DNA from: Clostridia bacterium
GTDB taxonomy: Bacteria; Bacillota; Clostridia; Christensenellales; QALW01
Length of the DNA stretch: 64,000 bases
Assembly: GCA_045594045.1 (NCBI GenBank)
Contig: JAZNXV010000024.1
Coordinates: 18,172 to 82,171 of the forward strand
Reading direction: 5' to 3'
Shown here: positions 1 through 64,000 of the stretch, piece after piece
Layout of the letters: every line of letters begins with the position of its first letter
How positions within the stretch are numbered: position 1 is the stretch's first letter
Notes under the pieces: model-generated
What the model saw: the letters and a program-made list of their open reading frames with translations, nothing else
The model's database searches: none
What the model was told of the DNA's origin: nothing
Position numbers and translations under genes: made by a program

Positions 1-1285
1 GATAAAGATTTTTAAACTCGGTGAGGTTTCTAACGACGAAATATTTGCCCGTTCTAATCCTACGGGTGACGTTTCTGCTATTGTAACTGACATTATAAAC
101 AACGTTCGCGCTCTTGGCGACAGTGCGTTAAAAGAATACTCTAAAAAATTTGACGGTGCAAATCTTGATTCTTTAGAGGTAACAGATGAAGAAATTGAAG
201 AAGCCTTTTCGCTTGTTGACCAAAAGTTTATTGGCATTTTAAAGGAAGCGGCAGAAAATATCAGGGTTTTTCACTCTGCCCAGAAGAAAAACAGCTTCAT
301 TATTAACGATAAAAAGGGCGTTGTAATCGGTCAAAAGGTATTGCCTATTGAAAAAGTAGGTTTGTACGTGCCCGGCGGTACAGCTGCTTATCCTTCAACC
401 GTTTTAATGGATAGTATTCCTGCAAAAATTGCAGGTTGCAAAGAAATTTGTATTTGCACACCACCCACTAAAGAAGGTAAGGTAAACCCCGTTATTTTAG
501 CCGCCGCAAAAATCGCAGGTGTTGACAGAATATTTAAGGTGGGCGGCGCACAAGCCGTTGCCGCTCTTGCTTACGGTACGGAAACTGTAACGAAGGTTGA
601 TAAAATTGTCGGTCCCGGCAATGCATTCGTTGCTGAGGCAAAAAGACAAGTTTTCGGCCTTGTTGATATTGATATGATTGCAGGACCAAGTGAAATTTTA
701 GTTGTAGCCGATTCTAAAAGCAATGCCGATTACGTTGCCGCTGATTTGCTTTCTCAGGCAGAACACGATAAAAACGCTTCTGCGGTACTTGTGTGCGACA
801 GCTTGGAGTTTGCGGAAAAGGTTTCCGAAAAGATAGAAGAACAGCTTAAAAAGCTTGATAGGGAAGAAATAGCAAGGGCTTCTATTGATAATAACGGCAA
901 GATAATCGTTGCCCAAAATATTGAAGCAGCTATTGATATTGCTAACGAAATTGCCCCTGAACACCTTGAAATATGCCTTGATAATCCTTTTGATTATCTT
1001 GACAGTATAAAGCACGCGGGTAGCGTGTTTATGGGAAGATATTGCCCTGAAGCTTTGGGGGATTATTTTGCAGGACCTAACCACACACTCCCTACAAGCG
1101 GTACTGCCCGCTTTTCAAGTCCCCTTTCAGTTGATGATTTTGTTAAGAAAATGCAGTATTCCTATTACACGCAAGAAGCTCTTTCTCTTGTTGCTGAGGA
1201 TGTTGCGTACTTTGCAAATAAGGAAGGCTTGGGCGCTCATGCTAACAGCGCAATTATCAGATTAAAGGAAAACAGTAATGAGTAA
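1..1285 (+). CDS. hisD: Histidinol dehydrogenase (5' partial; start codon probably straddles window edge)
   Basis: Frame open from position 2 (IKIFKLGEVS...); motifs VGLYVPGGTAAYPSTVLM, DMIAGPSE, LSQAEHD, APEHLE, GPNHTLPTSG. Confidence 0.97.
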   Translation, partial: IKIFKLGEVSNDEIFARSNPTGDVSAIVTDIINNVRALGDSALKEYSKKFDGANLDSLEVTDEEIEEAFSLVDQKFIGILKEAAENIRVFHSAQKKNSFIINDKKGVVIGQKVLPIEKVGLYVPGGTAAYPSTVLMDSIPAKIAGCKEICICTPPTKEGKVNPVILAAAKIAGVDRIFKVGGAQAVAALAYGTETVTKVDKIVGPGNAFVAEAKRQVFGLVDIDMIAGPSEILVVADSKSNADYVAADLLSQAEHDKNASAVLVCDSLEFAEKVSEKIEEQLKKLDREEIARASIDNNGKIIVAQNIEAAIDIANEIAPEHLEICLDNPFDYLDSIKHAGSVFMGRYCPEALGDYFAGPNHTLPTSGTARFSSPLSVDDFVKKMQYSYYTQEALSLVAEDVAYFANKEGLGAHANSAIIRLKENSNE

Positions 1286-2345
1286 ATTTTTAAGTAAAAA
1301 ATATGCTTCGTTAGAAGAATATACACCCGGCGAACAGCCGCAGGACAAAAAATACATTAAACTTAATACAAACGAATCACCCTTTCCGCCTTCTAAAAGC
1401 GTGCTTGATGCGCTGAATAATGAAGCGGTAAGCAAGCTCAATTTGTATTCGGATCCCGAAAGCAAGGCTCTTAAAAACGCCGTTGCCAAGCAGTATGGGG
1501 TAGAGAGCAAAAACGTTTTTATTTCAAATGGCTCTGACGAAATTTTGAATTTTGCTTTTATGTGTTATGGCGATAAAAACGGAGTTGCGTTTGCTGATAT
1601 TACCTATGGCTTCTATAAGGTTTTTGCTGAACTTTATAATTTAAATGCAACAGTTATTCCTCTTGAGGACGATTTTACGATAGACGTAAAAAAATATTTT
1701 AACTTAAACAAGCTTATTGTTATTGCTAACCCCAACGCTCCAACGGGTATTTCTCTTTCGCTGGACGAAATAGAAAGTATTATTAAAACCAATGCTGATA
1801 ACGTTGTTATTATCGACGAAGCATACGTTGATTTTGGCGGTGCTTCTGCAACGGAGCTCATTAAAAAATACGATAATTTGCTTGTAGTGCAAACATTTTC
1901 AAAATCGCGTTCAATGGCAGGCGCAAGATTAGGCTTTGCTTTTGCGAACGAGAACATTATTGCCGATTTAGAAAAAATTAAATTTTCAACTAACCCTTAT
2001 AACGTAAACCGCTTAACTCAGGCGGCAGGTGTTGCGGCTATAGAAGAGCAAAATTATTACGATAATAACTGTAAAACTATCATTTTGAATAGAGAATTTA
2101 CAATTAAGGCTCTCCGCGAACTTGGGTTCTTTGTTCTGGATTCTGATGCGAACTTTATTTTTGCCCGTCACGATTTAATTTCGGGCGAAGAATTATATTT
2201 AACTCTAAAAAAACGCGGAATTTTAATTCGCCATTTTTCAAGCGAGAGGATTAAAGAGTTTAACCGTATTACAATCGGCACCAAGGAGCAGATGGTTGCA
2301 TTTATAGAGGCAGTTAAAAATATTATTAAGGAGAAGAACCTATGA
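1278..2345 (+). CDS. hisC: Histidinol-phosphate aminotransferase
   Basis: KLNTNESP, NPNAPTG, DEAY, PLP lysine motif TFSKSRSMAGARLG; his operon context. Confidence 0.96.
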   Translation: MSKFLSKKYASLEEYTPGEQPQDKKYIKLNTNESPFPPSKSVLDALNNEAVSKLNLYSDPESKALKNAVAKQYGVESKNVFISNGSDEILNFAFMCYGDKNGVAFADITYGFYKVFAELYNLNATVIPLEDDFTIDVKKYFNLNKLIVIANPNAPTGISLSLDEIESIIKTNADNVVIIDEAYVDFGGASATELIKKYDNLLVVQTFSKSRSMAGARLGFAFANENIIADLEKIKFSTNPYNVNRLTQAAGVAAIEEQNYYDNNCKTIILNREFTIKALRELGFFVLDSDANFIFARHDLISGEELYLTLKKRGILIRHFSSERIKEFNRITIGTKEQMVAFIEAVKNIIKEKNL

Positions 2346-2929
2346 GAACTTCTAATATTAAGCGCAAAACAAACGAAACTGATATAGCTCTTTATTTAAA
2401 TCTTGACGGTAGCGGTAACAGCATAATAAATTCGGGCAGTGGCTTTTTTGACCATATGCTTACGCTTTTTGCCCGCCACGGTCAGTTTGACTTAAAGGTT
2501 AATTGCCTCGGAGATAAAGAGGTTGATTATCACCACTCGGTTGAAGATATCGGTATTTGCTTAGGAAAAGCTTTTTCTGATTGCTTGGGTGAAATGCGCG
2601 GTATTAAGCGCTACGGCAGTACAATTCTGCCCATGGATGAAGCTCTTGTTTTAACCGCAGTAGATATTTCCGGCAGAGCACACCTTTCCTTTGATGCATA
2701 TATTCCTTCAAAGCGCGTGGGAACTTTTGATACTGAGCTTGTGCAGGAATTTTTTGAGGCATTTGTTCGTAATGCGAATATAACTTTGCACATAAGAACT
2801 TTAGCAGGTGATAATACTCACCACATTATTGAAGGAATTTTTAAGTCTTTAGGCAGAACTCTTAATGCTGCTACTGAAATTGATGAGAAAAATCCTAACC
2901 AGATTCCTTCCACAAAGGGCGTTTTATAA
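2342..2929 (+). CDS. hisB: Imidazoleglycerol-phosphate dehydratase
   Basis: FFDHML, DYHHSVED, PMDEAL, NTHHIIEGIFK, IPSTKGVL. Confidence 0.97.
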   Translation: MRTSNIKRKTNETDIALYLNLDGSGNSIINSGSGFFDHMLTLFARHGQFDLKVNCLGDKEVDYHHSVEDIGICLGKAFSDCLGEMRGIKRYGSTILPMDEALVLTAVDISGRAHLSFDAYIPSKRVGTFDTELVQEFFEAFVRNANITLHIRTLAGDNTHHIIEGIFKSLGRTLNAATEIDEKNPNQIPSTKGVL

Positions 2930-2938
2930 GGGGTATTT

Positions 2939-3553
2939 ATGATTGCTATTATAGATTATGGCGTAGGAAATTTATTTTCGTTGAAATCTTCTTTTGCTTC
3001 TATTGGCGTTGATGCCATTGTAACAAGCAGTGTAGAAGAAATACAAAAAGCCGAAAAACTTATTTTGCCCGGCGTTGGCGCCTTTGAAGATGCGGCAAAA
3101 AAACTTAGGGCTTCAGGGCTTGATGACGTTTTAAAGGAAGAAGTTAAAAAAGGCAAAGCAGTAATGGGAATTTGCCTTGGTATGCAGCTTTTGTTTGAAA
3201 AAAGCTATGAGTTTGGTGAGCACGAAGGGTTAGGACTTATTCCTGGCAACATTGTTCCTTTTAAAGACAAAATACCTAAAAATCTTCAAATTCCTCATAT
3301 TGGCTGGAATGATTTAAGTATTAAACAAGATACACCGATTTTTAAAAACATCAAAAGCGGAGATTTCGTTTATTTCGTTCATTCTTTTTATGCTGAATGT
3401 GACGAAAAATACGTGATAGCTACTTCCGATTACGGTATTGAGTTTACGGCGTCAGTTCAAAACGGAAACGTTTTTGGATGTCAGTTTCACCCCGAAAAGA
3501 GTGGCGAAGTAGGACTTAATATTTTAAAAGGCTTTTGCCAAATAAACGATTAA
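2939..3553 (+). CDS. hisH: Imidazole glycerol phosphate synthase, glutamine amidotransferase subunit
   Basis: IIDYGVGN, LPGVGAF, GICLGMQ, QFHPEKS. Confidence 0.97.
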   Translation: MIAIIDYGVGNLFSLKSSFASIGVDAIVTSSVEEIQKAEKLILPGVGAFEDAAKKLRASGLDDVLKEEVKKGKAVMGICLGMQLLFEKSYEFGEHEGLGLIPGNIVPFKDKIPKNLQIPHIGWNDLSIKQDTPIFKNIKSGDFVYFVHSFYAECDEKYVIATSDYGIEFTASVQNGNVFGCQFHPEKSGEVGLNILKGFCQIND

Positions 3554-3578
3554 AAAATTTACAAAAGGACACGGATTA

Positions 3579-4301
3579 ATGATAATTTTACCTGCAATTG
3601 ACATATTTAACGGTTGTGCCGTAAGGCTTTATAAGGGCGACTATAATCAGATGACTATCTATAGTGAGCATCCTGAAGAAATTGCCCAAATTTTTGCTTT
3701 AAGCGGTGCAAAACATATCCATATAGTTGACCTTGAAGGCGCAAAAAATGGCGATACACCTAATATTGAAACTATTAAGCACATTGTTTCATCCACTAAC
3801 TTAAAGGCTGAAATAGGCGGCGGAATACGTTCAATGGAGGTTATTGAAAAATACCTTTGCGCAGGTGTTTCAAAGGTGATTTTAGGTACTGCCGCAGTTC
3901 AAAACAGAGATTTTTTGATTGAAGCGGTAAAAAAATATGGCGAACATATTGCAGTAGGCGCTGATATCTTGGACGGCAACGTTGCAATTAAAGGTTGGAC
4001 GGAAAAATCTGCTCTTACTACAGAAGCGTTTTTTGAAGATTTGGAAAAAATAGGTGTTAAAACTGTTATTTGTACGGATATTTCAAAAGACGGCACAATG
4101 CGCGGAGCGAACCGTGAACTTTACAAAGAACTTAATGAAAAATATGATATAGATATTGTGGCTTCAGGCGGAGTAAATTCTCTTGACGATATTATTGCGC
4201 TTAATAAATTGAATCTTTACGGCGCTATAATCGGTAAAGCGTATTACACGGGCGCTATTGATATTGCAAAAGCGGTTGAGGTGGTAGAAAATGTTAACTA
4301 A
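3579..4301 (+). CDS. hisA: ProFAR isomerase
   Basis: IILPAIDI, HIVDLEGA, GGGIRS, TDISKDG, ASGGV. Confidence 0.96.
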   Translation: MIILPAIDIFNGCAVRLYKGDYNQMTIYSEHPEEIAQIFALSGAKHIHIVDLEGAKNGDTPNIETIKHIVSSTNLKAEIGGGIRSMEVIEKYLCAGVSKVILGTAAVQNRDFLIEAVKKYGEHIAVGADILDGNVAIKGWTEKSALTTEAFFEDLEKIGVKTVICTDISKDGTMRGANRELYKELNEKYDIDIVASGGVNSLDDIIALNKLNLYGAIIGKAYYTGAIDIAKAVEVVENVN

Positions 4302-5052
4302 AAGAATAATTCCTTGCCTTGACGTAAAAGACGGCAGAGTAGTTAAGGGCGTTAATTTCCAAGGGCTTGCCGACGTTTCTTCTCCGGTTGAACTTGGTAA
4401 ATTTTATAGCGAAAACGGCGCTGACGAATTAGTATTTTATGATATTACTGCCTCTAGCGACGGGAGAAAAATTTTCACAGATATTTTAAAGGAATGTGCC
4501 GCAAATATTTTTATTCCTTTGACAGTTGGCGGCGGAATAAACACAGTTAATGATTTCGACAGAGTTTTAAAGTGCGGCGCTGATAAAGTAAGCGTAAATT
4601 CGGGTGCAATAAAGAATCCTAACCTTATTAACGAGGCTGCAAAGCTTTACGGAAGCCAATGCGTTGTGTTATCCGTTGATGTAAAGCGTGTTAACGGTGA
4701 ATTTAGAGTTTTTGCCCGTGGCGGTAGAGATGATACAGGAATTGAAGCTATTGATTGGGTTAAACGCGGCTGTGATTTAGGCGCAGGAGAAATAGTTGTA
4801 AATTCTATTGACACTGATGGCGTTAAGGGTGGGTTTGACATCGAAATGCTTGAAAAGGTTTTAAGCGTTGTAAATGTGCCTGTAGTTGCTTCGGGCGGTG
4901 CAGGTTCAAAGAAGCATTTTGTGGAACTGTTTAAAAAAGTGCCTGATATAAGCGCAGGCTTAGCGGCATCGGTATTTCACTTTGGTGAAATCGCTATTGA
5001 TGATTTAAAGAAAGAATTAAAGGAAAATAATATTCAAGTGAGGTTGAAATAA
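4291..5052 (+). CDS. hisF: Imidazole glycerol phosphate synthase cyclase subunit
   Basis: MLTKRIIPCLDV, VVKGVNF, GADELVFYDITAS, ASGGAG. Confidence 0.97.
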   Translation: MLTKRIIPCLDVKDGRVVKGVNFQGLADVSSPVELGKFYSENGADELVFYDITASSDGRKIFTDILKECAANIFIPLTVGGGINTVNDFDRVLKCGADKVSVNSGAIKNPNLINEAAKLYGSQCVVLSVDVKRVNGEFRVFARGGRDDTGIEAIDWVKRGCDLGAGEIVVNSIDTDGVKGGFDIEMLEKVLSVVNVPVVASGGAGSKKHFVELFKKVPDISAGLAASVFHFGEIAIDDLKKELKENNIQVRLK

Positions 5053-5702
5053 TGTTAGATATTAATGCTTTAAATTTTGATGAAAAAGGTCTTATTCCTG
5101 CTATCGTTGTTGATGCATATTCAAAAAAAGTGCTTACACTTGCTTATATGAATAAAGAAAGCCTTGGAATTTCTATGAAAAAAGGTTTAACTTGCTTCTA
5201 TAGCAGAAGCCGCCAGGAATTGTGGCTTAAAGGAGAAACAAGCGGAAACTATCAGCACATTGTTTCAATTACTGCCGATTGCGATAATGATGCTCTTGTT
5301 GTAATGGTCGAAAAGGACGGTCCTGCTTGCCATACAGGTAGCGATTCTTGCTTTACAAAAGACGTTTGGCATAGTGATGAACTTAGTGAGTTCTCAATGG
5401 AAGGATTGTACGAACTTCTGGAAGGCAGAAAAAAAGATATGCCTGAGGGCTCATATACTACTTATCTTTTCTCTAAAGGCAGAGATAAGATTTTGAAAAA
5501 GGTTGGCGAAGAAAGCACGGAGGTCATTATCGGCGGTAAAGCAGACGATAAGGCCGAAACTGTTTATGAAATTGCTGATTTAGCATATCATTTAATGGTT
5601 TTAATGGTGGATATGGGTATTTCCGTAAAAGATATTCAAAAGGAGCTTGCTTCACGCCATATCATTGACCATAAGGTTAAACAGGAGAAAATGACTAAGT
5701 GA
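5052..5702 (+). CDS. hisIE: Bifunctional PR-AMP cyclohydrolase / PR-ATP pyrophosphohydrolase
   Basis: WLKGETSGN, DCDNDAL, ACHTG.SCF, then SYTTYLF, KKVGEE, EIADLAYH. Confidence 0.96.
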   Translation: MLDINALNFDEKGLIPAIVVDAYSKKVLTLAYMNKESLGISMKKGLTCFYSRSRQELWLKGETSGNYQHIVSITADCDNDALVVMVEKDGPACHTGSDSCFTKDVWHSDELSEFSMEGLYELLEGRKKDMPEGSYTTYLFSKGRDKILKKVGEESTEVIIGGKADDKAETVYEIADLAYHLMVLMVDMGISVKDIQKELASRHIIDHKVKQEKMTK

Positions 5703-6523
5703 TTAGAGAGAGTTTTCACGTTCACACAAAGTATTGCGACGGAAAAAATACCCCTGATGAGATAGCAGAACAGGCAGTAAAAATAGGCTTTACACATCTT
5801 GGGTTTTCAGGTCACGCATTTATCGATAACGTGGGAAGCGGTTTAAGCGATGCTTATTGGATGAACAGACAAAACACAACTGAATATATTTCTGACGTTA
5901 ATAAGCTGAAAGACAAATTTTCTGATAAACTTCAAATTTTTTGCGGTGTTGAGCAAGATTTTTTTTCCGTTAAAGATATGGTTGAGTTTGATTATAAAAT
6001 CGGCTCGGTTCATTACGTTTTAAAGGACGGCAACTATCTTGCGGTAGACGAAAACGTTAAGCGGTTTAAAGAGAACGTTGATTTTTATTTCAAAGGAGAT
6101 TTCTACGGTTATGCCAAGGCGTATTATGACTTGGTAGGGGAGATTTTCGAAAGAACGTCTTGCGATATTATCGGTCACTTTGATTTGATAAGCAAATTTT
6201 TTGAAATGTTGGATATTAAAGAGGACGATAAGTATCTTTATATTGCTGAAAATGCGGTTGATGCACTTGTAAAATGTCAAAAACCCTTTGAAATCAATAC
6301 AGGCGCAATAGCACGAGGACACCGCACAACTCCGTATCCTGCAAGGGCTATTTTGGAAATGATAAAGAATAAAGGCGGTAAAATCATTTTTAACAGTGAT
6401 TGCCATAACAAATATTTTCTTGACTGCGGATACAGTATGGCGGAGCAATTAGCTAAAAACGTTGGCTTTACAAAAAGAAGCATTTTAACTAAAAACGGTT
6501 TTTGTGAGTTGGATTTTGATTAA
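5699..6523 (+). CDS. hisK: PHP-family histidinol-phosphatase
   Basis: HVHTKYCDG, GFSGH, IGSVH, GHFD, EINTG, NSDCH; last gene of the his operon, overlapping hisIE. Confidence 0.85.
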   Translation: MIRESFHVHTKYCDGKNTPDEIAEQAVKIGFTHLGFSGHAFIDNVGSGLSDAYWMNRQNTTEYISDVNKLKDKFSDKLQIFCGVEQDFFSVKDMVEFDYKIGSVHYVLKDGNYLAVDENVKRFKENVDFYFKGDFYGYAKAYYDLVGEIFERTSCDIIGHFDLISKFFEMLDIKEDDKYLYIAENAVDALVKCQKPFEINTGAIARGHRTTPYPARAILEMIKNKGGKIIFNSDCHNKYFLDCGYSMAEQLAKNVGFTKRSILTKNGFCELDFD

Positions 6524-6599
6524 ATTCTTGGTCAGCTTTTTTAATTTGTTTTAACGTTAAGATTTTTAAACAGCTTTTATTGTATAATAGGAAATATAA

Positions 6600-7397
6600 A
6601 TGAAGATAATTGACTTTCATACACACGTATATCCCGAAAAGATAGCCCAGCGTGCTACTGAAAACGTAGTTGGATTTTATGATTTAAAAGAGGGCTTAGG
6701 CGGAAAAATAGGAACAAGCAAGGTTTTGCTTGAATGTGGTAGGAATGCAGGGATAGAAAACTACGTAATTTTGCCCGTGGCGCTTAAACCAGAACACGTG
6801 CGCCATGTAAATCAAGGCATTTTAAATGAATTAAGCTTGCATAAAGAGTTTTACGGCTTTGGAACAGTCCACGCGGGAATGGAAAATATTTCAGAGGAAA
6901 TTGAGTTTATTTCGTCAGTAGGCTTAAAGGGAGTAAAAATTCATCCTGACACTCAAAAATTTAATATGGATGATGAAAGGCTTTTTCCTATGTACGACGC
7001 AATACAAGGAAAATTGCCGATACTTATTCACTGCGGAGATCCGCGATACGATTTTTCGCACCCTCGAAGGCTTAAAAGAATAATTGATAATTTTCCAAAG
7101 CTTACCGTAATAGGCGCACATTTAGGCGGTTGGATGCTTTTTGATGAGGCGTTGGCTCTTTTAAAAGACACAAACTGTTATTTTGATATTTCAAGCTCAA
7201 GAATGTTTATGCGCACGGATGGCATTTATAAATATATAAACGCCTATGGTGCTGACAGGCTTCTGTTCGGTAGTGATTTTCCTATTTGGGACCCGCAAAA
7301 AGAAGCAGAGTATTTTTTGTCTTTAAACATTTCTTTTGCTGATAAGGAAAAAATAGGCTATAAAAATGCGCTTTGTATTTTAGGTGAAAAAATATAA
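6600..7397 (+). CDS. Amidohydrolase_2 family metal-dependent hydrolase
   Basis: IIDFHTH, GVKIHP, IHCGD, AHLGG, LFGSDFP. Confidence 0.85.
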   Translation: MKIIDFHTHVYPEKIAQRATENVVGFYDLKEGLGGKIGTSKVLLECGRNAGIENYVILPVALKPEHVRHVNQGILNELSLHKEFYGFGTVHAGMENISEEIEFISSVGLKGVKIHPDTQKFNMDDERLFPMYDAIQGKLPILIHCGDPRYDFSHPRRLKRIIDNFPKLTVIGAHLGGWMLFDEALALLKDTNCYFDISSSRMFMRTDGIYKYINAYGADRLLFGSDFPIWDPQKEAEYFLSLNISFADKEKIGYKNALCILGEKI

Positions 7398-7404
7398 AAA
7401 ATGC

Positions 7405-7433
7405 TTGACAGATATAGTAAAATAGGATAATAT
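7405..7433 (+). promoter_or_regulatory. Sigma-A promoter of Leu T-box unit
   Basis: TTGACA (7405-7410), 17 nt spacer, TAATAT (7428-7433), just upstream of the T-box leader. Confidence 0.75.
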
Positions 7434-7454
7434 GATTTAAAATTAAAAATTAAA

Positions 7455-7710
7455 TGCGGTGAAGATATTAAATGTAAGCTGTCAGCGCTTAAAGAGAGTC
7501 GTTGGTTGGTGCAAAACGATAGGTTGCGCTTATGTTGTCTCGTATCGGAGCAGGGTTTCGGAATTTTAGTAAGAAATCTCGGGCGGTCCCGTAACAGACC
7601 AAGGGTTTGTTAGAACCTATTAAGTGGCTTTTTAATTAAAGCAATTCGGGTGGTACCGTGGTTGAATTTATCAATCATCCCGCAAAGAGTTATTTCTTTG
7701 CGGTTTTTTT
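7455..7710 (+). promoter_or_regulatory. T-box riboswitch, Leu specifier (CUC)
   Basis: GA motifs GGTGAAG / TCGGAGC, AG box AGAGAG, GGTG box, specifier CTC at 7539-7541 followed by a purine, AGTA and CCGTAA stem II elements, T-box GGGTGGTACCGTGG (TGGTACC 7651-7657), terminator CCGCAAAGA..TCTTTGCGG + T run. Confidence 0.9.
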
Positions 7711-7749
7711 GTTTTTACGGACATTTAATTCTATTTAAGGAGTATTTTT

Positions 7750-9123
7750 ATGAAAAAAATCATTGTATCGGACGTTTCATTTTTCGTTGCGGAAGAAATT
7801 AAAAAGGAGCTTACCTTCAGAGAAAAACTGAATATTGCCGCTTGCCTTGATGATTGCGGGGTGGACGTTATCGAACTTCCCGAAGTAACCTGCGATAAAG
7901 AAAGTGCTGTTATTTATAAAACAATAGCATCTACAGTTAAAAAGTGCGGAATTAACGTTTCTGTAAGCAACAGCGAAAATATCGAAGCTTCCTGGAATAT
8001 GATTAAAGATGCAAAAAATCCCAAAATCCAAGTTGTTTTGCCCATTTCTACGGTGCAGATGGAGTATCAGTATCACTTAAAAGCTGCTGTTATGCTTCAA
8101 AAAATCGGCGAGCTTTGTGCAAATGCAAAAAATCTCGGTGCATCGGTTGAATTTGTTGCAAAGGATGCCACAAGAGCTGAAGAAGGCTTTTTGGCAGAGT
8201 GTGCGCTTATTGCCTATGAAAACGGCGCAGAAGCTGTTACTGTTTGTGATGACAGCGGTAGCTTTTTCCCCGAAGATTTTGTTGCAACAGTTCAGGCGAT
8301 TAAAGCAAAGTGCGATATAAAGGTTTACGTTCAGCCTTCAAACGCTTTAAATATGGCGGCGGCTTGTGCAACCGAAGCAGTTAAAGCCGGTGCCGACGGT
8401 GTTAAAACAGCTATATTTGGAAATATGCTTACGGCAGATTCACTTGCTGATATTTTTAGAGCAAAAGGTGATAAGCTTAACGGCAAAATTTCGTTGGACA
8501 GCACAAAAATTCATCACGCATTAAATCAAATGTGTTCGACTTGCGCTGTAGAGGGTGTTGAATCGATTGCAAGTGACGGTAACAGTACGGTTCTTGATAA
8601 CAACAGCACGATTAAGGATATTGCCGTTAATGCCCGTGCTCTTGGATATGAACTTTCCGACGAGGATTGTGGCAAAGTATTTGAAGAATTTAAACGTGTT
8701 TGCGCCAAAAAATCAAGCATTGGCACGAAGGAGCTTGAAGCTATTATTGCAACAAGCGCAATGCAAGTTCCTTCAACTTATCACCTTGTTAGCTACGTAG
8801 TGAATAGCGGTAACATTATTACCGCAACTGCAAATATTGTTTTGGAGCGTGACGGTGAAACATTAAGCGGTGTAAGCACAGGTGACGGCCCTATTGACGC
8901 GGCATTCCACGCTATTGAGCAGATTGTCGGTCATCATTACGAGCTTGATGATTTCCAGATTCAGTCCGTTACAAAGGGAAGAGAGGCTATGGGCTCATCA
9001 CTTATCAGATTGAGAGCATCAGGCAAGCTTTATTCGGGCAACGGAATATCAACGGATATTATCGGTGCTTGTATTCGTGCTTACATAAATGCACTTAACA
9101 AAATTGTTTATGAGGAAAACTAA
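7750..9123 (+). CDS. LeuA (2-isopropylmalate synthase)-like protein with degenerate catalytic barrel and intact leucine-binding regulatory domain
   Basis: LeuA architecture; C-terminal GDGPIDAAFHAI and STDIIGACIRAYINALN conserved; RDGEQ replaced by FVAEE, HxHND replaced by QPSNA. Confidence 0.85.
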   Translation: MKKIIVSDVSFFVAEEIKKELTFREKLNIAACLDDCGVDVIELPEVTCDKESAVIYKTIASTVKKCGINVSVSNSENIEASWNMIKDAKNPKIQVVLPISTVQMEYQYHLKAAVMLQKIGELCANAKNLGASVEFVAKDATRAEEGFLAECALIAYENGAEAVTVCDDSGSFFPEDFVATVQAIKAKCDIKVYVQPSNALNMAAACATEAVKAGADGVKTAIFGNMLTADSLADIFRAKGDKLNGKISLDSTKIHHALNQMCSTCAVEGVESIASDGNSTVLDNNSTIKDIAVNARALGYELSDEDCGKVFEEFKRVCAKKSSIGTKELEAIIATSAMQVPSTYHLVSYVVNSGNIITATANIVLERDGETLSGVSTGDGPIDAAFHAIEQIVGHHYELDDFQIQSVTKGREAMGSSLIRLRASGKLYSGNGISTDIIGACIRAYINALNKIVYEEN

Positions 9124-9124
9124 T

Positions 9125-11578
9125 ATGAAACTTGCGTTTTCAACTAAAAATGTTCAAGCGACTTCTTTTGTAGATTTGTGTAATAAAACTGCTGAGTACG
9201 AGTTTTCGGGCTTTGAAATTTTTGATGCGGAAAGTGAAAAAACTCTGCATAACGATAGCATTTTTCACTCCGGCGAATTAAGTGGCGCTAAACGAAAGCT
9301 TGTTAACAGGCATATTGAAATCAGCGCTTTAACTTGTCCAACCCCCATTAAAAGTGGCTTTGATGGCGAAATAATAAAAAATTACGTTTCTATGGCGGCA
9401 ACTGCGGCAATTCCTGCGGTGGTTGTAAGCTTTGAAGAAATCTGCGACTTTGAAGAGCTTAAAGCTATTTTTGCCCCTGCTATTACTTTGGCAGAGCAGT
9501 TTGAGGTTTCTATTTTGCTTGAAACTGCAGGTCCTTTGGCTGATACAAAAAAGGTGCTCGAAGTTATTAGTGTTTTCGGCACTGCCACAATAGGCGTTGC
9601 GTGGAATATACGCGAAACTTTTTTCACAGCAAAAGAAACTGCCGATAACACCATTCAAACTCTTGGTGCGTATATTGAATACGTGCGTATTGGCGATAAA
9701 AAAGATGATAAAAACGTGATTTTGGGCGAAGGCGAATTGCCTGTAACTGATTTTATGAACGCTTTAAAATCACTTAATTATGACGGTTTTGTATGCGTTG
9801 ATTGGAATGACGAGATTACTAACCCCGATATTGTTTTAACACATTTTGTAAGCTTTATGGCTAATAACTCAATTAATGATGTTAAACAAAAGGAAGTTTA
9901 TTATAACCGTGCAAAAACAGGAACTTTCCCTTGGAAGAAATATGACGTTCTTGATATTACCTTTTCGCAGGTTCTTGACGAAATGGTTGAAAGATATCCT
10001 GACCAGTACGCCTTTAAATACACTACTCTTGACTATACAAGAACTTATTCTGAATTCAGAGATGACGTTGATAAAATTGCCGCGGCTCTTATTTCAGTAG
10101 GTGTTAAGCCCGGGCATCACGTTGCAATTTGGGCAACAAATATTCCACAGTGGTTTTTAACTTTCTGGGCAACGGTTAAAATAGGTGCAGTTTTAGTTAC
10201 TGTTAATACTGCCTACAAAATTCACGAGGCTGAATATTTGCTTCGTCAATCAGACACTCATACTCTTGTTATGATTGACTCTTGTAAAGATTCAAACTAC
10301 AAGGAAATCATTGAAGAACTTTGCCCTGAACTTAGTTCCTTGGAAGCGGGTAAACCGTTATATTCAAAGAAATTACCTTTCTTGCGTAACGTAATTACCG
10401 TAGGCTTTAAGATGAACGGTTGTCTTGAGTGGGATGAGTTTAGCCAGCGTGCAAGGCTTGTGCCTTACGAAGAAGTACGCCGCAGAGCTTCAAAGGTTAA
10501 GACAAATGACGTTTGCAATATGCAATATACGTCAGGCACAACGGGCTTCCCTAAAGGCGTTATGCTTACCCACAACAACATTATAAATAACGGCAAAATT
10601 ATAGGCGATAGAATGGACATTTCTACTGCCGACAGAATGATGATACAAGTGCCCATGTTCCATTGTTTCGGTATGGTGCTTTCTATGACGAATCTTATGA
10701 CACACGGTGGTACGATTTGTCCTATGCCGTATTTTTCACCAAAGTCTTCTTTGGCTTGCATAAACGACGAAAAAATTACTTGCTTTAACGGCGTTCCTAC
10801 AATGTTTATTGCGATGTTTAATCACGCTGATTTTGCAAAAACCGATTTTTCATATATGCGAACAGGTATTATGGCAGGCGCTAACTGTCCTCCCGACCTT
10901 ATGCGCAGAGCCGCAAAAGAAATGAATATGTCGGAAATTATAAGCGTTTACGGTCAAACGGAAGCTTCTCCCGGCTGCACAATGGGTGAGGTTAATGAGG
11001 ACTTGGACCATAGAGTTGAAACCGTTGGAAGCGCTTTCCCCGGCGTTGAATGTAAAATTATTGATCCCGAAACAGGCGAAGAACTCCCTGACGGCGAAAA
11101 CGGTGAGTTTGTTGCAAGGGGCTATAATATTATGAAGGGCTACTATAAAATGCCCAAGGCTACTGAACAAACTATTGATAAAGACGGTTGGCTTCACAGC
11201 GGTGACATCTGCTGCAGAACTTCCGACGGATATTATAAGGTTACAGGCCGCTTGAAAGATATGATTATTCGCGGTGGTGAAAACCTTTATCCAAGAGAAA
11301 TTGAGGAATTCTATCTTACTCATTCAAAGGTTAAAGACGTTCAGGTAGTAGGTGTGCCCGATGCCCGTTACGGTGAAGAAGCTTGCGCTTGGATTGTGCT
11401 TAAAAAAGGCGAAGAAGCTTTAGAAGCTGATATGCGCGCCTATGGTGAAGAACACATGGCAAAACACAAGGTTCCAAGGTATTTTATCTTTGTAAAAGAT
11501 TTTCCAATGAATGCTGCGGGAAAAATTTTAAAATACAAAATGCGTGAGGATTCTATTAAGCAATTAGGGTTAGACTAA
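9125..11578 (+). CDS. Xylose-isomerase-like TIM barrel fused to AMP-forming acyl-CoA synthetase (YngI-like)
   Basis: ATG 9125 after GAGGA; N-terminal AP_endonuc_2-like barrel (MKLAFST..., LGEGELP, YDG); C-terminal YTSGTTGFPKG, YGQTE, SGD, GRLKDMIIRGGEN, PMNAAGKILK. Confidence 0.9.
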   Translation: MKLAFSTKNVQATSFVDLCNKTAEYEFSGFEIFDAESEKTLHNDSIFHSGELSGAKRKLVNRHIEISALTCPTPIKSGFDGEIIKNYVSMAATAAIPAVVVSFEEICDFEELKAIFAPAITLAEQFEVSILLETAGPLADTKKVLEVISVFGTATIGVAWNIRETFFTAKETADNTIQTLGAYIEYVRIGDKKDDKNVILGEGELPVTDFMNALKSLNYDGFVCVDWNDEITNPDIVLTHFVSFMANNSINDVKQKEVYYNRAKTGTFPWKKYDVLDITFSQVLDEMVERYPDQYAFKYTTLDYTRTYSEFRDDVDKIAAALISVGVKPGHHVAIWATNIPQWFLTFWATVKIGAVLVTVNTAYKIHEAEYLLRQSDTHTLVMIDSCKDSNYKEIIEELCPELSSLEAGKPLYSKKLPFLRNVITVGFKMNGCLEWDEFSQRARLVPYEEVRRRASKVKTNDVCNMQYTSGTTGFPKGVMLTHNNIINNGKIIGDRMDISTADRMMIQVPMFHCFGMVLSMTNLMTHGGTICPMPYFSPKSSLACINDEKITCFNGVPTMFIAMFNHADFAKTDFSYMRTGIMAGANCPPDLMRRAAKEMNMSEIISVYGQTEASPGCTMGEVNEDLDHRVETVGSAFPGVECKIIDPETGEELPDGENGEFVARGYNIMKGYYKMPKATEQTIDKDGWLHSGDICCRTSDGYYKVTGRLKDMIIRGGENLYPREIEEFYLTHSKVKDVQVVGVPDARYGEEACAWIVLKKGEEALEADMRAYGEEHMAKHKVPRYFIFVKDFPMNAAGKILKYKMREDSIKQLGLD

Positions 11579-11615
11579 AACACGCTATTTTAGGCAGTTT
11601 AATTGTAAAAAATAG

Positions 11616-11644
11616 TTGACAACCATATTATATTGTGCTATTAT
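11616..11644 (+). promoter_or_regulatory. Sigma-A promoter of Ile T-box unit
   Basis: TTGACA, 17 nt spacer, TG-n-TATTAT. Confidence 0.8.
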
Positions 11645-11662
11645 TAGCACATAATTTATAAA

Positions 11663-11933
11663 AGCTATGACGAAGACGGATTCGGTTGGCGCTTTATAGA
11701 GAGTCGGGGATGGTGGAAGCCCGATAAGTAAGTACTGAAAAATCCCATCACTTCTGAGCTGAAGGTCCGAAAGTTTTTGAACAAGTAGATGCCTTCCGTG
11801 ATTGCTGCGTAAAGGCAAAGGGCTTGTGTGAGCCTGAAGTGGCACAATGAATTTTGTGCAATTTGAGTGGTACCGCGGGAATTGTTTTTTCAAGACTCGT
11901 CTCAAAGTTTTTGAGACGAGTCTTTATTTTTTT
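11663..11933 (+). promoter_or_regulatory. T-box riboswitch, Ile specifier (AUC)
   Basis: GCTATGACGAAG / CTTCTGAGC GA motif, AGAGAG, GGTGGAA, specifier ATC at 11747-11749, T-box GAGTGGTACCGCGG (TGGTACC 11868-11874), terminator AAGACTCGTCTCAAA..TTTGAGACGAGTCTT + T run. Confidence 0.92.
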
Positions 11934-11947
11934 AAGGAGTGAGTAAA

Positions 11948-14215
11948 ATGAAAACTAACACCACATTGACACGTTTAATGGAAATCGCATCACGTATTAA
12001 GGAAATGCGCGAGATTATGGGATTTTCTGTTGAAGAAACAGCGCAAAAAACAGAAGTTTCTGTTGAAGAATATATTGCGTTTGAAAACGGTGAAAAAGAT
12101 ATTCCTTTTACTTTTATTCACAAGTGTGCTCTTTTGTTTGACGTGGAGCTTACAGAACTTTTGGAAGGTAAAGGTGCAAGACTTTCAAGTTATACTGTTA
12201 CCCGCAAAGGTCAGGGTCAGGATACTGCCAAAGAAAAGGGTATTGACATTAAAAACCTTGCTCCTAAATTCAGAGATAAAATTGCCGAGCCTTATTGGGT
12301 TAGATATGAATATTCTCCTGCACAGCAAAATATGCCCATTCACTTAACAAAGCATAGCGGACAGGAATTTGACCTTGTTTTAAGCGGTAAGTTAAAGGTG
12401 CAGATAGGCGACCATATTGAAATTTTAAACGAGGGTGACAGCATTTATTACGATAGTTCAACACCCCACGGTATGATAGCTGTTGACGGTGCCGATTGCG
12501 TTTTCTGTGCAGTTGTTCTTCCCGGAGAAGATACAAAGGAAGAAACTGTAAGAGAAAGCATCGTGTCTGCACAGTCTTCCCAAAAGCTCATTTGCGAAAA
12601 GTTTATTGAGTGTACTGAAGACGAAAACGGTGCATTAACCGATATTAAGTTTAAAAATATCGAAAAATTCAATTTCGGTTTTGATATTGTTGATGAAATA
12701 GCCAAGGCTTATCCTGATAAAACTGCTATGGTTTACGTTGATAAAAACCATAATGAGCGTAAATTTTCGTTTAAGGATATTAAAAAGGCTTCTAACCAAT
12801 GCGCTAACTATTTTACTTCCCTTGGAATTAAAAAGGGCGATAAGGTTATGCTTGTTTTAAAACGCCACTATCAATTCTGGTTTTCAATGATTGCCCTGCA
12901 CAAAATAGGTGCTGTGGCAATTCCCGCAACTAATCAGTTAAAGGAACACGATTTTGAATATCGTTTTAACGCCGCAGGGGTTAAGGCTATTGTTTGTACA
13001 AGCGACGGAGATACAACGCAAATTGTAGAAAACGCCGCACAAAATTGTCCTTGCCTTGAACATAAAATTATCGTGGGTAATCCGCGAGAAAATTGGCACG
13101 ATTTTAATAGCGAGTTTGCCCGTTTTTCAAGCAAATTCGAGCGTACTGACGATACCCCGGGCGGTGACGATGCAGCCCTTATGTTCTTTACGTCAGGTAC
13201 AACCGGCAATCCCAAAATGGCATGTCACAGGCACACTTACGGCTTAGGTCATTTTGTAACGGCTAAATACTGGCATTGTTGCGAACGCGATGGCTTGCAT
13301 TTTACAATTTCCGATACGGGTTGGGGTAAATCTCTTTGGGGCAAGCTTTACGGGCAGTGGCTTTGCGAAGGCGCTGTGTTTGTATATGACTTTGACCGCT
13401 TTGATGCCCACGACATTCTTCCTATGTTTAAAAAGTACGGTATAACAACGTTCTGCGCACCGCCTACTATGCTCCGTATGTTTATTAAAGAAGATTTGTC
13501 AAAATATGATTTCTCTTCGCTTCATTACATAACAACAGCGGGTGAAGCATTGAACCCTGAAGTTTATAAACAATTTAAGGCCGCTACGGGTCTTGAAATT
13601 ATGGAAGGCTTCGGTCAGACGGAAACTACTCTTACTATTTGTAATTTAAGGGGAACAAAGCCCAAAATCGGTTCAATGGGTCTTGCTTCGCCACAGTTTG
13701 ACGTGGATATAGTTGACCCTGACGGAAATAGCGTTCCAAGCGGCGAAACAGGTGAAATTGTAATCAGAACCGATAAAACAGTTCCTTGCGGATTGTTTAA
13801 GGAATATTACAACAACAAAGAACTTACGGACGAAGCCTGGCACGACGGAATGTATCACACAGGTGATACTGCCTGGCGCGACGAGGACGGCTACTTCTGG
13901 TACGTAAGCCGTATTGATGACGTTATCAAATCCTCTGGTTATCGTATAGGCCCCTTTGAAATCGAAAGTGTAATTATGGAACTTCCTTACGTGCTTGAAT
14001 GCGGCGTTTCTGCGGCACCTGATGAGATTCGAGGTCAGGTTGTCAAGGCAAGCATTGTTTTAACCAAGGGAACAGAGGGCACAGAGGAACTTAAAAAGGA
14101 AATTCAAGAGTACGTTAAGTCCCACACTGCACCGTATAAATACCCGAGAATTATTGTATTTTGCGATGAGCTGCCTAAAACTATCAGCGGAAAGATTCAA
14201 CGCAATAAACTTTAA
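11948..14215 (+). CDS. XRE HTH + cupin + medium/branched-chain acyl-CoA synthetase fusion (paralog 1)
   Basis: ATG 11948 after AAGGAG; N-terminal HTH (IKEMREIMGFSVEETA), cupin (HSGQEF..YYDSSTPHGM), ligase motifs FTSGTTGNPK, GFGQTET, YHTGD, PKTISGKIQR. Confidence 0.92.
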   Translation: MKTNTTLTRLMEIASRIKEMREIMGFSVEETAQKTEVSVEEYIAFENGEKDIPFTFIHKCALLFDVELTELLEGKGARLSSYTVTRKGQGQDTAKEKGIDIKNLAPKFRDKIAEPYWVRYEYSPAQQNMPIHLTKHSGQEFDLVLSGKLKVQIGDHIEILNEGDSIYYDSSTPHGMIAVDGADCVFCAVVLPGEDTKEETVRESIVSAQSSQKLICEKFIECTEDENGALTDIKFKNIEKFNFGFDIVDEIAKAYPDKTAMVYVDKNHNERKFSFKDIKKASNQCANYFTSLGIKKGDKVMLVLKRHYQFWFSMIALHKIGAVAIPATNQLKEHDFEYRFNAAGVKAIVCTSDGDTTQIVENAAQNCPCLEHKIIVGNPRENWHDFNSEFARFSSKFERTDDTPGGDDAALMFFTSGTTGNPKMACHRHTYGLGHFVTAKYWHCCERDGLHFTISDTGWGKSLWGKLYGQWLCEGAVFVYDFDRFDAHDILPMFKKYGITTFCAPPTMLRMFIKEDLSKYDFSSLHYITTAGEALNPEVYKQFKAATGLEIMEGFGQTETTLTICNLRGTKPKIGSMGLASPQFDVDIVDPDGNSVPSGETGEIVIRTDKTVPCGLFKEYYNNKELTDEAWHDGMYHTGDTAWRDEDGYFWYVSRIDDVIKSSGYRIGPFEIESVIMELPYVLECGVSAAPDEIRGQVVKASIVLTKGTEGTEELKKEIQEYVKSHTAPYKYPRIIVFCDELPKTISGKIQRNKL

Positions 14216-14223
14216 AAAACTGA

Positions 14224-14253
14224 TTGACAGTTTTAGCTAAGATATGATATAAT
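14224..14253 (+). promoter_or_regulatory. Sigma-A promoter of Val T-box unit
   Basis: TTGACA, 18 nt spacer, TG-n-TATAAT. Confidence 0.8.
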
Positions 14254-14268
14254 TTTTTTAATTTAAAA

Positions 14269-14540
14269 GGCATTGACGAAGAGGGCTTCTGGCTTTTCGG
14301 CAAAGAGAAACGGCGGGTGGTGCGAGCCGTTGCGAAAGTCAGTCTGCTTGTAGCTTCTGAGCCGAAAGGAAGAAAGAGCTTTTTGCTTAAGTAGAACCTT
14401 TCCGTGATTGCTGCGTAAACGCATAAGGCTTGTTCGAGTCTGAGGGGCGTGGCTTATTGCTACGCAATTTGAGTGGTACCGCGGGTAATTTAGCTCGTCT
14501 CAAAGTTATCATATCTTTGAGGCGGGCTTTTGTTATTTTT
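14269..14540 (+). promoter_or_regulatory. T-box riboswitch, Val specifier (GUA)
   Basis: GGCATTGACGAAG / CTTCTGAGCC GA motif, AGAGA, GGTGCGA, specifier GTA at 14350-14352, T-box GAGTGGTACCGCGG (TGGTACC 14474-14480), terminator AGCTCGTCTCAAAG..CTTTGAGGCGGGCT + T run. Confidence 0.92.
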
Positions 14541-14567
14541 TCCGTCTCAACCGTGGAGGAGTTTTTT

Positions 14568-16862
14568 ATGAAAACAGCAACCGGACTTGAATTCAAGATT
14601 CGGGAGATGGCCCAAAGAATTAAAACCTTGCGTGAAATTATTGGACTTTCTCAACAAGAAATGGCAACTAAAACCGGTGTTTCATTAGAAGAGTATTCTT
14701 CTTGTGAAGCGGGGGAAAGTGACTTGAACTTTGCGTTTTTGTATAAATGCGCAATAGCACTTAACGTTGACGTTACTGATATTATCGAAGGCACAAGCCC
14801 TCGTCTTGCAGGCTACACCGTTACCCGTGCCGGCGAAGGTCAGGAAATTCAAAAGGCGCACGGAATGACCTACTATAACCTTGCACCTACCTTTAAAAAC
14901 CGTATTGCAGAGCCTTTGTACGTTGTTTTTCACTATGATGAAAATGCACAGAACAAGGAAATTGAGCTTACTACTCACGAGGGTCAGGAATGTGATATCG
15001 TTGTAAAGGGTGCTCTTAAGGTTCAGGTGGGTGACCACGTTGAAATTTTGCACGAGGGCGACAGCATTTATTACGACAGCTCTATGCCTCACGGTATGAT
15101 TGCCGTTGAAAACAGCGATTGTATTTTCTATGCGTTTGTGCTTAATTCAAATGATAATGCGGCAAAGCTCGTTCACGGCGGTGCTCGTGACGTGATTTTT
15201 GCACCAAGCAAAAAGCAGGAAAAGCAACAAAAACGCATTTGGGAAGATTATATTATTCCCGTTGAAGACGAAAACGGTGTTTTAAAGTCTATTTCCTTCA
15301 AAAATGAAGAAACCTTTAACTTTGCCTTTGACGTTATTGATAAATTAGGTCGGGAGTACCCCGAAAAGACTGCAATAATGCATATTGCTGAAGATAAAAC
15401 AGAAAAGAGAATCACTTTTGGTGAGCTTAAACGTGCATCTTCTCAAACAGCAAACTACTTTAAGTCTTTAGGAATTAAAAAAGGCGATAAGGTAATGCTT
15501 ATTTTAAAGCGTCATTATCAGTTCTGGTACGCTATACTTGCACTTCATAAAATCGGCGCTATTGCAATTCCCGCAACTAATCAGTTAAAGGAACACGATA
15601 TTACGTATCGATTCAACAAGGCAGGCGTAAAAATGGTTGTTTGTACAAGCGACGGAATTGTTGCTGATGAGGTTGATAAGGCGGCAGAATTAAGTCCTAT
15701 CCTTGAAACAAAAATCATTGTAGGTAAAAGCCGTGAAGGCTGGCGCAATTTTGATGAAGAATATAGTCTTTATACAGGAAAAATGTATAAAGATGAAAAT
15801 ACTGCTTGTGGCAGCGACCCAATGCTTATGTACTTTACGTCAGGTACAACGGGCAACCCCAAATTAGCAGTGCATAATTACAAATATCCTCTCGGTCATT
15901 TTGTAACGGCTAAATATTGGCATTGTGTAAATCCCGACGGATTGCACTTAACCGTTGCTGATACAGGTTGGGCGAAGGCGGCATGGGGTAAGCTTTACGG
16001 TCAATGGCTCTGTGAAGCAGGTATTTTCGTTTATGATTTTGACCGCTTTGATGCAAATGACATTTTGCCCATGTTTAAAAAATACGGCATCACAACCTTC
16101 TGTGCTCCGCCTACAATTTTAAGAATGATGGTAAAGCAGGATATTTCAAAATTTGATTTATCTACCATTGAACATATGACTACCGCAGGCGAAGCCTTAA
16201 ACCCCGAGGTTTTCAGGCAATTTGAGCTTGCAACGGGCCTGCAGATAATGGAAGGCTTTGGACAGACAGAAACTACTGTTGCAGTTGCTAATCTGGCAGG
16301 TACAAAGTCAAGGCTTGGCTCAATGGGTAAGCCCGTACCGCTTTACGATATTCAGCTCGTTGATTCAAACGGCGAACCCGTAGCTGTAGGTGAGGTTGGC
16401 GAAATTGTTATTAACGTTTCCGAAAAAACACCTTGCGGCTTATTCAACGGCTATTATACTGATGAAGAAAAAACTGCTGAATGTTGGCACGATGGCTTCT
16501 ATCACACAGGCGATACTGCTTGGCGCGATGAGGACGGCTATTTCTGGTACGTAGGCAGAGTGGATGACGTTATTAAGTCTTCAGGTTACCGTATCGGTCC
16601 TTTTGAAATTGAAAACGTTATTATGGAGCTTCCTTATGTGCTTGAGTGCGGCGTTTCTGCTGAACCTGATGAAGTTCGCGGTCAGGTAGTTAAAGCAAGT
16701 ATTGTGCTTGTTAAAGGAACAGAAGCTACTGACGAGCTTAAGAAAGAAATTCAAGAGTACGTTAAACAACGTACCGCACCTTACAAATATCCCCGTGTAG
16801 TAGTTTTCAGGGACGAGCTTCCTAAAACTACCAGCGGAAAAATTCAAAGAAATAAATTATAA
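14568..16862 (+). CDS. XRE HTH + cupin + medium/branched-chain acyl-CoA synthetase fusion (paralog 2)
   Basis: ATG 14568 after GGAGGAG; same architecture as 11948-14215 (IKTLREIIGLSQQEMA, HEGQEC..YYDSSMPHGM, FTSGTTGNPK, PKTTSGKIQR). Confidence 0.92.
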   Translation: MKTATGLEFKIREMAQRIKTLREIIGLSQQEMATKTGVSLEEYSSCEAGESDLNFAFLYKCAIALNVDVTDIIEGTSPRLAGYTVTRAGEGQEIQKAHGMTYYNLAPTFKNRIAEPLYVVFHYDENAQNKEIELTTHEGQECDIVVKGALKVQVGDHVEILHEGDSIYYDSSMPHGMIAVENSDCIFYAFVLNSNDNAAKLVHGGARDVIFAPSKKQEKQQKRIWEDYIIPVEDENGVLKSISFKNEETFNFAFDVIDKLGREYPEKTAIMHIAEDKTEKRITFGELKRASSQTANYFKSLGIKKGDKVMLILKRHYQFWYAILALHKIGAIAIPATNQLKEHDITYRFNKAGVKMVVCTSDGIVADEVDKAAELSPILETKIIVGKSREGWRNFDEEYSLYTGKMYKDENTACGSDPMLMYFTSGTTGNPKLAVHNYKYPLGHFVTAKYWHCVNPDGLHLTVADTGWAKAAWGKLYGQWLCEAGIFVYDFDRFDANDILPMFKKYGITTFCAPPTILRMMVKQDISKFDLSTIEHMTTAGEALNPEVFRQFELATGLQIMEGFGQTETTVAVANLAGTKSRLGSMGKPVPLYDIQLVDSNGEPVAVGEVGEIVINVSEKTPCGLFNGYYTDEEKTAECWHDGFYHTGDTAWRDEDGYFWYVGRVDDVIKSSGYRIGPFEIENVIMELPYVLECGVSAEPDEVRGQVVKASIVLVKGTEATDELKKEIQEYVKQRTAPYKYPRVVVFRDELPKTTSGKIQRNKL

Positions 16863-16877
16863 TAGGAGAGTATTAAA

Positions 16878-17957
16878 ATGAAGTATGAAATTTCAGTAAC
16901 AAAAACAACAACTCCTAAGGCTCATCCCGCCGATGAATCAAAGCTTGGCTTTGGTAAAGTTTTCACCGACCATATGTTCCTTATGGACTATTCAGATGAA
17001 AAAGGCTGGTATGATGCAAGAATCGTTCCTTTTGGTCCTATTGCAATTCATCCTGCATCTACAGTACTTCACTATGGCGCAGAAATCTTTGAAGGTATGA
17101 AGGCATATCGCACAGAAAATGGCGAAATTGCACTTTTTAGACCTATGGAAAACATTAAGCGTCTTAATAATTCTGCAGAGCGTCTTTGCTTGCCCGCTCT
17201 TGACGAGGAAGGCTGTCTTGAAATTTTAAAAACTCTTGTTGAGCTTGAAAAGGATTGGGTTCCGTCTTCTGAGGGCACGTCGCTTTATCTCAGACCTTTC
17301 TTGTTCGGTAACGACCCCCATTTAGGTGTTCACGCCGTTCATAATGCAACCTTTGCAGTAATTTGTTCGCCTGTAGGCGCTTATTATGCCGAAGGCATTA
17401 ACCCTGTTAAAATTGCTATTGAAAACGTTGACGTTCGTGCGGTTCGCGGTGGCACAGGTTATGCTAAGTGCGGCGGTAACTATGCGGCAAGCCTTCGTGC
17501 AGGTCAAAGAGCAGAAGAAAGAGGCTACACTCAAGTGCTTTGGCTTGACGGTGTTGACAGAAAGTATATTGAAGAAGTTGGTAGTATGAACGTTATGTTC
17601 AAGGTGAACGGCAAAATCATCACTCCCGCTCTTACCGGCTCAGTTTTACCCGGTATTACAAGAAAATCTTGTATCGAGCTTTTAAAAGAGTGGGGATACG
17701 AGGTTGAAGAACGCTTATTCAGCGTTGACGAGCTTTTTGAAGCTGCCGAAAACGGTACTCTTGAAGAAGCATGGGGAACAGGTACTGCTGCTGTTGTTTC
17801 ACCTATTGGTCATCTTTTCTATGACGGTAAGGAATATACCGTTTCTGATAACAAAATCGGCGCTCTTACCCAAAAGCTTTACGACAATCTTACGGGTATT
17901 CAATGGGGCAAAATTGAAGACAAGCATAATTGGCTTGTAAAGGTTTGCAATGGCTGA
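16878..17957 (+). CDS. ilvE: Branched-chain amino acid aminotransferase
   Basis: LGFGKVFTDHM, LHYGAEIFEGMKAY, YLRP, AKCGGNYAASL, IEEVGSMN, LPGITR, GTAAVVSP. Confidence 0.96.
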   Translation: MKYEISVTKTTTPKAHPADESKLGFGKVFTDHMFLMDYSDEKGWYDARIVPFGPIAIHPASTVLHYGAEIFEGMKAYRTENGEIALFRPMENIKRLNNSAERLCLPALDEEGCLEILKTLVELEKDWVPSSEGTSLYLRPFLFGNDPHLGVHAVHNATFAVICSPVGAYYAEGINPVKIAIENVDVRAVRGGTGYAKCGGNYAASLRAGQRAEERGYTQVLWLDGVDRKYIEEVGSMNVMFKVNGKIITPALTGSVLPGITRKSCIELLKEWGYEVEERLFSVDELFEAAENGTLEEAWGTGTAAVVSPIGHLFYDGKEYTVSDNKIGALTQKLYDNLTGIQWGKIEDKHNWLVKVCNG

Positions 17958-18615
17958 TTATAAACGTGTTTATATTATTGCAGGACATTACGGCAGTGGA
18001 AAAACAAACATTGCCGTAAACCTTGCACTTAAAATGAAGCAAGACGGTTTTAACGTGCGTATTGCCGATTTAGATATTGTTAACCCGTATTTCAGAACAA
18101 AGGATAGCGCCAAAGAGCTTGAAAATGCAGGGGTTGAACTTATTTCACCTGCTTTTGCCAACACAAACGTTGATTTGCCTGCACTTCCTCAAGAAATTTA
18201 CGGTGTTATTCAGCGAAAAGACGCACTTGCGGTGCTTGACGTTGGCGGTGATGACCGAGGCGCTTATGCTCTTGGCAGATACGCACCGAGCATCAAGGAA
18301 GAAAATAACTATGAAATGTGCTTTGTAGTTAATTTCTATCGTCCGCTAACACAAACAGCAGAGGAAGCATTGGAGATTATGCGGGAAATTGAACAAGCCG
18401 CTTCAATTAAGTTCACTACAATAATTAACAATTCTAATCTTGGTAACGATACCACAAGCGAAACAGTTTTAGCTTCTATAGAAAAAGCTGAGGAGCTCTC
18501 GCAAATTTCGGGATTGCCTATATTGTTCAATTCCGTAAAAGAAGGTATAAATAATGTTCCTGACAGCTTTTCTTTGAGCTTGCAGGAAAAATATTTTGAT
18601 ATAAAGGAGTCTTAA
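17950..18615 (+). CDS. Uncharacterised P-loop NTPase (MinD/CobQ-like) associated with vor genes
   Basis: Walker A GHYGSGKT, DLDIVNPYFR, LDVGGD. Confidence 0.75.
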   Translation: MADYKRVYIIAGHYGSGKTNIAVNLALKMKQDGFNVRIADLDIVNPYFRTKDSAKELENAGVELISPAFANTNVDLPALPQEIYGVIQRKDALAVLDVGGDDRGAYALGRYAPSIKEENNYEMCFVVNFYRPLTQTAEEALEIMREIEQAASIKFTTIINNSNLGNDTTSETVLASIEKAEELSQISGLPILFNSVKEGINNVPDSFSLSLQEKYFDIKES

Positions 18616-18616
18616 A

Positions 18617-18823
18617 ATGGCAAAGGTTACTTTTAATGCAGACGCTTGCAAGGGCTGCGGTCTTTGTGTAGAGGCTTGCCCTAAAAAGATTTTGATTTTA
18701 GCAAAAGATAAGCTTAACGCGAAAGGTCATTCTCCTGCAGAAATGACTGACCAAGAAAAGTGCATCGGTTGCGCTTTCTGTGCAACAATGTGCCCTGATT
18801 GCGTTATAACAGTTGAAAAATAA
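18617..18823 (+). CDS. 2x[4Fe-4S] ferredoxin, delta subunit of 2-oxoacid:ferredoxin oxidoreductase
   Basis: CKGCGLCVEACP and CIGCAFCATMCP. Confidence 0.93.
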   Translation: MAKVTFNADACKGCGLCVEACPKKILILAKDKLNAKGHSPAEMTDQEKCIGCAFCATMCPDCVITVEK

Positions 18824-18855
18824 GTTTAAGCTAATTTAGCAGATTGGAGATAAAT

Positions 18856-19917
18856 ATGGCAGAAAAGGTTTTAATGAAGGGTAATGAAGCTATTGCAGAA
18901 GCCGCTATTAAAGCAGGCTGCAAGCTTTATTTTGGTTATCCTATTACTCCCCAAACTGAAATTGCCGCTTATATGGCAAAGCGTATGCCCAAAATCGGCG
19001 GTACATTTCTTCAGGCAGAGAGTGAAGTTTCAGCAATAAATATGGTTTACGGTGTTGCGGGCGCAGGTTTTAGAGTTATGACGTCCTCTTCAAGCCCCGG
19101 AATTTCCTTAAAGCAAGAAGGTATTTCGTATATTGCCGGTGCAGATTTGCCCGCTTTAATCGTTAACGTTCAGCGTGGCGGCCCCGGTCTTGGTGGTATT
19201 CAGCCTTCACAGTCTGACTATTTTCAGGCAACAAAGGGCGGCGGACACGGTGACTATCACTTAATCGTTCTTGCCCCTGCTTCTGTTCAAGAAATGGCAG
19301 ATTTAACAGTTAAGGCTTTCGACCTTTCCGATAAATACAGAGTTCCTGCGATGCTTCTTGCTGACGGTACAATGGGTCAAATGATGGAGCCTGTTGAATT
19401 GCCCGAAATTGAAGAAAAAACAGTAGATAAGCCTTGGGCAGTAACGGGAACAAAGATGAAGAGAAAGCACAACGTTATTAACTCTCTGTATCTTAACCCC
19501 GAGAAATTAGAGCAAACCAATATTGAAAGATTTGCCCGCTATAAGCAAATTGAAGAAAATGAATGCTTATGGGAAGAATATATGATGGAGGACGCCGAAT
19601 ACTGTGTTGTTGCCTTTGGTATTGCTGCACGTGTTTCTAAAAACGCTGTTACAGCCGCAAGAAAGGCAGGCATAAAGGTTGGCTTGATTCGCCCCATAAC
19701 ACTTTGGCCATTCCCCACAAAAGCTTTAAGAAGCGCCGCAGATAAGGTTAAAGGCTTTGTTTCCGTTGAGCTTTCAATGGGTCAGATGATAGAAGATATC
19801 AAGCTTGCAACTGAATGCAAGCGTCCCGTAGAGCTTTGCAACCGCAGTGGCGGTATGATTCCCACACCTGAGCACGTGCTCGAAACCATAGAAAAACTTG
19901 TAAAGGAGGCAAAATAA
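18856..19917 (+). CDS. vorB: 2-oxoisovalerate-type 2-oxoacid:ferredoxin oxidoreductase, alpha-type subunit
   Basis: MKGNEAIAEAAI, GYPITPQ, QAESE, TSSSSPG, RGGPGLG.IQPSQSDY. Confidence 0.9.
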   Translation: MAEKVLMKGNEAIAEAAIKAGCKLYFGYPITPQTEIAAYMAKRMPKIGGTFLQAESEVSAINMVYGVAGAGFRVMTSSSSPGISLKQEGISYIAGADLPALIVNVQRGGPGLGGIQPSQSDYFQATKGGGHGDYHLIVLAPASVQEMADLTVKAFDLSDKYRVPAMLLADGTMGQMMEPVELPEIEEKTVDKPWAVTGTKMKRKHNVINSLYLNPEKLEQTNIERFARYKQIEENECLWEEYMMEDAEYCVVAFGIAARVSKNAVTAARKAGIKVGLIRPITLWPFPTKALRSAADKVKGFVSVELSMGQMIEDIKLATECKRPVELCNRSGGMIPTPEHVLETIEKLVKEAK

Positions 19918-20669
19918 TGAAAGTGTTTGAAAAACCGAAGGCTTTAACTGATGCAACCTTTCACTATTGTCCCGGTTGCACTCACGGTATTATTCACCGC
20001 CTTGTAGCTGAAGCTATTGACGAGCTTGGCATTGAAGGTAACACTATCGGCGTTGCTCCCGTTGGCTGTGCAGTTATGGCATATGATTATTTTGCTTGCG
20101 ATATGGTGGAAGCCGCTCACGGCAGAGCACCTGCTATTGCTACAGGCTTAAAGCGCGCAATGCCCGAAAATATCATCTTTACTTATCAAGGCGACGGCGA
20201 CCTTGCTTCTATCGGTATGGCAGAAACAGTACACGCCGCTACAAGAAATGAAAACATCACTATTATTTTTGTTAACAATGCAATTTACGGTATGACAGGC
20301 GGTCAAATGGCACCTACGTCGCTTCCCGGTCAGGTAACACAGACCTCTCCTTACGGTCGTGACGTTTTAACTCAGGGCTTCCCGATTAAAGTAAGCGAGT
20401 TACTTTCCTCCCTTGACGGTCCTGAATATATCGAGCGTGTTGCGGTTAACAATGTTAAAAACATCAGAAACGCCAAAAAGGCCATTTTAAAGGCATTTAA
20501 GAACCAAACCGAAGGAAAAGGCTTCTCACTTGTTGAAATCGTTTCTTCGTGCCCTACAAACTGGGGAATGACGCCCCAGAAGGCTCTTGAATGGATTGAT
20601 GAAAAAATGTTGCCTTATTATCCTTTAGGTGTATATAAGGATAAAAGCGCCGCAAAGAAGGAGGACTAA
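19917..20669 (+). CDS. 2-oxoacid:ferredoxin oxidoreductase, TPP-binding beta subunit
   Basis: YCPGCTHG, HGRAPA, YQGDGD, NNAIYGMTGGQMAP, CPTNWG. Confidence 0.92.
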   Translation: MKVFEKPKALTDATFHYCPGCTHGIIHRLVAEAIDELGIEGNTIGVAPVGCAVMAYDYFACDMVEAAHGRAPAIATGLKRAMPENIIFTYQGDGDLASIGMAETVHAATRNENITIIFVNNAIYGMTGGQMAPTSLPGQVTQTSPYGRDVLTQGFPIKVSELLSSLDGPEYIERVAVNNVKNIRNAKKAILKAFKNQTEGKGFSLVEIVSSCPTNWGMTPQKALEWIDEKMLPYYPLGVYKDKSAAKKED

Positions 20670-20672
20670 AAA

Positions 20673-21209
20673 ATGACAACTCAAATTCTTATTGCAGGCT
20701 TTGGTGGTCAAGGCGTTTTGTTTGCAGGTAAGTTTATTGCATATAAAGGTCTTGTAGAAGGCAAGGAATTAAGCTGGTTGCCCTCCTACGGTCCTGAAAT
20801 GCGTGGCGGTACTGCTAACTGCAGTGTTATTTTAAGCGATACGCCTGTAGGTTCACCGATAGTAGCTAATCCTGACGTGCTTATGGCGATGAATCTTCCT
20901 TCACTTGATAAATATGAAGATGCAACTGTTTCCGGCGGAAGCATTTTTATTGACAGCACCTTAATTAAGCGTAAGGTTAATAGGGAAGATGTTAAGGCAT
21001 TTTATATTCCCGCAACACAAATGGCTATTGATGCAGGCGTTCCTACGTTGGCTAATATGATTATGGTTGGCAAAATGCTTAAAGAAACGGGCGTTCTCTC
21101 CTTTGACGGTATGGTTGATACCTTAAAGAAGATAGTATCAGCAAGGCGTGCTGAATTGCTTGATATGAACTTAAAGGCTCTTGAAGCAGGATATAATTAC
21201 GAAGGTTAA
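20673..21209 (+). CDS. 2-oxoacid:ferredoxin oxidoreductase, gamma subunit
   Basis: AGFGGQGV, PSYGPEMRGG. Confidence 0.92.
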   Translation: MTTQILIAGFGGQGVLFAGKFIAYKGLVEGKELSWLPSYGPEMRGGTANCSVILSDTPVGSPIVANPDVLMAMNLPSLDKYEDATVSGGSIFIDSTLIKRKVNREDVKAFYIPATQMAIDAGVPTLANMIMVGKMLKETGVLSFDGMVDTLKKIVSARRAELLDMNLKALEAGYNYEG

Positions 21210-21224
21210 TCTACTTTTTAAAGC

Positions 21225-21256
21225 AAAAGGCACTTGCGGGTCAAGTGCCTTTTTAT
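21225..21256 (+). terminator. Intrinsic terminator of the ilvE-vor operon
   Basis: AAAAGGCACTTG-cgggt-CAAGTGCCTTTT. Confidence 0.85.
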
Positions 21257-21282
21257 TATATTGTTTTTCCGTTGAATATATA

Positions 21283-21420
21283 TTTTACGTTGAACAAAAT
21301 GTGTTTCTTTGTTATGTGTTACGTTAAGCATAAGGTGCTTCTTGGCTGTGTGTTTTGCGTTAAACGTATGATGCTTCTTTACCGTGTGTTTTTATGTAGA
21401 ACGCAAGAAATATTTTTGTA
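21283..21420. repeat. Degenerate ~35 bp tandem repeat, about 4 units
   Basis: Units such as TTTTACGTTGAACAAAATGTGTTTCTTTGTTATGTG / TTACGTTAAGCATAAGGTGCTTCTTGGCTGTGTG / TTTTGCGTTAAACGTATGATGCTTCTTTACCGTGTG. Confidence 0.55.
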
Positions 21421-21508
21421 GGATGCTCGTATAGTTCCTTTGAATATCAATAATATTTTTTGAATATCAAGCATTTTCTTGTGCTTAAAAAGCTGCAAAA
21501 GGTAAATA

Positions 21509-21539
21509 AAAAAACCACTAGATGAACTAGTGGTTTTTT
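21509..21539 (-). terminator. Intrinsic terminator of the opp operon
   Basis: AAAAAACCACTAG-atgaa-CTAGTGGTTTTTT. Confidence 0.85.
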
Positions 21540-21557
21540 ATTATGCTTTACTATCTA

Positions 21558-23390
21558 TTATTTAATAGTAGTGTACATGATGTACTTATAGCCAAGGGGG
21601 TTGGAATAGAAACCGTCTACGCTGTCATCGATCATGTAAAGGTCGGTGTAGTAGTAGATAGGAACGATACAACCGGTTGACATAAGCATATCTTCTGCAA
21701 TGTGCATGAGCTTATAACGAGTTTCGTTATTTGTGCAGGACTTGATGGTTGAAATAAGAACGTCATAGGTCTGAGCCCAAGTACCGTTTTCAACCTTGAT
21801 GTCGTAACCTAATGCAGTAAGGTCAAGATTGTACATAGCAAGATTTGCATGTGCACCCTTACCAAACTGAATGTCGTTGTTACCGGAGTTTGTGATCCAC
21901 ATATCTAAGAAGCAGATAGGATCATTGTAGTCAGCAACCCAACCATTACGTGCAACGGAGTAATCACCGTTCTTACGAGTGTTAAGGAATGTTGCCCACT
22001 CCTGGTTCTCCATGGTCATTGTGATACCAACGGTACCAAGAGCTGCCTGGAGATATTCACCGATAGCCTTGTGAGCGTCGGAAGTGTTGTAGATGTAGGT
22101 TAATGAAGGAACGTCAGTAAACTTCTTGGTTGCTTCATCATAGGTATAGTACTTTTTAAGAGTTTCAACTGCAGAATTAAAGTTTGCAGTAAATGCGTCC
22201 TTAGCAACGTTATAGTAACCGTCAAAACCGTCATTGTCGCCTGCGGTCTTATAGAACTCGGTACCGTCGGGGTTGGTCATACCCATTGCTACGAAGGAGG
22301 AAGCGGGAACTTCACCAGCCTTGGAAACCTGCTCAACGATGTGGTTACGATCGAAGAGTAAGCCCATAGCTGTACGGATTTCCTGCTGAGCCTTTTCAGC
22401 TTCAACACCAGTAAGTGTTGTGTTAGCAGGAAGAATGTTTTCGTTTACGTTCCAGCATACATAATATGTACCAATCTGACCAACAATCTTGAATTCGTTA
22501 GCATAGTTTGCCTTAAGATTGTCGATTTCCTGGGTGGGAACGTCATCAATAAGCTGCCAAGAATTGTTCTGGAAGTTAGCAAGCATATTGTTTTGATCGT
22601 CGGAGAGATAGCAATTGATCTTGGGCATTGTTACCTTAGCGGCATCGTGATAGTTTTCGTTCTTCTCAAGAACGATAAGGCTATCGTGCTCCCAAGATGT
22701 GATCTTGTAAGCGCCGTTACCAACGTAAGTTGCGGGACTGGTTGCCCAGCCTTCAGAAGCAACAACATCCTCACGAACAGGAGCGTATGTGGGGAATGCA
22801 AGGAGCTCGTTCCAATAAGCAACAGCGTTGTTAAGAGTTACAACGATTGTCTTATCGTCGGGAGCTTCAACAGCAAGCTTAGCATCGGGGTTCTTCTGAA
22901 CTTCGATGGGGTTGCCGTCAGCGTCAACTTCACCGGAAGGTACGGTTTCCCAAATCTCGTTGTAGCCTTTAACTACGTCAAACATATAGCCGTAGTCAGC
23001 ACCAAGAGTATAGGAAGCAGCTCTGTTCCAAGCAAATACGAAATCAGAAGCCTTAAGATCCTTACCGTCGGACCACTTTAAGCCGTCCTTAAGGGTATAG
23101 GTGTAGGTAACTGTACCGTCTTCGTTTGTTACGGGAGCGGTAAGTTCCTTAGCGCAATCGGCAACGATTTCAAGAGTACCGTCTGCCTTCTGACTCCACT
23201 TTGCAAGACCGGAGAAAAGGTGGATAATCATTGTTGCGCCGTCAACTGCAGAGTTAAGTGCGGGGTCAAGTGTATCGGGCTCGGAAGCAAGACAAACAGA
23301 AATCTGTGCTGCTGTGGTCTGCTGAGGAGCACAAGCTGAAAAACCAAGCACCATAACTGCTACGAGAAACAATGAGATGAGTTTTTTCAT
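21558..23390 (-). CDS. oppA: Oligopeptide ABC transporter substrate-binding lipoprotein
   Basis: Lipobox FSAC, EPDTLDP, LKWSDG, GNGAYKI, RNGWVADYNDP. Confidence 0.92.
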   Translation of the reverse strand: MKKLISLFLVAVMVLGFSACAPQQTTAAQISVCLASEPDTLDPALNSAVDGATMIIHLFSGLAKWSQKADGTLEIVADCAKELTAPVTNEDGTVTYTYTLKDGLKWSDGKDLKASDFVFAWNRAASYTLGADYGYMFDVVKGYNEIWETVPSGEVDADGNPIEVQKNPDAKLAVEAPDDKTIVVTLNNAVAYWNELLAFPTYAPVREDVVASEGWATSPATYVGNGAYKITSWEHDSLIVLEKNENYHDAAKVTMPKINCYLSDDQNNMLANFQNNSWQLIDDVPTQEIDNLKANYANEFKIVGQIGTYYVCWNVNENILPANTTLTGVEAEKAQQEIRTAMGLLFDRNHIVEQVSKAGEVPASSFVAMGMTNPDGTEFYKTAGDNDGFDGYYNVAKDAFTANFNSAVETLKKYYTYDEATKKFTDVPSLTYIYNTSDAHKAIGEYLQAALGTVGITMTMENQEWATFLNTRKNGDYSVARNGWVADYNDPICFLDMWITNSGNNDIQFGKGAHANLAMYNLDLTALGYDIKVENGTWAQTYDVLISTIKSCTNNETRYKLMHIAEDMLMSTGCIVPIYYYTDLYMIDDSVDGFYSNPLGYKYIMYTTIK

Positions 23391-23481
23391 GATTCTAGTT
23401 TCCTTTCAAATTTTATTTTTATATTCTCCGCACCTTGGGGCGACAAACCCAAGGCGGTGAACATCAAAGAAGATAATGCCG

Positions 23482-24465
23482 TCAGCCTATTTCGTTCAGG
23501 CGGTGGCAAGCAACAAAGTGACCGTTTTCAACTTCCTTAAGCTCGGGCATTGATTGCGCACAAGCATCGGTTGCATGAGGACAACGTGTGCGGAAAGGGC
23601 AACCTGAAGGAGCATTAAGCGGGCTGGGAATATCACCCTCAAGAACGATTCTCTTATTTGCACGAGCAATAACGGGATCGGGAACGGGTACTGCTGACAT
23701 AAGTGAACGTGAATAGGGGTGAAGCGGATGGTCACATAATTCGTCTGCATCGGCAAGCTCTACCAATTTACCAAGATACATAACTGCGATGCGGTCAGAT
23801 ATATGACGAACAACTAAAAGATCGTGTGCAATAAAGAGATATGTAAGTCCAAGCTTATCTTGAAGCTCGCCAAACATATTGATAACCTGTGCCTGAATTG
23901 AAACGTCGAGAGCAGAAACAGGCTCGTCACAAACGATGAAATCGGGGTTAAGCGCCAAGGATCTTGCGATACCGATACGCTGTCTTTGACCACCGGAAAA
24001 CTCGTGTGCATATCGTGCGGCGTGCTCACTGTTAAGTCCTACGTAATCCATAAGCTCAAGAACGCGTTGAGTACGTTCTTCCTTGCTCGTGTATGCGTTA
24101 TGCACGTCAAGTGGCTCAGCAATAATGTCCGAAACTGTCATACGGGGGTTGAGCGAAGAGTATGGATCCTGGAATACCATAGTTGCGCGCTTGCGGTATT
24201 CGGCAATATCGGCCTTGTTTTTTATTAGTCTACCGTCAAAAATAACGTTTCCTGAGGTTGGCTTATACAAATGAAGAATACTTCTTCCTACAGTTGTTTT
24301 ACCGCAACCTGATTCACCAACAAGACCAAGAGTTTCACCGCGGTTAATTGTAAAGGTAACGTCATCAACAGCCTTAAGGGGCTTTGTTTGGAACGCACCG
24401 ACGTTAATGTTAAAATACTGTTTTAAATGTTGAACCTCAACCAAGGGCTGCTTCTTATTTGTCAT
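23482..24465 (-). CDS. oppF: Oligopeptide ABC transporter ATPase
   Basis: [26 protein letters not shown]-terminal CPFRTRC; ATG 24465 after GGAGG. Confidence 0.93.
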
Positions 24466-25483
24466 TGTTATCATCCTCCGTAGTGGGTTCTACAAGCTCT
24501 ATCGTTCCGGTGTCAAGCTCTCTCTTTACATTTGCAAAGCAGGCAGTCATATGATTTTCGTTTACGGACATGCGTTGAGGGCATTGTGTAAGGCAAATCT
24601 TCATAGCTGCATCACAACGGGGAGCAAAGGGACAACCCTTTGGCATATTTAAAAGGTCGATAGGAGTACCTGTGATAGGCTGAAGCTTCTTTCCAGAATT
24701 CTCAACGGAAGGAATAGAACGCATTAAGCCTTTAGTATATTCGTGGCAGGGATTGTAGAAAATTTCGTCTGCAGTTCCTTGCTCACAGATTGAACCTGCA
24801 TACATTACTATAACCTCGTCGCAAAGTTGAGCAACTACGCCAAGGTCGTGCGTAATCATAATAATAGCCATTCCAAGCTCTTTTTGAAGGTCCTTCATAA
24901 GCTCAAGAATCTGCGCTTGGATAGTAACGTCAAGGGCTGTGGTGGGCTCGTCAGCAATAAGAATGTCAGGCTCACAAGCAAGTGCCATTGCAATCATAAC
25001 ACGCTGACGCATACCGCCAGAAAGTTCAAAAGGATACTGCTTCATTCGTTTTAAGGGCTCATTTACATTAACGAGCTGAAGCATTTCAACAGCACGGTCA
25101 TAAGCCTGTTTTTTATCTCTGTTAGTATGAAGCAGGATTGCTTCCATAAGCTGATGACCGATGGTGTATGTGGGGTTTAAGCTTGTCATTGGGTCCTGGA
25201 AAATAATAGAAATCTTGTTACCGCGAATACGCTTCATAACTTGTTCGTCAGCATTAACAAGCTCTTGACCGTCAAATTTAATTGAGCCGCCAACTATTTT
25301 TCCTGTTCCTGCAAGAATTTGCATAATTGAATATGCGGTAACAGATTTACCAGAGCCGGATTCACCAACTATACCTAATACTTTACCGCGTTCAAGGTTA
25401 AAGGAGATACCGTTAACCGCCTTTACTTCGCCGGCAGGGGTGAAGAAGGAGGTTCTAAGGTCCCTTACTTCTAAAAGTGCCAT
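24455..25483 (-). CDS. oppD: Oligopeptide ABC transporter ATPase
   Basis: [24 protein letters not shown]. Confidence 0.93.
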
Positions 25484-25497
25484 AAAACATATCCTCC

Positions 25498-26556
25498 TTA
25501 ATTCTTAAGCTTTGGATCGAACGCATCGCGCAACCCATCGCCAAGGAGGTTCAAGGAAAGAACGATAAGCGAAATTACTACTGCAGGAATTATCAAACGG
25601 TAGGAGTGTGACATAATTCCGTTAAGTGCATCTGAAGCGAGTGAGCCTAATGAAGGCATAGGTGCGTTTACACCAAGACCAAGGAAGGACAAAAAGCTCT
25701 CTGTAAATATAGCAGAGGGAATCTGCAGTGCCGTAGAAATAATAACAACGGAAATGCAGTTGGGGATAAGGTGCTTTCTGATAATCCAGCCTGCTTTAGC
25801 ACCTGTTGTTCTTGCGGCAAGAACGTATTCCTGCTCACGCAAGGAAAGTATCTGTCCACGGATAAGACGTGCCATTGATACCCAATAAAGTAACGCGAAT
25901 ACTACGAAAAGCGCTATCATATTCGTACCTAATTTTGCAAGGGCGGTACCGGCAATTATGGGCTCTAACACAAGCTTAATACTTGATGCAAGAAGAATAA
26001 CCATCAAGGTATCGGGTAAGGAATAGATAATATCAGCTATTCGCATTACGATAAGGTCAAACTTGCCGCCGATGTAGCCGGAAAGGGCGCCGATGGTCAT
26101 ACCTATAATAAGAACGATAATACTTGCAAAGAAGCCTACGGTAAGGGAAATTCTTGTTCCGTAAACAACACGGATAAAGTAATCACGGCCTTGACCGTCA
26201 GTACCGAAGATGTGGGGGAACACGCTTTCGCCTGCTTCTATTTTTTTTAGCTCCGTTGCGCCGTAAGCGAAGGGCTTAAGGTTATTATAGCTGGCATCTA
26301 CGGGCTGACCCGGTACAACACCAAGCTGTTGCTCGTAAGAATAAGGCCAAAAAGCAGGGATAACGATGGACATAATTGTTATCAATAATACAACAATAAG
26401 TGAAGCTGTTGCTATCTTGTTGCGAAGAAGACGCTTCATACCGTCCTTAAAGAAGGTGGTAGAGGGGCGCATCTTCACCATATATTCCTTATCTGCCTCC
26501 GATGCGGGATTGAAGGAGTCAAGGTCGACGTGCAAAGTTAAAGTTTTCTTGTTCAT
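25498..26556 (-). CDS. oppC: Oligopeptide ABC transporter permease
   Basis: FGTDGQGRD, EYVLAARTTGA, ESFLSFLGLG, GDGLRDAFDP. Confidence 0.93.
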   Translation of the reverse strand: MNKKTLTLHVDLDSFNPASEADKEYMVKMRPSTTFFKDGMKRLLRNKIATASLIVVLLITIMSIVIPAFWPYSYEQQLGVVPGQPVDASYNNLKPFAYGATELKKIEAGESVFPHIFGTDGQGRDYFIRVVYGTRISLTVGFFASIIVLIIGMTIGALSGYIGGKFDLIVMRIADIIYSLPDTLMVILLASSIKLVLEPIIAGTALAKLGTNMIALFVVFALLYWVSMARLIRGQILSLREQEYVLAARTTGAKAGWIIRKHLIPNCISVVIISTALQIPSAIFTESFLSFLGLGVNAPMPSLGSLASDALNGIMSHSYRLIIPAVVISLIVLSLNLLGDGLRDAFDPKLKN

Positions 26557-26569
26557 CCTTTGTATCTCC

Positions 26570-27499
26570 TTACTCTAAATTGATTCGCGGATCGACAACC
26601 TTGTAAAGAATGTCGCTTACGAGGTTCATAACAACAATAAGTATTGCAAGAACGATGGTAGTTCCCATAACAAGCGGATAATCACGGCCTGTAATGGAGT
26701 TTACAAACGCTCTGCCTACGCCGGGAACGTTGAAAACCTTTTCAACAACCAATGAGCCTGTTACGATATAGGCAAGCATAGGACCAAAGTAAGTGATAAC
26801 GGGAATAAGAGAATTCTTCAAAGCGTGACCGAAAATGATTCTTACCTTTGAAACACCCTTTGCCTTTGCAGTTCGTATGTAATCCTGCCCGAGAACGTCA
26901 AGCATTGAGGAACGCGTAAGGCGGGTGGTATAAGCCATAGGATAAAGGGATAACGTAATTACCGGAAGCACACGACCAGCTACAGTTGAGCCGTTTGCAG
27001 GGAATATAGGAAACTCTATAGCCAAAAGTACCAACAATAATGTTCCCATTATAAATGACGGCATTGAAACGAAAGTAGTGGTAATAACCATTATTATTTT
27101 ATCTATAAGCTTATTGCGGTTCAATGCTGCAACAGCACCGAAAACAACGCCGAAAATCAATGCGATAAAAGCTGCTAAAAGACCCAGGGGAATAGATGTT
27201 TTAAGACCGTCACCGATAATGTCTATAACGTCACGGCCTCTTTCCTTAATAGATGGGCCGAAATCAAACTCTGTAACAATATCCTTAAGATATGTGCCGT
27301 ATTGTTCAAGAAGCGGTTTATCCAAACCGTACTTTGCTTCCAAAGCCTTTTGTACTGCGGGGGAAACAGCCTTTTCACTTGTGAAAGGGCCGCCCGGAAC
27401 AGCGTGCATTACAAAAAATGTGATTGTGATTACCAGCAATACCGTAAACGCGGCCAATAAAATACGTTTTACGATATACCAAGCCAATTTGGAATTCAA
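26570..27499 (-). CDS. oppB: Oligopeptide ABC transporter permease
   Basis: PGGPF, YGLDKPL, DYIRTAKAKG, RDYP, VDPRI. Confidence 0.93.
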   Translation of the reverse strand: MNSKLAWYIVKRILLAAFTVLLVITITFFVMHAVPGGPFTSEKAVSPAVQKALEAKYGLDKPLLEQYGTYLKDIVTEFDFGPSIKERGRDVIDIIGDGLKTSIPLGLLAAFIALIFGVVFGAVAALNRNKLIDKIIMVITTTFVSMPSFIMGTLLLVLLAIEFPIFPANGSTVAGRVLPVITLSLYPMAYTTRLTRSSMLDVLGQDYIRTAKAKGVSKVRIIFGHALKNSLIPVITYFGPMLAYIVTGSLVVEKVFNVPGVGRAFVNSITGRDYPLVMGTTIVLAILIVVMNLVSDILYKVVDPRINLE

Positions 27500-27608
27500 A
27501 ATGTGTTCATCTCCTTATGTGTTTTAAAATGGTCTGGATACAAGACCACGAAATTTAAAAATAACGTGTACAACCAAAAGGGTATAATATAGCAGACTAT
27601 TTTGTATT

Positions 27609-27637
27609 ATTATACAGTTAATGGCTTAAATTGTCAA
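27609..27637 (-). promoter_or_regulatory. Consensus sigma-A promoter of the opp operon
   Basis: Minus strand TTGACA, 17 nt spacer, TATAAT. Confidence 0.8.
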
Positions 27638-27673
27638 CGAATTGTTTGCCGTTTTTTAAATGATTTGTAAACA

Positions 27674-27709
27674 AATACCCACTCTGACTGAAAAATAAGA
27701 GTGGGTATT
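27674..27709 (-). terminator. Hairpin downstream of the glmM/glmU-like pair
   Basis: AATACCCACTCT..AGAGTGGGTATT inverted repeat. Confidence 0.6.
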
Positions 27710-27735
27710 AAACGTATTATTATTTGTGTTGCAGT

Positions 27736-28401
27736 TTATCTTTTTACAACGATATTCGTTTGGGTTTTAACAATACACTGTGCAGGGAACACACCGCGGA
27801 GTGCATTAAGCGGATAAACCTGCGTGTTTTTACCTATTATTGTACCGGGGTTAAGAACGCAGCCACAGCCTACGTAGGCATAGTCACCTAAAATTCCTCC
27901 GATTTTACGCATACCTGTTATATAATCGGTTTCGCCATGGATTACAACGGGCTTGTTATCGGATTTTAGATTTGAGCATATTGAACCTGCGCCCATATGG
28001 GCTTTGTTGCCTAAAACAGAATCTCCTACGTAATTATAATGGGGCACTTGAACGTTGTTGAGGAGTATGCAGTTTTTCAGCTCGCTTGAATTGCCAATGA
28101 CGCAATTTTCACCCGTAATAACGCTTCCGCGTAAAAAAGCGCCCGGGCGGATTTCTGTGCCGTGACCGATTATGCAAGGACCTTCGATGGTAGCGGTGGG
28201 ATAAATTTTAACGTTTTTACCAATCAATATATTATCGCCCATAGGCTTAAAATCATCTAAGCCGTCCTTTAAAAGAAAAAGAATATGATTCTTTATTTCT
28301 TTAATTATATCCCAAGGATATTCACAGCAATCAAACAGTGAGGTTAAGTAGGGGACTGTACAATCAAAAAGCTCCTCGGTTTTTACAAGCTTCTTAAACA
28401 T
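27736..28401 (-). CDS. Left-handed beta-helix acetyltransferase, GlmU C-terminal-like (no nucleotidyltransferase domain)
   Basis: Hexapeptide repeats; IRPGAFLRG, GNSSELKN, PHYNYVGDSVLG, GAGSICSN. Confidence 0.8.
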   Translation of the reverse strand: MFKKLVKTEELFDCTVPYLTSLFDCCEYPWDIIKEIKNHILFLLKDGLDDFKPMGDNILIGKNVKIYPTATIEGPCIIGHGTEIRPGAFLRGSVITGENCVIGNSSELKNCILLNNVQVPHYNYVGDSVLGNKAHMGAGSICSNLKSDNKPVVIHGETDYITGMRKIGGILGDYAYVGCGCVLNPGTIIGKNTQVYPLNALRGVFPAQCIVKTQTNIVVKR

Positions 28402-30007
28402 AATAGCCTCCTTGCTCGATTACGTCTGCAATATATGCGGCGTATTCTTTACACAACTCCATACTTTCTGATTCAATCATAATGCGTACAATGGGTTCTG
28501 TGCCGCTTGAACGAAGCAAAACTCTTCCTTTTTTATTTATTTTTGCTTCTATTTCATCACGAGCTTTAAGAACACTTGCATCGTTTAATACAGCGTTCTT
28601 ATCCTTAACGCGAATATTTTGTAAATATTGGGGATAGATTTTTACTTGACTTGAAAGCTCTGCCAAGCTCTGTTTGGAATCGCAAATTTCTTCTGCAAGC
28701 ATAATGGCGGTTAAAAGACCGTCGCCCGTGGTAGCGTATTTCTTTAATATAATATGACCTGATTGCTCGCCGCCTAAGCAATAATCGTTTTGCTGCATAC
28801 ATTCATATACGTAACGGTCGCCAACGGTTGTTTGTACGCAGTTAATGCCGATATCACTAAAACTTTCAAGAAGACCGCTGTTAGACATAACAGTTGCAAC
28901 AACGGTATCACTGTTCAATATTCCGCGAGATTTCAAGCGTTTTGCCAATATGTAAAGAATTTTATCGCCGTCAACTATGTCGCCGTTACTGTCAACGGCA
29001 ATACAGCGGTCACAATCTCCGTCAAACGCAAAGCCTAAATCAAGATGATTTTCTTTAACCAGCCTGCAAAGGTTTTCAATGTGAGTTGAACCGCAGTTTG
29101 CGTTAACGTTAAGACCGTCAGGCTCGGCACCGATTACGGTTGTTTGTGCACCAAGAGCGCCGAAAACAGATTTTGCAAGCATCCAGGAAGCACCGTTAGC
29201 ACAATCAAGACCGATTTTCAAGTTTTTGTATGAATGGGAAGCAATTGAAATTAAATAGCCTACGTAACGGTTTCTGCCGGAAACGTAGTCAACGATGCAA
29301 CCGATTTTTTCTCTTTGCGCTAAAGGTAAGTCGTTGCCGGAAATACCGAGTGCCTTCAGGTTACCATCTAAATATGCTTCAATAAGAGCGGTGGTATTAT
29401 CGTCAAGCTTTTCGCCAAACCGGTTAATAACCTTTATACCGTTATCGTAAAAAGGATTGTGTGATGCGGTGATCATAATACCGCAGTCAAATTCGTCCTG
29501 CCTTGTTACGTACGATACACTCGGAGTTGTGGTAACGTGAAGCATATATGCATCGGCACCGGAAGCGGTAATACCTGCAACAATGGAATATTCAAGCATA
29601 TAGCTTGAACGGCGGGTGTCCTTACCGATTACGATGCGCGGACGGTATCCGGCATTATTGCATCCGTAGAGCTGTGAAGAATAATACCAGCCTAAAAATC
29701 TACCTACCTTATAGGCCTGCATTGAGGTAAGGCTTAAATTTGCTTCACCTCGGAAGCCGTCGGTACCGAAATACTTGTTACCGCCCTCTGTACTTATGGA
29801 AGGAATAGAAATTTGGTCCTGTAAAAGCTCGTCGGTGGAAATACCAAACTGACGGCACAAAAGCAATACCTTGTCTATTTGGGGCAGAGCCTGATTCATT
29901 TCCCATTTTGAAATAGATTGACGCGAAACAGAAATTTTGTCTGCTAACTCTTCTTGTGAAATATTAAATGCAACGCGCAACTGTAGAATTTTTTCTCCTA
30001 TTGTCAT
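28394..30007 (-). CDS. glmM: Phosphoglucosamine mutase with N-terminal XRE helix-turn-helix domain
   Basis: ATG 30007 after AAGGAG; HTH (SQEELADKISVSRQSISKWE) continuous in frame with KYFGTDGFRG, TASHNP, DGDCDR, GGEQSGH, RSSGTEP. Confidence 0.9.
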   Translation of the reverse strand: MTIGEKILQLRVAFNISQEELADKISVSRQSISKWEMNQALPQIDKVLLLCRQFGISTDELLQDQISIPSISTEGGNKYFGTDGFRGEANLSLTSMQAYKVGRFLGWYYSSQLYGCNNAGYRPRIVIGKDTRRSSYMLEYSIVAGITASGADAYMLHVTTTPSVSYVTRQDEFDCGIMITASHNPFYDNGIKVINRFGEKLDDNTTALIEAYLDGNLKALGISGNDLPLAQREKIGCIVDYVSGRNRYVGYLISIASHSYKNLKIGLDCANGASWMLAKSVFGALGAQTTVIGAEPDGLNVNANCGSTHIENLCRLVKENHLDLGFAFDGDCDRCIAVDSNGDIVDGDKILYILAKRLKSRGILNSDTVVATVMSNSGLLESFSDIGINCVQTTVGDRYVYECMQQNDYCLGGEQSGHIILKKYATTGDGLLTAIMLAEEICDSKQSLAELSSQVKIYPQYLQNIRVKDKNAVLNDASVLKARDEIEAKINKKGRVLLRSSGTEPIVRIMIESESMELCKEYAAYIADVIEQGGYYV

Positions 30008-30107
30008 AAAAATCTCCTTTAAAACAATTATATTTGAAGTGTGCAACAAAATAATTAAGTAAGAGCATATAACACACAAACAGACGTTAAAAAATTACAA
30101 CATAAAT

Positions 30108-30174
30108 ATAATAGCAAACAGTACAGCAAATGACAACCAACTTAACAAGGAATTTTTTCGCAACTGCAGGTTGC
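30108..30174 (-). promoter_or_regulatory. Sigma-A promoter of HTH-glmM with upstream palindrome
   Basis: Minus strand TTGTCA, 17 nt spacer, TG-n-TATTAT; GCAAC-N5-GTTGC at 30160-30174. Confidence 0.55.
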
Positions 30175-30423
30175 TTATTGGACACAAACAGTTCGTTTTA
30201 AAATATATTATACGGTTAAATTAAAAATGATGCAAACAAAAGTTTACAACGCTTAAGAAATAAGCAGCTTTTTATAATTGTTTGTTGAGTTTTGTATAAT
30301 TACCGTATTTGGTGGATATAAAAACAAAAAAGATGTTTTAAAGCTTTGTACAAAACTTTAAATTTTTTCATAAATGCACTCTTAATATAAATCAATACCA
30401 GGGGAAATACCATTGTGAAGAAT

Positions 30424-30454
30424 AAAAAAAACGGCAGGTGTTGATCTGCCGTTT
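30424..30454 (-). terminator. Terminator after tRNA-Arg
   Basis: Minus strand ACGGCAG..CTGCCGT hairpin followed by a T run. Confidence 0.8.
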
Positions 30455-30530
30455 TGGTGTGCCTGACAGGAGTTGAACCTGCGACACCCAGAGTCGGAGT
30501 CTGGTGCTCTATCCACTGAGCTACAGACAC
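30455..30530 (-). tRNA. tRNA-Arg (anticodon CCG)
   Basis: GTGTCTGTAGCTCAGTGGATAGAGCACCAGACT-CCG-ACTCTGGGTGTCGCAGGTTCAACTCCTGTCAGGCACACCA; cloverleaf, A20 identity element, encoded CCA. Confidence 0.95.
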
Positions 30531-30654
30531 GTTATTGGGTACATTTTACACAAAAACGGCTTTTTTTGCAAGCAAAATATTATTCCCTTGCAAAAAAACA
30601 AAAAAGGCTGTACAATATATGCGTAAAAAGTTGTTTTATGAGGAAAAGTATAAG

Positions 30655-31278
30655 ATGAGTGGTTTATTGATTTCGTTTGAAGGTACCGACGGTTGCGGTA
30701 AAAGTACACAAATCAAGCTTTTAGCAAGCTACCTTAATGCAAAGGGCAGAGAGGTGGTTGTTTCACGCGAGCCCGGCGGTTGTCCTGTAGGTGAAAAAAT
30801 CCGTAATATTTTATTAAATGCCGATAACAGCGAAATTTCTTCTAAATGTGAGCTTCTGCTTTACGAGGCTGCTCGCGCGCAGCATATGAGCGAGGTGGTT
30901 TTACCTGCTTTGGAAGAAAATAAAATAGTTATTCTTGACAGATTTATTGATTCTACTTTAGCGTATCAGGGATATGGCAGGCAGTTAGGGGAAGAATGTG
31001 TTGACAATTTCAATCTTTTTGCCATTGATGGCAGAGTGCCCGATATTACTTTGATGCTGGAGCTTCCGCCTGAGGCTGCGTTTAAACGCAAGGGCGGAAA
31101 CGATAAAAAGGACCGTATGGAAATGGCGGGTAAGGAGTTTTTTGACAGAGTAAAAGCGGGCTTTGATGAAATAGCAAGCAAAAACACTAAAAGAATCGTT
31201 CGTGTTAACGTAGAAGGCAACTGTGAGCAAACCCACAAAAAAATATGTGCTTTAATTGATAAGCTTTTGGAGGGATAA
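30655..31278 (+). CDS. tmk: Thymidylate kinase
   Basis: ISFEGTDGCGKST, REPGG, LDRFIDSTLAYQGYGR; likely start ATG 30655. Confidence 0.95.
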   Translation: MSGLLISFEGTDGCGKSTQIKLLASYLNAKGREVVVSREPGGCPVGEKIRNILLNADNSEISSKCELLLYEAARAQHMSEVVLPALEENKIVILDRFIDSTLAYQGYGRQLGEECVDNFNLFAIDGRVPDITLMLELPPEAAFKRKGGNDKKDRMEMAGKEFFDRVKAGFDEIASKNTKRIVRVNVEGNCEQTHKKICALIDKLLEG

Positions 31279-31279
31279 A

Positions 31280-31561
31280 GTGAAGGACCCCGTTATTATA
31301 ATTGACGAAACACAAGATGAGGTTACAGAACTTTCGGAAGAAGAATTAGAAGAAAAATTGCGTAACGAGCGCTTGGAAAAATTAAAAAAGTCTAAAAAGG
31401 TAAAAAACAACAACAGTATTTCAGTTTTGCTAAAGATTATCGCTGTTTGCGGATTGATAGGTATTATGTACAGTATGCTTATTGAAAGCGGCGACGCCTT
31501 TGCGGTCAGCTTAGTAATTTTAATCGTTACGAGTATCTTTAGCTATCTTTATTATAAATAA
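31280..31561 (+). CDS. Small membrane protein (acidic N-terminus, two C-terminal TM helices)
   Basis: GTG 31280 after GGAGG; two hydrophobic segments. Confidence 0.6.
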   Translation: MKDPVIIIDETQDEVTELSEEELEEKLRNERLEKLKKSKKVKNNNSISVLLKIIAVCGLIGIMYSMLIESGDAFAVSLVILIVTSIFSYLYYK

Positions 31562-31575
31562 ACCGAAAAAAATTA

Positions 31576-31606
31576 AAATACCGACTGAGTTGAGTCGGTA
31601 TTTTTT
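31576..31606. terminator. Bidirectional terminator
   Basis: AAAATACCGACT..AGTCGGTATTTT between convergent genes. Confidence 0.8.
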
Positions 31607-31642
31607 TATACATTTTAGGTTGTAATTATCTGTTATGAAAAA

Positions 31643-33739
31643 TCAATTATTATTTTCCGTTGGCTTTCTCTTTAAGAAACGAAGACGTGACAGCTCAAAT
31701 TTGGGCGATGTAGCGGTAGTTGAGTTGATAAATAATTTAATGTAGCGGTAGTTAACGTCAAGAGGCTCGTAAGCCTTGGGCCATCTGCCGCCGATAGCGA
31801 TTCTGAAGCCGGGATGCTCGCTTATTAAATCATAATTTTCACCGTCGTTAGAGCCAAAGAAACGGTAATCAAAGTAGAAGGGCGAGGGCATCGTTGTTTC
31901 AAAGCGTATAAAGCCAACCTCAGTGGGCTTACCAAAGTCAACCACAATCGTTTGAGAAGTAGCATTTTTAAAGCCACGCCAAGTCTTTTCCTCGTCATCA
32001 ACCAATAGATTTTCAATGGGGAAGCCTTCCTCAAAGGAAGAAGCCGTAATTGCTGCAACGGCAATTTCATCGCCTGCTTCATTGCATTCACCTGCGTTGG
32101 GATAGATAAAGCCGCGGTGAACCTCAGTTTCGTAAGGACCTAAATCGTAAGAGTTCAAAAGTAAAATCCAATCACGGTTAGAGGGCTTGTTGGGAACGTC
32201 ATAAGCTCCGTCACTTGAAATAACATCGGGCAAATCAATAAACTTGCCGCTTATTGTGTTAAACCAACGTGCCTGATATTTAACGTTGGGCTTTAAACCG
32301 TAAAGAGTGCCCGTTTCGGCATCGTTTGCGTAGAAAAGAGCAACAAAAACGTCTTGTCCGATATGGGAAACGGATACGTATTTTCTAAGCTCGAACGCGC
32401 CGCAATCAACGGCAAAATTAGGCTCAAGCTTTGACCAGCCAACGTATTCATAGAACTTTTTTAAATACATAATCTGTTCGCTGCCGGGCTTATCCATACC
32501 GATATACCAGGGTTCAGGGGAATACGTTTCCCAACCGCAATCGTCTTTTTGATTCCAGCCCATAGCCCAAACGCCAGTTACACCGTAGGTAAAGCCGGCG
32601 CTTCCGCATTGAATTGCGTGATATGCGCCGATTCTTGAAGCATCGTGGCCGGTAAATCCGTTGCAATATATATCCTCGTATTGACATTCTGTTTCAATAT
32701 AAGGCTTAACTTTTTCGTTTTTATAATAGCTTTCGTAGAAGAAGCGCGGCTGAATGGTGCTTACGCCGCCGTGACCTGCCTGAAGAGTCCACCATTGATG
32801 CCAGGGCTGCGCGTCAAGCTTTTTAGCGCGCTCGTCGTCAGATTTCATTGGTAATGAGTGAGCACCGTTGGGGCGCTTATAGCCATCGAGCTTTCCAACT
32901 AATTCGCCAACCTTGCACCAGATATCAAAAACGTCCTTAACGTCGAATTCATAATTGATTTCTTGACCCGTTATCCAAATAACAGGGAAGCTGGCATATC
33001 TTGCAACGCAGTATCTTGCAAAGGCTAAAATAGGTTCGGGATTGCTTTTATATGCGGCAATGGAATTATTATGTACGCCAAAGCCGAGAGCAACGGTTAT
33101 ACCGCAGGAAGCGAGATATTCCATCATAATATCCATGGTGTCGTTAAAGGCTTGGGGATTGATTTTTGTATAGTTGTCTGTCCACCAACGGTTAACGGTT
33201 TTGTTGCCGCCGCCGTCAGACATAGCAGAATCAAAATACGTTTGATAAACGTTAAAGCCCTTCTTAACGCGGTCATCAACCAAGTGCTTAAATTGATTGC
33301 CACAGCTACAGCCCGGATAGTTACATTCGTGCAAACGCTCGTAGTCGGGCATCTGCCAATGGGTGTCACCGATATAGAAGAATGGTGTTCCGTCACCGTA
33401 AACGAGATAACGCTTGCCTTCCTCAAGACGCACGTAGCCGTGCCTTTCAAGGTCGTTTTTAGGTTCGCATTCGCTTGCTTCAATTATGCCGCAAGCACAG
33501 AGCGAGGAATTTTCTTTATCCGAGCAAGAAACGGAATAATTCCATTTGCCTGCTTTTTCGGGGCAAAAACGAACCTTCCATTCGCTTCCGCCGTTCCAGA
33601 ATCCGGGAAGGGTAATAACAGAGCCGTCTTCGTGAGTGAAAGTAGCATCTATTTCTACGTCTAAAAACGGATTTGAATAGCTTTTTGTGCTGTTTAAAAT
33701 TATTTCGCAACGTTTAAATGTGTTAGTAAGAATGTTCAT
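31643..33739 (-). CDS. GH140-like (DUF5060+DUF4038) glycoside hydrolase with C-terminal F5/8 (CBM32-like) domain
   Basis: NPFLDV..PGFWNGG..WKVRF, DGTPFFYIGDTHW, ETECQYED, AGFTYG, ARWFNT; C-terminal discoidin-like IVVDFG..GSNDG. Confidence 0.75.
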   Translation of the reverse strand: MNILTNTFKRCEIILNSTKSYSNPFLDVEIDATFTHEDGSVITLPGFWNGGSEWKVRFCPEKAGKWNYSVSCSDKENSSLCACGIIEASECEPKNDLERHGYVRLEEGKRYLVYGDGTPFFYIGDTHWQMPDYERLHECNYPGCSCGNQFKHLVDDRVKKGFNVYQTYFDSAMSDGGGNKTVNRWWTDNYTKINPQAFNDTMDIMMEYLASCGITVALGFGVHNNSIAAYKSNPEPILAFARYCVARYASFPVIWITGQEINYEFDVKDVFDIWCKVGELVGKLDGYKRPNGAHSLPMKSDDERAKKLDAQPWHQWWTLQAGHGGVSTIQPRFFYESYYKNEKVKPYIETECQYEDIYCNGFTGHDASRIGAYHAIQCGSAGFTYGVTGVWAMGWNQKDDCGWETYSPEPWYIGMDKPGSEQIMYLKKFYEYVGWSKLEPNFAVDCGAFELRKYVSVSHIGQDVFVALFYANDAETGTLYGLKPNVKYQARWFNTISGKFIDLPDVISSDGAYDVPNKPSNRDWILLLNSYDLGPYETEVHRGFIYPNAGECNEAGDEIAVAAITASSFEEGFPIENLLVDDEEKTWRGFKNATSQTIVVDFGKPTEVGFIRFETTMPSPFYFDYRFFGSNDGENYDLISEHPGFRIAIGGRWPKAYEPLDVNYRYIKLFINSTTATSPKFELSRLRFLKRKPTENNN

Positions 33740-33936
33740 ATAAAACCCTCCAAACAAAATTCCTATAAATTATAACATACACAAATAAATAATTCAATAG
33801 CAAAAATGTAGAAATTTACATTTTTTTTAGAATAAAAAAACAAAAAGCGCAGTAATTACCGCGCTTTTTATATTTAACAACTAATTTGAGATTCAATAAA
33901 GCCTAAAAAAACAAATCTGTGCCTCGGAAGAGAATG

Positions 33937-34719
33937 TCAGCCTAGCGTTACGTCAAGCACCATCATGACCGTAAAGCCCAAAAGACAGCCCACAACCGAG
34001 AAAATATTACCTTCCTTTTCGGCTTCGGGGATGAGCTCGCGGGCAACAACGAAAATCATTGCTCCTGCCGCAAAGGATAGGGCAAAGGGCAAAATAAAGG
34101 AAAAGAAGCCTACAAGTAACGCTCCCAAAACGGCGAAAATAGGTTCAACTACGGCGGAAAGCTGGCCAAAGAAAAAGCTTTTTTTCTTTGAAAAGCCGTC
34201 GCGATACAGCGGCACGGATACAGCCGCGCCCTCGGGAAAGTTTTGAAGTCCGATACCAAGAGCAATAGCCATTGGGGGCAAAACGTTGCTTAAGGTTAAT
34301 ACTTCTGCATTTTTCAGCGCACCAAAGGCAACGCCTACAGCCAAGCCTTCGGGAATGTTATGCAGAGTTATGGATGAAAAAAGCATAGCTGTACGCTTCG
34401 CCGTGCTTGAAAAATATGCTTTCGTCTGCATTTTTTGCATTAAAACGTCGGAAAAAACTAAAAATGCTCCACCGGAAAGAAATCCGAGCGTAACCGCTAA
34501 TATTGGCGGCGAAGCCGCAGAAGAAGATTCAAGTGCAGGAGAAAGGAGCGACCAAAAGCTTGCGGCAATCATTATGCCCGATGAAAAGCCAAGCATCGCG
34601 TTTAAGAGAGTAGTATTTAATTTTTTAAAAAAGAAAACTGTGGCTGCACCAAGTGCGGTTAAGAACCAGGTGCCCACAGCTGCAAAAAAGGCTAAAATAA
34701 GATAGTTCAAAATTACCAC
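33937..34719 (-). CDS. ZIP (ZupT/GufA) divalent metal transporter
   Basis: TLHNIPEGLAVG, LQNFPEGAAVS, FAAGAMIFVV.RELIPE. Confidence 0.92.
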   Translation of the reverse strand: MVILNYLILAFFAAVGTWFLTALGAATVFFFKKLNTTLLNAMLGFSSGIMIAASFWSLLSPALESSSAASPPILAVTLGFLSGGAFLVFSDVLMQKMQTKAYFSSTAKRTAMLFSSITLHNIPEGLAVGVAFGALKNAEVLTLSNVLPPMAIALGIGLQNFPEGAAVSVPLYRDGFSKKKSFFFGQLSAVVEPIFAVLGALLVGFFSFILPFALSFAAGAMIFVVARELIPEAEKEGNIFSVVGCLLGFTVMMVLDVTLG

Positions 34720-34782
34720 ATCCTCAAAAGCAATATATGAAATATTGCTCGATGCGGTGAAAAATTTAAAAGACAGTTACGT

Positions 34783-36060
34783 TTAGCGCTTGGCCTTTAT
34801 TTTTCCGGTACGCATATTTTCGTGCACTATTAAGAAGGCGCAGGCGGCGTAGAACAAAATGGCGAAAACTCTTGGAGAATACATAAAAATCAAGTCCTCC
34901 GTAATGCCTGCGGCAAAGAAGGCGGAAAGCGTAATAAAGGGGAAAATATAAAGTCTTCTGGAAGCGATACAGTAACGCACTGAAAGAATAAGCATATACA
35001 CACAGAAAACCATAAATAAAACGAACGCAATAATACCAAAATGACCGAGTACCGCCAAATACGTGTTATGTGCAGACGTTTGTTCTGCAGATAACACGTC
35101 AGCTGAAGAATAGAAGTCGGGTCCGTTACCAAACCAGGTGGCGTTGGAAATGGTATATTTCCAAATCATACCTCTGTTTGAAAACAGGTTGCCGTTTTGC
35201 AGAGAGGTAATGAACTTTTCCCAAGTGCTCATGTTTTCTATTGAGGCGATGGAATCCGAAGGCTCACTTATGCGGTCAAGGACGATAAAGCCCGAAACCG
35301 TCAGCGAAACAAGTAAAATTACGCACAATAAAATGGCAAAAACGATAGTGCTGTTTTTATAGGCGATTTTCTTTCGAGCAGAATAAAATTTAATGCTTAT
35401 GGCTATTACGAACAGAAAAATGGTAATCAAAATAGTTAAAAAGCCCGTTCTGCCGCCGGATTCGCCCGAAAGGTACAAAAGCTCCCCCACAAGACATGTT
35501 AAGCCCACGAAAACCTCGGCATAAAATTTGCTGGGGTTAAGCAGTACCCAGGCAAGCGCACACAGTAAAATAGGAAGGGACGTGGCAATGCTCAAGGAAA
35601 AATTATTGTTGATAAGCGGGAAGAAAATCAGTCCTGTAATTATATTCGCAATAACCGAACCGCCGCAGGACAAAAGGAAAAAGTTGAAAAAGCTTTCTTC
35701 CTGACCCATTATTACCAGGGCGGGTATAAACACCAAAATTAAAAGACTGTTAAGGGGAAAGCCGTGCAAGGCTTCCGAAAAAATACACACGGCACTGAAA
35801 ATAAGCCATAAATATAAGGGAAAGGTGTGAATTTTAAGTTGGGGGCGAATTTTTATAAGGGTTAAAGCTTCAAATACCAAGAAGGTTACGCCGGAGGCGC
35901 ACAGCACCGCAATTAACGGCCAAAGGGCAGCGGTGGAAACAAAAACTCTCGAAAGATCGTTAAGAGCGATTACGAGAGATAAAGAAATCAAACGCACGTA
36001 AAAATACGGCATCTTTAACAGCTTATTAAATTCGACTGTAAGCTTTGATTCGCCTGCCAT
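34783..36060 (-). CDS. O-antigen ligase / Wzy-like polytopic membrane protein
   Basis: Many TM helices; SGGRTG, SNRGMIW, FGNG, SAHNTYL. Confidence 0.75.
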   Translation of the reverse strand: MAGESKLTVEFNKLLKMPYFYVRLISLSLVIALNDLSRVFVSTAALWPLIAVLCASGVTFLVFEALTLIKIRPQLKIHTFPLYLWLIFSAVCIFSEALHGFPLNSLLILVFIPALVIMGQEESFFNFFLLSCGGSVIANIITGLIFFPLINNNFSLSIATSLPILLCALAWVLLNPSKFYAEVFVGLTCLVGELLYLSGESGGRTGFLTILITIFLFVIAISIKFYSARKKIAYKNSTIVFAILLCVILLVSLTVSGFIVLDRISEPSDSIASIENMSTWEKFITSLQNGNLFSNRGMIWKYTISNATWFGNGPDFYSSADVLSAEQTSAHNTYLAVLGHFGIIAFVLFMVFCVYMLILSVRYCIASRRLYIFPFITLSAFFAAGITEDLIFMYSPRVFAILFYAACAFLIVHENMRTGKIKAKR

Positions 36061-36292
36061 AATACTCCTTAAAAATACGGTTAAATGCGATTTTACCGTT
36101 TCATTTAATTAAATGACAACCGTAATGTAAATTAATTAAAAAGCAAAAGTGACTTTTTTCTTATTATACACGGAATTATAAAAAAGTCAAATTTTAAGCC
36201 GCACAGCAAAAGAAATAGGTAAAATGTGTATTTTAACCTTTATTTTGTAAATAATAGAAAGACAAATGCAAAAAAAGCAAATGGAGGTAAAA

Positions 36293-39200
36293 ATGGAAAG
36301 CACACGTACCTTAAAGAAATCGGTCAAAAAGCTTTACGGCACATTACAGAGCATATTAAACGATAAAGATAACAGTCTTAACGAAACGGAATGGGTTAGA
36401 GATAATAAAAACAGATTGCTTAATATATGTGCCGCTTTGATGAGAGGTTTTCCTGAAATGCGCTTGCCAATGGGTTATGAGAACCCAAGAATTTACGAGT
36501 TGGCACGGGAATTTGTTTTTCAAGCGGGCGGCAATATAAATCAAGAAATTTGTTTAAGCCTTAAGGATTTTAACTTAACGAGCCTTGAATTTGAATTTTT
36601 ACCTACTGCGCTGACGTTATCCTTACTTGAATTTTTCGTTGCGGCTATGAAGAGCACTGATATACCCAAGGAAAATCTGTTTTCGTGCATACGCTCCTTG
36701 ATTTTGTTTTCCGAAATTGATTTTGACGCCTTGCGTGAAGAATGTATGCCGTATGAAAAAATTTTGCAGGCGGATTACGGATATTCGGTTTCCGATAAGC
36801 AGACTCAGGCAGTATACAGAAAAAGAATAAACGAAATCTCTCTTAAGACGAAAAAAAGCGAAGAAGAAATATGTTTTTTGGCTCAAGCAACAGCATGTAA
36901 AAATATAACAGATAATTTATTCGGTGCAGATAAAGCCATATTTTACGAAAGCTTAGGAATAGGCAATATGCTAAATAACGTAAAAAGACGTGTTTTAGTC
37001 TACGTTGGGGCAACAATGGCATTTGCAGGACTTCTTTTGGCGCTTTTGGGCGCGATCCCCGTGATGTTTAAAATTAAAGTGTTGCTTTTGCTTGCGTCTA
37101 TCGCGCCGAGCATCGTCTTTTCTGCAAACGTTATTAACCGTTTTGTTATGAGAAGGCTTCCTTTAAACAAGCCAATGCGCGTTAAGCCCGCTATTGCGGA
37201 TGCAAAGGAAAACAAGACGGCAGTTATTCTTACGGTGCTTATCACAAGCGTAAAGGATGCCGAAAGGGCATTGAAAACCATAGAAGAATATTTTTCCGGA
37301 AACCGTCTTAACAACGGTGTTTTCGGCATATTGGCAGATTTAAAGCAAAGTGATAATAAAACGGAGAGCAACGATATTGCAATTATAAGAGCTCTGGAAG
37401 AAAAAATTGAAGAGCTTAACAAAAAATATGAAAAGAAATTTTCGTTGATTGTAAGAGAGAGGGTAGGACAGGACGGCGTTTTTTCGGGCTGGGAGCGTAA
37501 GCGCGGTGCAATAGAAATGCTTGTGGATTTTATTGCAGAGCAAAAGCATTCGTTCAGAGCATTTATAAATCCCGAAGCCTTTAAGGACGTAAAGTATATT
37601 TGTACTCTTGATGCCGACACCGTAGTTCCGCCTGATTCCGTTGTAAAGCTTTTAGGTGTGCTTGTGCACCCTGCAAACAAGCTTGGTATATATTCGCGCT
37701 CAACGGTGGGGTACGGTCTTGTACAGCCCTTTATTGGTAATTCGCCCGGCAAACAAACGTTGTTTTCAAAAATAATGTCTCCTGCAGGCGGAATAGATGC
37801 TTATAATGCACCCGTAAAGGAATTGTATAACGATTATTTTTCTTCGGGGACCTTTTGCGGAAAGGGTATTTTCAGCGTAGCCGGTTACCGTGCACTTGTT
37901 AAAAATAAAATTCAGCCAAACACCGTGCTTTCTCACGACTTGCTTGAGGGCGAACTATTGGGAAGCATTGGTGCAAATGACGTATCGTTTTTAGACGAAT
38001 ATCCGCAAAATCCCATTTCATACTATAAGCGCGCTGAAAGATGGCAAAGGGGAGATTGGCAGCTTTTTCCGTGGTTGTTTTCCTCTTTGGGCGCTGTTTC
38101 AAAATGGAAGATATTTTATAATTTAGTGCAGTCGTTGTTTTCGGTAGGAATTTTTTTACAGGCCGTAATTGCGCCGTTTTGCTATATATGGGCGTACTTG
38201 GTTTGGGGAATTTGCTTAATAGAAATTGCTTTGCCCAGCATTTTCTTATATATCGATTCCTTTAGATTTGATAAAGACGCAAACAGCTTTTTCGATAACA
38301 GAATTAACAGACGTAACAGCCTTAAACGTTCCTTGATAAAAATGCTGTTTTTGCCGTTTGAATTTTTTATGGGCATAAGCGCGGCGGTAAAGGGCATTTG
38401 GAGAAGATGTATCAGTAAAAAGAAGGTGCTTGAGTGGAATACCTATGCCTCAAGTGCACATTATTCAAGCAAGACGGAGAGCTATAACTTTTTCTTTGCA
38501 AATATTGTTCTGGCTGTGATTTTTTATTTTATATGCCTTTGGCAAGGAATTGGCGTAATATTGGGCTTGCTTGCAGCTGCAGGGTGGTGTATAGCACCGA
38601 GTATTGCCGATGCACTTTCAAGGGAAGAGTCGGAATACCATGAAAAGCTTTTGCCCGATGAAAAGCACAATTTAAAATTACTTGCCGTACGGACGGCACA
38701 GTTTTTCCACGAAGCACTTGAAGAAAACGGCTATATTATGCCTGATAATCTTCAGCTTAAGCCGTATAAGGGCTATGCTATGCGCACGTCGCCTACCAAT
38801 ATGGGCTTTGCACTTTTGAGCCCCCTTATAAGCTTAAAACTTGGACTGTATTCGCCTAAAAAATGTGTTGAAAGCATTAAGAAACAAATATTAAAAAGCG
38901 AAACTCTTGAAAAATACAACGGGCATTTTTACAATTGGTATGATTTAAACAGTTCAAAGCCTCTGTGTAAATATGTTTCTACTGTGGATAGTGGAAATTA
39001 CTGTGCAGCTCTTATAACCGTTTTAGGCGGACTTGATTATATTAAGAACAAAAAAATTCTCACTCGAAACGATTGCTTGGGATTGGCAGATGCAATTTTA
39101 GCTTGCGTTGATAACGCGGAAGAGGACTTTGAGGTGTACCTTAAGGCCTATGTAACTGATTTTTCCGAGACGGATTTAAAAAATATGCCTCGGCGTATAA

Positions 39201-42200
39201 GAGAATTTGTGAACGACGGAATTTTAAAGTCCTGCAGCGAGGTTGAATTTCCGCTGTGTTTAGGAAAGTATTGGCTTGAAAACTACGATAATATGAGCTT
39301 TTCTCAGCAGGTTAAGGCTGAAGTACAGAATCTGCCCGAAGCTCAAAAAAAGACCGTGGAAGAACTTTTGAACAACTATCCCAAATGTATTGCCGAAACA
39401 CTGAATATCAATGATTTTGAACGGCGCCTGCACTTGTGCGAGGAAGCATCGGCATCAGACGAAAGCAAGAGCATTTTTTCAAAAATCAAAAGCGAATACA
39501 GACAAATATACAATTACGCTTTTAAAGTTAACGAGGATATAAAATTTATTGAAAAATATATTTGCACATTTTTAGATAATATAGATTTTCAATGCGTTTA
39601 CAATAAAGAAAAGCAGCTTTTTGCCATAGGGTTGGATACGGAAGAAAACAAGCAAAGCACAAACTGCTACGATTTGCTTTCTTCGGAAGCGAGATTAACA
39701 AGCCTTATTGCGATTTCGCTTGGCAAAGCGCCTGCAGAGCATTGGTTTAAGCTTTCGCGTCCGTTTACAAGACTGTACGATATGCCCTTGTGTCTGTCTT
39801 GGAGCGGAACGATGTTTGAATTTTTGATGCCGGATATTTTCATTAAGCCTACAAGTCATTCAATGCTGTATAATTCCTCCGCTGTAGCCGTACAGGCGCA
39901 GATGGATTTTACAGGCAAAAACGGTATATGGGGGGTATCGGAATCGGGCTTCAACGCACTCGATAATTCAAAGGAATATAAATATAAAGCCCTTGGTGTA
40001 CCCTGTACAGCGGTTTCGTTTTTTAAAGGTGAAAAGGTGTTTTCGCCCTATTCAACGTTGCTGGCTTTGGAATACAATCCCCGCGAATGTATGACAAATA
40101 TCGTGCGGCTTGTTGAAAACGGCTGTGTAGGCGGATTGGGCTTTTTTGAAGCGATTGACTATACACGCACGCGCAATTCGCTTGGCGCTGTGGTTTATTC
40201 TCATATGGCGCATCATTCGGGAATGGGACTTTGCGCACTTGTAAATTATCTCCATTCGGGCTTTATCAGAAAGCTGTTTGGTGCAAACAGTTTTATCAGT
40301 GCTTCAAAGGTGTTGCTTGAAGAAAAAATGCCTTTAGGTGTAATTCCCCGAAAGGAATTAAAGTTTAGTGAAAAGGAGCTTCCCCTTGAGGAACAGGAGC
40401 TTAAGCGTGAGTTTATTGCGCCTAATCTGCAGGCAATACAGTCAAATGTTCTGGGCGGAGAAGAGGTGCACTTGTATGCCGATTCCAAGGGAATGGTTAA
40501 AGCCTATTATCACGATAGCTTTTTAGGTGAAATCTACGTCTATACAGAAACCGAAAAATTAGACAGCTTTTCATACGAGCCACGGCGTGACGACATGGTA
40601 AAATATAATACTGTGTTTACGCCATACAGCGTCGAATATTCGTTTATTGACAAAAAAACGGCAGGAAAGGAAAAGCTCTTTGTAAACGAAAACAGCGGTG
40701 AGATTGTTTGTAATATCACCCTTGAAAACAAGACGCGCGACACGGTAAAGAAAAAGGTTTATCTTGTGCTTTCACCTGCATTGATATCAGAAGAAGCTTA
40801 CAACGCACATAAGTGCTTTAACGGACTTTTTATTCAGGCAATAAAGGGCGAAAGAACTCTTACCCTTGTAAACAGAAAAAGCAATATTGCCTGCAGTGTC
40901 ACTGGCGTCGGAGATTTTGATTTAAGCTTTGCTACCGATGCACAACGAGTTCTGGGCAGGGGGAATGATTATTCGTCACCGGCTCTTAAATTTGATGAAA
41001 CAGTAAAGGAGTTTCCCATAAATCCCGTTGGTGCTTTAATGGCAGAGATTTGCTTAGAGGGGGGCGAGAAGCAAAAGCTTTCTTTTGTGATTTCGGGTGA
41101 ACGGCTTGAATATAACGGACAATGGGAATTGTACGGGCTTAACGGCACAAAAAGCAAAAGCGAAGCGAGGATTTTTGACGAAGCAAATAAGCATGCCCAT
41201 AAAATACGCACGGTAGGAGCAGTTTATCTTGCAGAAGAAAACTCCAAAATAGACGGTTGGTCACACGTTGAAGCGCGAAATATTAACAAGGACGAATGGT
41301 TACTTGCTCTTTCTCTTGGGGCATGCGCGGAAAATAAAACACGGGCAAAAAACGTGTTTGCATCACCCGAGGAAATATGGAAATACGGTATAAGCCATAC
41401 TGAGCCTCTGTTAACGGTTTTAGCCGAAAATGAATATTCGTTTAAGCGGATGTGCTCGGTATTAAAGGCCGTTGATTTTTTAAACGCAAAAGGTGTAAAG
41501 CTAAATGTGCTTATTATCGAAGAAACCGTGCAGGATTATCTTGATACTTCCTTTAATAAGGTTAACGAATTTATTGGCGGTCTTTCCTTTGCAAGCAGAG
41601 TAACGCATATCAAAAAAGGCGTAATGAACGAAAAAGAGATAGATAAAATATTGGCGTTAAGTATAGCAAAAATTAACGTAAGCGAGAGTATATCGGAGCA
41701 ACTGCCGCATCTTAAAGAGTACTGTCCCCAAAAGAACGTGACTGTAGTTGAAAATAAGTATCCCAAAAGCAAAAACGATATGTTTGAGGGGGAATTCGAT
41801 AGCGGTTACGGAAGGTTTATTAAAGACGGAAGCGAATATTACGTTTATAAAAAAACGCCGATGCCTTGGTCAAACGTGCTTGCTAACGAAACCTTTGGAA
41901 CACTTACTACGGAAAACGGCGGCGGCTTTACCTGGTGCAAAAATTCCTGCCTTAATAAGCTGATACCATGGTATAATGACCCTGTTACAAATCCCTTGGG
42001 CGAAGGCGTATATTTGCGTGACAACAAGCTTAACCAATTTTGGAGTATCACTCGCGACCCTGTTGATTTGGGCGATGAGCACGATTGTGTCTTTGGTCAC
42101 GGTTATAGCATATATAGATATAACGGCTTCGGAATGCATCAAAAGCAGACGGTTTTTGTGCACGAAAGCAAAAATATTAAAGTGATAAGAGTTGATGCGG

Positions 42201-44065
42201 ACGAAACATCAGACAGAGATTTATCCTTGTTCTATTTTGTGCGACCGGTGCTTGATGAAAGATCGGAAACAGCCTTTAAGCATCAGGAATACGGCATTTT
42301 AGATAAATCGGCAGTATTTGTACGCGGTAGAGGCGGATATATGCTTGTGTATTGCAAAAACGCGGAGTTTGCCTTCTCATCAAACGCGTTTTTCGGTAAC
42401 GGTACTGTTTGTACGCCCGATGCAGTTAAGCAGGGAGAGCTTGAGCTTGGCAAGGACGGGGAAATTCTTTTGTCACTTAAAGCGCAATTTTGCGGCAAGA
42501 CCGAGATTTTTGTTTGCTATGGCGAAAATATCGAAGAACTGAAAGAGCTGAAGAGCTTTATTGAAGCTGGGGATACGGACCAATGGCTTGAAGATGTAAA
42601 AAGAAAATGGCAGGAGATTTTAAGTAAAATCCAAATTAAAACACCCGACAGAAAGCTGAATTTGTTGTTTAATAATTGGCTTATTTATCAAACTCTTTCG
42701 TCAAGAATGTGGGGTAGATGCGGCTTTTATCAAGCAGGCGGCGCTTTCGGATTTCGTGATCAGCTGCAGGATTGTCTGCCGCTTATAATAAGCGAGCCGA
42801 GGCTGGTTAGAGAGCATTTGATAAGATGTGCGCGTCATCAGTTTAAAGAAGGTGACGTTCAGCATTGGTGGCACGAGGATAATTTAGGCATACGTACCAA
42901 AATCAGCGACGATTTACTGTTTTTGCCTTACATTGCATCAAAATATGCGTTTAGTACGGGCGATTATAAAATCTTTGATGAAACAGTTCCTTTTCTGGAC
43001 GGACACAGCTTGGAAGATAGAGAGGATTTGTTTGAGCAAGCATGGGTTTCAAGTGAAAGCGCAACGGTTTACGAGCATTGTATGCGAGCTATAAAGCTCG
43101 TTATAACGCGTTCAGGGCAGCACGGACTTCCCTTGATTTTAGGAGGAGATTGGAATGACGGCCTAAACAAGCTGGGCAACAAAGGAAAGGGCGAGAGCGT
43201 TTGGCTCGGTTGGTTCTTATATGACGTAATAAGCGGCTTTTTACCTATTTCAAAAAGGTATTCAAAGGAAGATGAAAGGCTTCTCCTTGAACACGCCAAA
43301 AAGCTGTATAGAATTCTTAACAGCGTGTGTTGGGACGGTCAATGGTATTTACGTGCCTTTGATGACAACGGAAGAACCGTTGGTGGCAGAAGCAGTGCGT
43401 GCTGTAAAATTGATGTAATTTCTCAGGCGTGGTCGGTGCTATCCGGTGCAGGAAAGCCTGAAATGTGCGAAAAGGCTTTAGAAAGCGTCAAAGGACATCT
43501 TATAGATTCTCAAACGGGAATAGTAAAGCTTGTTACACCGCCGTTTACCAAAGAGTTTTCTGCGGGCTATATAGGAGATTATTTGCCCGGTGTGCGTGAA
43601 AACGGCGGTCAATATACCCACGGGGCAATCTGGGCGGCAAGTGCATTTGCTCAAATAGGACAAGCGGAGCAGGCATTTGAAATTTTCGATATGATAAATC
43701 CTATAAATCATACGCTGAATAAAAGCGCAACGGACAGATATAAGGTTGAGCCGTACTGTGTGGCGGCAGACGTTTATTCTAACGAGGAAAACTTGGGACG
43801 TGGCGGCTGGACTTGGTACACGGCTTCGGCAGGCTTGTATTTTTATTCGGTTTTAAGAGATGTGCTTGGCATTGAGCTTGAAGACGGAAAGGTAAAATTC
43901 GATGCTCATATTCCAAGGCATTGGAACGAATACAGCGTTAAAATTGACACCGATGAATATAAGTTCGATATTTTCGTGCATAATCCCGAAAATAAAAGCG
44001 ATTCTCCATCAAGCATAACGGAGATTAAAAAGGACGGAAAAACAGAGATCCGTATCGTAATGTAA
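36293..44065 (+). CDS. NdvB/Cgs-like cyclic beta-1,2-glucan synthase (GT84 + central domain + C-terminal GH94 phosphorylase)
   Basis: GWERKRG, LDADT, SHDLLEG, RWQRGDWQL, TSPTNMG, GHFYNWYD, STVDSGN, SEARL, SWSGTMFEFLMP, WGVSES, YQAGGAFGFRDQLQD, GDWNDG, RENGGQYTH; ATG 36293 after GGAGG. Confidence 0.88.
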   Translation: MESTRTLKKSVKKLYGTLQSILNDKDNSLNETEWVRDNKNRLLNICAALMRGFPEMRLPMGYENPRIYELAREFVFQAGGNINQEICLSLKDFNLTSLEFEFLPTALTLSLLEFFVAAMKSTDIPKENLFSCIRSLILFSEIDFDALREECMPYEKILQADYGYSVSDKQTQAVYRKRINEISLKTKKSEEEICFLAQATACKNITDNLFGADKAIFYESLGIGNMLNNVKRRVLVYVGATMAFAGLLLALLGAIPVMFKIKVLLLLASIAPSIVFSANVINRFVMRRLPLNKPMRVKPAIADAKENKTAVILTVLITSVKDAERALKTIEEYFSGNRLNNGVFGILADLKQSDNKTESNDIAIIRALEEKIEELNKKYEKKFSLIVRERVGQDGVFSGWERKRGAIEMLVDFIAEQKHSFRAFINPEAFKDVKYICTLDADTVVPPDSVVKLLGVLVHPANKLGIYSRSTVGYGLVQPFIGNSPGKQTLFSKIMSPAGGIDAYNAPVKELYNDYFSSGTFCGKGIFSVAGYRALVKNKIQPNTVLSHDLLEGELLGSIGANDVSFLDEYPQNPISYYKRAERWQRGDWQLFPWLFSSLGAVSKWKIFYNLVQSLFSVGIFLQAVIAPFCYIWAYLVWGICLIEIALPSIFLYIDSFRFDKDANSFFDNRINRRNSLKRSLIKMLFLPFEFFMGISAAVKGIWRRCISKKKVLEWNTYASSAHYSSKTESYNFFFANIVLAVIFYFICLWQGIGVILGLLAAAGWCIAPSIADALSREESEYHEKLLPDEKHNLKLLAVRTAQFFHEALEENGYIMPDNLQLKPYKGYAMRTSPTNMGFALLSPLISLKLGLYSPKKCVESIKKQILKSETLEKYNGHFYNWYDLNSSKPLCKYVSTVDSGNYCAALITVLGGLDYIKNKKILTRNDCLGLADAILACVDNAEEDFEVYLKAYVTDFSETDLKNMPRRIREFVNDGILKSCSEVEFPLCLGKYWLENYDNMSFSQQVKAEVQNLPEAQKKTVEELLNNYPKCIAETLNINDFERRLHLCEEASASDESKSIFSKIKSEYRQIYNYAFKVNEDIKFIEKYICTFLDNIDFQCVYNKEKQLFAIGLDTEENKQSTNCYDLLSSEARLTSLIAISLGKAPAEHWFKLSRPFTRLYDMPLCLSWSGTMFEFLMPDIFIKPTSHSMLYNSSAVAVQAQMDFTGKNGIWGVSESGFNALDNSKEYKYKALGVPCTAVSFFKGEKVFSPYSTLLALEYNPRECMTNIVRLVENGCVGGLGFFEAIDYTRTRNSLGAVVYSHMAHHSGMGLCALVNYLHSGFIRKLFGANSFISASKVLLEEKMPLGVIPRKELKFSEKELPLEEQELKREFIAPNLQAIQSNVLGGEEVHLYADSKGMVKAYYHDSFLGEIYVYTETEKLDSFSYEPRRDDMVKYNTVFTPYSVEYSFIDKKTAGKEKLFVNENSGEIVCNITLENKTRDTVKKKVYLVLSPALISEEAYNAHKCFNGLFIQAIKGERTLTLVNRKSNIACSVTGVGDFDLSFATDAQRVLGRGNDYSSPALKFDETVKEFPINPVGALMAEICLEGGEKQKLSFVISGERLEYNGQWELYGLNGTKSKSEARIFDEANKHAHKIRTVGAVYLAEENSKIDGWSHVEARNINKDEWLLALSLGACAENKTRAKNVFASPEEIWKYGISHTEPLLTVLAENEYSFKRMCSVLKAVDFLNAKGVKLNVLIIEETVQDYLDTSFNKVNEFIGGLSFASRVTHIKKGVMNEKEIDKILALSIAKINVSESISEQLPHLKEYCPQKNVTVVENKYPKSKNDMFEGEFDSGYGRFIKDGSEYYVYKKTPMPWSNVLANETFGTLTTENGGGFTWCKNSCLNKLIPWYNDPVTNPLGEGVYLRDNKLNQFWSITRDPVDLGDEHDCVFGHGYSIYRYNGFGMHQKQTVFVHESKNIKVIRVDADETSDRDLSLFYFVRPVLDERSETAFKHQEYGILDKSAVFVRGRGGYMLVYCKNAEFAFSSNAFFGNGTVCTPDAVKQGELELGKDGEILLSLKAQFCGKTEIFVCYGENIEELKELKSFIEAGDTDQWLEDVKRKWQEILSKIQIKTPDRKLNLLFNNWLIYQTLSSRMWGRCGFYQAGGAFGFRDQLQDCLPLIISEPRLVREHLIRCARHQFKEGDVQHWWHEDNLGIRTKISDDLLFLPYIASKYAFSTGDYKIFDETVPFLDGHSLEDREDLFEQAWVSSESATVYEHCMRAIKLVITRSGQHGLPLILGGDWNDGLNKLGNKGKGESVWLGWFLYDVISGFLPISKRYSKEDERLLLEHAKKLYRILNSVCWDGQWYLRAFDDNGRTVGGRSSACCKIDVISQAWSVLSGAGKPEMCEKALESVKGHLIDSQTGIVKLVTPPFTKEFSAGYIGDYLPGVRENGGQYTHGAIWAASAFAQIGQAEQAFEIFDMINPINHTLNKSATDRYKVEPYCVAADVYSNEENLGRGGWTWYTASAGLYFYSVLRDVLGIELEDGKVKFDAHIPRHWNEYSVKIDTDEYKFDIFVHNPENKSDSPSSITEIKKDGKTEIRIVM

Positions 44066-44068
44066 AAA

Positions 44069-44110
44069 AGAGGTCAGAGTGATATTTGGTCACTCTGGTC
44101 TCTTTCTTTT
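44069..44110 (+). terminator. Terminator after cgs-like gene
   Basis: AGAGGTCAGAGTGA..TCACTCTGGTCTCT followed by a T-rich run. Confidence 0.7.
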
Positions 44111-44120
44111 TCGTTATTTG

Positions 44121-44149
44121 TTGACTTTTTTATGCTTTGCAAATATAAT
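44121..44149 (+). promoter_or_regulatory. Sigma-A promoter of ygiQ-era
   Basis: TTGACT, 17 nt spacer, TATAAT. Confidence 0.7.
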
Positions 44150-44177
44150 TTAATTATATCTGACAAAGGAAGTTATT

Positions 44178-46169
44178 ATGCAACACAATTTTTTACCCGT
44201 TACAAGTGAAGAATGTACTGTACGCGGTTGGGACAGACCTGATTTTGTGTACGTTTTAGGTGACGCCTACGTGGATCACCCCAGCTTTGGACCTGCTATT
44301 ATTTCAAGGGTTTTGGAAAAGAACGGCTACAAGGTAGCAATACTTTCACAGCCCGATTGGCATAATATAAGCGAATTCAAGCGTTTCGGAAGACCGCGCC
44401 TTGGATTTCTTGTCTGCTCGGGAAATATAGACCCGATGGTTAACCATTATACTGCTGCTCACAAAAGAAGAAGCACTGACGCTTATTCTCCAGGGGGCAA
44501 AATAGGGTTAAGACCTGACAGAGCCACTATCGTTTACTGTAATTGCATTCGTCAGGCGTATAAAAATATGCCTATAATTATCGGCGGTGTTGAAGCAAGC
44601 TTAAGGCGGTTTGCTCATTACGACTGTTGGGATAATAAAGTACGCGCCTCTATTTTAGTTGATAGCGGTGCCGACCTGTTGCTTTACGGTATGGGCGAAA
44701 AGTCTATTGTAGAAACTGCTGATGCTCTTGCAGGCGGTATTGACGTTAAGGATATTACCTACGTTAAAGGCACGGCATATTTAACAGATACTCCCGAAAA
44801 CGTTTATAACGGTGAATTTATTGATAGCTTTGAAGACGTCAAGGCTGATACCGATGCTTATTCAAGGGCGTTTATGGCTCAGTATAGAGGTCAGAATCAC
44901 ATTAACAGCAAGACTTTGATACAAAAACACGGCAAAAGCTTTGTGGTGGTTAATCCACCTGCAGAGCCTCTTTCCACAAGAGAGCTTGACGAAGTTTATG
45001 CTTTGCCTTATACTCGCTTGCCTCATCCTATGTATGATTCCTTAGGCGGTGTGCCTGCAATAGCGGAAATTGAATTTTCCATTACCGCAAACCGTGGCTG
45101 TGCAGGTGCGTGCTCCTTTTGCGCCATAACTTTTCATCAGGGCAGAGTGCTTCAGTCGAGAAGTGAAGAATCAATTTTAGAAGAAGCAAGGATTTTAACT
45201 ACACTTCCGGGCTTTAAAGGGTATATTCACGACGTTGGCGGACCTACCGCAAATTTCTATGGGCACGGCTGTCAAAAACAGAAAAAATCGGGCGCGTGCA
45301 GCGGTCGTCAATGTTTGTATCCAACTATTTGTCCTGAATTTAAGCCTGACCATAAGGCATATATGGAATTGCTTGAAAAAATACGCAAAATACCTAAAAT
45401 TAAAAAAGTTTTTATACGTTCAGGCTTGAGATTTGATTGCATTTTGGCTGATAGAAAGCACGGACAAGAGTTTTTAAAGACCTTGTGCGAAAATCACGTA
45501 TCAGGTCAGTTGAAGGTAGCTCCCGAGCATATTTCCGACAGGGTTTTAAAACTTATGGGAAAACCGAGCGTAAACGTTTATAATGAATTTTGCACTAAAT
45601 ATGCAAATATGAATAAAAAGGTGCAAAAAGAACAGTACCTTGTGCCGTATTTGATTTCGGGACATCCCGGCAGCGATTTAAAGGAAGCTGTTAAACTTGC
45701 GGAATATTTACATAAGCATAAAATAAATCCTGAACAGGTGCAGGAATTTTATCCCACCCCGGGAACGCTTTCGACGTGTATGTTTTATACGGAAAAGGAC
45801 CCGAGAACAAACGAAAAAATCTACGTTGCCAAGGATATTGGCGAAAAGATTATGCAGAGAGCGCTGCTTCAATATAAAAAGCCTGAAAACTATGAAACAG
45901 TTAAAAAAGCTCTTTTGAAAGCGGGAAGGCAGGACTTAATAGGCTTTGGACCTGAATGCTTGATTCCGCCACGGCAAGTCAAAGGCGGATTTTACGGGAA
46001 AAATTCTGCAACAAACGCAAAAAACGCGAAGAAAGGCGCTGTAAAAAGCACTAATGTAAAAGTGAATAAGAGTGGAAGCAATAAAGGTTCTCACAGTGAA
46101 GGATTTAAAAATTCAAAGCCAAGCAAAAACGGCTTCGCCAAGCAAACAGGCGTAAAAAAGCATAAATAA
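44178..46169 (+). CDS. YgiQ-family radical SAM protein
   Basis: GDAYVDHPSFG, GGVEASLRR, RGCAGACSFC, DVGGPTAN, KVAPEH. Confidence 0.92.
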   Translation: MQHNFLPVTSEECTVRGWDRPDFVYVLGDAYVDHPSFGPAIISRVLEKNGYKVAILSQPDWHNISEFKRFGRPRLGFLVCSGNIDPMVNHYTAAHKRRSTDAYSPGGKIGLRPDRATIVYCNCIRQAYKNMPIIIGGVEASLRRFAHYDCWDNKVRASILVDSGADLLLYGMGEKSIVETADALAGGIDVKDITYVKGTAYLTDTPENVYNGEFIDSFEDVKADTDAYSRAFMAQYRGQNHINSKTLIQKHGKSFVVVNPPAEPLSTRELDEVYALPYTRLPHPMYDSLGGVPAIAEIEFSITANRGCAGACSFCAITFHQGRVLQSRSEESILEEARILTTLPGFKGYIHDVGGPTANFYGHGCQKQKKSGACSGRQCLYPTICPEFKPDHKAYMELLEKIRKIPKIKKVFIRSGLRFDCILADRKHGQEFLKTLCENHVSGQLKVAPEHISDRVLKLMGKPSVNVYNEFCTKYANMNKKVQKEQYLVPYLISGHPGSDLKEAVKLAEYLHKHKINPEQVQEFYPTPGTLSTCMFYTEKDPRTNEKIYVAKDIGEKIMQRALLQYKKPENYETVKKALLKAGRQDLIGFGPECLIPPRQVKGGFYGKNSATNAKNAKKGAVKSTNVKVNKSGSNKGSHSEGFKNSKPSKNGFAKQTGVKKHK

Positions 46170-46213
46170 CTTAACTGCGAAAGCTTAAGGAAACAACTAA
46201 TAAGGAGTAAAAT

Positions 46214-47101
46214 ATGAGCAAAAGTTTTAAATCGGGCTTTTGTGTACTTTGCGGCAGACCAAACGTTGGCAAATCTACACTTATGAATCATTTTGTAGGG
46301 CAAAAGGTGGCAATTGTTTCACCAAAGCCTCAAACAACGCGCAACTGTATCAGAGGCATTGTAACTACTGACGGCTACCAGGTAGTTTTTCTTGATACAC
46401 CCGGTATTCATAAGCCCAAATGCAAGCTTAACGAATTTATGGTAAAAACCCAAAAGGAAGCGGCTGTAGGCGCTGATTTTACCTGCGTTATGCTGGATAT
46501 TACCCAGCCAATCGGCACTACTGACGAGCATATAATAAAAGAATACGCTCAATCGGGTATTCCTTGTGCCATAGTTTTAAATAAGATTGACTGCGTTGCA
46601 AAAGAAACCGTGTTTTCTTATTTAACCGAGCTTGCCAAATTTGACGTGAGCATTATTCCCGTTTCTGCAGCAACGGGCGAGGGATGCCAAGAGCTTATGA
46701 ACGTTATCGTAAAGCATCTTGAGGAAGGACCGCAGTATTTCCCAGAAGATATGGTTTGTGATTTTCCTGAAAGATTTTTGGCCTCTGAAATAATCAGAGA
46801 AAAAGCACTTTTGAATTTAAATGAGGAGATTCCACACGGTATTGGTGTTTCTATCGAAAAAATGGAAGAGCAAACTAACGGAAACATCAAAATTATTGCT
46901 GATATTTTATGCGAGCGCGAATCCCATAAGGGAATTATTATCGGCAAAAAAGGTGCTATGATTAAAACCATAGGCTCTGCGGCGCGAGAAGAACTGGAAT
47001 TACTGCTTGATACAAAGGTTTACGTCGAACTTTTTGTAAAAGTTAAGGAAAATTGGCGTAACAGCGCCACTGTATTAAAAGATTTGGGATATACGGAATA
47101 A
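46214..47101 (+). CDS. era: GTPase Era
   Basis: GRPNVGKST, PQTTR, DTPG, NKID, KH domain IIIGKKG. Confidence 0.97.
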   Translation: MSKSFKSGFCVLCGRPNVGKSTLMNHFVGQKVAIVSPKPQTTRNCIRGIVTTDGYQVVFLDTPGIHKPKCKLNEFMVKTQKEAAVGADFTCVMLDITQPIGTTDEHIIKEYAQSGIPCAIVLNKIDCVAKETVFSYLTELAKFDVSIIPVSAATGEGCQELMNVIVKHLEEGPQYFPEDMVCDFPERFLASEIIREKALLNLNEEIPHGIGVSIEKMEEQTNGNIKIIADILCERESHKGIIIGKKGAMIKTIGSAAREELELLLDTKVYVELFVKVKENWRNSATVLKDLGYTE

Positions 47102-47145
47102 AAAAATAATTGCCGCTAACAATAAAAACGGAAAGCGGTGATTTT

Positions 47146-47283
47146 ATGAACGAAAAGATTGACAGAGAATTGATGAAAATGTTTCTGAAAACGGGCGATC
47201 CGTTTTATTATACGGCGCGCGGTGTTTTTAGGGAAAGGGAGAAAAATGGGGGAGCCGATAAAAATTCAAGCAATAGTCCTTAA
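47146..47283 (+). CDS. YqzL-like small protein (45 aa, missed by ORF track)
   Basis: MNEKIDRELMKMFLKTGDPFYYTARG...; F..TG...Y motif; era-yqzL-recO synteny. Confidence 0.65.
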   Translation: MNEKIDRELMKMFLKTGDPFYYTARGVFREREKNGGADKNSSNSP

Positions 47284-47989
47284 TAAAGTGGATTTTAAGG
47301 ATAATGACCGCGTGCTTACCTTGTTTTCTCCGCAACTCGGCAAGGTAACGGCTTCGGCAAAGGGCGTAAAAAAACAATCCTCAAAGCTTCGTGCTTCAAG
47401 CGAAATTTTTGCTTTTGGCACGTACATATTAACAGAAACCCGCGGAAAATACATAGTCACATCCTTTGATTTGATTGAATCCTTTTATGAGCTTCGAGAG
47501 GATTTTGACAGACTCAGTGTAGGTACACTTCTTTTGAAGATGTGCGAAAAGGCTGTTCAGCAGAACGAACCTAACGGTGAAATGTTTGTTCTGCTCATAA
47601 ATTGCCTTGACCGCCTGCGCGACAAAAATATTGCGGTTGGGCTTACCGTTGCGGTGTTTATGCTTAAATTTTGCACTCTTTTCGGCTATATGCCTGAATT
47701 TGAAAAATGCATTGGGTGCGGCAAAAGGGAAGGATTGATTTGCCTTTCGCCGCAGGCAGGTGGGGTTACCTGCGCTGATTGCAATGACTTTGACCATATT
47801 GTGATAAGCGGCGGTTGCTTGTTTTATATGCGTAAAATCTGTAGCGGACAATTAGATGAAGTATTTAAAATTAAGCCGAGTCAAGTGCAGGCAAGGGAAC
47901 TGTTTAGAGTAACGTGCTTCTACACAGCGTATTTTTTTGATGAAAAAATAAGGCTTATGGATTACATAGAAAAATATCAGCTGATCTAA
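47246..47989 (+). CDS. recO: DNA repair protein RecO
   Basis: AIVL..VDFKDNDRVLTLFS, AKGVKK, Zn finger CIGC..CADC; follows era. Confidence 0.93.
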   Translation: MGEPIKIQAIVLNKVDFKDNDRVLTLFSPQLGKVTASAKGVKKQSSKLRASSEIFAFGTYILTETRGKYIVTSFDLIESFYELREDFDRLSVGTLLLKMCEKAVQQNEPNGEMFVLLINCLDRLRDKNIAVGLTVAVFMLKFCTLFGYMPEFEKCIGCGKREGLICLSPQAGGVTCADCNDFDHIVISGGCLFYMRKICSGQLDEVFKIKPSQVQARELFRVTCFYTAYFFDEKIRLMDYIEKYQLI

Positions 47990-48090
47990 ACTAAAAGCTC
48001 AAAAGCTTCTTAAAAATTATAAATCAGACGGGCGTTAATCAAAAAACGTCCGTTTTTTTATATATATAACTCTTTTATACAAAAAAACGG

Positions 48091-48119
48091 TTGCCAATAT
48101 TTTCAAAATACATTATAAT
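48091..48119 (+). promoter_or_regulatory. Sigma-A promoter of ppdK
   Basis: TTGCCA, 17 nt spacer, TATAAT; spacer contains TATTTT-C-AAAATA palindrome. Confidence 0.7.
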
Positions 48120-48186
48120 AACCGAGGTATGCAAAATAAAAAAATAAACAATGAGCGAAAGCTCGTAAATTTTAGGAGGTTTTAGT

Positions 48187-50817
48187 ATGAGTCACAAGTA
48201 TGTTTACCTTTTCTCAGAGGGTGACGCAAAAATGCGTGAGCTTCTTGGCGGTAAAGGTGCTAACCTTGCAGAAATGACCAAAATCGGTCTTCCTGTTCCA
48301 CAAGGTTTCACAGTAACAACCGAAGCTTGCACACAGTACTACGAAGATGGTAGAAAGATTAACGATGAAATCCAAGCACAGATTATGGAGTACATCGACA
48401 AGATGGAAGGAATTACCGGCATGAAGTTCGGTGACAAAGAGAATCCTCTCCTTGTTTCCGTTCGTTCAGGTGCTCGTGCATCAATGCCCGGCATGATGGA
48501 TACAATCCTTAACCTTGGTCTTAACGAAGAAGTTGTTGAGGTTATGGCTGCAAAGTCAAACAATCCTCGTTGGGCTTGGGACTGCTATAGAAGATTTATT
48601 CAAATGTACTCCGACGTTGTTATGGAAGTTGGTAAAAAATACTTTGAACAACTCATTGACAAGATGAAGGAAGAGAAAGGCGTAACTCAAGATATCGAGC
48701 TTACTGCTGATGATCTTAAGACTCTTGCAGGTCAGTTTAAGGCTGAATATAAGAACAAGATCGGTAAAGACTTCCCCTCTGATCCCAAAGAGCAACTTAT
48801 GGGCGCTGTTGAAGCTGTTTTCCGTTCATGGGACAACCCCAGAGCTAACGTTTACCGTCGTGATAACGATATTCCTTATTCTTGGGGTACCGCTGTTAAC
48901 GTACAGATGATGGCTTTCGGTAACATGGGTGATGATTGCGGCACAGGTGTTGCATTTACTCGTGACCCTGCTACCGGCGAACCTGGACTTATGGGTGAAT
49001 TCCTTGTAAACGCTCAGGGTGAAGACGTTGTTGCAGGTGTTCGTACACCTATGCCTATTGCTGAAATGGCAGAAAAGTTCCCTGAAGCTTTTGCACAGTT
49101 CACAAAGGTTTGTGAAACTCTTGAAAACCACTACAACGATATGCAGGATATGGAGTTTACTGTTCAGGCAGGCAAGCTTTATATGCTTCAAACTCGTAAC
49201 GGTAAGAGAACAGCTAAGGCTGCTTTAAAGATCGCTTGTGACCTTGTTAGCGAAGGCAGAATCGATAAGAAGCAAGCTGTTGCTATGATCGACCCCAGAA
49301 ACCTTGATACACTTCTTCATCCTCAGTTCGATACTAAGGCTCTTAAAGAAGCAAATCCTGCAGGTAAGGGTCTTGGCGCATCTCCCGGTGCTGCTTGCGG
49401 CAAGGTAGTATTTACTGCTGAAGACGCAGAAGCTTGGAATGCTCGTGGCGAAAAGGTTATTCTTGTTCGTCTTGAAACCTCTCCTGAAGATATTACAGGT
49501 ATGAAGGCTTCTCAGGGTATCCTTACAGTTCGTGGCGGTATGACATCTCACGCAGCCGTTGTTGCTCGTGGTATGGGTACTTGCTGCGTATCCGGTTGCG
49601 GCGAAATCGCAATGGACGAAGAAAATAAGAAGTTCACTCTTGCAGGCAAGACCTACAACGAGGGCGACTATATTTCAATTGACGGTTCAACAGGTAACAT
49701 CTATGACGGCATTATCCCCACAGTAGATGCTGCTATCGTTGACGAGTTCAAGACAATTATGGATTGGGCTGACGAGTTCAGAACACTTAAGGTTCGTACA
49801 AACGCTGATACTCCTCAAGACGCTAAGAAGGCTGTTGAGCTTGGCGCAGAAGGTATCGGTCTTTGCCGTACAGAGCATATGTTCTTTGAAGCAGACAGAA
49901 TTGCTCCTTTCAGAGAGATGATCTGTTCCGATACAGTTGAAGCTCGTAAGGCAGCTCTTGAGAAGATTCTTCCTTATCAGCAGAGCGACTTCGAGCAGCT
50001 TTACACAGCTCTTGAAGGCAACCCTGTAACAATCCGTTTCCTTGATCCTCCGCTTCATGAGTTCGTTCCCACAGAAGAAGCTGACATTAAGGCTCTTGCA
50101 GAAGCACAAGGCAAGACAGTTGAAGAGATTAAGAACATTATCGCTTCACTTCACGAGTTCAACCCCATGATGGGTCACCGTGGATGCCGTCTTGCAGTTA
50201 CTTATCCTGAAATTGCTGAAATGCAAACAAAGGCTGTAATCCGCGCTGCTATCACTGTTAAGAAGGCACATCCCGATTGGAATGTTAAGCCTGAAATTAT
50301 GATTCCTCTTACAGGCGAAGTTAAAGAACTTAAGTACGTTAAGGATATCGTTGTAGCAACTGCTGATGAAGAAATCGCTGCTGCGGGCGCTGACCTTAAG
50401 TACGAAGTTGGTACTATGATCGAAATCCCCAGAGCTTGTCTTACTGCTGACGAAATCGCTAAGGAAGCTGATTTCTTCTGCTTCGGTACAAACGACCTTA
50501 CTCAGATGACATTCGGCTTCAGCCGTGACGATGCTGGTAAGTTCCTTGGCGCTTACTATGACAAGAAGATTTACGAGAACGACCCCTTCGCAAAGCTTGA
50601 CCAAACAGGCGTTGGTAAGCTTATGGAAATGTCCATTAAGCTTGGTAAGCCCGTAAATAGCGCACTTCACTGCGGTATCTGCGGCGAGCACGGTGGTGAC
50701 CCCGTATCCGTAGAATTCTGCCACAAGATTGGCCTTGACTACGTTTCCTGCTCACCCTTCCGCGTTCCGATTGCACGTCTTGCTGCTGCACAGGCTGCTA
50801 TCAAAGAAAGCAAGTAA
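48187..50817 (+). CDS. ppdK: Pyruvate, phosphate dikinase
   Basis: LLGGKGANLAEM, SVRSGARASMPGMMDT, GGMTSHAAVVARG, GLCRTEHM, FGTNDLTQ, CGEHGG. Confidence 0.98.
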   Translation: MSHKYVYLFSEGDAKMRELLGGKGANLAEMTKIGLPVPQGFTVTTEACTQYYEDGRKINDEIQAQIMEYIDKMEGITGMKFGDKENPLLVSVRSGARASMPGMMDTILNLGLNEEVVEVMAAKSNNPRWAWDCYRRFIQMYSDVVMEVGKKYFEQLIDKMKEEKGVTQDIELTADDLKTLAGQFKAEYKNKIGKDFPSDPKEQLMGAVEAVFRSWDNPRANVYRRDNDIPYSWGTAVNVQMMAFGNMGDDCGTGVAFTRDPATGEPGLMGEFLVNAQGEDVVAGVRTPMPIAEMAEKFPEAFAQFTKVCETLENHYNDMQDMEFTVQAGKLYMLQTRNGKRTAKAALKIACDLVSEGRIDKKQAVAMIDPRNLDTLLHPQFDTKALKEANPAGKGLGASPGAACGKVVFTAEDAEAWNARGEKVILVRLETSPEDITGMKASQGILTVRGGMTSHAAVVARGMGTCCVSGCGEIAMDEENKKFTLAGKTYNEGDYISIDGSTGNIYDGIIPTVDAAIVDEFKTIMDWADEFRTLKVRTNADTPQDAKKAVELGAEGIGLCRTEHMFFEADRIAPFREMICSDTVEARKAALEKILPYQQSDFEQLYTALEGNPVTIRFLDPPLHEFVPTEEADIKALAEAQGKTVEEIKNIIASLHEFNPMMGHRGCRLAVTYPEIAEMQTKAVIRAAITVKKAHPDWNVKPEIMIPLTGEVKELKYVKDIVVATADEEIAAAGADLKYEVGTMIEIPRACLTADEIAKEADFFCFGTNDLTQMTFGFSRDDAGKFLGAYYDKKIYENDPFAKLDQTGVGKLMEMSIKLGKPVNSALHCGICGEHGGDPVSVEFCHKIGLDYVSCSPFRVPIARLAAAQAAIKESK

Positions 50818-50834
50818 TTGCTGACTTTATAAAA
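50785..50834 (+). repeat. ppdK 3' end, source copy of a 50 bp direct repeat
   Basis: GCTGCACAGGCTGCTATCAAAGAAAGCAAGTAATTGCTGACTTTATAAAA; 47/50 identical to 52882-52931. Confidence 0.9.
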
Positions 50835-50840
50835 CAACTT

Positions 50841-50870
50841 ATCCCCACCGAGCAATCGGTGGGGATTTGC
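50841..50870 (+). terminator. Terminator after ppdK
   Basis: ATCCCCACCGA-gcaa-TCGGTGGGGAT. Confidence 0.8.
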
Positions 50871-50927
50871 TTGCTTTTTGGTTTTTTTATGGTATAATAC
50901 AGATAACTTATAAAAAAAGGTGTTTTT

Positions 50928-52151
50928 ATGATTGTTGAAAAAAGAATCAAGGATTTTGAAAAACTCGGTTTTGGTATGTTTGTGCATTTCGGACTTTATA
51001 GCGTTATCGGAAAAGGTGAATGGGCAAAACACTTATTTAATATGCCATGGGACGAATATTTTAAATCCCTCAATGTTTTTTCTCCTAAATCAAACTGGGC
51101 AGAGGAATTGGTTTTAATTGCAAAAGAGGCTGGTTGCCGATATATAACACTAACTACTCGACATCACGATGGATTTTCTCTTTATGATACTTGCGGATTA
51201 AATACCTATGATGCGCCTAATGTGTGTGGTCGAGACCTTGTAAAAGAATTTGTGGACGCTTGTAACAAACACGGCATTATACCTTTTTTCTATCATACCC
51301 TTTTGGATTGGCACGAAGAAAGTTATAAAACTGATTTTAAAGAATACTTGAAATATCTTAGAAAAAGCATAGAAATTCTTTGCAAAAACTATGGAAAAAT
51401 AGGTGGCTTTTGGTTTGATGGAAAGTGGGATAACCCTAATGAAGACTGGGAAGAAGACACTCTTTATTCTCTCATTAGAAGCTATCAACCCGATACCATG
51501 ATTATAAACAATACAGGATTACAAAATCGCGGTGAATTAGGCCATATTGAGCTTGACAGCGTCACCTTTGAACGCGGTAGACCTCAACCTATAAATCTTG
51601 AATGTTCACCCAAATATATTGCAAGCGAGATGTGTGAAACGTTTGCAAGCCATTGGGGATATGCAGAAAACGACTTTAACTTCAAGTCATTGGAGCATCT
51701 TATTAACAGTTTTGCTATTTGCCGTAGATATAGGTCTAATTTTCTTTTCAATGTAGGACCAAAAGCAGACGGAAGTCTTCGCACTATTGACAAGGGCGCA
51801 TTGGAGATTTTAGGGCAATGGAGCAAGATGAACGATGAAGCATTGCATATTCCAGAGCCTACTGATATTGAAATCAAAGGCAAATCACATAACTTCATAC
51901 TTCGCAACGGCAACACCTACTATCTGTTTGCAAGCGATTTAAGCATTAATGGTGGTGAACACGTTACTATCGATAATGTTTTTAATCCCAATAACATTTT
52001 TACTTTTGATAAAAAAATTAAATCTGTATGTTGGCTTGATAATGGAGAAAAACTTAACTTCACCCAGAATGATAACGAGGTGAATATACACACTGAAAAG
52101 TTTGAATATGGGCAGGATTTTGTAGTAAGAGTTGCAAAAATAGAGGTGTAA
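50928..52151 (+). CDS. GH29 alpha-L-fucosidase-like hydrolase
   Basis: FGMFVHFGLYS, TTRHHDGF, GFWFDG, NVGPKADG; no signal peptide. Confidence 0.9.
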   Translation: MIVEKRIKDFEKLGFGMFVHFGLYSVIGKGEWAKHLFNMPWDEYFKSLNVFSPKSNWAEELVLIAKEAGCRYITLTTRHHDGFSLYDTCGLNTYDAPNVCGRDLVKEFVDACNKHGIIPFFYHTLLDWHEESYKTDFKEYLKYLRKSIEILCKNYGKIGGFWFDGKWDNPNEDWEEDTLYSLIRSYQPDTMIINNTGLQNRGELGHIELDSVTFERGRPQPINLECSPKYIASEMCETFASHWGYAENDFNFKSLEHLINSFAICRRYRSNFLFNVGPKADGSLRTIDKGALEILGQWSKMNDEALHIPEPTDIEIKGKSHNFILRNGNTYYLFASDLSINGGEHVTIDNVFNPNNIFTFDKKIKSVCWLDNGEKLNFTQNDNEVNIHTEKFEYGQDFVVRVAKIEV

Positions 52152-52171
52152 TCACACACTGCCCAAAGGTT

Positions 52172-52272
52172 TTTCCACTTTTTCTGATAGCACTACACGC
52201 TACAATCCGTTAATTTGGCTACTTACTAACTTTATAAAAAACAAACCTCACCGAGAAATTGGCGGGGTTTGT
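52172..52272 (+). repeat. Degenerate copy of the ppdK 3'-end/terminator module
   Basis: Ungapped match to 52876-52931 (about 36/56 by manual count), followed by hairpin CCTCACCGAGAAATTGGCGGGG resembling the ppdK terminator. Confidence 0.6.
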
Positions 52273-52339
52273 TTTTTGCATTGTAATTACAGACAAAATA
52301 TGTTATAATATCCAAAGAAACGTAAGCGTGGTGAAAATA

Positions 52340-52564
52340 GTGGATTTTCGTAAAAAGAAAATGATTGCTCCAATTATAATTACAGTTATGATGACGTTAT
52401 ATTACGTTGTGTATTTTGGCTTTTTAATTTCGTTGCTTAATGGAATATGGAAGTATGTTTTAGGTATTATTCCTCTTGTGTTTTCGGGGATTACGATATA
52501 TGTTTGTGTACAAAGAATAAATGAAATAAAGAAGGGAGAAGAAGATGATATTAGTAAATACTGA
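52340..52564 (+). CDS. Small two-TM membrane protein
   Basis: KKKMIAPIIITV...EEDDISKY; overlaps ybjQ-like gene; start uncertain (GTG 52340). Confidence 0.7.
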   Translation: MDFRKKKMIAPIIITVMMTLYYVVYFGFLISLLNGIWKYVLGIIPLVFSGITIYVCVQRINEIKKGEEDDISKY

Positions 52565-52862
52565 TTATATCAGCGGTAAAGAATTTGAAATGTTAGGGCT
52601 TGTAAAAGGAAGTACAATTCAATCCAAGCACATTGGTAATGATATTGCACAGAGCTTTAAGACTTTGGTTGGCGGAGAGTTAAAATCCTATAACGAAATG
52701 ATGAACGAGGCGCGTGCCCTTGCCACCAAAAGAATGGTTGCAGAAGCAGAAGAATTGGGTGCGGATGCGATTGTGAACATTCGTTATGCTTCTTCTGCTG
52801 TTATGCAGGGCGCTGCGGAAGTAATTGTATACGGTACCGCCGTTAAATTCGTTAATAAATAA
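52545..52862 (+). CDS. YbjQ/UPF0145 family protein
   Basis: GLVKGST, LVGGEL..Y, GADAIVNIRY, YGTAV. Confidence 0.9.
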   Translation: MILVNTDYISGKEFEMLGLVKGSTIQSKHIGNDIAQSFKTLVGGELKSYNEMMNEARALATKRMVAEAEELGADAIVNIRYASSAVMQGAAEVIVYGTAVKFVNK

Positions 52863-52881
52863 TTTCCCTCTTTTGCTGATA

Positions 52882-52931
52882 GCTGCACAGGCTGCAATCA
52901 AAGAAAGCAAGTAATTGCTGAACTTATAAAA
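52882..52931 (+). repeat. Second copy of ppdK 3' end (50 bp direct repeat)
   Basis: 47/50 identical to 50785-50834; followed by hairpin ACCCGTG..CACGGGT + T run. Confidence 0.9.
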
Positions 52932-53254
52932 ATTATACCCGTGTTTTTTTGCACGGGTGTTTTTTTATTTTAATATTAACTTAAAGGTGATACCGATCCC
53001 GATTGTTATGCAGAAATTATATCAAAGACAAGTTTGAATTAACGAATTGCATTTCCCACTTTTTCATACTGCGCCGCTGGTTTCTGTTAAGAATATAAAA
53101 ATCTGTCATAAATAAATAATTATCCCCAACCAAATTTGCGGAGGATATTTTGTGTTTTATGCTCTTTTAATTTGGCGCAAGATATGGTATAATTAAAATT
53201 GAAGTGAGAAATTCACTCGTTTAGAATAAATTATTATCACATTATTGAGGTAAA

Positions 53255-53986
53255 ATGATGAACGGGGTAATTGAGCAATTAAAGGAAAGAAAGTCTGTAC
53301 GTGCTTTTGCAGATAGACCTATCACGCAGGGGGAAGTATCGGCTATTCTTGAGGCCGCGGTAAATGCACCTACTGCAGGAAATCAACAGCTTTACACAAT
53401 TATTAACGTAACAGACGCTCGTTTAAAGGCTCGGCTTGCGGAAAGCTGTGACCATCAGCCGTTTATTGAAAAGGCGCCGCTGGTGCTTGTATTTTGCGCC
53501 GATTGCCGTAAGTGGTATAATGCTTTTTGCGAATTCGGTTGCGAGCCGCGCAGGCTTGGTGTGGGCGATTTAATGCTTGCTGTAAGCGATGCAAACATAG
53601 CCGCGCAGAATGCGGTTGTAGCAGCCCAAAGTCTTGGTATCGGTTCTTGCTATATTGGTGATATTATGGAAAACGCTGAAACCCAAAGAGAATTGCTTTC
53701 TTTACCGCCTTACGTTTTTCCTGCGGCTATGCTTGTGTTTGGATACCCAACGGAGCAACAAAATGAACGCCCAAAACCGCCGCGCTGTGAAATGCATCAT
53801 ATTGTGCACGAGAACGGATATCGAGATATGGACGCTAACGAGCTAAAGGAAATGCTTCTTTTGAAAGCAGGTATCCGCAATTTTGAAGAGTGGATACAGG
53901 CGTTCTGCAACAGAAAATTTAATTCCGACTTTTCAAAGGAAATGACTCGTTCTGTAAAAGTGTTTTTAGATGATTTCCAAAAATAG
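53255..53986 (+). CDS. Nitroreductase (NfsA/FRP-like)
   Basis: RKSVRAF, APTAGNQQ, AAQNAVVAAQSLGIGSCYIG, FGYP. Confidence 0.9.
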   Translation: MMNGVIEQLKERKSVRAFADRPITQGEVSAILEAAVNAPTAGNQQLYTIINVTDARLKARLAESCDHQPFIEKAPLVLVFCADCRKWYNAFCEFGCEPRRLGVGDLMLAVSDANIAAQNAVVAAQSLGIGSCYIGDIMENAETQRELLSLPPYVFPAAMLVFGYPTEQQNERPKPPRCEMHHIVHENGYRDMDANELKEMLLLKAGIRNFEEWIQAFCNRKFNSDFSKEMTRSVKVFLDDFQK

Positions 53987-54185
53987 TCCTTGGTCTGCTT
54001 TGTTTAAATCTGCTATTTATAACGGTCTAAACTCATTACAAAACAATTTTTTCCGTCAAATTCAAGGCAGGGGTTTTGTGTCAGTTGTAATTATGGCGAT
54101 ATATGATATAACAAAGTAGTAAGTTTATGGTTTAAAAACGTTTAAAAAAGAATTTTAATGATATTGATTACATAGGAGTTGGAGA

Positions 54186-54614
54186 ATGATTTATACCGAA
54201 AATACCAAAAAAGCGTTACAGCTATGCTTTGAGGCACACAAGAAACAGCTTGATAAAAGCGGTCTGCCGTACGTATTTCACCCTTTTCATCTGGCAGAAC
54301 AGATGAAGGACGAAAAAACTATAATCGTCGCTCTTTTGCATGACGTTGTGGAGGATGCGGGTTATACCATTGAGGATCTGCGTGAAAATGGCTTTGGCGA
54401 AGATATTATAGAAGCTATTTCCTTGCTTACACACGGTAAAGGTGTAAATTATATGGAATATGTTAAGGCTATAAAGAAAAATGCTATTGCTAAAGAGGTA
54501 AAGCTTGCCGATTTAAAGCATAATTCCGACATAACAAGGTTGGACGTTGTTGATGAAGAGGCACTGGAAAGAAGAAAAAGGTATCTTGAGGCTATTGAAT
54601 TATTGGAGAGGTAG
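54186..54614 (+). CDS. HD-domain protein, small alarmone hydrolase (RelA/SpoT HD_4)-like
   Basis: AHKKQLDKSGLPYVFHP, ALLHDVVED, VKLADLKHNSD. Confidence 0.82.
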   Translation: MIYTENTKKALQLCFEAHKKQLDKSGLPYVFHPFHLAEQMKDEKTIIVALLHDVVEDAGYTIEDLRENGFGEDIIEAISLLTHGKGVNYMEYVKAIKKNAIAKEVKLADLKHNSDITRLDVVDEEALERRKRYLEAIELLER

Positions 54615-54650
54615 TACTCGTAAAAAAACATAAACGTATAAAGGACGTCA

Positions 54651-54682
54651 AAAATCCGCCCAAATGCTTTGGGCGGATTTTC
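54651..54682. terminator. Bidirectional terminator
   Basis: AAAATCCGCCCAAA..TTTGGGCGGATTTT. Confidence 0.82.
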
Positions 54683-54828
54683 TTTTAGATGTTTTTGTAA
54701 TAAAATGCAAACGGTTGTTAGCTAAAGCGCGCAAGACGATTACAAGATAGAATATCACGAAAAGTAAACTGTTATTGAAAAACGTGCGCAAAAGCGAGAA
54801 AAATTCAAAAACAGAGTGTGTAGTGAAA

Positions 54829-55482
54829 TTAGAGCGCTTTAATGTACGAAGTAATTCTGTCAGTTAAAATCTCATATCCGGCATCGTTGGGGTGAAGACC
54901 GTCGGGCATAAACATAACCTTATTTTCTTCAATATTAGGTTGAATTTGGCTTGTTCTATATAAATCTATAATGCCGATAGAATAATATTCGGTTATTTCT
55001 CTGATAATTTCAACATATTCCTTTAAGGTGCGTTTGGGATTGCCGTCTTTATCGGGATAAACAGTAAATTCGTTACAGCGATGCAGGGGAGTGATAAAGG
55101 CAATACGGGATGAAGGATATTTTAATAAAAGCTTTTGGCATAAGGTGTGAAGGGCACCGTAAAAGGTGTATGGATCACGGTCATCAAAGGTGCCGACGGG
55201 AGCATCACCGTGTTCGTAATCGTTTGTGCCGCCAAAAACTATAACTAAATCGGCATCATCGTCCATTTGGTCAACACGCGTTACAAAATCGGCGTTGTGG
55301 GGAAGATAAGAAAATTCGTTTGTTTGAACGGCAATTCGAGTGCCGCCAATACCATAATTTTTTACTATTGCACCGTATTTTGAAGCAATAAGGTCAGTGT
55401 ATCTTTTTTCTACACTGCTGGCACCACAGCCCTGTGTAATACTGTCGCCTAAAAAATTGATTTTTAAATTCTTTAATTCCAT
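54829..55482 (-). CDS. SGNH/GDSL hydrolase
   Basis: FLGDSIT, GIGG, GGTND, DGLHPN; likely start ATG 55482. Confidence 0.9.
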   Translation of the reverse strand: MELKNLKINFLGDSITQGCGASSVEKRYTDLIASKYGAIVKNYGIGGTRIAVQTNEFSYLPHNADFVTRVDQMDDDADLVIVFGGTNDYEHGDAPVGTFDDRDPYTFYGALHTLCQKLLLKYPSSRIAFITPLHRCNEFTVYPDKDGNPKRTLKEYVEIIREITEYYSIGIIDLYRTSQIQPNIEENKVMFMPDGLHPNDAGYEILTDRITSYIKAL

Positions 55483-55572
55483 ATTAGTAGTTCTCCTATA
55501 AATAAAAATGTCAATTAAAGTAATCTTTATTAACAATAGATATTATAAGGGAATAAATATGAAAAAGCAACA

Positions 55573-55848
55573 CTATTTCGAGGCTTTTTTTAAATTTTTT
55601 AGCGATAAATACTTTTCTTTTGTGGCAATTCCGCCCCTAATATGACGTTCGTCTTTATGAATATCAAGAATTTTTTTGATTTTTAAGAAGAGAGAAGGGT
55701 TTATGTGCTCAAGCCTTTCGGTAACGTCCTTATGTACTGTGCTTTTACTTATGCCGAATTGCTTTGCGGCACCGCGGACAGTATCACCGGTTTCTATAAT
55801 ATATACCGCTAATTCTTGGGCGCGTTTTTCAATAAAATCGTTAAACAT
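55573..55848 (-). CDS. spoIIID: Sporulation transcription factor SpoIIID
   Basis: TVRGAAKQFGISKSTVHKDVTERL, ERHIRGGIATKEKY. Confidence 0.96.
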   Translation of the reverse strand: MFNDFIEKRAQELAVYIIETGDTVRGAAKQFGISKSTVHKDVTERLEHINPSLFLKIKKILDIHKDERHIRGGIATKEKYLSLKNLKKASK

Positions 55849-56007
55849 AATACCTCCAACAAAGGAATACTTTACTAAAAAATATTCTTTGCTCGGCTAT
55901 AATAGAACGAATTTATTTTTAGCGGTCAAATAAAAATATGCACCGCCAAAGTGCATAGCCTTTGAGGTGCATATAGAAATGATGCTTTTTATATACGATA
56001 TATTTAA

Positions 56008-59000
56008 TTAAACAATCATTTGCTTAAGCAATAGAGAATCCCGGGGGTCGACAATACCGTCGCAATTTATGTCGGCAGAATAAAGTGTAACAGAACTTGT
56101 TCTTCCAAGAAGATAATCACGTAAAATACTGCTGTCATCGGCATTAACGGCGCCATTGCCGTCCATATCGCCTAAAACGTAGAGCGTATAATGCTTTTCG
56201 TCGGCAGAGGTGCTAACAGTAAGCACGCAACCTGTAGAGATAACGTCGTTATCGCTCAAAAGAACAGAGCCTTTTTTTACGTTATAGGTGTTTGGCAGGG
56301 CAGAAAGTCTTGAGATAAAGGCTTCTACGGTAGTGCCGCCTGATATTTTATAAATAGAATCAGCCGTAACCAGATAGGTTGAAGATGAAATATCAATGGG
56401 AGTGGGAATATATATTCCGTTACTTGAAATCCAGCCCTTATACAGACCGTATGCCTTTGCCTTTAAGAAAAGAGTATGACCGATATCATCTTGTGTTACG
56501 GTGTAGGAAGACGCGGTTTGACCGGCAAGCTTATTCTCGTCAACGTGCCAACTGTAAATGAATTTATCGTTGTTTGGAGCAGAAAGCACGCTGTTGACCG
56601 TGGGTGTACCTGAAATGGTAACGTTGCCTTCGGTTGCGCTTAAAAGCTCTTCGTCAAAGGGAAGAGAAGCAAGCTGTGGGTGTATAAATTCACCCATAAG
56701 CACCCAAACGCTTTCAAAGTCAAAACCCGTAAAGGCTGATGAAGTTAAGGATTGAGCTTTGCTTAAGGGCGCGGCATAGGTATCGTCTGTTCCGTAGGGC
56801 AGATAGTAGCAGTTTGCGTTTGAACCGTTACGAAGATAGGCGGTAGAAATTGCGCTTGCGTTGACAGATGCACCCGTTGCCTTAATTTCGGCGGCATTAT
56901 AGCAGGAACTAAGTGATACGCCGCTGTAGCGTAGCGAAGGTAAAATGCCGCTGGAAACGGCTGTACCGTTTGTGCTTGTGCTTAATGCACCTACGTTAAA
57001 ACAATTTCTAATCTTTAACAAAACGTTATTGCTGTTTATGCCGTAGCTGACAATAAAATCACCTAAAATACCGCCTGTGAAGGAAGTTTCACCACGAGAG
57101 TTAACTTCAATATTGCACGCATTGTAGCATTTTTCAATAATTGTTTCAGAGGTGTTGTTTAAAGAAATAACACGACCGATTAAGCCACCTGCATAAGTAT
57201 TTGAATCGGCTGAACAGTTAATAGTGCCTTTTGCAGTTGAAAGAGAGATAGTCTGAATTATTGTTGACGAATTAAATACAGCACCGAAAATTCCGCCAAC
57301 GGCATAGCTTTTGCCGTTACCTGATGCAGAAACAGTACCAGATACTGACAGAGAGCTCATTTCTACCTCGTTAGGCTCGGAAAGTTCAATACAGCCTGCA
57401 ATGCCGCCTGCATAGAGGAAATCGTTTTCGGAGGCAACAGTTAAATTCACGGTGGCTTGGCAGTTTTTAAATACTGTGTTTTCTGCATAGCCTGCAAATG
57501 CACCGCATGCACCTGTACCCGTAACTGTGCCGTTAAAGCTTACGTCTGTAATAAACGCACCCTTACAAGCACCTAACATACCGTTGCCGGATACGTTAAC
57601 GGATATTTTTTTGTTATTGCCCTCAAGTCTTCCTGTAAAGGGTTCAAAGTAACCGCAGCTTGAAAAGATTGTTTGGTCAAGCGCATTTATATCGTTTAAA
57701 ATAAAGTAGTTGCTGTTTGGGAAAAACTTAATATTTTCAATATTTTTTGCTGTGTAAATAGGATAGAAATCCCTTAAGGATTGGAAGAGAGATTTGTCTT
57801 CCGTGTTAGCATAAATATTTATGGGTAAAATGGTTGATGCACCCATATAACTCAAGGTTACGGGGTTCATTCCCAAATGAAATTCACATTCTCCAAGGGT
57901 GAAACCCGAAGAAATAGTTGAATACGTTCCGTCGTTATAGTCAACCCTGACGATAATGCCGGCTGTGTTTACGGAGGATACGTCGTCAATTAAGTAATCG
58001 GAAACGATAGGGGCTTTGTTAATTGTCACTTTTGTTGCTTCTTTGCTTGCACTTGAGAGATTTTCACGCAAACGGGGGAAGAGATAGCCTTCGTCGGCAA
58101 TAGTCCAAACAGACGTGAAATCAAAGCCACTAAATGTGTTTTCATCACTCATTGCTTCGTACGTGCAGGGCGCGGAATTATCGTTTTGCGATGCAACAGA
58201 TACTGAGTTATTTAAGTAAAAGCAATTTTCTTTTACAAGATTGCTTCCGCCTGCTATTCCGCCTGCATTGGAAGAGGTGGAAATTAAACCAACGTTATAG
58301 CAGTTTTTTATCAAACTGTTAGCGTCTGTATTGCTCTTTGTGGTATAGCCGCAAATACCGCCTAAATAAGCAGAGGTGTTTTCGGTTGAAATTTTGCCTG
58401 TATTAAAGGAGTCGGTTACCAAAAAAACGGAATTTGAACTGTTATGAGTTCCTTGAATATAACCGCAAATGCCGCCGCCACGGGTTGAAACGGTTTTTAT
58501 TTCTCCGGAATTAAAGCATTTGGAAAATGTAATGGTATTTGCAGAGCCTTCGGGGAAAGCCCAACCACCAATACCGCCAATATTTACAGATGCTTCAATG
58601 GTTCCCGTGTTTTTGCAAAGGGAGAATTGTGAGCCTATAACTCTGCCGCAAATGCCTCCGACCTCGCTTATACCGAACACGTTGCCGTAATTTGCACAGC
58701 TTATAAAGCTTGAATTTTTACTGTGACCGCAAATACCACCTACGGCAGTTTCACCGTAAATAGAAGCATAGTTGGCGCAATTGGTGAAAACGGTATTTAT
58801 TGCACCGCCTACGATGCCGCCAATATATTCGTGGTTCGTAGAGCTATAGCTTGGAAGAGTGGTATATGAGATAACTTCGCCGTAAACGGATAAATTGCTT
58901 ATTTGAGCATTTAGGGTATAAGCAAAAAGACCTTGGCAAATAACATCGCCGTTGACGCTCAAGTTCTTTATGCTGTATCCGTTGCCGTCAAAGCGTCCTT

Positions 59001-59223
59001 TAAAAGGGGTAGAGGCAGTTCCGATAGGTGACCAATCACCTGTCAGCTCAATATTATTCATCAGCTTATAGTTGCCGCTGAGAGCAGTAGCAGATGTACC
59101 AATAGCTTCAAGCTGCTCTTGGGAATAAATCAGTATTTCGGTGTTTGCGTTTATGATAATTACCGTTGAAATTATCATAATAAACGATAAAAAATAACAA
59201 ATTAGTGTTTTAAAAAGTTTCAT
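56008..59223 (-). CDS. Secreted GLUG-repeat beta-helix protein with Ig-like domains and C-terminal type I dockerin
   Basis: Signal peptide; WSPIG..FKGRFDGNG; many GGI.G repeats; paired Ca loops GDMDGNGAVNADD and ADINCDGIVDPRD. Confidence 0.8.
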   Translation of the reverse strand: MKLFKTLICYFLSFIMIISTVIIINANTEILIYSQEQLEAIGTSATALSGNYKLMNNIELTGDWSPIGTASTPFKGRFDGNGYSIKNLSVNGDVICQGLFAYTLNAQISNLSVYGEVISYTTLPSYSSTNHEYIGGIVGGAINTVFTNCANYASIYGETAVGGICGHSKNSSFISCANYGNVFGISEVGGICGRVIGSQFSLCKNTGTIEASVNIGGIGGWAFPEGSANTITFSKCFNSGEIKTVSTRGGGICGYIQGTHNSSNSVFLVTDSFNTGKISTENTSAYLGGICGYTTKSNTDANSLIKNCYNVGLISTSSNAGGIAGGSNLVKENCFYLNNSVSVASQNDNSAPCTYEAMSDENTFSGFDFTSVWTIADEGYLFPRLRENLSSASKEATKVTINKAPIVSDYLIDDVSSVNTAGIIVRVDYNDGTYSTISSGFTLGECEFHLGMNPVTLSYMGASTILPINIYANTEDKSLFQSLRDFYPIYTAKNIENIKFFPNSNYFILNDINALDQTIFSSCGYFEPFTGRLEGNNKKISVNVSGNGMLGACKGAFITDVSFNGTVTGTGACGAFAGYAENTVFKNCQATVNLTVASENDFLYAGGIAGCIELSEPNEVEMSSLSVSGTVSASGNGKSYAVGGIFGAVFNSSTIIQTISLSTAKGTINCSADSNTYAGGLIGRVISLNNTSETIIEKCYNACNIEVNSRGETSFTGGILGDFIVSYGINSNNVLLKIRNCFNVGALSTSTNGTAVSSGILPSLRYSGVSLSSCYNAAEIKATGASVNASAISTAYLRNGSNANCYYLPYGTDDTYAAPLSKAQSLTSSAFTGFDFESVWVLMGEFIHPQLASLPFDEELLSATEGNVTISGTPTVNSVLSAPNNDKFIYSWHVDENKLAGQTASSYTVTQDDIGHTLFLKAKAYGLYKGWISSNGIYIPTPIDISSSTYLVTADSIYKISGGTTVEAFISRLSALPNTYNVKKGSVLLSDNDVISTGCVLTVSTSADEKHYTLYVLGDMDGNGAVNADDSSILRDYLLGRTSSVTLYSADINCDGIVDPRDSLLLKQMIV

Positions 59224-59263
59224 TAAAGCACGTCCATATCAAAAAAATTTAAGGAATTCTATT

Positions 59264-59794
59264 TTATAAAAGAGGAGTTCTGTTTAAAAGCTCAAATCTA
59301 AAAAGCACGTATTCGCCGTTAACCAACATAAAATCACTGCAATATGTGTAATAATTTCTGCCGTAATAAACCTTTACGGGAATTGTCAGGTCGCAGTCGT
59401 CAGTTTGGGTTCTGCTTATAGCACCAAAGCCGATGGTTACGCCTCTGTCAATTTCAGAAAGCTCTGCACGCCTTCCTTCTGTGATTTCAACGTTATAGCA
59501 CGAAAAAAGCTTTTTAAGAGTGTCCTTTTCGTTTTGGCTCATTAAAACGTCACTTGAAAATTCAAAAGAGATAAATTCCGGCTTCTTTTTAACGTATTGG
59601 TTTACAACCTGGTTAAAGGTCATATCCGTTGCTTCGTAAATAGCCTTTGCCAAGGTAGAAGAATCATTTGGAATTTCAATGGCAACGTTATCCATAATTT
59701 CGTGAGAAACATCTTGTACGTGTTCCACATTTTTAGTACAGCCTACGGTAAAAATTACCGTTAAAATAAGGCAAAACGTAAAAAGCTTTTTCAT
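59264..59794 (-). CDS. Hypothetical lipoprotein
   Basis: MKK, hydrophobic stretch, lipobox TVGC. Confidence 0.7.
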   Translation of the reverse strand: MKKLFTFCLILTVIFTVGCTKNVEHVQDVSHEIMDNVAIEIPNDSSTLAKAIYEATDMTFNQVVNQYVKKKPEFISFEFSSDVLMSQNEKDTLKKLFSCYNVEITEGRRAELSEIDRGVTIGFGAISRTQTDDCDLTIPVKVYYGRNYYTYCSDFMLVNGEYVLFRFELLNRTPLL

Positions 59795-60055
59795 AAAAAC
59801 CTCGTGCGATACAAAATATATAAACTATTATACAATAATTTTTTACTATTTGCAAATATTATTATTAATACAGTTTTTGGTGTTTTAATCTTTGGAGCAG
59901 ATATGATTGAGCTATTTTTGCCGAATTGATAAATAAAAGGCATTAAAAAGGGAAATATTTGTGAAAATTGAATTTTAATCCCTCAGTCTGCTTTACAGAA
60001 TCAAAAAAATTTTGTATCATATTATCAGGAAAACTGTTTGTAGCGGAGGCAAAAA

Positions 60056-61213
60056 TTGAATAACAAAATCACAGTTAAAAATTCTTTAAAAACGATGGGC
60101 GAGCTGATACGCAAAAGCAACGGTAAATTTTGGAGCATCGTTGTTTTAATTCTCTTACCCGTGCTTATTATAAATTGCTCCACCTTCTATTTAGCCTACG
60201 AGGGCGTTACGTTGAATTACGACGCTTTTAACGGTATTGATTGGGATACTATTGCGTTAAGGGGCGAAGAGGGAATTAAGCAATTTCAAGCCGCATTTTA
60301 TAATTTTATACCAAGCGTAAGTGCTGAAACATCAACCAATGAAATGGTTTTGCAGGCAATCGGCTCTATACTTTTAATAATGCTTGATGCGCTTTTGATA
60401 GTTCTTGGTGTTTCTGTGTTTTTTGAAAAGCAAATTGACAATACGGGAACTTTTAAAATGGCGGCAAAGAAACTTTTAAGCGTTCTGTTTATAAGCATAA
60501 TTACGTCATGGCTTTATTATGAAATACAAAACCTTGTTTTTTCGGGCGTGTTAACTATGGCGCTTGGTCTTAGTATCGGCAACACAATAATGCTGGCTTC
60601 CTTTGTTATAACGGTTGCTTTTGTTTTCTTGATAGCAACGTTTTTCGCTTGCTTTGTTACCTTAATTGCCGATTATGCACTGATTGCTTCCGTTAGCTCG
60701 CGTACGCGTCTTTTTATGTCCATTGGATACGCAAGAGAGGTTTTAAGAAAAAGAATTTTAAAGCAAATGTGGCATATTCTACCCTTTGTTATTTTAGGTG
60801 TAATCATACCTAACGCATTGATGTCTATCGGTGTTGTTTGTATGTCAAATGCCGTACTTGGCGTTTCTTTGGCGGGCATTTCCACTGTGATGCAGGTAGT
60901 TGTGCTTTCGCTTCTGTGGTTCTATCTTGTACCCGATTTCTTTACCCTCGAAAAAGAAAGCGGAATTCAAGCCAAGCTCAGAGCTATGTTTGAAGAAGCC
61001 GTAAAAATGCAGGCTGAAGATTTTATTAAGCGTGCGGGCGAAAAAAAGGAAAATTCGGATAATGCCGCGTCCGATAACGAAAAGGATAAAGTAGAAGAAG
61101 AACATTCACAAGCAGGTGCTGTTAAAAATAGTGACAGCGTTTCTGCTGCGGATAGCGACACTGATGCAGATTCGTGTGAAAGTGAAAATTCGGAAAAAGA
61201 AACAAAAGAATAA
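60056..61213 (+). CDS. Hypothetical polytopic membrane protein with acidic low-complexity tail
   Basis: TTG start after GGAGG; multiple TM segments; E/D/S-rich C-terminus. Confidence 0.7.
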   Translation: MNNKITVKNSLKTMGELIRKSNGKFWSIVVLILLPVLIINCSTFYLAYEGVTLNYDAFNGIDWDTIALRGEEGIKQFQAAFYNFIPSVSAETSTNEMVLQAIGSILLIMLDALLIVLGVSVFFEKQIDNTGTFKMAAKKLLSVLFISIITSWLYYEIQNLVFSGVLTMALGLSIGNTIMLASFVITVAFVFLIATFFACFVTLIADYALIASVSSRTRLFMSIGYAREVLRKRILKQMWHILPFVILGVIIPNALMSIGVVCMSNAVLGVSLAGISTVMQVVVLSLLWFYLVPDFFTLEKESGIQAKLRAMFEEAVKMQAEDFIKRAGEKKENSDNAASDNEKDKVEEEHSQAGAVKNSDSVSAADSDTDADSCESENSEKETKE

Positions 61214-61245
61214 ACGACAAAAAGGATTGGCTAAGGAGAATTTAT

Positions 61246-63549
61246 ATGATAAGGAAAATGATGATACTGCCACTTAGAGGTGTAGTAGTATTTCCCAATA
61301 TGACGGTAAACGTTGAAGCGGTGCGTAAGCGTTCTATAGCGGCTGTTGAAGAAGCAATGGCGGGGGATAGCTTTATAATGCTCGTTTCTCAAACAGACCC
61401 TGAAATCAAAGAGCCTCAGAAGGACGATATATTTAAAATAGGCACAATAGCGCGAATTAAGCAGATTATGCGCCTTCCCGGTGACAGTATTCGTATTGTA
61501 GCTCAAGGCGTCGGTCGCGGGGCGGTGGAAGAATTTACTAACGAGGAAAGCGGTTATTCTGGGCTTGTAAGCGATATTGAAGAAATGGAAATTTTTGAGC
61601 CCGTTGAGGCAGAAGCTCATATAAGAATGGTTTTAGACGAGCTTGAGGACTTTAACAAAAATGGCAAAAAGATTCCCCAGGACGTTGTTTCTGCAGTGCG
61701 TAAAATGCGTGCTCCCGGGCTTGTTGCCGATACTGTAGCCGCGGCGGTTGTAGATGATATGGACAAGCGTCAGGAGCTTTTGGAGGCCCTTGATCCCATT
61801 GACCGCCTTGAAAAGTTGTTTGTATTTTTAGATAATGAAAATCAGATTTTCAGCATCGAACAGCGTGTTCGTGGCAGAGTAAAAACTCAAATGGATAAGG
61901 CACAAAGAGAGTATTACCTGCACGAGCAAATTAAGGCAATTCATAAGGAATTGGGCGATAATGACGAATCGTTAAACAACGAGCTTTTGCAACGTATTAA
62001 AGCGAGTAAAATGCCTGCAGAGGTTAGAAAAAAAGCTGAAAAAGAGCTTGCAAGATTAGAAAAAATGCCTCCGACTATGCCTGAAAATGCTATTTTACGT
62101 TCTTATATCGAATGCTTGGTTGAGCTTCCGTGGAAAAAACAGACGGAGGATAATCTTGACCTTGACAACGCAATGGAAATTTTAAATCGCGACCATTACG
62201 GAATGCAAAAGGTTAAGGAGAGAATTATAGAGTATCTAGCCGTGCGCGCACTTTCCAATTCTATGCGCGGACCTGTGCTTTGCTTTGTGGGCCCTCCGGG
62301 CGTAGGCAAAACCTCTATTGCAAAATCAATAGCTTCGGCGGTAGGAAGAAAGTTTGTAAGAATGAGCTTGGGTGGACTTCGTGACGAAGCCGAAATCCGC
62401 GGACATAGGCGCACTTACGTAGGTGCGATGCCCGGCAGAATTATCTCCGAAATGAAAAAAGCAGGTACAGTAAATCCCGTATTCCTGTTTGATGAAATTG
62501 ATAAAATGGCATCTGACTACAAGGGTGACCCTTCAAGCGCTATGCTTGAGGTGCTTGACCCCGAACAGAACAATTCTTTCAGAGATAATTTCCTTGAAGT
62601 ACCCTACGATTTAAGCAACGTTATGTTTATAACTACCGCTAACTCGTTAGAGGGTATTCCCGGGCCGTTGCGCGACAGAATGGAAATTATTGAGCTTTCC
62701 AGCTATACTGACGTTGAAAAGCTGCATATAGCCCAAGAACATCTTTTAAGCAAGCAATTAAAGGAAAACGGTATGAGTGAAGGTGACGTAACCGTTTCCG
62801 ATGAAGCTATGCTTCACATAATAAATAATTATACTCGCGAGGCGGGTGTACGCTCTCTTGAACGAGAAATAGGCTCACTTTTAAGAAAATGTGCTTGTAA
62901 ATTTGTTAAAAACGGCAGAAAGACCGTTAACGTAGAAATTGAAAATTTAGAAGAATATTTAGGTAAGCCCAAATATTTCAGAGATGACGTTATGCTTGAA
63001 AATAAAGTCGGCTCGGCAACGGGCTTGGCTTGGACGAGCATCGGTGGCGAAACCCTTGAAATTGACGTAACCGTATATGCGGGCACGGGCGAGCTTTTGC
63101 TTACGGGTCAGCTTGGTGATGTTATGAAAGAGTCTGCTCGTACGGCGTTTTCACTTATTCGCTCCCGCGCGGATATTTGGAATATTATGCCCGAATTTTT
63201 TAAAGAGAAGGATATTCATATTCACATTCCCGAGGGCGCTACTCCCAAAGATGGACCTTCTGCGGGCGTAACTATGTTTACCGCAATGCTTTCTAAAATT
63301 ACCAATATTGCCGTGCGCGGTGACACTGCTATGACGGGCGAAATAACTCTGCGTGGCAGAGTGCTTCCCATCGGCGGCTTAAAAGAAAAATCACTTGCCG
63401 CGTACAGAGCGGGAATCAGGCGCATTATTATTCCTAAGGATAACGAAAAGGATATTGAAGAGGTTCCCAAGGAAGTTGCGGAAAAAATCAATTATATTCC
63501 CGTAGATAACGTTGACGCGGTATTTGAAAACATGCTGGTAAAGGAATAA
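61246..63549 (+). CDS. lon: ATP-dependent Lon protease
   Basis: LPLRGVVVFP, GPPGVGKTS, DEIDK, PKDGPSAG, GGLKEK. Confidence 0.98.
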   Translation: MIRKMMILPLRGVVVFPNMTVNVEAVRKRSIAAVEEAMAGDSFIMLVSQTDPEIKEPQKDDIFKIGTIARIKQIMRLPGDSIRIVAQGVGRGAVEEFTNEESGYSGLVSDIEEMEIFEPVEAEAHIRMVLDELEDFNKNGKKIPQDVVSAVRKMRAPGLVADTVAAAVVDDMDKRQELLEALDPIDRLEKLFVFLDNENQIFSIEQRVRGRVKTQMDKAQREYYLHEQIKAIHKELGDNDESLNNELLQRIKASKMPAEVRKKAEKELARLEKMPPTMPENAILRSYIECLVELPWKKQTEDNLDLDNAMEILNRDHYGMQKVKERIIEYLAVRALSNSMRGPVLCFVGPPGVGKTSIAKSIASAVGRKFVRMSLGGLRDEAEIRGHRRTYVGAMPGRIISEMKKAGTVNPVFLFDEIDKMASDYKGDPSSAMLEVLDPEQNNSFRDNFLEVPYDLSNVMFITTANSLEGIPGPLRDRMEIIELSSYTDVEKLHIAQEHLLSKQLKENGMSEGDVTVSDEAMLHIINNYTREAGVRSLEREIGSLLRKCACKFVKNGRKTVNVEIENLEEYLGKPKYFRDDVMLENKVGSATGLAWTSIGGETLEIDVTVYAGTGELLLTGQLGDVMKESARTAFSLIRSRADIWNIMPEFFKEKDIHIHIPEGATPKDGPSAGVTMFTAMLSKITNIAVRGDTAMTGEITLRGRVLPIGGLKEKSLAAYRAGIRRIIIPKDNEKDIEEVPKEVAEKINYIPVDNVDAVFENMLVKE

Positions 63550-63553
63550 ACCT

Positions 63554-64000
63554 ATGATAATAAAAAAAGCAATATACGATTACGGCTTTGCACTTTCAAG
63601 TCAGTACAAAGATAAGGGCTTGTCCGAAATTGCCGTAGCAGGAAAATCAAACGTGGGAAAATCAAGCTTTATAAATATGCTCGCAAATAACGGCAAGCTT
63701 TCTCGCGTGGGTCAAAAACCCGGTAAAACCATTTTAATTAACGCTTTTAAAGTTAACGATGCATTTTATTTAATGGATTTTCCCGGGTACGGCTTTGCTC
63801 GGGTCAGCGACAAAGAAAAAATGCGTTGGAGCGAGCTTATGGAGGGCTATTTAAGCTCTTCGGAGCGTTTAAAGGGCGTAATTTTATTGGTTGATATACG
63901 TCACAGCCTGGGCGCAGGTGATAAGGAAATGCTGAATTGGCTTAATTATTATCACATTCCTTTCGTTTTAGGTGCAACAAAGGCTGATAAATTAAGTGCA
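63554..64000 (+). CDS. engB: Ribosome biogenesis GTPase EngB/YsxC (3' partial)
   Basis: Manual translation MIIKKAIY..AGKSNVGKSSFIN..PGKT..DFPGYG..TKADK; lon-engB synteny. Confidence 0.93.
   Translation, partial: MIIKKAIYDYGFALSSQYKDKGLSEIAVAGKSNVGKSSFINMLANNGKLSRVGQKPGKTILINAFKVNDAFYLMDFPGYGFARVSDKEKMRWSELMEGYLSSSERLKGVILLVDIRHSLGAGDKEMLNWLNYYHIPFVLGATKADKLSA

Follow-up and report, generated by a model that had tools for sequence, protein, structure and literature searches.

The window, a 64,000-nt stretch of DNA from a Clostridia bacterium (GCA_045594045.1 JAZNXV010000024.1:18172-82171), contained on its + strand a cluster (7405..21253) of three promoter/T-box/terminator units with the specifiers CUC, AUC and GUA. 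The units encoded three AMP-binding ligases, IlvE, a P-loop NTPase and four Vor-type subunits (Table 1). All three ligases were fusions, to a xylose-isomerase-like TIM barrel in ligase 1 and to an XRE-HTH and a cupin domain in ligases 2 and 3. The host is a gut bacterium, and its assembly is 94.8% complete.

The preliminary description of the locus had placed a ligase at the head of each T-box unit. This was so for the Ile and Val units. In the Leu unit a LeuA-like gene, absent from the earlier gene list, came first, and ligase 1 was second. The ilvE, P-loop NTPase and four-subunit Vor genes listed after the ligases were all recovered by domain and family profiles.

Table 1. Features of the cluster, numbered from the first nucleotide of the window
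Feature	Coordinates	Strand	Details
Promoter P1, sigma70-type	7405..7433	+	TTGACA-17-TAATAT; 10/12 consensus
Leu T-box leader	7450..7710	+	specifier CUC 7539-7541; bulge UGGUACC; terminator stem 7680-7703 + U tract
LeuA-like predicted pseudoenzyme, 457 aa	7750..9123	+	Pfam PF00682 + PF08502; HMGL-like barrel + LeuA allosteric domain
Ligase 1, 817 aa	9125..11578	+	TIM barrel (AP_endonuc_2) fused to AMP-forming acyl-CoA ligase; candidate isovalerate-CoA ligase
Promoter P2, sigma70-type	11616..11644	+	TTGACA-17-TATTAT, TG; 11/12 consensus
Ile T-box leader	11658..11933	+	specifier AUC 11747-11749; terminator stem 11892-11924 + U tract
Ligase 2, 755 aa	11948..14215	+	XRE-cupin fused to MacsMa/MbcS-like ligase; pocket motif GW-G460-K; candidate 2-methylbutyrate-CoA ligase
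Promoter P3, sigma70-type	14224..14253	+	TTGACA-18-TATAAT, TG; 12/12 consensus
Val T-box leader	14264..14540	+	specifier GUA 14350-14352; terminator hairpin about 14492-14528 + U-rich tail
Ligase 3, 764 aa	14568..16862	+	XRE-cupin-ligase paralogue; pocket motif GW-A469-K; candidate isobutyrate-CoA ligase
IlvE branched-chain aminotransferase, 359 aa	16878..17957	+	TIGR01123 400.7 vs cut-off 250.05; PRK13357 483 vs 307
CobQ/MinD/ParA-type P-loop NTPase, 221 aa	17950..18615	+	weak CbiA/ParA Pfam matches; unnamed CbiA-type clusters
Vor delta, 2x[4Fe-4S] ferredoxin-type, 68 aa	18617..18823	+	profile matches
Vor alpha-type subunit, 353 aa (NCBI name VorB)	18856..19917	+	NF005507/PRK07119 570.6 vs cut-off 399
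Vor beta (TPP-binding), 250 aa	19917..20669	+	below cut-offs of listed beta families
Vor gamma, 178 aa	20673..21209	+	profile matches
Intrinsic terminator at cluster end	21225..21262	+	fold z -3.86

P1, P2 and P3 were the three best of 34 sigma70-type matches in 7300-21400, P1 being tied with five others at its score, and each lay just 5' of a T-box. The total of 34 was not above chance (shuffles 28.4 +/- 5.0). Similar promoters were found before the Leu T-box of relatives.

The Leu and Ile leaders matched Rfam RF00230 above its gathering score of 93 bits (7450-7685, 110.4 bits; 11658-11907, 96.0 bits), and the Val leader fell just below it (14264-14505, 92.1 bits, E 7.6e-21). All three alignments covered model positions 1-219, and they set the specifier triplets exactly where they had been claimed. 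The terminator folds of leaders 1, 2 and 3 gave z -3.2, -4.65 and -4.25. The Val terminator hairpin rests on its fold, being absent from the list of the scanner, which has a loop limit of 8. When shortened, the leaders folded as antiterminator-like hairpins, with z values (-1.65, -0.68 and -1.01) not significant themselves. The UGGUACC bulge was found in all three and was fully unpaired in leaders 2 and 3; the variable base of UGGN was U in 158 of the 161 module leaders surveyed.

According to the TBDB paper (PMC7778990), T-boxes turn genes on when the tRNA is uncharged, and CUC (0.77), AUC (0.99) and GUA (0.61) are the commonest codons of these tRNA families. The three leaders are transcriptional T-boxes with a specifier, a UGGN bulge and alternative terminator and antiterminator, and their response to tRNA is predicted. 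They share with known RF00230 members the Stem I specifier, the bulge, the terminator/antiterminator and control over supply of the sensed amino acid. Known T-boxes govern ilv/leu genes, synthetases and transporters, whereas these govern acid-CoA ligases and a ferredoxin oxidoreductase, with three specificities together. In Bacillus subtilis, for example, ilv-leu carries a Leu T-box. C. difficile leuA CD0989 is preceded by a T-box too (PMC11477304).

The LeuA-like protein scored below every LeuA cut-off (TIGR00973, 216 vs 599 bits). It has the barrel, the allosteric leucine-binding domain and the Leu T-box control of 2-isopropylmalate synthase, but differs in the loss of the Asp of R-D-G-E-Q and of the His-x-His, which we take to be the metal-binding residues of LeuA, in the lack of leuBCD and in its place directly 5' of a TIM-ligase gene. 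Among 178 LeuA-like sequences, aligned against a real LeuA from locus L175, the Asp was kept in one and each His in none. The C-terminal allosteric domain, on the other hand, was recognized by PF08502 (E 5.9e-31) with a conserved G-x-G-P-[IV]-D-A motif, and conservation within the family was 80% there vs 52% in the barrel. This indicated a protein that is catalytically dead, as predicted from these residues, with a leucine-binding domain retained.

Ligase 1 (best NCBIfam PRK12583, 672 of 832 bits) followed the dead LeuA in 29/29 class-level loci, and structure and NCBIfam profile searches found no characterised close homologue. The specifier, the dead LeuA and elimination make it a candidate isovalerate-CoA ligase.

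Ligases 2 and 3 were 62% identical. Both had PDB 3ETC (MacsMa) as top structure match (E 1.6e-187 and 7.4e-184) and MbcS (NF047394) as best NCBIfam, at 456 and 449, below the cut-off of 850, so that by score they are not members of this equivalog. They carried the AMP-binding domains and a Gly (G556/G565) aligned to E. coli Acs W414, and the second pocket Trp, W464, was invariant in 121/121 aligned ligases. Gly in place of Trp414 plus a second pocket Trp is the MacsMa-type feature, and 2-methylbutyrate the preferred MacsMa substrate (PMC10455477). MbcS activates 2-methylbutyrate and isobutyrate, and isovalerate poorly (PMC10026030), a preference consistent with Leu being served by a different ligase family. 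By prediction, ligases 2 and 3 work like MbcS although not filed as members. MacsMa (Q8TLW1; PMC11300592) shares the GWGK pocket motif with ligase 2; it is archaeal, without an N-terminal XRE-cupin fusion in the aligned chain, and ligase 3 differs from it by the pocket Ala. In S. aureus, one MbcS serves both acids and its product goes to membrane fatty acids.

At the pocket site matching V310 of E. coli Acs, 71/71 Ile-led ligases had Gly and 50/50 Val-led ligases had Ala, a split that amounts to one duplication in this close set, not many events. Gly is also found there in the M. acetivorans 2-methylbutyryl-CoA synthetase. In a distant Clostridia set the residue agreed with the switch in 40/42 ligases, including a second, independent Val+Ala case (L105). 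The exceptions were Ala ligases behind AUC leaders in L175 and L176, where the antiterminator bulge was degenerate; one of the two heads ilvBNCD-leuA, a setting that would suit propionate or another smaller acid. Ala was also common in ligases without any T-box (30/45), and 10 of the 17 positions separating the Ile and Val clades fell within the first 170 residues. Ligases 2 and 3 are candidates for 2-methylbutyrate and isobutyrate respectively, and the best supported of the three.

IlvE scored above its equivalog cut-offs, which backs the family function. The P-loop NTPase had no NCBIfam match; its gene lay directly 5' of the Vor ferredoxin subunit in relatives, and it is possibly an Fe-S maturation factor. 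Only the PRK07119 subunit of Vor passed a cut-off, with beta, gamma and delta adjacent and matching OFOR families below theirs. The complex is a Vor-type oxidoreductase with predicted substrate and direction. The Bacteroidales Vor (EC 1.2.7.7; PRK07119) and BCAT share with it the passing alpha-type subunit and an adjacent IlvE. PMC11300592 describes the Bacteroidales pair as working oxidatively to supply lipid primers, whereas a starvation switch precedes this Vor, whose host genome lacks ilv genes. The reverse VOR reaction was called 'not proven yet' in a 2020 paper (PMC7709123).

Both in this cluster and in 46/48 close loci, the only T-box with ilvE-vor 3' of it was that of the Val unit. The one regulated module proposed earlier is not uniformly controlled: judged by gene order, transcription reaches the shared genes here through the Val switch alone, and starvation for Leu or Ile alone would not obviously induce them.

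The absence of ilvBN, ilvC, ilvD and leuBCD, noted earlier for the window, extended to the genome: ilvB, ilvC, ilvD, leuB and leuC were not detected in the whole assembly. The matches obtained were 2-hydroxyacid-dehydrogenase-like, IolD-like, IorA, Idh and PRK11413 hydratase proteins, not ilv/leu enzymes. The his genes were kept in the window, and PFOR and chorismate synthase in the genome. BrnQ and a LivK-type binding protein were not found in the genome. An oligopeptide ABC transporter neighbours the cluster, so peptides may supply Leu, Ile and Val.

Relatives were surveyed in 80 related loci, 29 class-level dead-LeuA loci and a sample of 150 Clostridia genomes. In the related loci the specifier-ligase pairing was fixed: dead LeuA with Leu in 28/28, ligase 2 with Ile in 74/74 readable cases and ligase 3 with Val in 58/58, one by a synonymous GUC. 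All 18 T-boxes found before the class-level dead LeuA genes had Leu codons, one being CUG. Fusion ligases were carried by 45 of the 150 genomes, 39 of them without ilvC; with kin included, so that genomes are not independent, ilvC occurred in 6/45 of these vs 68/104 others, and in 4/30 dead-LeuA genomes vs 70/119 others. Four dead-LeuA genomes retained ilvC and leuB. Four same-genus genomes without the ligase also lacked ilvD, so ilv loss does not require the module.

In our reading the cluster probably supplies Leu, Ile and Val by biosynthesis of a salvage type, which replaces the missing ilvBNCD/leuABCD route. Uncharged tRNA-Leu, tRNA-Ile or tRNA-Val would stabilize the antiterminator in the matching T-box, and the matching unit would be transcribed. 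Each AMP-forming ligase would convert a branched acid of the gut to its CoA ester: isovalerate by ligase 1, 2-methylbutyrate by ligase 2 and isobutyrate by ligase 3. The common Vor would turn acyl-CoA, CO2 and reduced ferredoxin into the 2-oxoacid, and IlvE would transaminate it to the amino acid. Less firmly, free amino acids probably exert an additional feedback control, sensed by the dead LeuA and by the XRE-cupin domains. The reductive direction and the labelling of ligases by their switches, both proposed earlier, gained support from the missing canonical pathway, the fixed pairing, the likeness of ligases 2 and 3 to a characterised 2-methylbutyryl-CoA synthetase and the change from Gly to Ala with that from the Ile to the Val switch.

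The pathway and its direction could be right without the switches labelling specificity, if ligases 2 and 3 were broad and interchangeable and their duplication merely provided two regulatory inputs. MacsMa and MbcS each take more than one branched acid (PMC10455477, PMC10026030), some genomes have a single such ligase (L074), and L175 and L176 put Ala behind AUC. The tracking of specifier by pocket residue, in the close set and more widely, and the degenerate bulges of both exceptions, with the propionate-type acid that would fit one, leave this reading a small chance. A smaller one attaches to lipid-primer salvage only, in which the ligases activate external branched acids for iso/anteiso fatty acids under shortage and IlvE/Vor make the same acyl-CoAs oxidatively. 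The MbcS match, though below cut-off, the feeding of FabH by the S. aureus MbcS product (PMC10026030) and the oxidative primer-making of Bacteroidales BCAT+VOR (PMC11300592) speak for it. However, IlvE/Vor induced at uncharged tRNA-Val would use up an amino acid already in short supply, no further source of Leu/Ile/Val was detectable in the genome, the ligases are enriched in ilvC-free genomes, and in one relative (G210) the ligase sits in a canonical ilv-leu operon. Lipid priming is likely a side use, compatible with biosynthesis.

Catabolic fermentation, with IlvE and Vor oxidising Leu, Ile and Val to acyl-CoAs and branched acids excreted, would agree with the usual description of VOR as oxidative (PMC11300592, PMC7709123). 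It is very unlikely: induction by uncharged tRNA is the opposite of catabolic need, AMP/PPi-forming ligases drive activation, not release (PMC10455477), and a dedicated BCAA importer was not found in the genome. Use of propionate by the Ile unit, via 2-oxobutyrate in place of 2-methylbutyrate, is a recognised route (GapMind preprint 10.1101/741918) and may apply to G210, where a ligase behind an Ile T-box is followed by ilvB-ilvN-ilvC-ilvD-leuA in one operon. Here it is extremely unlikely, since the route depends on IlvB/C/D, which searches of this genome did not find, and the pocket of ligase 2 is open, with Gly, as in MacsMa.

The chemistry of the salvage reading has been known since the 1960s. 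For rumen bacteria and methanogens, PMC7356843 and PMC10658910 cite a reductive-carboxylation route to these three amino acids, referring to Allison et al. (1962, 1966), Robinson and Allison (1969) and Allison and Peel (1971). The proposed substrates, products and chemistry are common to both; that route came from labelling and nutrition studies, and the cluster adds a proposed gene set, a substrate-labelled ligase per branch and tRNA-sensing control. A literature search, with incomplete coverage of key papers, found no such regulated module.

A bolder version is possible but tentative. It holds that tRNA charging picks the ligase while the free amino acid feeds back on each through a dedicated sensor (dead LeuA for Leu, XRE-cupin domains tuned to Ile or Val), that one Gly/Ala residue sets the preference for C5 vs C4, and that the cluster is a widespread, undescribed ilv/leu replacement in uncultured gut and rumen Clostridia. 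Genomes at present called BCAA auxotrophs would then belong to prototrophs that fix CO2 and depend on cross-fed branched acids.

For a pathway of rumen and gut that labelling work revealed in the 1960s, the analysis thus offers candidate genes, proposed substrates and a control scheme, along with a candidate leucine sensor in the form of a pseudoenzyme derived from LeuA. If true, auxotrophy calls would change for many gut MAGs, and isoacid cross-feeding and isoacid feed supplements would be linked to specific organisms.

Covariance alignment of the T-box leaders placed their specifiers on CUC, AUC and GUA (Table), the same triplets and positions that the preliminary description had read from the DNA. 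Each of the three leaders had a promoter on its 5' side, a terminator on its 3' side and a UGGUACC bulge. In TBDB, these triplets are the commonest Leu, Ile and Val specifiers (PMC7778990). The gene list in that description was correct, except that the Leu unit starts with a LeuA-like gene (designated dead LeuA), and that the ligases have N-terminal fusions: a TIM barrel in ligase 1, and an XRE-cupin module in ligases 2 (Ile unit) and 3 (Val unit). Nine T-boxes were found in the whole genome, and the six outside the locus precede genes recognised by eye as encoding aminoacyl-tRNA synthetases and a TrpB-like protein.

In the ARAGORN list, anticodon AAG was represented among the tRNA-Leu species but GAG was not, leaving the AAG tRNA, possibly inosine-edited, as the partner that the CUC specifier would need. 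No tRNA-Ile was found in the assembly. An inverted repeat across P2, the promoter of the Ile unit, was weighed as a possible binding site for the XRE domains and rejected, being unconserved in relatives.

Positions of the features discussed (window coordinates unless another stretch is named)
Feature	Position	Strand	Remark
his operon	341-6523		Complete-looking; last gene PHP-domain (candidate histidinol phosphatase)
Amidohydrolase	6600-7397		After the his operon
T-box leader, Leu unit	7450-7685		Specifier CUC at 7539; covariance alignment
LeuA-like gene	7750-9123		
Inverted repeat	11634-11651		
T-box leader, Ile unit	11658-11907		Specifier AUC at 11747; covariance alignment
T-box leader, Val unit	14264-14505		Specifier GUA at 14350; 92.1 bits, 0.9 below gathering score, E 7.6e-21
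P-loop NTPase	17950-18615		
Oligopeptide ABC transporter operon	21558-27499	-	Converges on the cluster
ORF	28394-30079	-	Reads by eye as XRE-type HTH fused to phosphoglucosamine-mutase-like domain
ORF	36266-44065	+	2599 aa
TIM-ligase locus L115	L115:2473-5305		
Ligase-ilv-leuA locus L175 (genome G210)	L175:6123-14549		
iorAB-paaK cluster L208	G000:C34:50907-57819		Source genome, contig C34

The pairing of specifier and gene was surveyed in the best 80 of 616 confirmed ligase 2 relatives. The MAGs that contain these loci bear the labels Clostridia, Acutalibacteraceae, Oscillospiraceae, Christensenellaceae and Eubacteriales, and ruminant gut appears in the titles of many. Specifiers were read by alignment to a profile made from the window's own leaders, which found 164 T-boxes. 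All 28 T-boxes before dead LeuA carried CUC. Those before ligase 2 carried AUC in 74 of 75 cases, the other being cut by a contig end, and those before ligase 3 carried GUA (57) or GUC (one). The rest were a GUA before ilvE, an AUC without an assigned gene and an ACC before an unrelated permease. CUC was kept where the Leu unit sits behind the vor genes instead (L071, L072, L079, L081 and L087).

In a class-wide sample, 30 of the 149 other genomes carried dead LeuA, and at all 29 loci examined it lay directly 5' of the gene for the TIM-barrel ligase (TIM-ligase). The 18 T-boxes detected at these loci read CUC in 17 cases and CUG in one; none was seen within 1.5 kb at 11 of the 29. Judging from the synonymous variants GUC and CUG, it is the amino-acid meaning that is conserved. 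The triple-T-box locus is a real, conserved feature.

Ligases 2 and 3 were 62% identical to each other. The top solved relative of both was the M. acetivorans enzyme 3ETC, the preferred substrate of which is 2-methylbutyrate (PMC10455477; PMC11300592). Their best NCBIfam was MbcS, with a score below the cut-off. MbcS accepts 2-methylbutyrate and isobutyrate but is poor with isovalerate (PMC10026030), which accounts for the expected use of a different ligase family for Leu.

In a set of 126 full-length ligases, 71 Ile-led and 50 Val-led sequences fell into separate clades, told apart by 17 diagnostic positions. One of these, G460 in ligase 2 and A469 in ligase 3, aligned with Val310 of E. coli Acs, which we take to line the acyl pocket; our literature search found no paper on this residue. 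It was Gly in 71/71 Ile-led ligases and in 3ETC, and Ala in 50/50 Val-led ones. The one methyl added by Ala would match isobutyrate being one carbon smaller than 2-methylbutyrate. We regard the labels of the Ile and Val ligases, 2-methylbutyrate and isobutyrate respectively, as likely.

The Gly/Ala residue was then followed in a distant set of 87 ligases, two of them from the window. Its 80 stretches were picked by hand: 20 cover 22 of the 56 matches of one search, and the remaining 60 came from the 149 matches of another, spread over families. A T-box was present for 42 of the 87, comprising 24 Gly with AUC, 16 Ala with GUA and two Ala with AUC. Fifteen of the Val cases form a single clade nested among the Ile fusions and thus count as one event. 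L105, from a distant clade and with its T-box confirmed by Rfam, was a second case of Val with Ala. The antiterminator bulges of both Ala-AUC exceptions were degenerate. At one of them (L175), the Ile-type T-box leads a ligase followed by canonical ilvB-ilvN-ilvC-ilvD-leuA. A propionate-to-2-oxobutyrate route, recognised in a GapMind preprint, would fit there.

The 45 ligases without a T-box had Ala (30), Gly (7), Leu (4), Met (3) or Val (1). Those with Leu (GWLK; L124, L135, L138 and L140) formed a third clade that follows vorG, lacks a T-box and is accompanied by a separate XRE-cupin gene; the Met variant (GWMK) was seen in L164, L171 and L173. GWLK and GWMK ligases possibly use a smaller acid such as propionate.

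No characterised close relative of ligase 1 was found. Its probable substrate is isovalerate, going by the Leu switch, by the partner derived from LeuA and by elimination; we are less sure of this assignment than of those for Ile and Val. The partner was surveyed in 178 dead-LeuA sequences, possibly including near-duplicates, with the real LeuA from L175 as the reference. The metal Asp was retained in 1/178, either His in 0/178 and the EDA-motif Glu in 5/178, residues that presumably have catalytic roles in LeuA. Judged by these residues, dead LeuA is no isopropylmalate synthase. Conservation within the family was 80% in the allosteric domain versus 52% in the barrel. The likeliest role would be that of a putative leucine-sensing partner of ligase 1, to which we give an even chance.

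The TIM-ligase was also present without dead LeuA. That its TIM domain serves solely for docking dead LeuA was rejected, as similar TIM domains occurred in 81 of 150 other genomes versus 30 with dead LeuA, and many of them sit in frames of 840-870 aa. At L115, a T-box lay directly before an 843-aa TIM-ligase without dead LeuA; its specifier is probably CUC, the alignment being uncertain.

Of the ilv and leu genes reported missing from the window, ilvB, ilvC, ilvD, leuB and leuC were sought in the entire source genome, and none was detected in the 94.8%-complete assembly (1.63 Mb; about 5% of the genome missing). Searches of the whole assembly did not find ilvD; they gave weak Rossmann-fold matches only for ilvC, IolD-like and IorA proteins only for ilvB (TPP_N domain), Idh instead of LeuB and PRK11413 hydratase instead of LeuC. 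There were two further HMGL-like proteins, one oxaloacetate-decarboxylase-like and the other without a LeuA family match at 1e-60. Neither BrnQ nor a LivK-type protein turned up in the genome. The his operon, PFOR and chorismate synthase were all present, and this is therefore not a cell shedding biosynthesis in general. The oligopeptide transporter encoded next to the cluster is a possible second source of Leu, Ile and Val.

Another cluster of this genome (L208) encoded an acyl-CoA ligase, a solute symporter, the indolepyruvate oxidoreductase IorA/IorB and a PaaK-like ligase. Together these are the genes one would expect for a route from aryl acids to aromatic amino acids. A T-box search at this iorAB-paaK cluster gave nothing, and the genome also has chorismate synthase.

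Rumen bacteria (PMC7356843) and methanogens (PMC10658910) are cited as forming Leu from isovalerate, Val from isobutyrate and Ile from 2-methylbutyrate, and a 2020 paper treated EC 1.2.7.7 as a possible, unproven route (PMC7709123). Full-text searches of a collection with few subscription papers, confined to main texts, turned up no account of clusters in which T-boxes control ligase, Vor and IlvE genes, so that an earlier annotation of such a T-box-ligase cluster is possible. The available portions of PMC12131731 and PMC11304471 held nothing on the module. The parts of the locus and its chemistry are known; for the way they are combined here we found no description.

As to the direction of the pathway, T-boxes permit transcription upon uncharged tRNA (PMC7778990) and AMP-forming ligases activate acids (PMC10455477). 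The oxidoreductase scored above the VorB family cut-off and IlvE above its equivalog cut-off. The pair BCAT and VOR of Bacteroidales is described as oxidative (PMC11300592). In the same class-wide sample (150 genomes, G199 unscored), ilvC occurred in 6/45 genomes with the XRE-cupin-ligase fusion versus 68/104 others, and in 4/30 dead-LeuA genomes versus 70/119 others; Fisher P values for these counts overstate, because related genomes are not independent. The same four dead-LeuA genomes had leuB above the cut-off, with one more partial match, and LeuB-like matches below it (255-302 bits) were seen in nine genomes. An ilvD-family match was present in 5/41 genomes behind named loci, four of them weak. 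Of five genomes checked for ilvC, only G104 had it, and its locus is without ligase 3. Some module carriers had PF00920 matches at 356-381 bits, which seem to be dehydratases of other kinds, and ilvC was found in none of the four checked out of five such carriers (G069 left out).

Two observations count against biosynthesis. Four well-assembled genomes of the same genus without the ligase also lacked ilvD, and within the genus the presence of the module did not cleanly track the absence of ilvD. The other is that ilvE and vor sit behind the Val switch in the window. In 48 close loci, vorA lay behind the Val switch in 46 and behind the Ile switch in two; in G244 it lay behind the Leu unit. The simplest guess is that basal read-through would supply Vor during a shortage of Leu or Ile alone. 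The P-loop NTPase matched no named family. In related loci, its gene immediately preceded that of the Vor ferredoxin subunit in every case in which vor genes were observed on the same strand. Taking both sides together, we consider with good confidence that the cluster serves Leu, Ile and Val biosynthesis, in which the ligases would activate the branched acids, Vor would carboxylate the acyl-CoAs reductively and IlvE would convert the 2-oxoacids to the amino acids.

Follow-up and report, generated by a model that had tools for sequence, protein, structure and literature searches.

A predicted LeuA pseudoenzyme is paired with an acyl-CoA ligase in gut and rumen Clostridia and may sense leucine made from isovalerate

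Introduction

HisZ is a catalytically dead paralogue of HisRS and acts as the histidine-sensing regulatory subunit of the ATP phosphoribosyltransferase HisG. The LeuA paralogue described here, pseudo-LeuA, is reminiscent of this arrangement: in each, an enzyme dedicated to the amino acid in question has a paralogue that is no longer catalytic, partners the first enzyme of a pathway to this amino acid, and is thought to carry the end-product site. HisZ regulates a classical pathway and its complex has been solved, whereas pseudo-LeuA would have its partner in a salvage pathway, with weak computational support for binding.

[quoted passage not shown] In LeuA of M. tuberculosis, activity or allostery depends on R80, E218, and the accessory domain that contains His379 and Tyr410 (available parts of PMC10464499 and PMC9860122). 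Control by a Leu T-box is also described for leuA/ilv-leu operons in some bacteria, e.g., Geobacter leuA (available part of PMC2494555, in the text of which the term “CoA” is absent). Unlike LeuA, pseudo-LeuA is without metal ligands, GERAGN, and accessory subdomain I, is ~50 residues shorter, is found in genomes without leuB and leuC, and has an acyl-CoA ligase as partner in 77 of 80 loci.

Branched short-chain acids are growth factors for rumen and gut fibre degraders, and a route to leucine from isovalerate, a fermentation acid of the gut, came to light through labelling experiments in the 1960s. Carboxylation of isovalerate is established rumen biochemistry (Allison, Bryant and Doetsch, 1962; Allison, Bucklin and Robinson, 1966, as cited in the available part of PMC7356843). 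The locus shares with it the gene content for acid activation, reductive carboxylation, and transamination, and the carriers of pseudo-LeuA are gut and rumen Clostridia; pseudo-LeuA itself, T-box gating, and the fused N-terminal domains of the ligases lie outside the classical description. The papers that we found on reductive carboxylation of isovalerate to leucine only mention the route. In the main texts of openly available papers, we found no publication that assigns genes or a regulator to the isovalerate activation step, none that treats an isopropylmalate synthase as a pseudoenzyme, and, among work on T-boxes, ferredoxin oxidoreductases, and acyl-CoA synthetases, nothing on the pseudo-LeuA system. 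A described activating enzyme is MbcS, the short branched-chain acyl-CoA synthetase of Staphylococcus aureus (available parts of PMC10026030 and PMC11167679). It is the best model for two ligases further downstream in our locus (456 and 449 bits), which differ from it in scoring under the cut-off of 850 and in carrying HTH-cupin N-terminal domains and T-boxes; the ligase paired with pseudo-LeuA belongs to another, PRK12583-like subfamily.

Results

The window, a stretch of 64,000 nucleotides from a Clostridia bacterium, carries the pseudo-LeuA gene at 7750..9123 on the forward strand; all features described below lie on this strand. The product of 457 aa was characterized by Pfam, NCBIfam, alignments, a structural model, and Foldseek. 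A degenerate DRE-TIM barrel (residues 1-225, with an HMGL-like Pfam match of 85.7 bits at 17-225) is connected by a shortened linker (226-325) to a LeuA_dimer regulatory domain (326-457). All LeuA equivalog models of NCBIfam stay far under their cut-offs, with 242.5 bits against 532 for the best of them, NF002086, and 216.1 bits against 598.7 for TIGR00973; the CimA models reach 37 bits compared to 242 for the LeuA models.

An earlier note on this DNA had claimed that a full-length reading frame has lost the motifs of LeuA catalysis. Alignment to active LeuA confirmed these losses and revealed one that the note had overlooked. The DRE motif is replaced by DVSFFVAEE at residues 8-16, and in profile alignments of the family to four LeuA structures (3ewb, 3rmj, 6e1j, and 3eeg) DTTLRDGEQ falls opposite “sDvTLRalaee”; the substrate-binding Arg of the motif is Phe in the window copy, while TLR is kept in many relatives. 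HxHND is replaced by QPSNA at residues 195-199, which a phmmer alignment places opposite HCHDD of Listeria LeuA (3ewb). A comparison with 12 canonical LeuAs, taken from genomes of this order, shows that the GxGERxGN motif (GiGERAGNA) has been deleted. So has the overlooked element, a block of ~50 residues of accessory subdomain I with the consensus ...NAFaHEaGIHQHG...TYEIMTPeSiG in the canonical proteins, which carries the catalytic His (HxxGIHxxG). The metal ligands (Asp, His, and His), GERAGN, and the subdomain-I block are gone from the window copy and from 32 of 32 aligned relatives, and the same active-site losses are seen in members down to 30% identity. The loss is thus not a matter of chance, because it runs through a large conserved family. 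Judged by its sequence, the product of 7750-9123 is a pseudoenzyme, as had been proposed, with a LeuA fold from which the metal ligands and the catalytic accessory block have been lost family-wide. The reading frame ends, as stated in the earlier note, one base before the ligase gene (TAA at 9121-9123, ATG at 9125), and a GAGGA is found ~10 nt upstream of this start.

The C-terminal domain, reported as well preserved, proved to be the best-conserved part of the protein (dN/dS 0.026). It is matched by LeuA_dimer (PF08502) at residues 326-452 with 107.5 bits against a gathering score of 24.9 (E 5.9e-31), and the AF2 model (pLDDT 83.6) shows the two-fold beta-beta-beta-alpha arrangement of a regulatory domain (E345-378/H381-393 and E398-434/H437-456). 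The top Foldseek match is leucine-bound M. tuberculosis LeuA (3fig; E 4.1e-22), aligned over 543 columns that include the regulatory domain, and the comparison with 3ewb (TM 0.90, rmsd 1.7) shows that the DRE-TIM barrel fold is present. Pseudo-LeuA and real LeuA regulatory domains have the motifs GDGPxDA, L..DF/Y, G..A.G, and STDI..A..AY.NA.N in common. At the level of single residues, the solved regulatory domains are distant: phmmer with the C-terminal part matched only 3f6g (E 0.91), and a profile search reached E 0.1 for 3f6g and E 1.1 for 1sr9/3fig. What makes these weak alignments usable is solely their agreement with the fold search. In the one with 1sr9/3fig (E 1.1), GNGP-L535-A536 lies opposite GDGP-I382-D383, and V551, Y554, A565, and A567 lie opposite L399, F402, A413, and G415, the latter four being invariant or nearly so in the family. 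The aligned residues of 1sr9/3fig reportedly line the leucine site of LeuA (Koon et al., 2004). A PF08502 domain can work as a self-contained amino-acid sensor, as seen for the CimA domain and isoleucine, and such domains may be isoleucine-specific (available part of PMC13381585). In real LeuA, accessory subdomain I relays the allosteric signal (available part of PMC9860122); since it is deleted in pseudo-LeuA, any allosteric signal must take a new path.

The family comprises ~115 full-length clusters at 50% identity and is found in at least 530 species genomes; one carrier (locus L007) is an isolate, Acetivibrio sp. MSJd-27. A protein atlas added nothing beyond generic cluster names. All 79 coding sequences examined were intact (440-475 aa, without stops). 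Median dN/dS (NG86, 21 independent pairs) was 0.09 for the barrel, 0.095 for the linker, and 0.026 for the regulatory domain, and the corresponding mean pairwise identities were 0.53, 0.44, and 0.82. The analysis by domain proposed in the earlier note thus indicates purifying selection on both barrel and regulatory domain, and supports its view of a kept pseudoenzyme: pseudo-LeuA is maintained by selection and is not decaying. Within the dead barrel, D8, E42-P44, S100-K111, D139, D167-D168, P196-S197, and K219 are invariant. They occupy the positions of LeuA catalytic motifs, which suggests that a pocket or interface has been preserved for a separate function and to this extent counts against a sensor role. 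The pseudo clade (support 100/100) falls with bacterial-type LeuA in the tree, apart from CimA-like proteins; support for its grouping with LeuA is moderate (90/60). The genomes behind the counts given here and below are mutually related, and the counts overstate independence.

The gene one base downstream (9125..11578) encodes an acyl-CoA ligase, characterized by Pfam, NCBIfam, profile search, and a structural model, and is a putative isovalerate-CoA ligase. Its AMP-binding domain (residues ~285-817, 316 bits) is preceded by a degenerate xylose-isomerase-like TIM barrel (residues 1-248; AP_endonuc_2, 37.7 bits) with a profile match to MJ1311 (3wqo; E 1.1e-7). In the model, the TIM domain has a pLDDT of ~90 and the linker at 250-267 one below 50, as for a flexible tether. 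The best NCBIfam model, PRK12583, scores 672 bits, under its cut-off of 832. At 257 bits or less, the top-scoring relatives of solved structure are feruloyl-, fatty-acyl-, and malonyl-CoA ligases, and they are uninformative on isovalerate. Isovalerate is therefore assigned from context only, as the ligase falls under all NCBIfam cut-offs and has no close solved relative of known substrate.

The tie between pseudo-LeuA and this ligase, suggested in the earlier note, is supported by synteny. The TIM-barrel::acyl-CoA ligase gene directly follows pseudo-LeuA in 77 of 80 loci, and the other three loci stop at a contig edge. The distance from the stop to the ligase start has a median of 2 nt and is at most 5 nt in 51 of 71 cases and at most 37 nt in all 71. 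In a sample of 151 genomes of the order, the TIM-ligase is present in all 20 genomes with a LeuA-like gene. Conversely, 12 of the 32 genomes with a TIM-ligase fusion have no LeuA-like gene at E 1e-60 or better, and the 11 loci inspected from those 12 genomes have no adjoining one; a Leu T-box is found at 3 of these 11. The ligase thus does not need pseudo-LeuA, which makes the latter an accessory, and this fits a regulator as well as other roles.

Structure prediction of the complex, another approach named in the earlier note, weakly supports binding for the part of the ligase to which it was applied, the TIM domain. The score was 0.51 (runs of 0.51, 0.54, and 0.47) compared to 0.01 for the best of three controls; of 157 solved complexes, 116 attain the mark used, as do 2 of 215 mismatches, and 0.51 falls in the band up to 0.60 in which passes are often wrong (18 of the 157 solved complexes and both mismatches). 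The runs share at least 73% of contacts, with a partner pLDDT of at least 84. Distances between LeuA-like barrels follow those between ligase TIM domains when the AMP domain is controlled for (partial r 0.50, 0 of 500 permutations); the lead is weak, since more signal is carried by domains that evolve fast. Homology between the two barrels was considered and is not detectable (hhalign probability 0.7%). A search among relatives of 801-2285 aa found no fused LeuA-like::ligase protein, which is weak evidence.

The pair is preceded by a T-box leader with a CUC (Leu) specifier at 7450..7712 (Rfam RF00230; the match at 7450-7685 spans model positions 1-219 and has 110.4 bits for a gathering score of 93). 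Its terminator at ~7680-7712 consists of a hairpin, CCGCAAAGA...TCTTTGCGG, and a T-run. Two more leaders follow downstream, one with an AUC (Ile) specifier at 11658..11907 (96.0 bits against 93) and one with a GUA (Val) specifier and a terminator at 14264..14530 (E 2.2e-18), the 81.6 bits of which are below the gathering score of 93 for a match cut by the end of the searched stretch. The CUC and AUC specifiers were read by eye from the cmscan alignment. By script, a CTC specifier was found upstream of the pair in 72 of the 80 loci. Of the others, L083 has no upstream DNA, L040, L061, L063, and L068 were mis-parsed or unparsed by the script, with Rfam finding a T-box in the first three, and L013, L032, and L067 gave no T-box motif by regex. 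In 17 of 20 short loci, Rfam placed a T-box at gathering score directly upstream. The T-box already supplies leucine-responsive control, which counts against the need for a protein sensor.

Each of the other two leaders precedes the gene for an HTH_3-cupin::acyl-CoA ligase of the MbcS-like type. The first gene, at 11948..14215 (start ATG 11948; HTH_19, Cupin_2, and AMP-binding in Pfam; MbcS 456 bits, under the cut-off of 850), encodes a putative 2-methylbutyrate-CoA ligase, and the second, at 14568..16862 (Pfam and NCBIfam; MbcS 449 bits, also under 850), a putative isobutyrate-CoA ligase. The true start of the latter is ATG 14568, behind the T-box, and not TTG 14430. They are followed by the branched-chain amino acid aminotransferase (BCAT) gene ilvE at 16878..17957 (NF009897, 483 bits against a cut-off of 307), a P-loop ATPase gene (CbiA/ParA-like, Pfam) at 17950..18615, conserved between the BCAT and oxidoreductase genes, and the genes of a four-subunit 2-oxoacid:ferredoxin oxidoreductase (VOR; NCBIfam) at 18617..21209. 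Its alpha subunit (VorB, 18844-19917) scores 570.6 bits against a cut-off of 399; delta (18617-18823, with two CxxCxxCxxxCP motifs), beta (19917-20669), and gamma (20673-21209) score below cut-off. The ATPase gene occurs in 9 of the 80 loci, always together with VOR. The genes for acid-activating enzyme, oxidoreductase, and aminotransferase lie on one strand in the window and form single strings in L073-L084 and L110; the pair, BCAT, and VOR form one string in Christensenellaceae-type loci and in genome G092. Upstream of the Leu T-box is a gene of the Amidohydrolase_2 family (PF04909, 86.4 bits) at 6600..7397, with counterparts upstream of the pair or directly after the ligase in 43 of the 80 loci; the best solved relative of its product is an uncharacterised protein (3irs).

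In the genome of the window (94.84% complete), nothing scores above cut-off for leuA, leuB, or leuC, and nothing matches ilvC or ilvD. In the order sample, a canonical LeuA is found in 1 of the 20 genomes with a LeuA-like gene compared to 68 of the 131 others. From the ligases under Leu, Ile, and Val T-boxes, IlvE, VorB, and the missing classical genes, the cluster is predicted as most likely making branched-chain amino acids from branched short-chain acids. A Leu T-box on such a cluster in the absence of leuABCD makes the link to leucine much more likely.

Discussion

Taken together, the pairing with the ligase, the Leu T-box, and the retained sensing domain suggest that pseudo-LeuA is most likely a leucine sensor of the isovalerate-to-leucine route. 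We give a probability of about 0.5 to the reading that it is a leucine-sensing, non-catalytic partner of the predicted isovalerate ligase, damping this leucine salvage route at its first step. The reading builds on direct findings of active-site loss, selection, synteny, T-box control, pathway context, and absence of the classical pathway. Pseudo-LeuA would no longer be able to condense acetyl-CoA and 2-oxoisovalerate and would partner the ligase encoded one base downstream. Uncharged tRNA-Leu would turn on transcription of the pair via the T-box. The ligase would most likely convert isovalerate to isovaleryl-CoA, the Vor-type ferredoxin oxidoreductase would convert this to 2-oxoisocaproate by reductive carboxylation, and amination by IlvE would yield leucine. 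The retained LeuA regulatory domain would bind leucine as a dimer, as in real LeuA, and most likely damp the ligase, such that the salvage route would gain end-product feedback at its ATP-consuming first step, as LeuA gives the classical route. In this scheme, the substrate (isovalerate), the physical binding, the ligand (leucine), and the effect (inhibition) are the steps that we infer. Somewhat more tentatively, and at a little less than even odds, LeuA may have been stripped of catalysis after loss of the isopropylmalate pathway and kept as a detachable leucine sensor. By docking on the ligase at its tethered TIM domain, this sensor would exert feedback inhibition on the first step of isovalerate carboxylation.

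The same pairing could serve a structural purpose, with the dead LeuA dimer holding two ligases or bridging the ligase to Vor for handover of isovaleryl-CoA, and the regulatory domain acting in dimerisation only, without sensing a ligand. The Pfam name “allosteric (dimerisation) domain” would fit, as would the tight pairing of the genes, the predicted complex (0.51 against 0.01 for the best control, weak support), the flexible tether of the ligase TIM domain, and the weak lead from distance tracking (partial r 0.50); a conserved barrel face is what is expected of an interface. However, the regulatory domain is far more constrained than the barrel (dN/dS 0.026 vs 0.09; identity 0.82 vs 0.53) and keeps motifs of ligand-binding LeuAs, which exceeds the usual demands of dimerisation alone, and related ligases do without pseudo-LeuA. 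We consider a purely structural role unlikely. Slightly less likely still is a role of the remodelled TIM pocket in the metal-free binding or conversion of a pathway metabolite, which would make pseudo-LeuA not a dead enzyme but a new one, or a substrate-sensing or substrate-presenting subunit; candidate ligands would be isovalerate, isovaleryl-AMP, isovaleryl-CoA, and 2-oxoisocaproate. The barrel dN/dS of 0.09 and the fixed set of replacements at LeuA catalytic-motif positions (STVQMEYxYHxK, DA[ST]RAE, CDD[SA]G, and QPS[DN]) are in line with this, and three recurring TIM-barrel proteins (pseudo-LeuA, the ligase N-domain, and Amidohydrolase_2 in 43/80 loci) are more than simple regulation seems to need. 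On the other hand, no extra chemistry is required in the three-step route through ligase, Vor, and IlvE, a comparable partner is missing for the Ile and Val ligases, some related TIM-ligases are found under Leu T-boxes without pseudo-LeuA, and the acetyl-CoA and catalytic accessory block is deleted.

A sensor could also respond to another ligand (isoleucine, valine, or 2-oxoisocaproate) or with the opposite sign, leucine activating or stabilising the ligase. The specificity of PF08502 domains varies, with isoleucine bound by that of CimA (available part of PMC13381585), and the pocket residues are putative, assigned by sequence alignment. The Leu T-box that gates the operon, the higher scores of LeuA over CimA models (242 vs 37 bits), and the grouping with bacterial-type LeuA rather than CimA-like proteins (100/100 for the clade; a moderate 90/60 for the grouping) speak for leucine, and we regard a different ligand or sign as improbable. 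Finally, the genome is without leuB and leuC and the catalytic residues are gone, as would be expected of a functionless leuA remnant that decays after loss of the leucine pathway. This reading was rejected: 79 coding sequences are intact, dN/dS is 0.03-0.09, there are ~115 full-length clusters at 50% identity, and both synteny and T-box are conserved across families.

The window locus offers candidate genes for all steps from isovalerate to leucine and an explicit regulatory design with three amino-acid-specific T-boxes. If pseudo-LeuA is indeed the leucine sensor of the ligase, a decades-old rumen pathway would obtain its first genes together with two-layer control, by tRNA charging and by end-product sensing. 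The T-boxes for Leu, Ile, and Val would have a part in this control, as would the HTH-cupin domains that the other two ligases carry. An allosteric module would then have been transferred from one leucine route to another that is unrelated to it. In what would be a rare case, open to testing, an enzyme would have been reused as the sensor of another pathway with the same product, with bearing on the evolution of allostery and on the design of leucine biosensors. At present, pseudo-LeuA genes are annotated as “2-isopropylmalate synthase” or “hypothetical”, and can thus mislead the prediction of auxotrophy in uncultured gut bacteria.

Results

The ORF at 7750–9123 (+) encodes a LeuA-like protein of 457 residues. 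Pfam recognizes an HMGL-like barrel at residues 17–225 (85.7 bits) and, at residues 326–452, the regulatory domain LeuA_dimer (107.5 bits). All NCBIfam LeuA equivalog models stay far under cut-off (best 242.5 vs 532). Residues 8–16 read DVSFFVAEE where LeuA has DTTLRDGEQ, and residues 195–199, QPSNA, lie opposite HCHDD of Listeria LeuA 3ewb. When 79 family members were aligned with 12 canonical LeuAs from genomes of the same order, none of the catalytic motifs was left unreplaced: EAGF has become eLp, ATSpiH PvSTvQ, EFSaEDaSR efva.DAtRAe, PDTVGY cDDaG, and HCHnDLG vqpSd.l. GiGERAGNA is deleted, as is a block of ~50 residues in accessory subdomain I that includes the aHEaGIHQHG stretch. Two papers on M. 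tuberculosis LeuA ascribe importance for activity or allostery to R80, to E218, and to an accessory domain containing His379 and Tyr410 (PMC10464499, PMC9860122). The earlier note had reported replacement of the DRE and HxHND motifs and absence of GxGERxGN; the alignments to 3ewb and the canonical LeuAs bear it out in every detail, and the loss is more thorough than it described. The product is thus very likely a pseudo-LeuA. Invariant barrel residues of the family align with the LeuA catalytic motifs, form a new fixed set, and, judged by strand ends in the model, lie at the usual active-site face of the TIM barrel, which argues that the barrel keeps a pocket or interface with a function of its own.

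The family is large. A word-indexed search returned at least 120 clusters at 59–67% identity (453–496 aa), and an exhaustive profile search of 1.84 billion representatives returned 7464 proteins at E ≤0.001 and 469 at E ≤1e-30. Among the best 150 of these, about 115 by manual count are full-length, single-stretch matches of 453–497 aa at roughly 300 bits or more; LeuAs of canonical length (~500–516 aa, two stretches) start near 268 bits. The same motifs are missing in members as distant as 30% identity. Two proteins of ~500 aa, P0255 and P0263, seem to be partly degenerate LeuAs with a regulatory domain close to that of the pseudo family; one has HSQ for HxH and the other a scrambled subdomain I. 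They may be intermediates from LeuA towards the dead form.

At least 530 stretches in species genomes encode a relative, the best 80 coming from gut and rumen Clostridia. All 79 extracted coding sequences are open and intact (440–475 aa); the family is conserved rather than decaying. Median Nei-Gojobori dN/dS over 21 independent pairs is 0.09 for the barrel, 0.095 for the linker, and 0.026 for the regulatory domain (mean pairwise identity 0.53, 0.44, and 0.82, respectively), in agreement with the good preservation of the C-terminal domain noted previously. Structurally, the AF2 model (pLDDT 83.6) comes closest to leucine-bound M. tuberculosis LeuA 3fig, which it matches from end to end. A maximum-likelihood tree places the family in a single clade (100/100) on a long stem; the clade joins bacterial-type LeuA with moderate support (90/60) and is separate from CimA-like proteins and from LeuAs of the long form.

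A single base lies between the stop codon, which ends at 9123, and the ATG of the acyl-CoA ligase gene (9125–11578, +) at 9125, as seen at the outset. Such a ligase with an N-terminal TIM barrel (TIM::ligase) directly follows the LeuA-like gene in 77 of the best 80 loci; the other three stop at a contig edge. In the 71 parsable loci the two genes are separated by a median of 2 nt and never by more than 37 nt, with 51 loci at 5 nt or less. A scripted reading placed a CTC specifier upstream of the LeuA-like gene in 72/80 loci, and in 17 of 20 short loci an Rfam T-box match at gathering score lies immediately 5´ of the gene. Tandem T-box motifs, ~250–320 nt apart, precede the gene in loci L074, L076, L077, L080, L081, L082, and L084; these operons also carry a branched-chain aminotransferase (BCAT) and an oxidoreductase, the first motif reading CTC and the second, in L082, ATC. 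Double gating by two amino acids could be the result. An amidohydrolase_2 gene (6600–7397 in the window) accompanies the pair in 43/80 loci (among them L045, L048, L051, L052, L055, L056, L058, L060, L065, L072, L078, and L110), upstream of the T-box in some and directly 3´ of the ligase in others; solved relatives of its product are one uncharacterised protein and reversible decarboxylases.

Among 151 evenly drawn genomes of the order, 69 have canonical LeuA and 20 the LeuA-like gene (E ≤1e-60). Only one, G092, has both; because the sampled genomes are related, this pattern should not be read as a statistical test. Twelve sampled genomes have a TIM::ligase fusion without a LeuA-like gene at this threshold, and none of the 11 such loci inspected has a LeuA-like neighbour; three of the 11 carry a T-box at gathering score, all with a CTC specifier. 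The dead LeuA is therefore younger or less widespread than the ligase, its TIM domain, and its leucine gating, and is not required by the ligase. Genomes of the order also commonly encode stand-alone relatives of the TIM domain (~270–300 aa, 85–130 bits).

Three T-box leaders in the window each stand ahead of an AMP-forming acyl-CoA ligase. The first (7450–7685; 110.4 bits, gathering score 93) immediately precedes the LeuA-like gene, has the leucine codon CUC as specifier in the cmscan alignment, and is followed by a terminator hairpin and T-run. The second (11658–11907, 96.0 bits) has AUC, an isoleucine codon. The third (14264 onward) has GUA, a valine codon; its score (81.6 bits, E 2.2e-18) is below the gathering score, and the match was cut by the end of the stretch searched. 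The TIM barrel of the first ligase is degenerate and xylose-isomerase-like; the other two ligases (11948–14215 and 14568–16862) are MbcS-like and carry N-terminal HTH_3 and cupin domains, arranged as in transcription factors that bind small molecules. The sole solved match for this part is the HTH_3 regulator 1y9q (E 8e-4). The second ligase starts at ATG 11948, not GTG 11939, and the third at ATG 14568, behind the terminator and a GGAGG ribosome-binding site; its mechanical start, TTG 14430, lies inside the T-box.

Downstream of the ligases are genes for the BCAT IlvE (483 bits, cut-off 307) and a P-loop protein, and those for a 2-oxoacid:ferredoxin oxidoreductase of four subunits (Vor), of which alpha exceeds the VorB cut-off (570.6 vs 399). 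The P-loop gene (17950–18615, CbiA/ParA-like) overlaps the end of ilvE, is kept between BCAT and Vor genes in other loci, and matches no NCBIfam family. Christensenellaceae-type loci and G092 likewise have the LeuA-like/ligase pair in one string with BCAT and oxidoreductase. In the window's genome (94.84% complete), nothing exceeds the cut-offs for leuA, leuB, or leuC, and ilvC and ilvD give no match whatever. The sole other HMGL-like gene of the genome (L122, contig C4 62869–63888, 478 aa) falls outside both LeuA and CimA in the tree, with a very long branch. The genome also holds aconitase-like (736 aa) and isocitrate-dehydrogenase-like (401 aa) frames, in view of which L122 may be a Re-citrate-synthase-type enzyme.

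Discussion

The pseudo-LeuA is likely dedicated, as a partner, to a ligase that is gated by leucine and probably activates isovalerate. A route established by rumen labelling runs from acid to acyl-CoA, by reductive carboxylation to the 2-oxoacid, and on by transamination (PMC7356843, citing Allison 1962, 1966). The simplest reading of the cluster is that it encodes this route, acid to amino acid, and the tRNA for each product amino acid would then gate the corresponding ligase. Searches of the main texts of openly available papers turned up no publication on a dead LeuA or on genes encoding the activation step.

Complex prediction for the LeuA-like protein and the TIM domain of the ligase, from alignments of our own for both, weakly supports direct contact. 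The complex scored 0.51 (runs 0.51, 0.54, and 0.47; best of three controls 0.01), with contact agreement among runs of at least 73% and partner pLDDT of at least 84; of 157 solved complexes 116 reach the score mark, as do 2 of 215 mismatched pairs, but at ≤0.60 only 18 of those 157 do so, along with both mismatches. In the ligase model, the TIM domain is well folded (pLDDT ~90), with a low-confidence tether at 250–267. Distances between LeuA-like barrels correlate with those between ligase TIM domains across 59 loci when the AMP domain is controlled for (partial r 0.50, 0/500 permutations; reverse control 0.085, 48/500), a lead only, since faster domains carry more signal. We found no fused LeuA-like::ligase form and no detectable homology between the two barrels.

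As to function, the best single mechanism we can offer is that the pseudo-LeuA acts as a leucine sensor damping the ligase, which is plausible, at about even odds. The regulatory domain shares GDGPxDA, L..D[FY], G..A.G, and STDI..A..AY.NA.N with real LeuAs. In a weak profile alignment, GDGP-I382-D383 lies opposite GNGP-L535-A536 of 1sr9/3fig, and L399, F402, A413, and G415 opposite V551, Y554, A565, and A567; these 1sr9/3fig positions are reported to line the leucine site (Koon et al. 2004). The PF08502 domain of CimA senses isoleucine on its own (PMC13381585). This type of domain is thus a self-contained sensor of varying specificity. Against this reading, the subdomain that relays the allosteric signal in true LeuA is absent here, and the new fixed set of barrel residues points to a function of the barrel itself. 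Dispensability of the pseudo-LeuA fits an accessory regulator, but also other accessory roles. For a leucine sensor acting on the ligase, we take HisZ with HisG to be the nearest known logic. For isoleucine and valine, the DNA-binding sensor fused to each ligase may correspond to the pseudo-LeuA. The window has another fusion of an enzyme to a DNA-binding domain, a phosphoglucomutase/phosphomannomutase with an N-terminal HTH_3 (28394–30079, −), and a very long ORF of 2599 aa at 36266–44065 (+).
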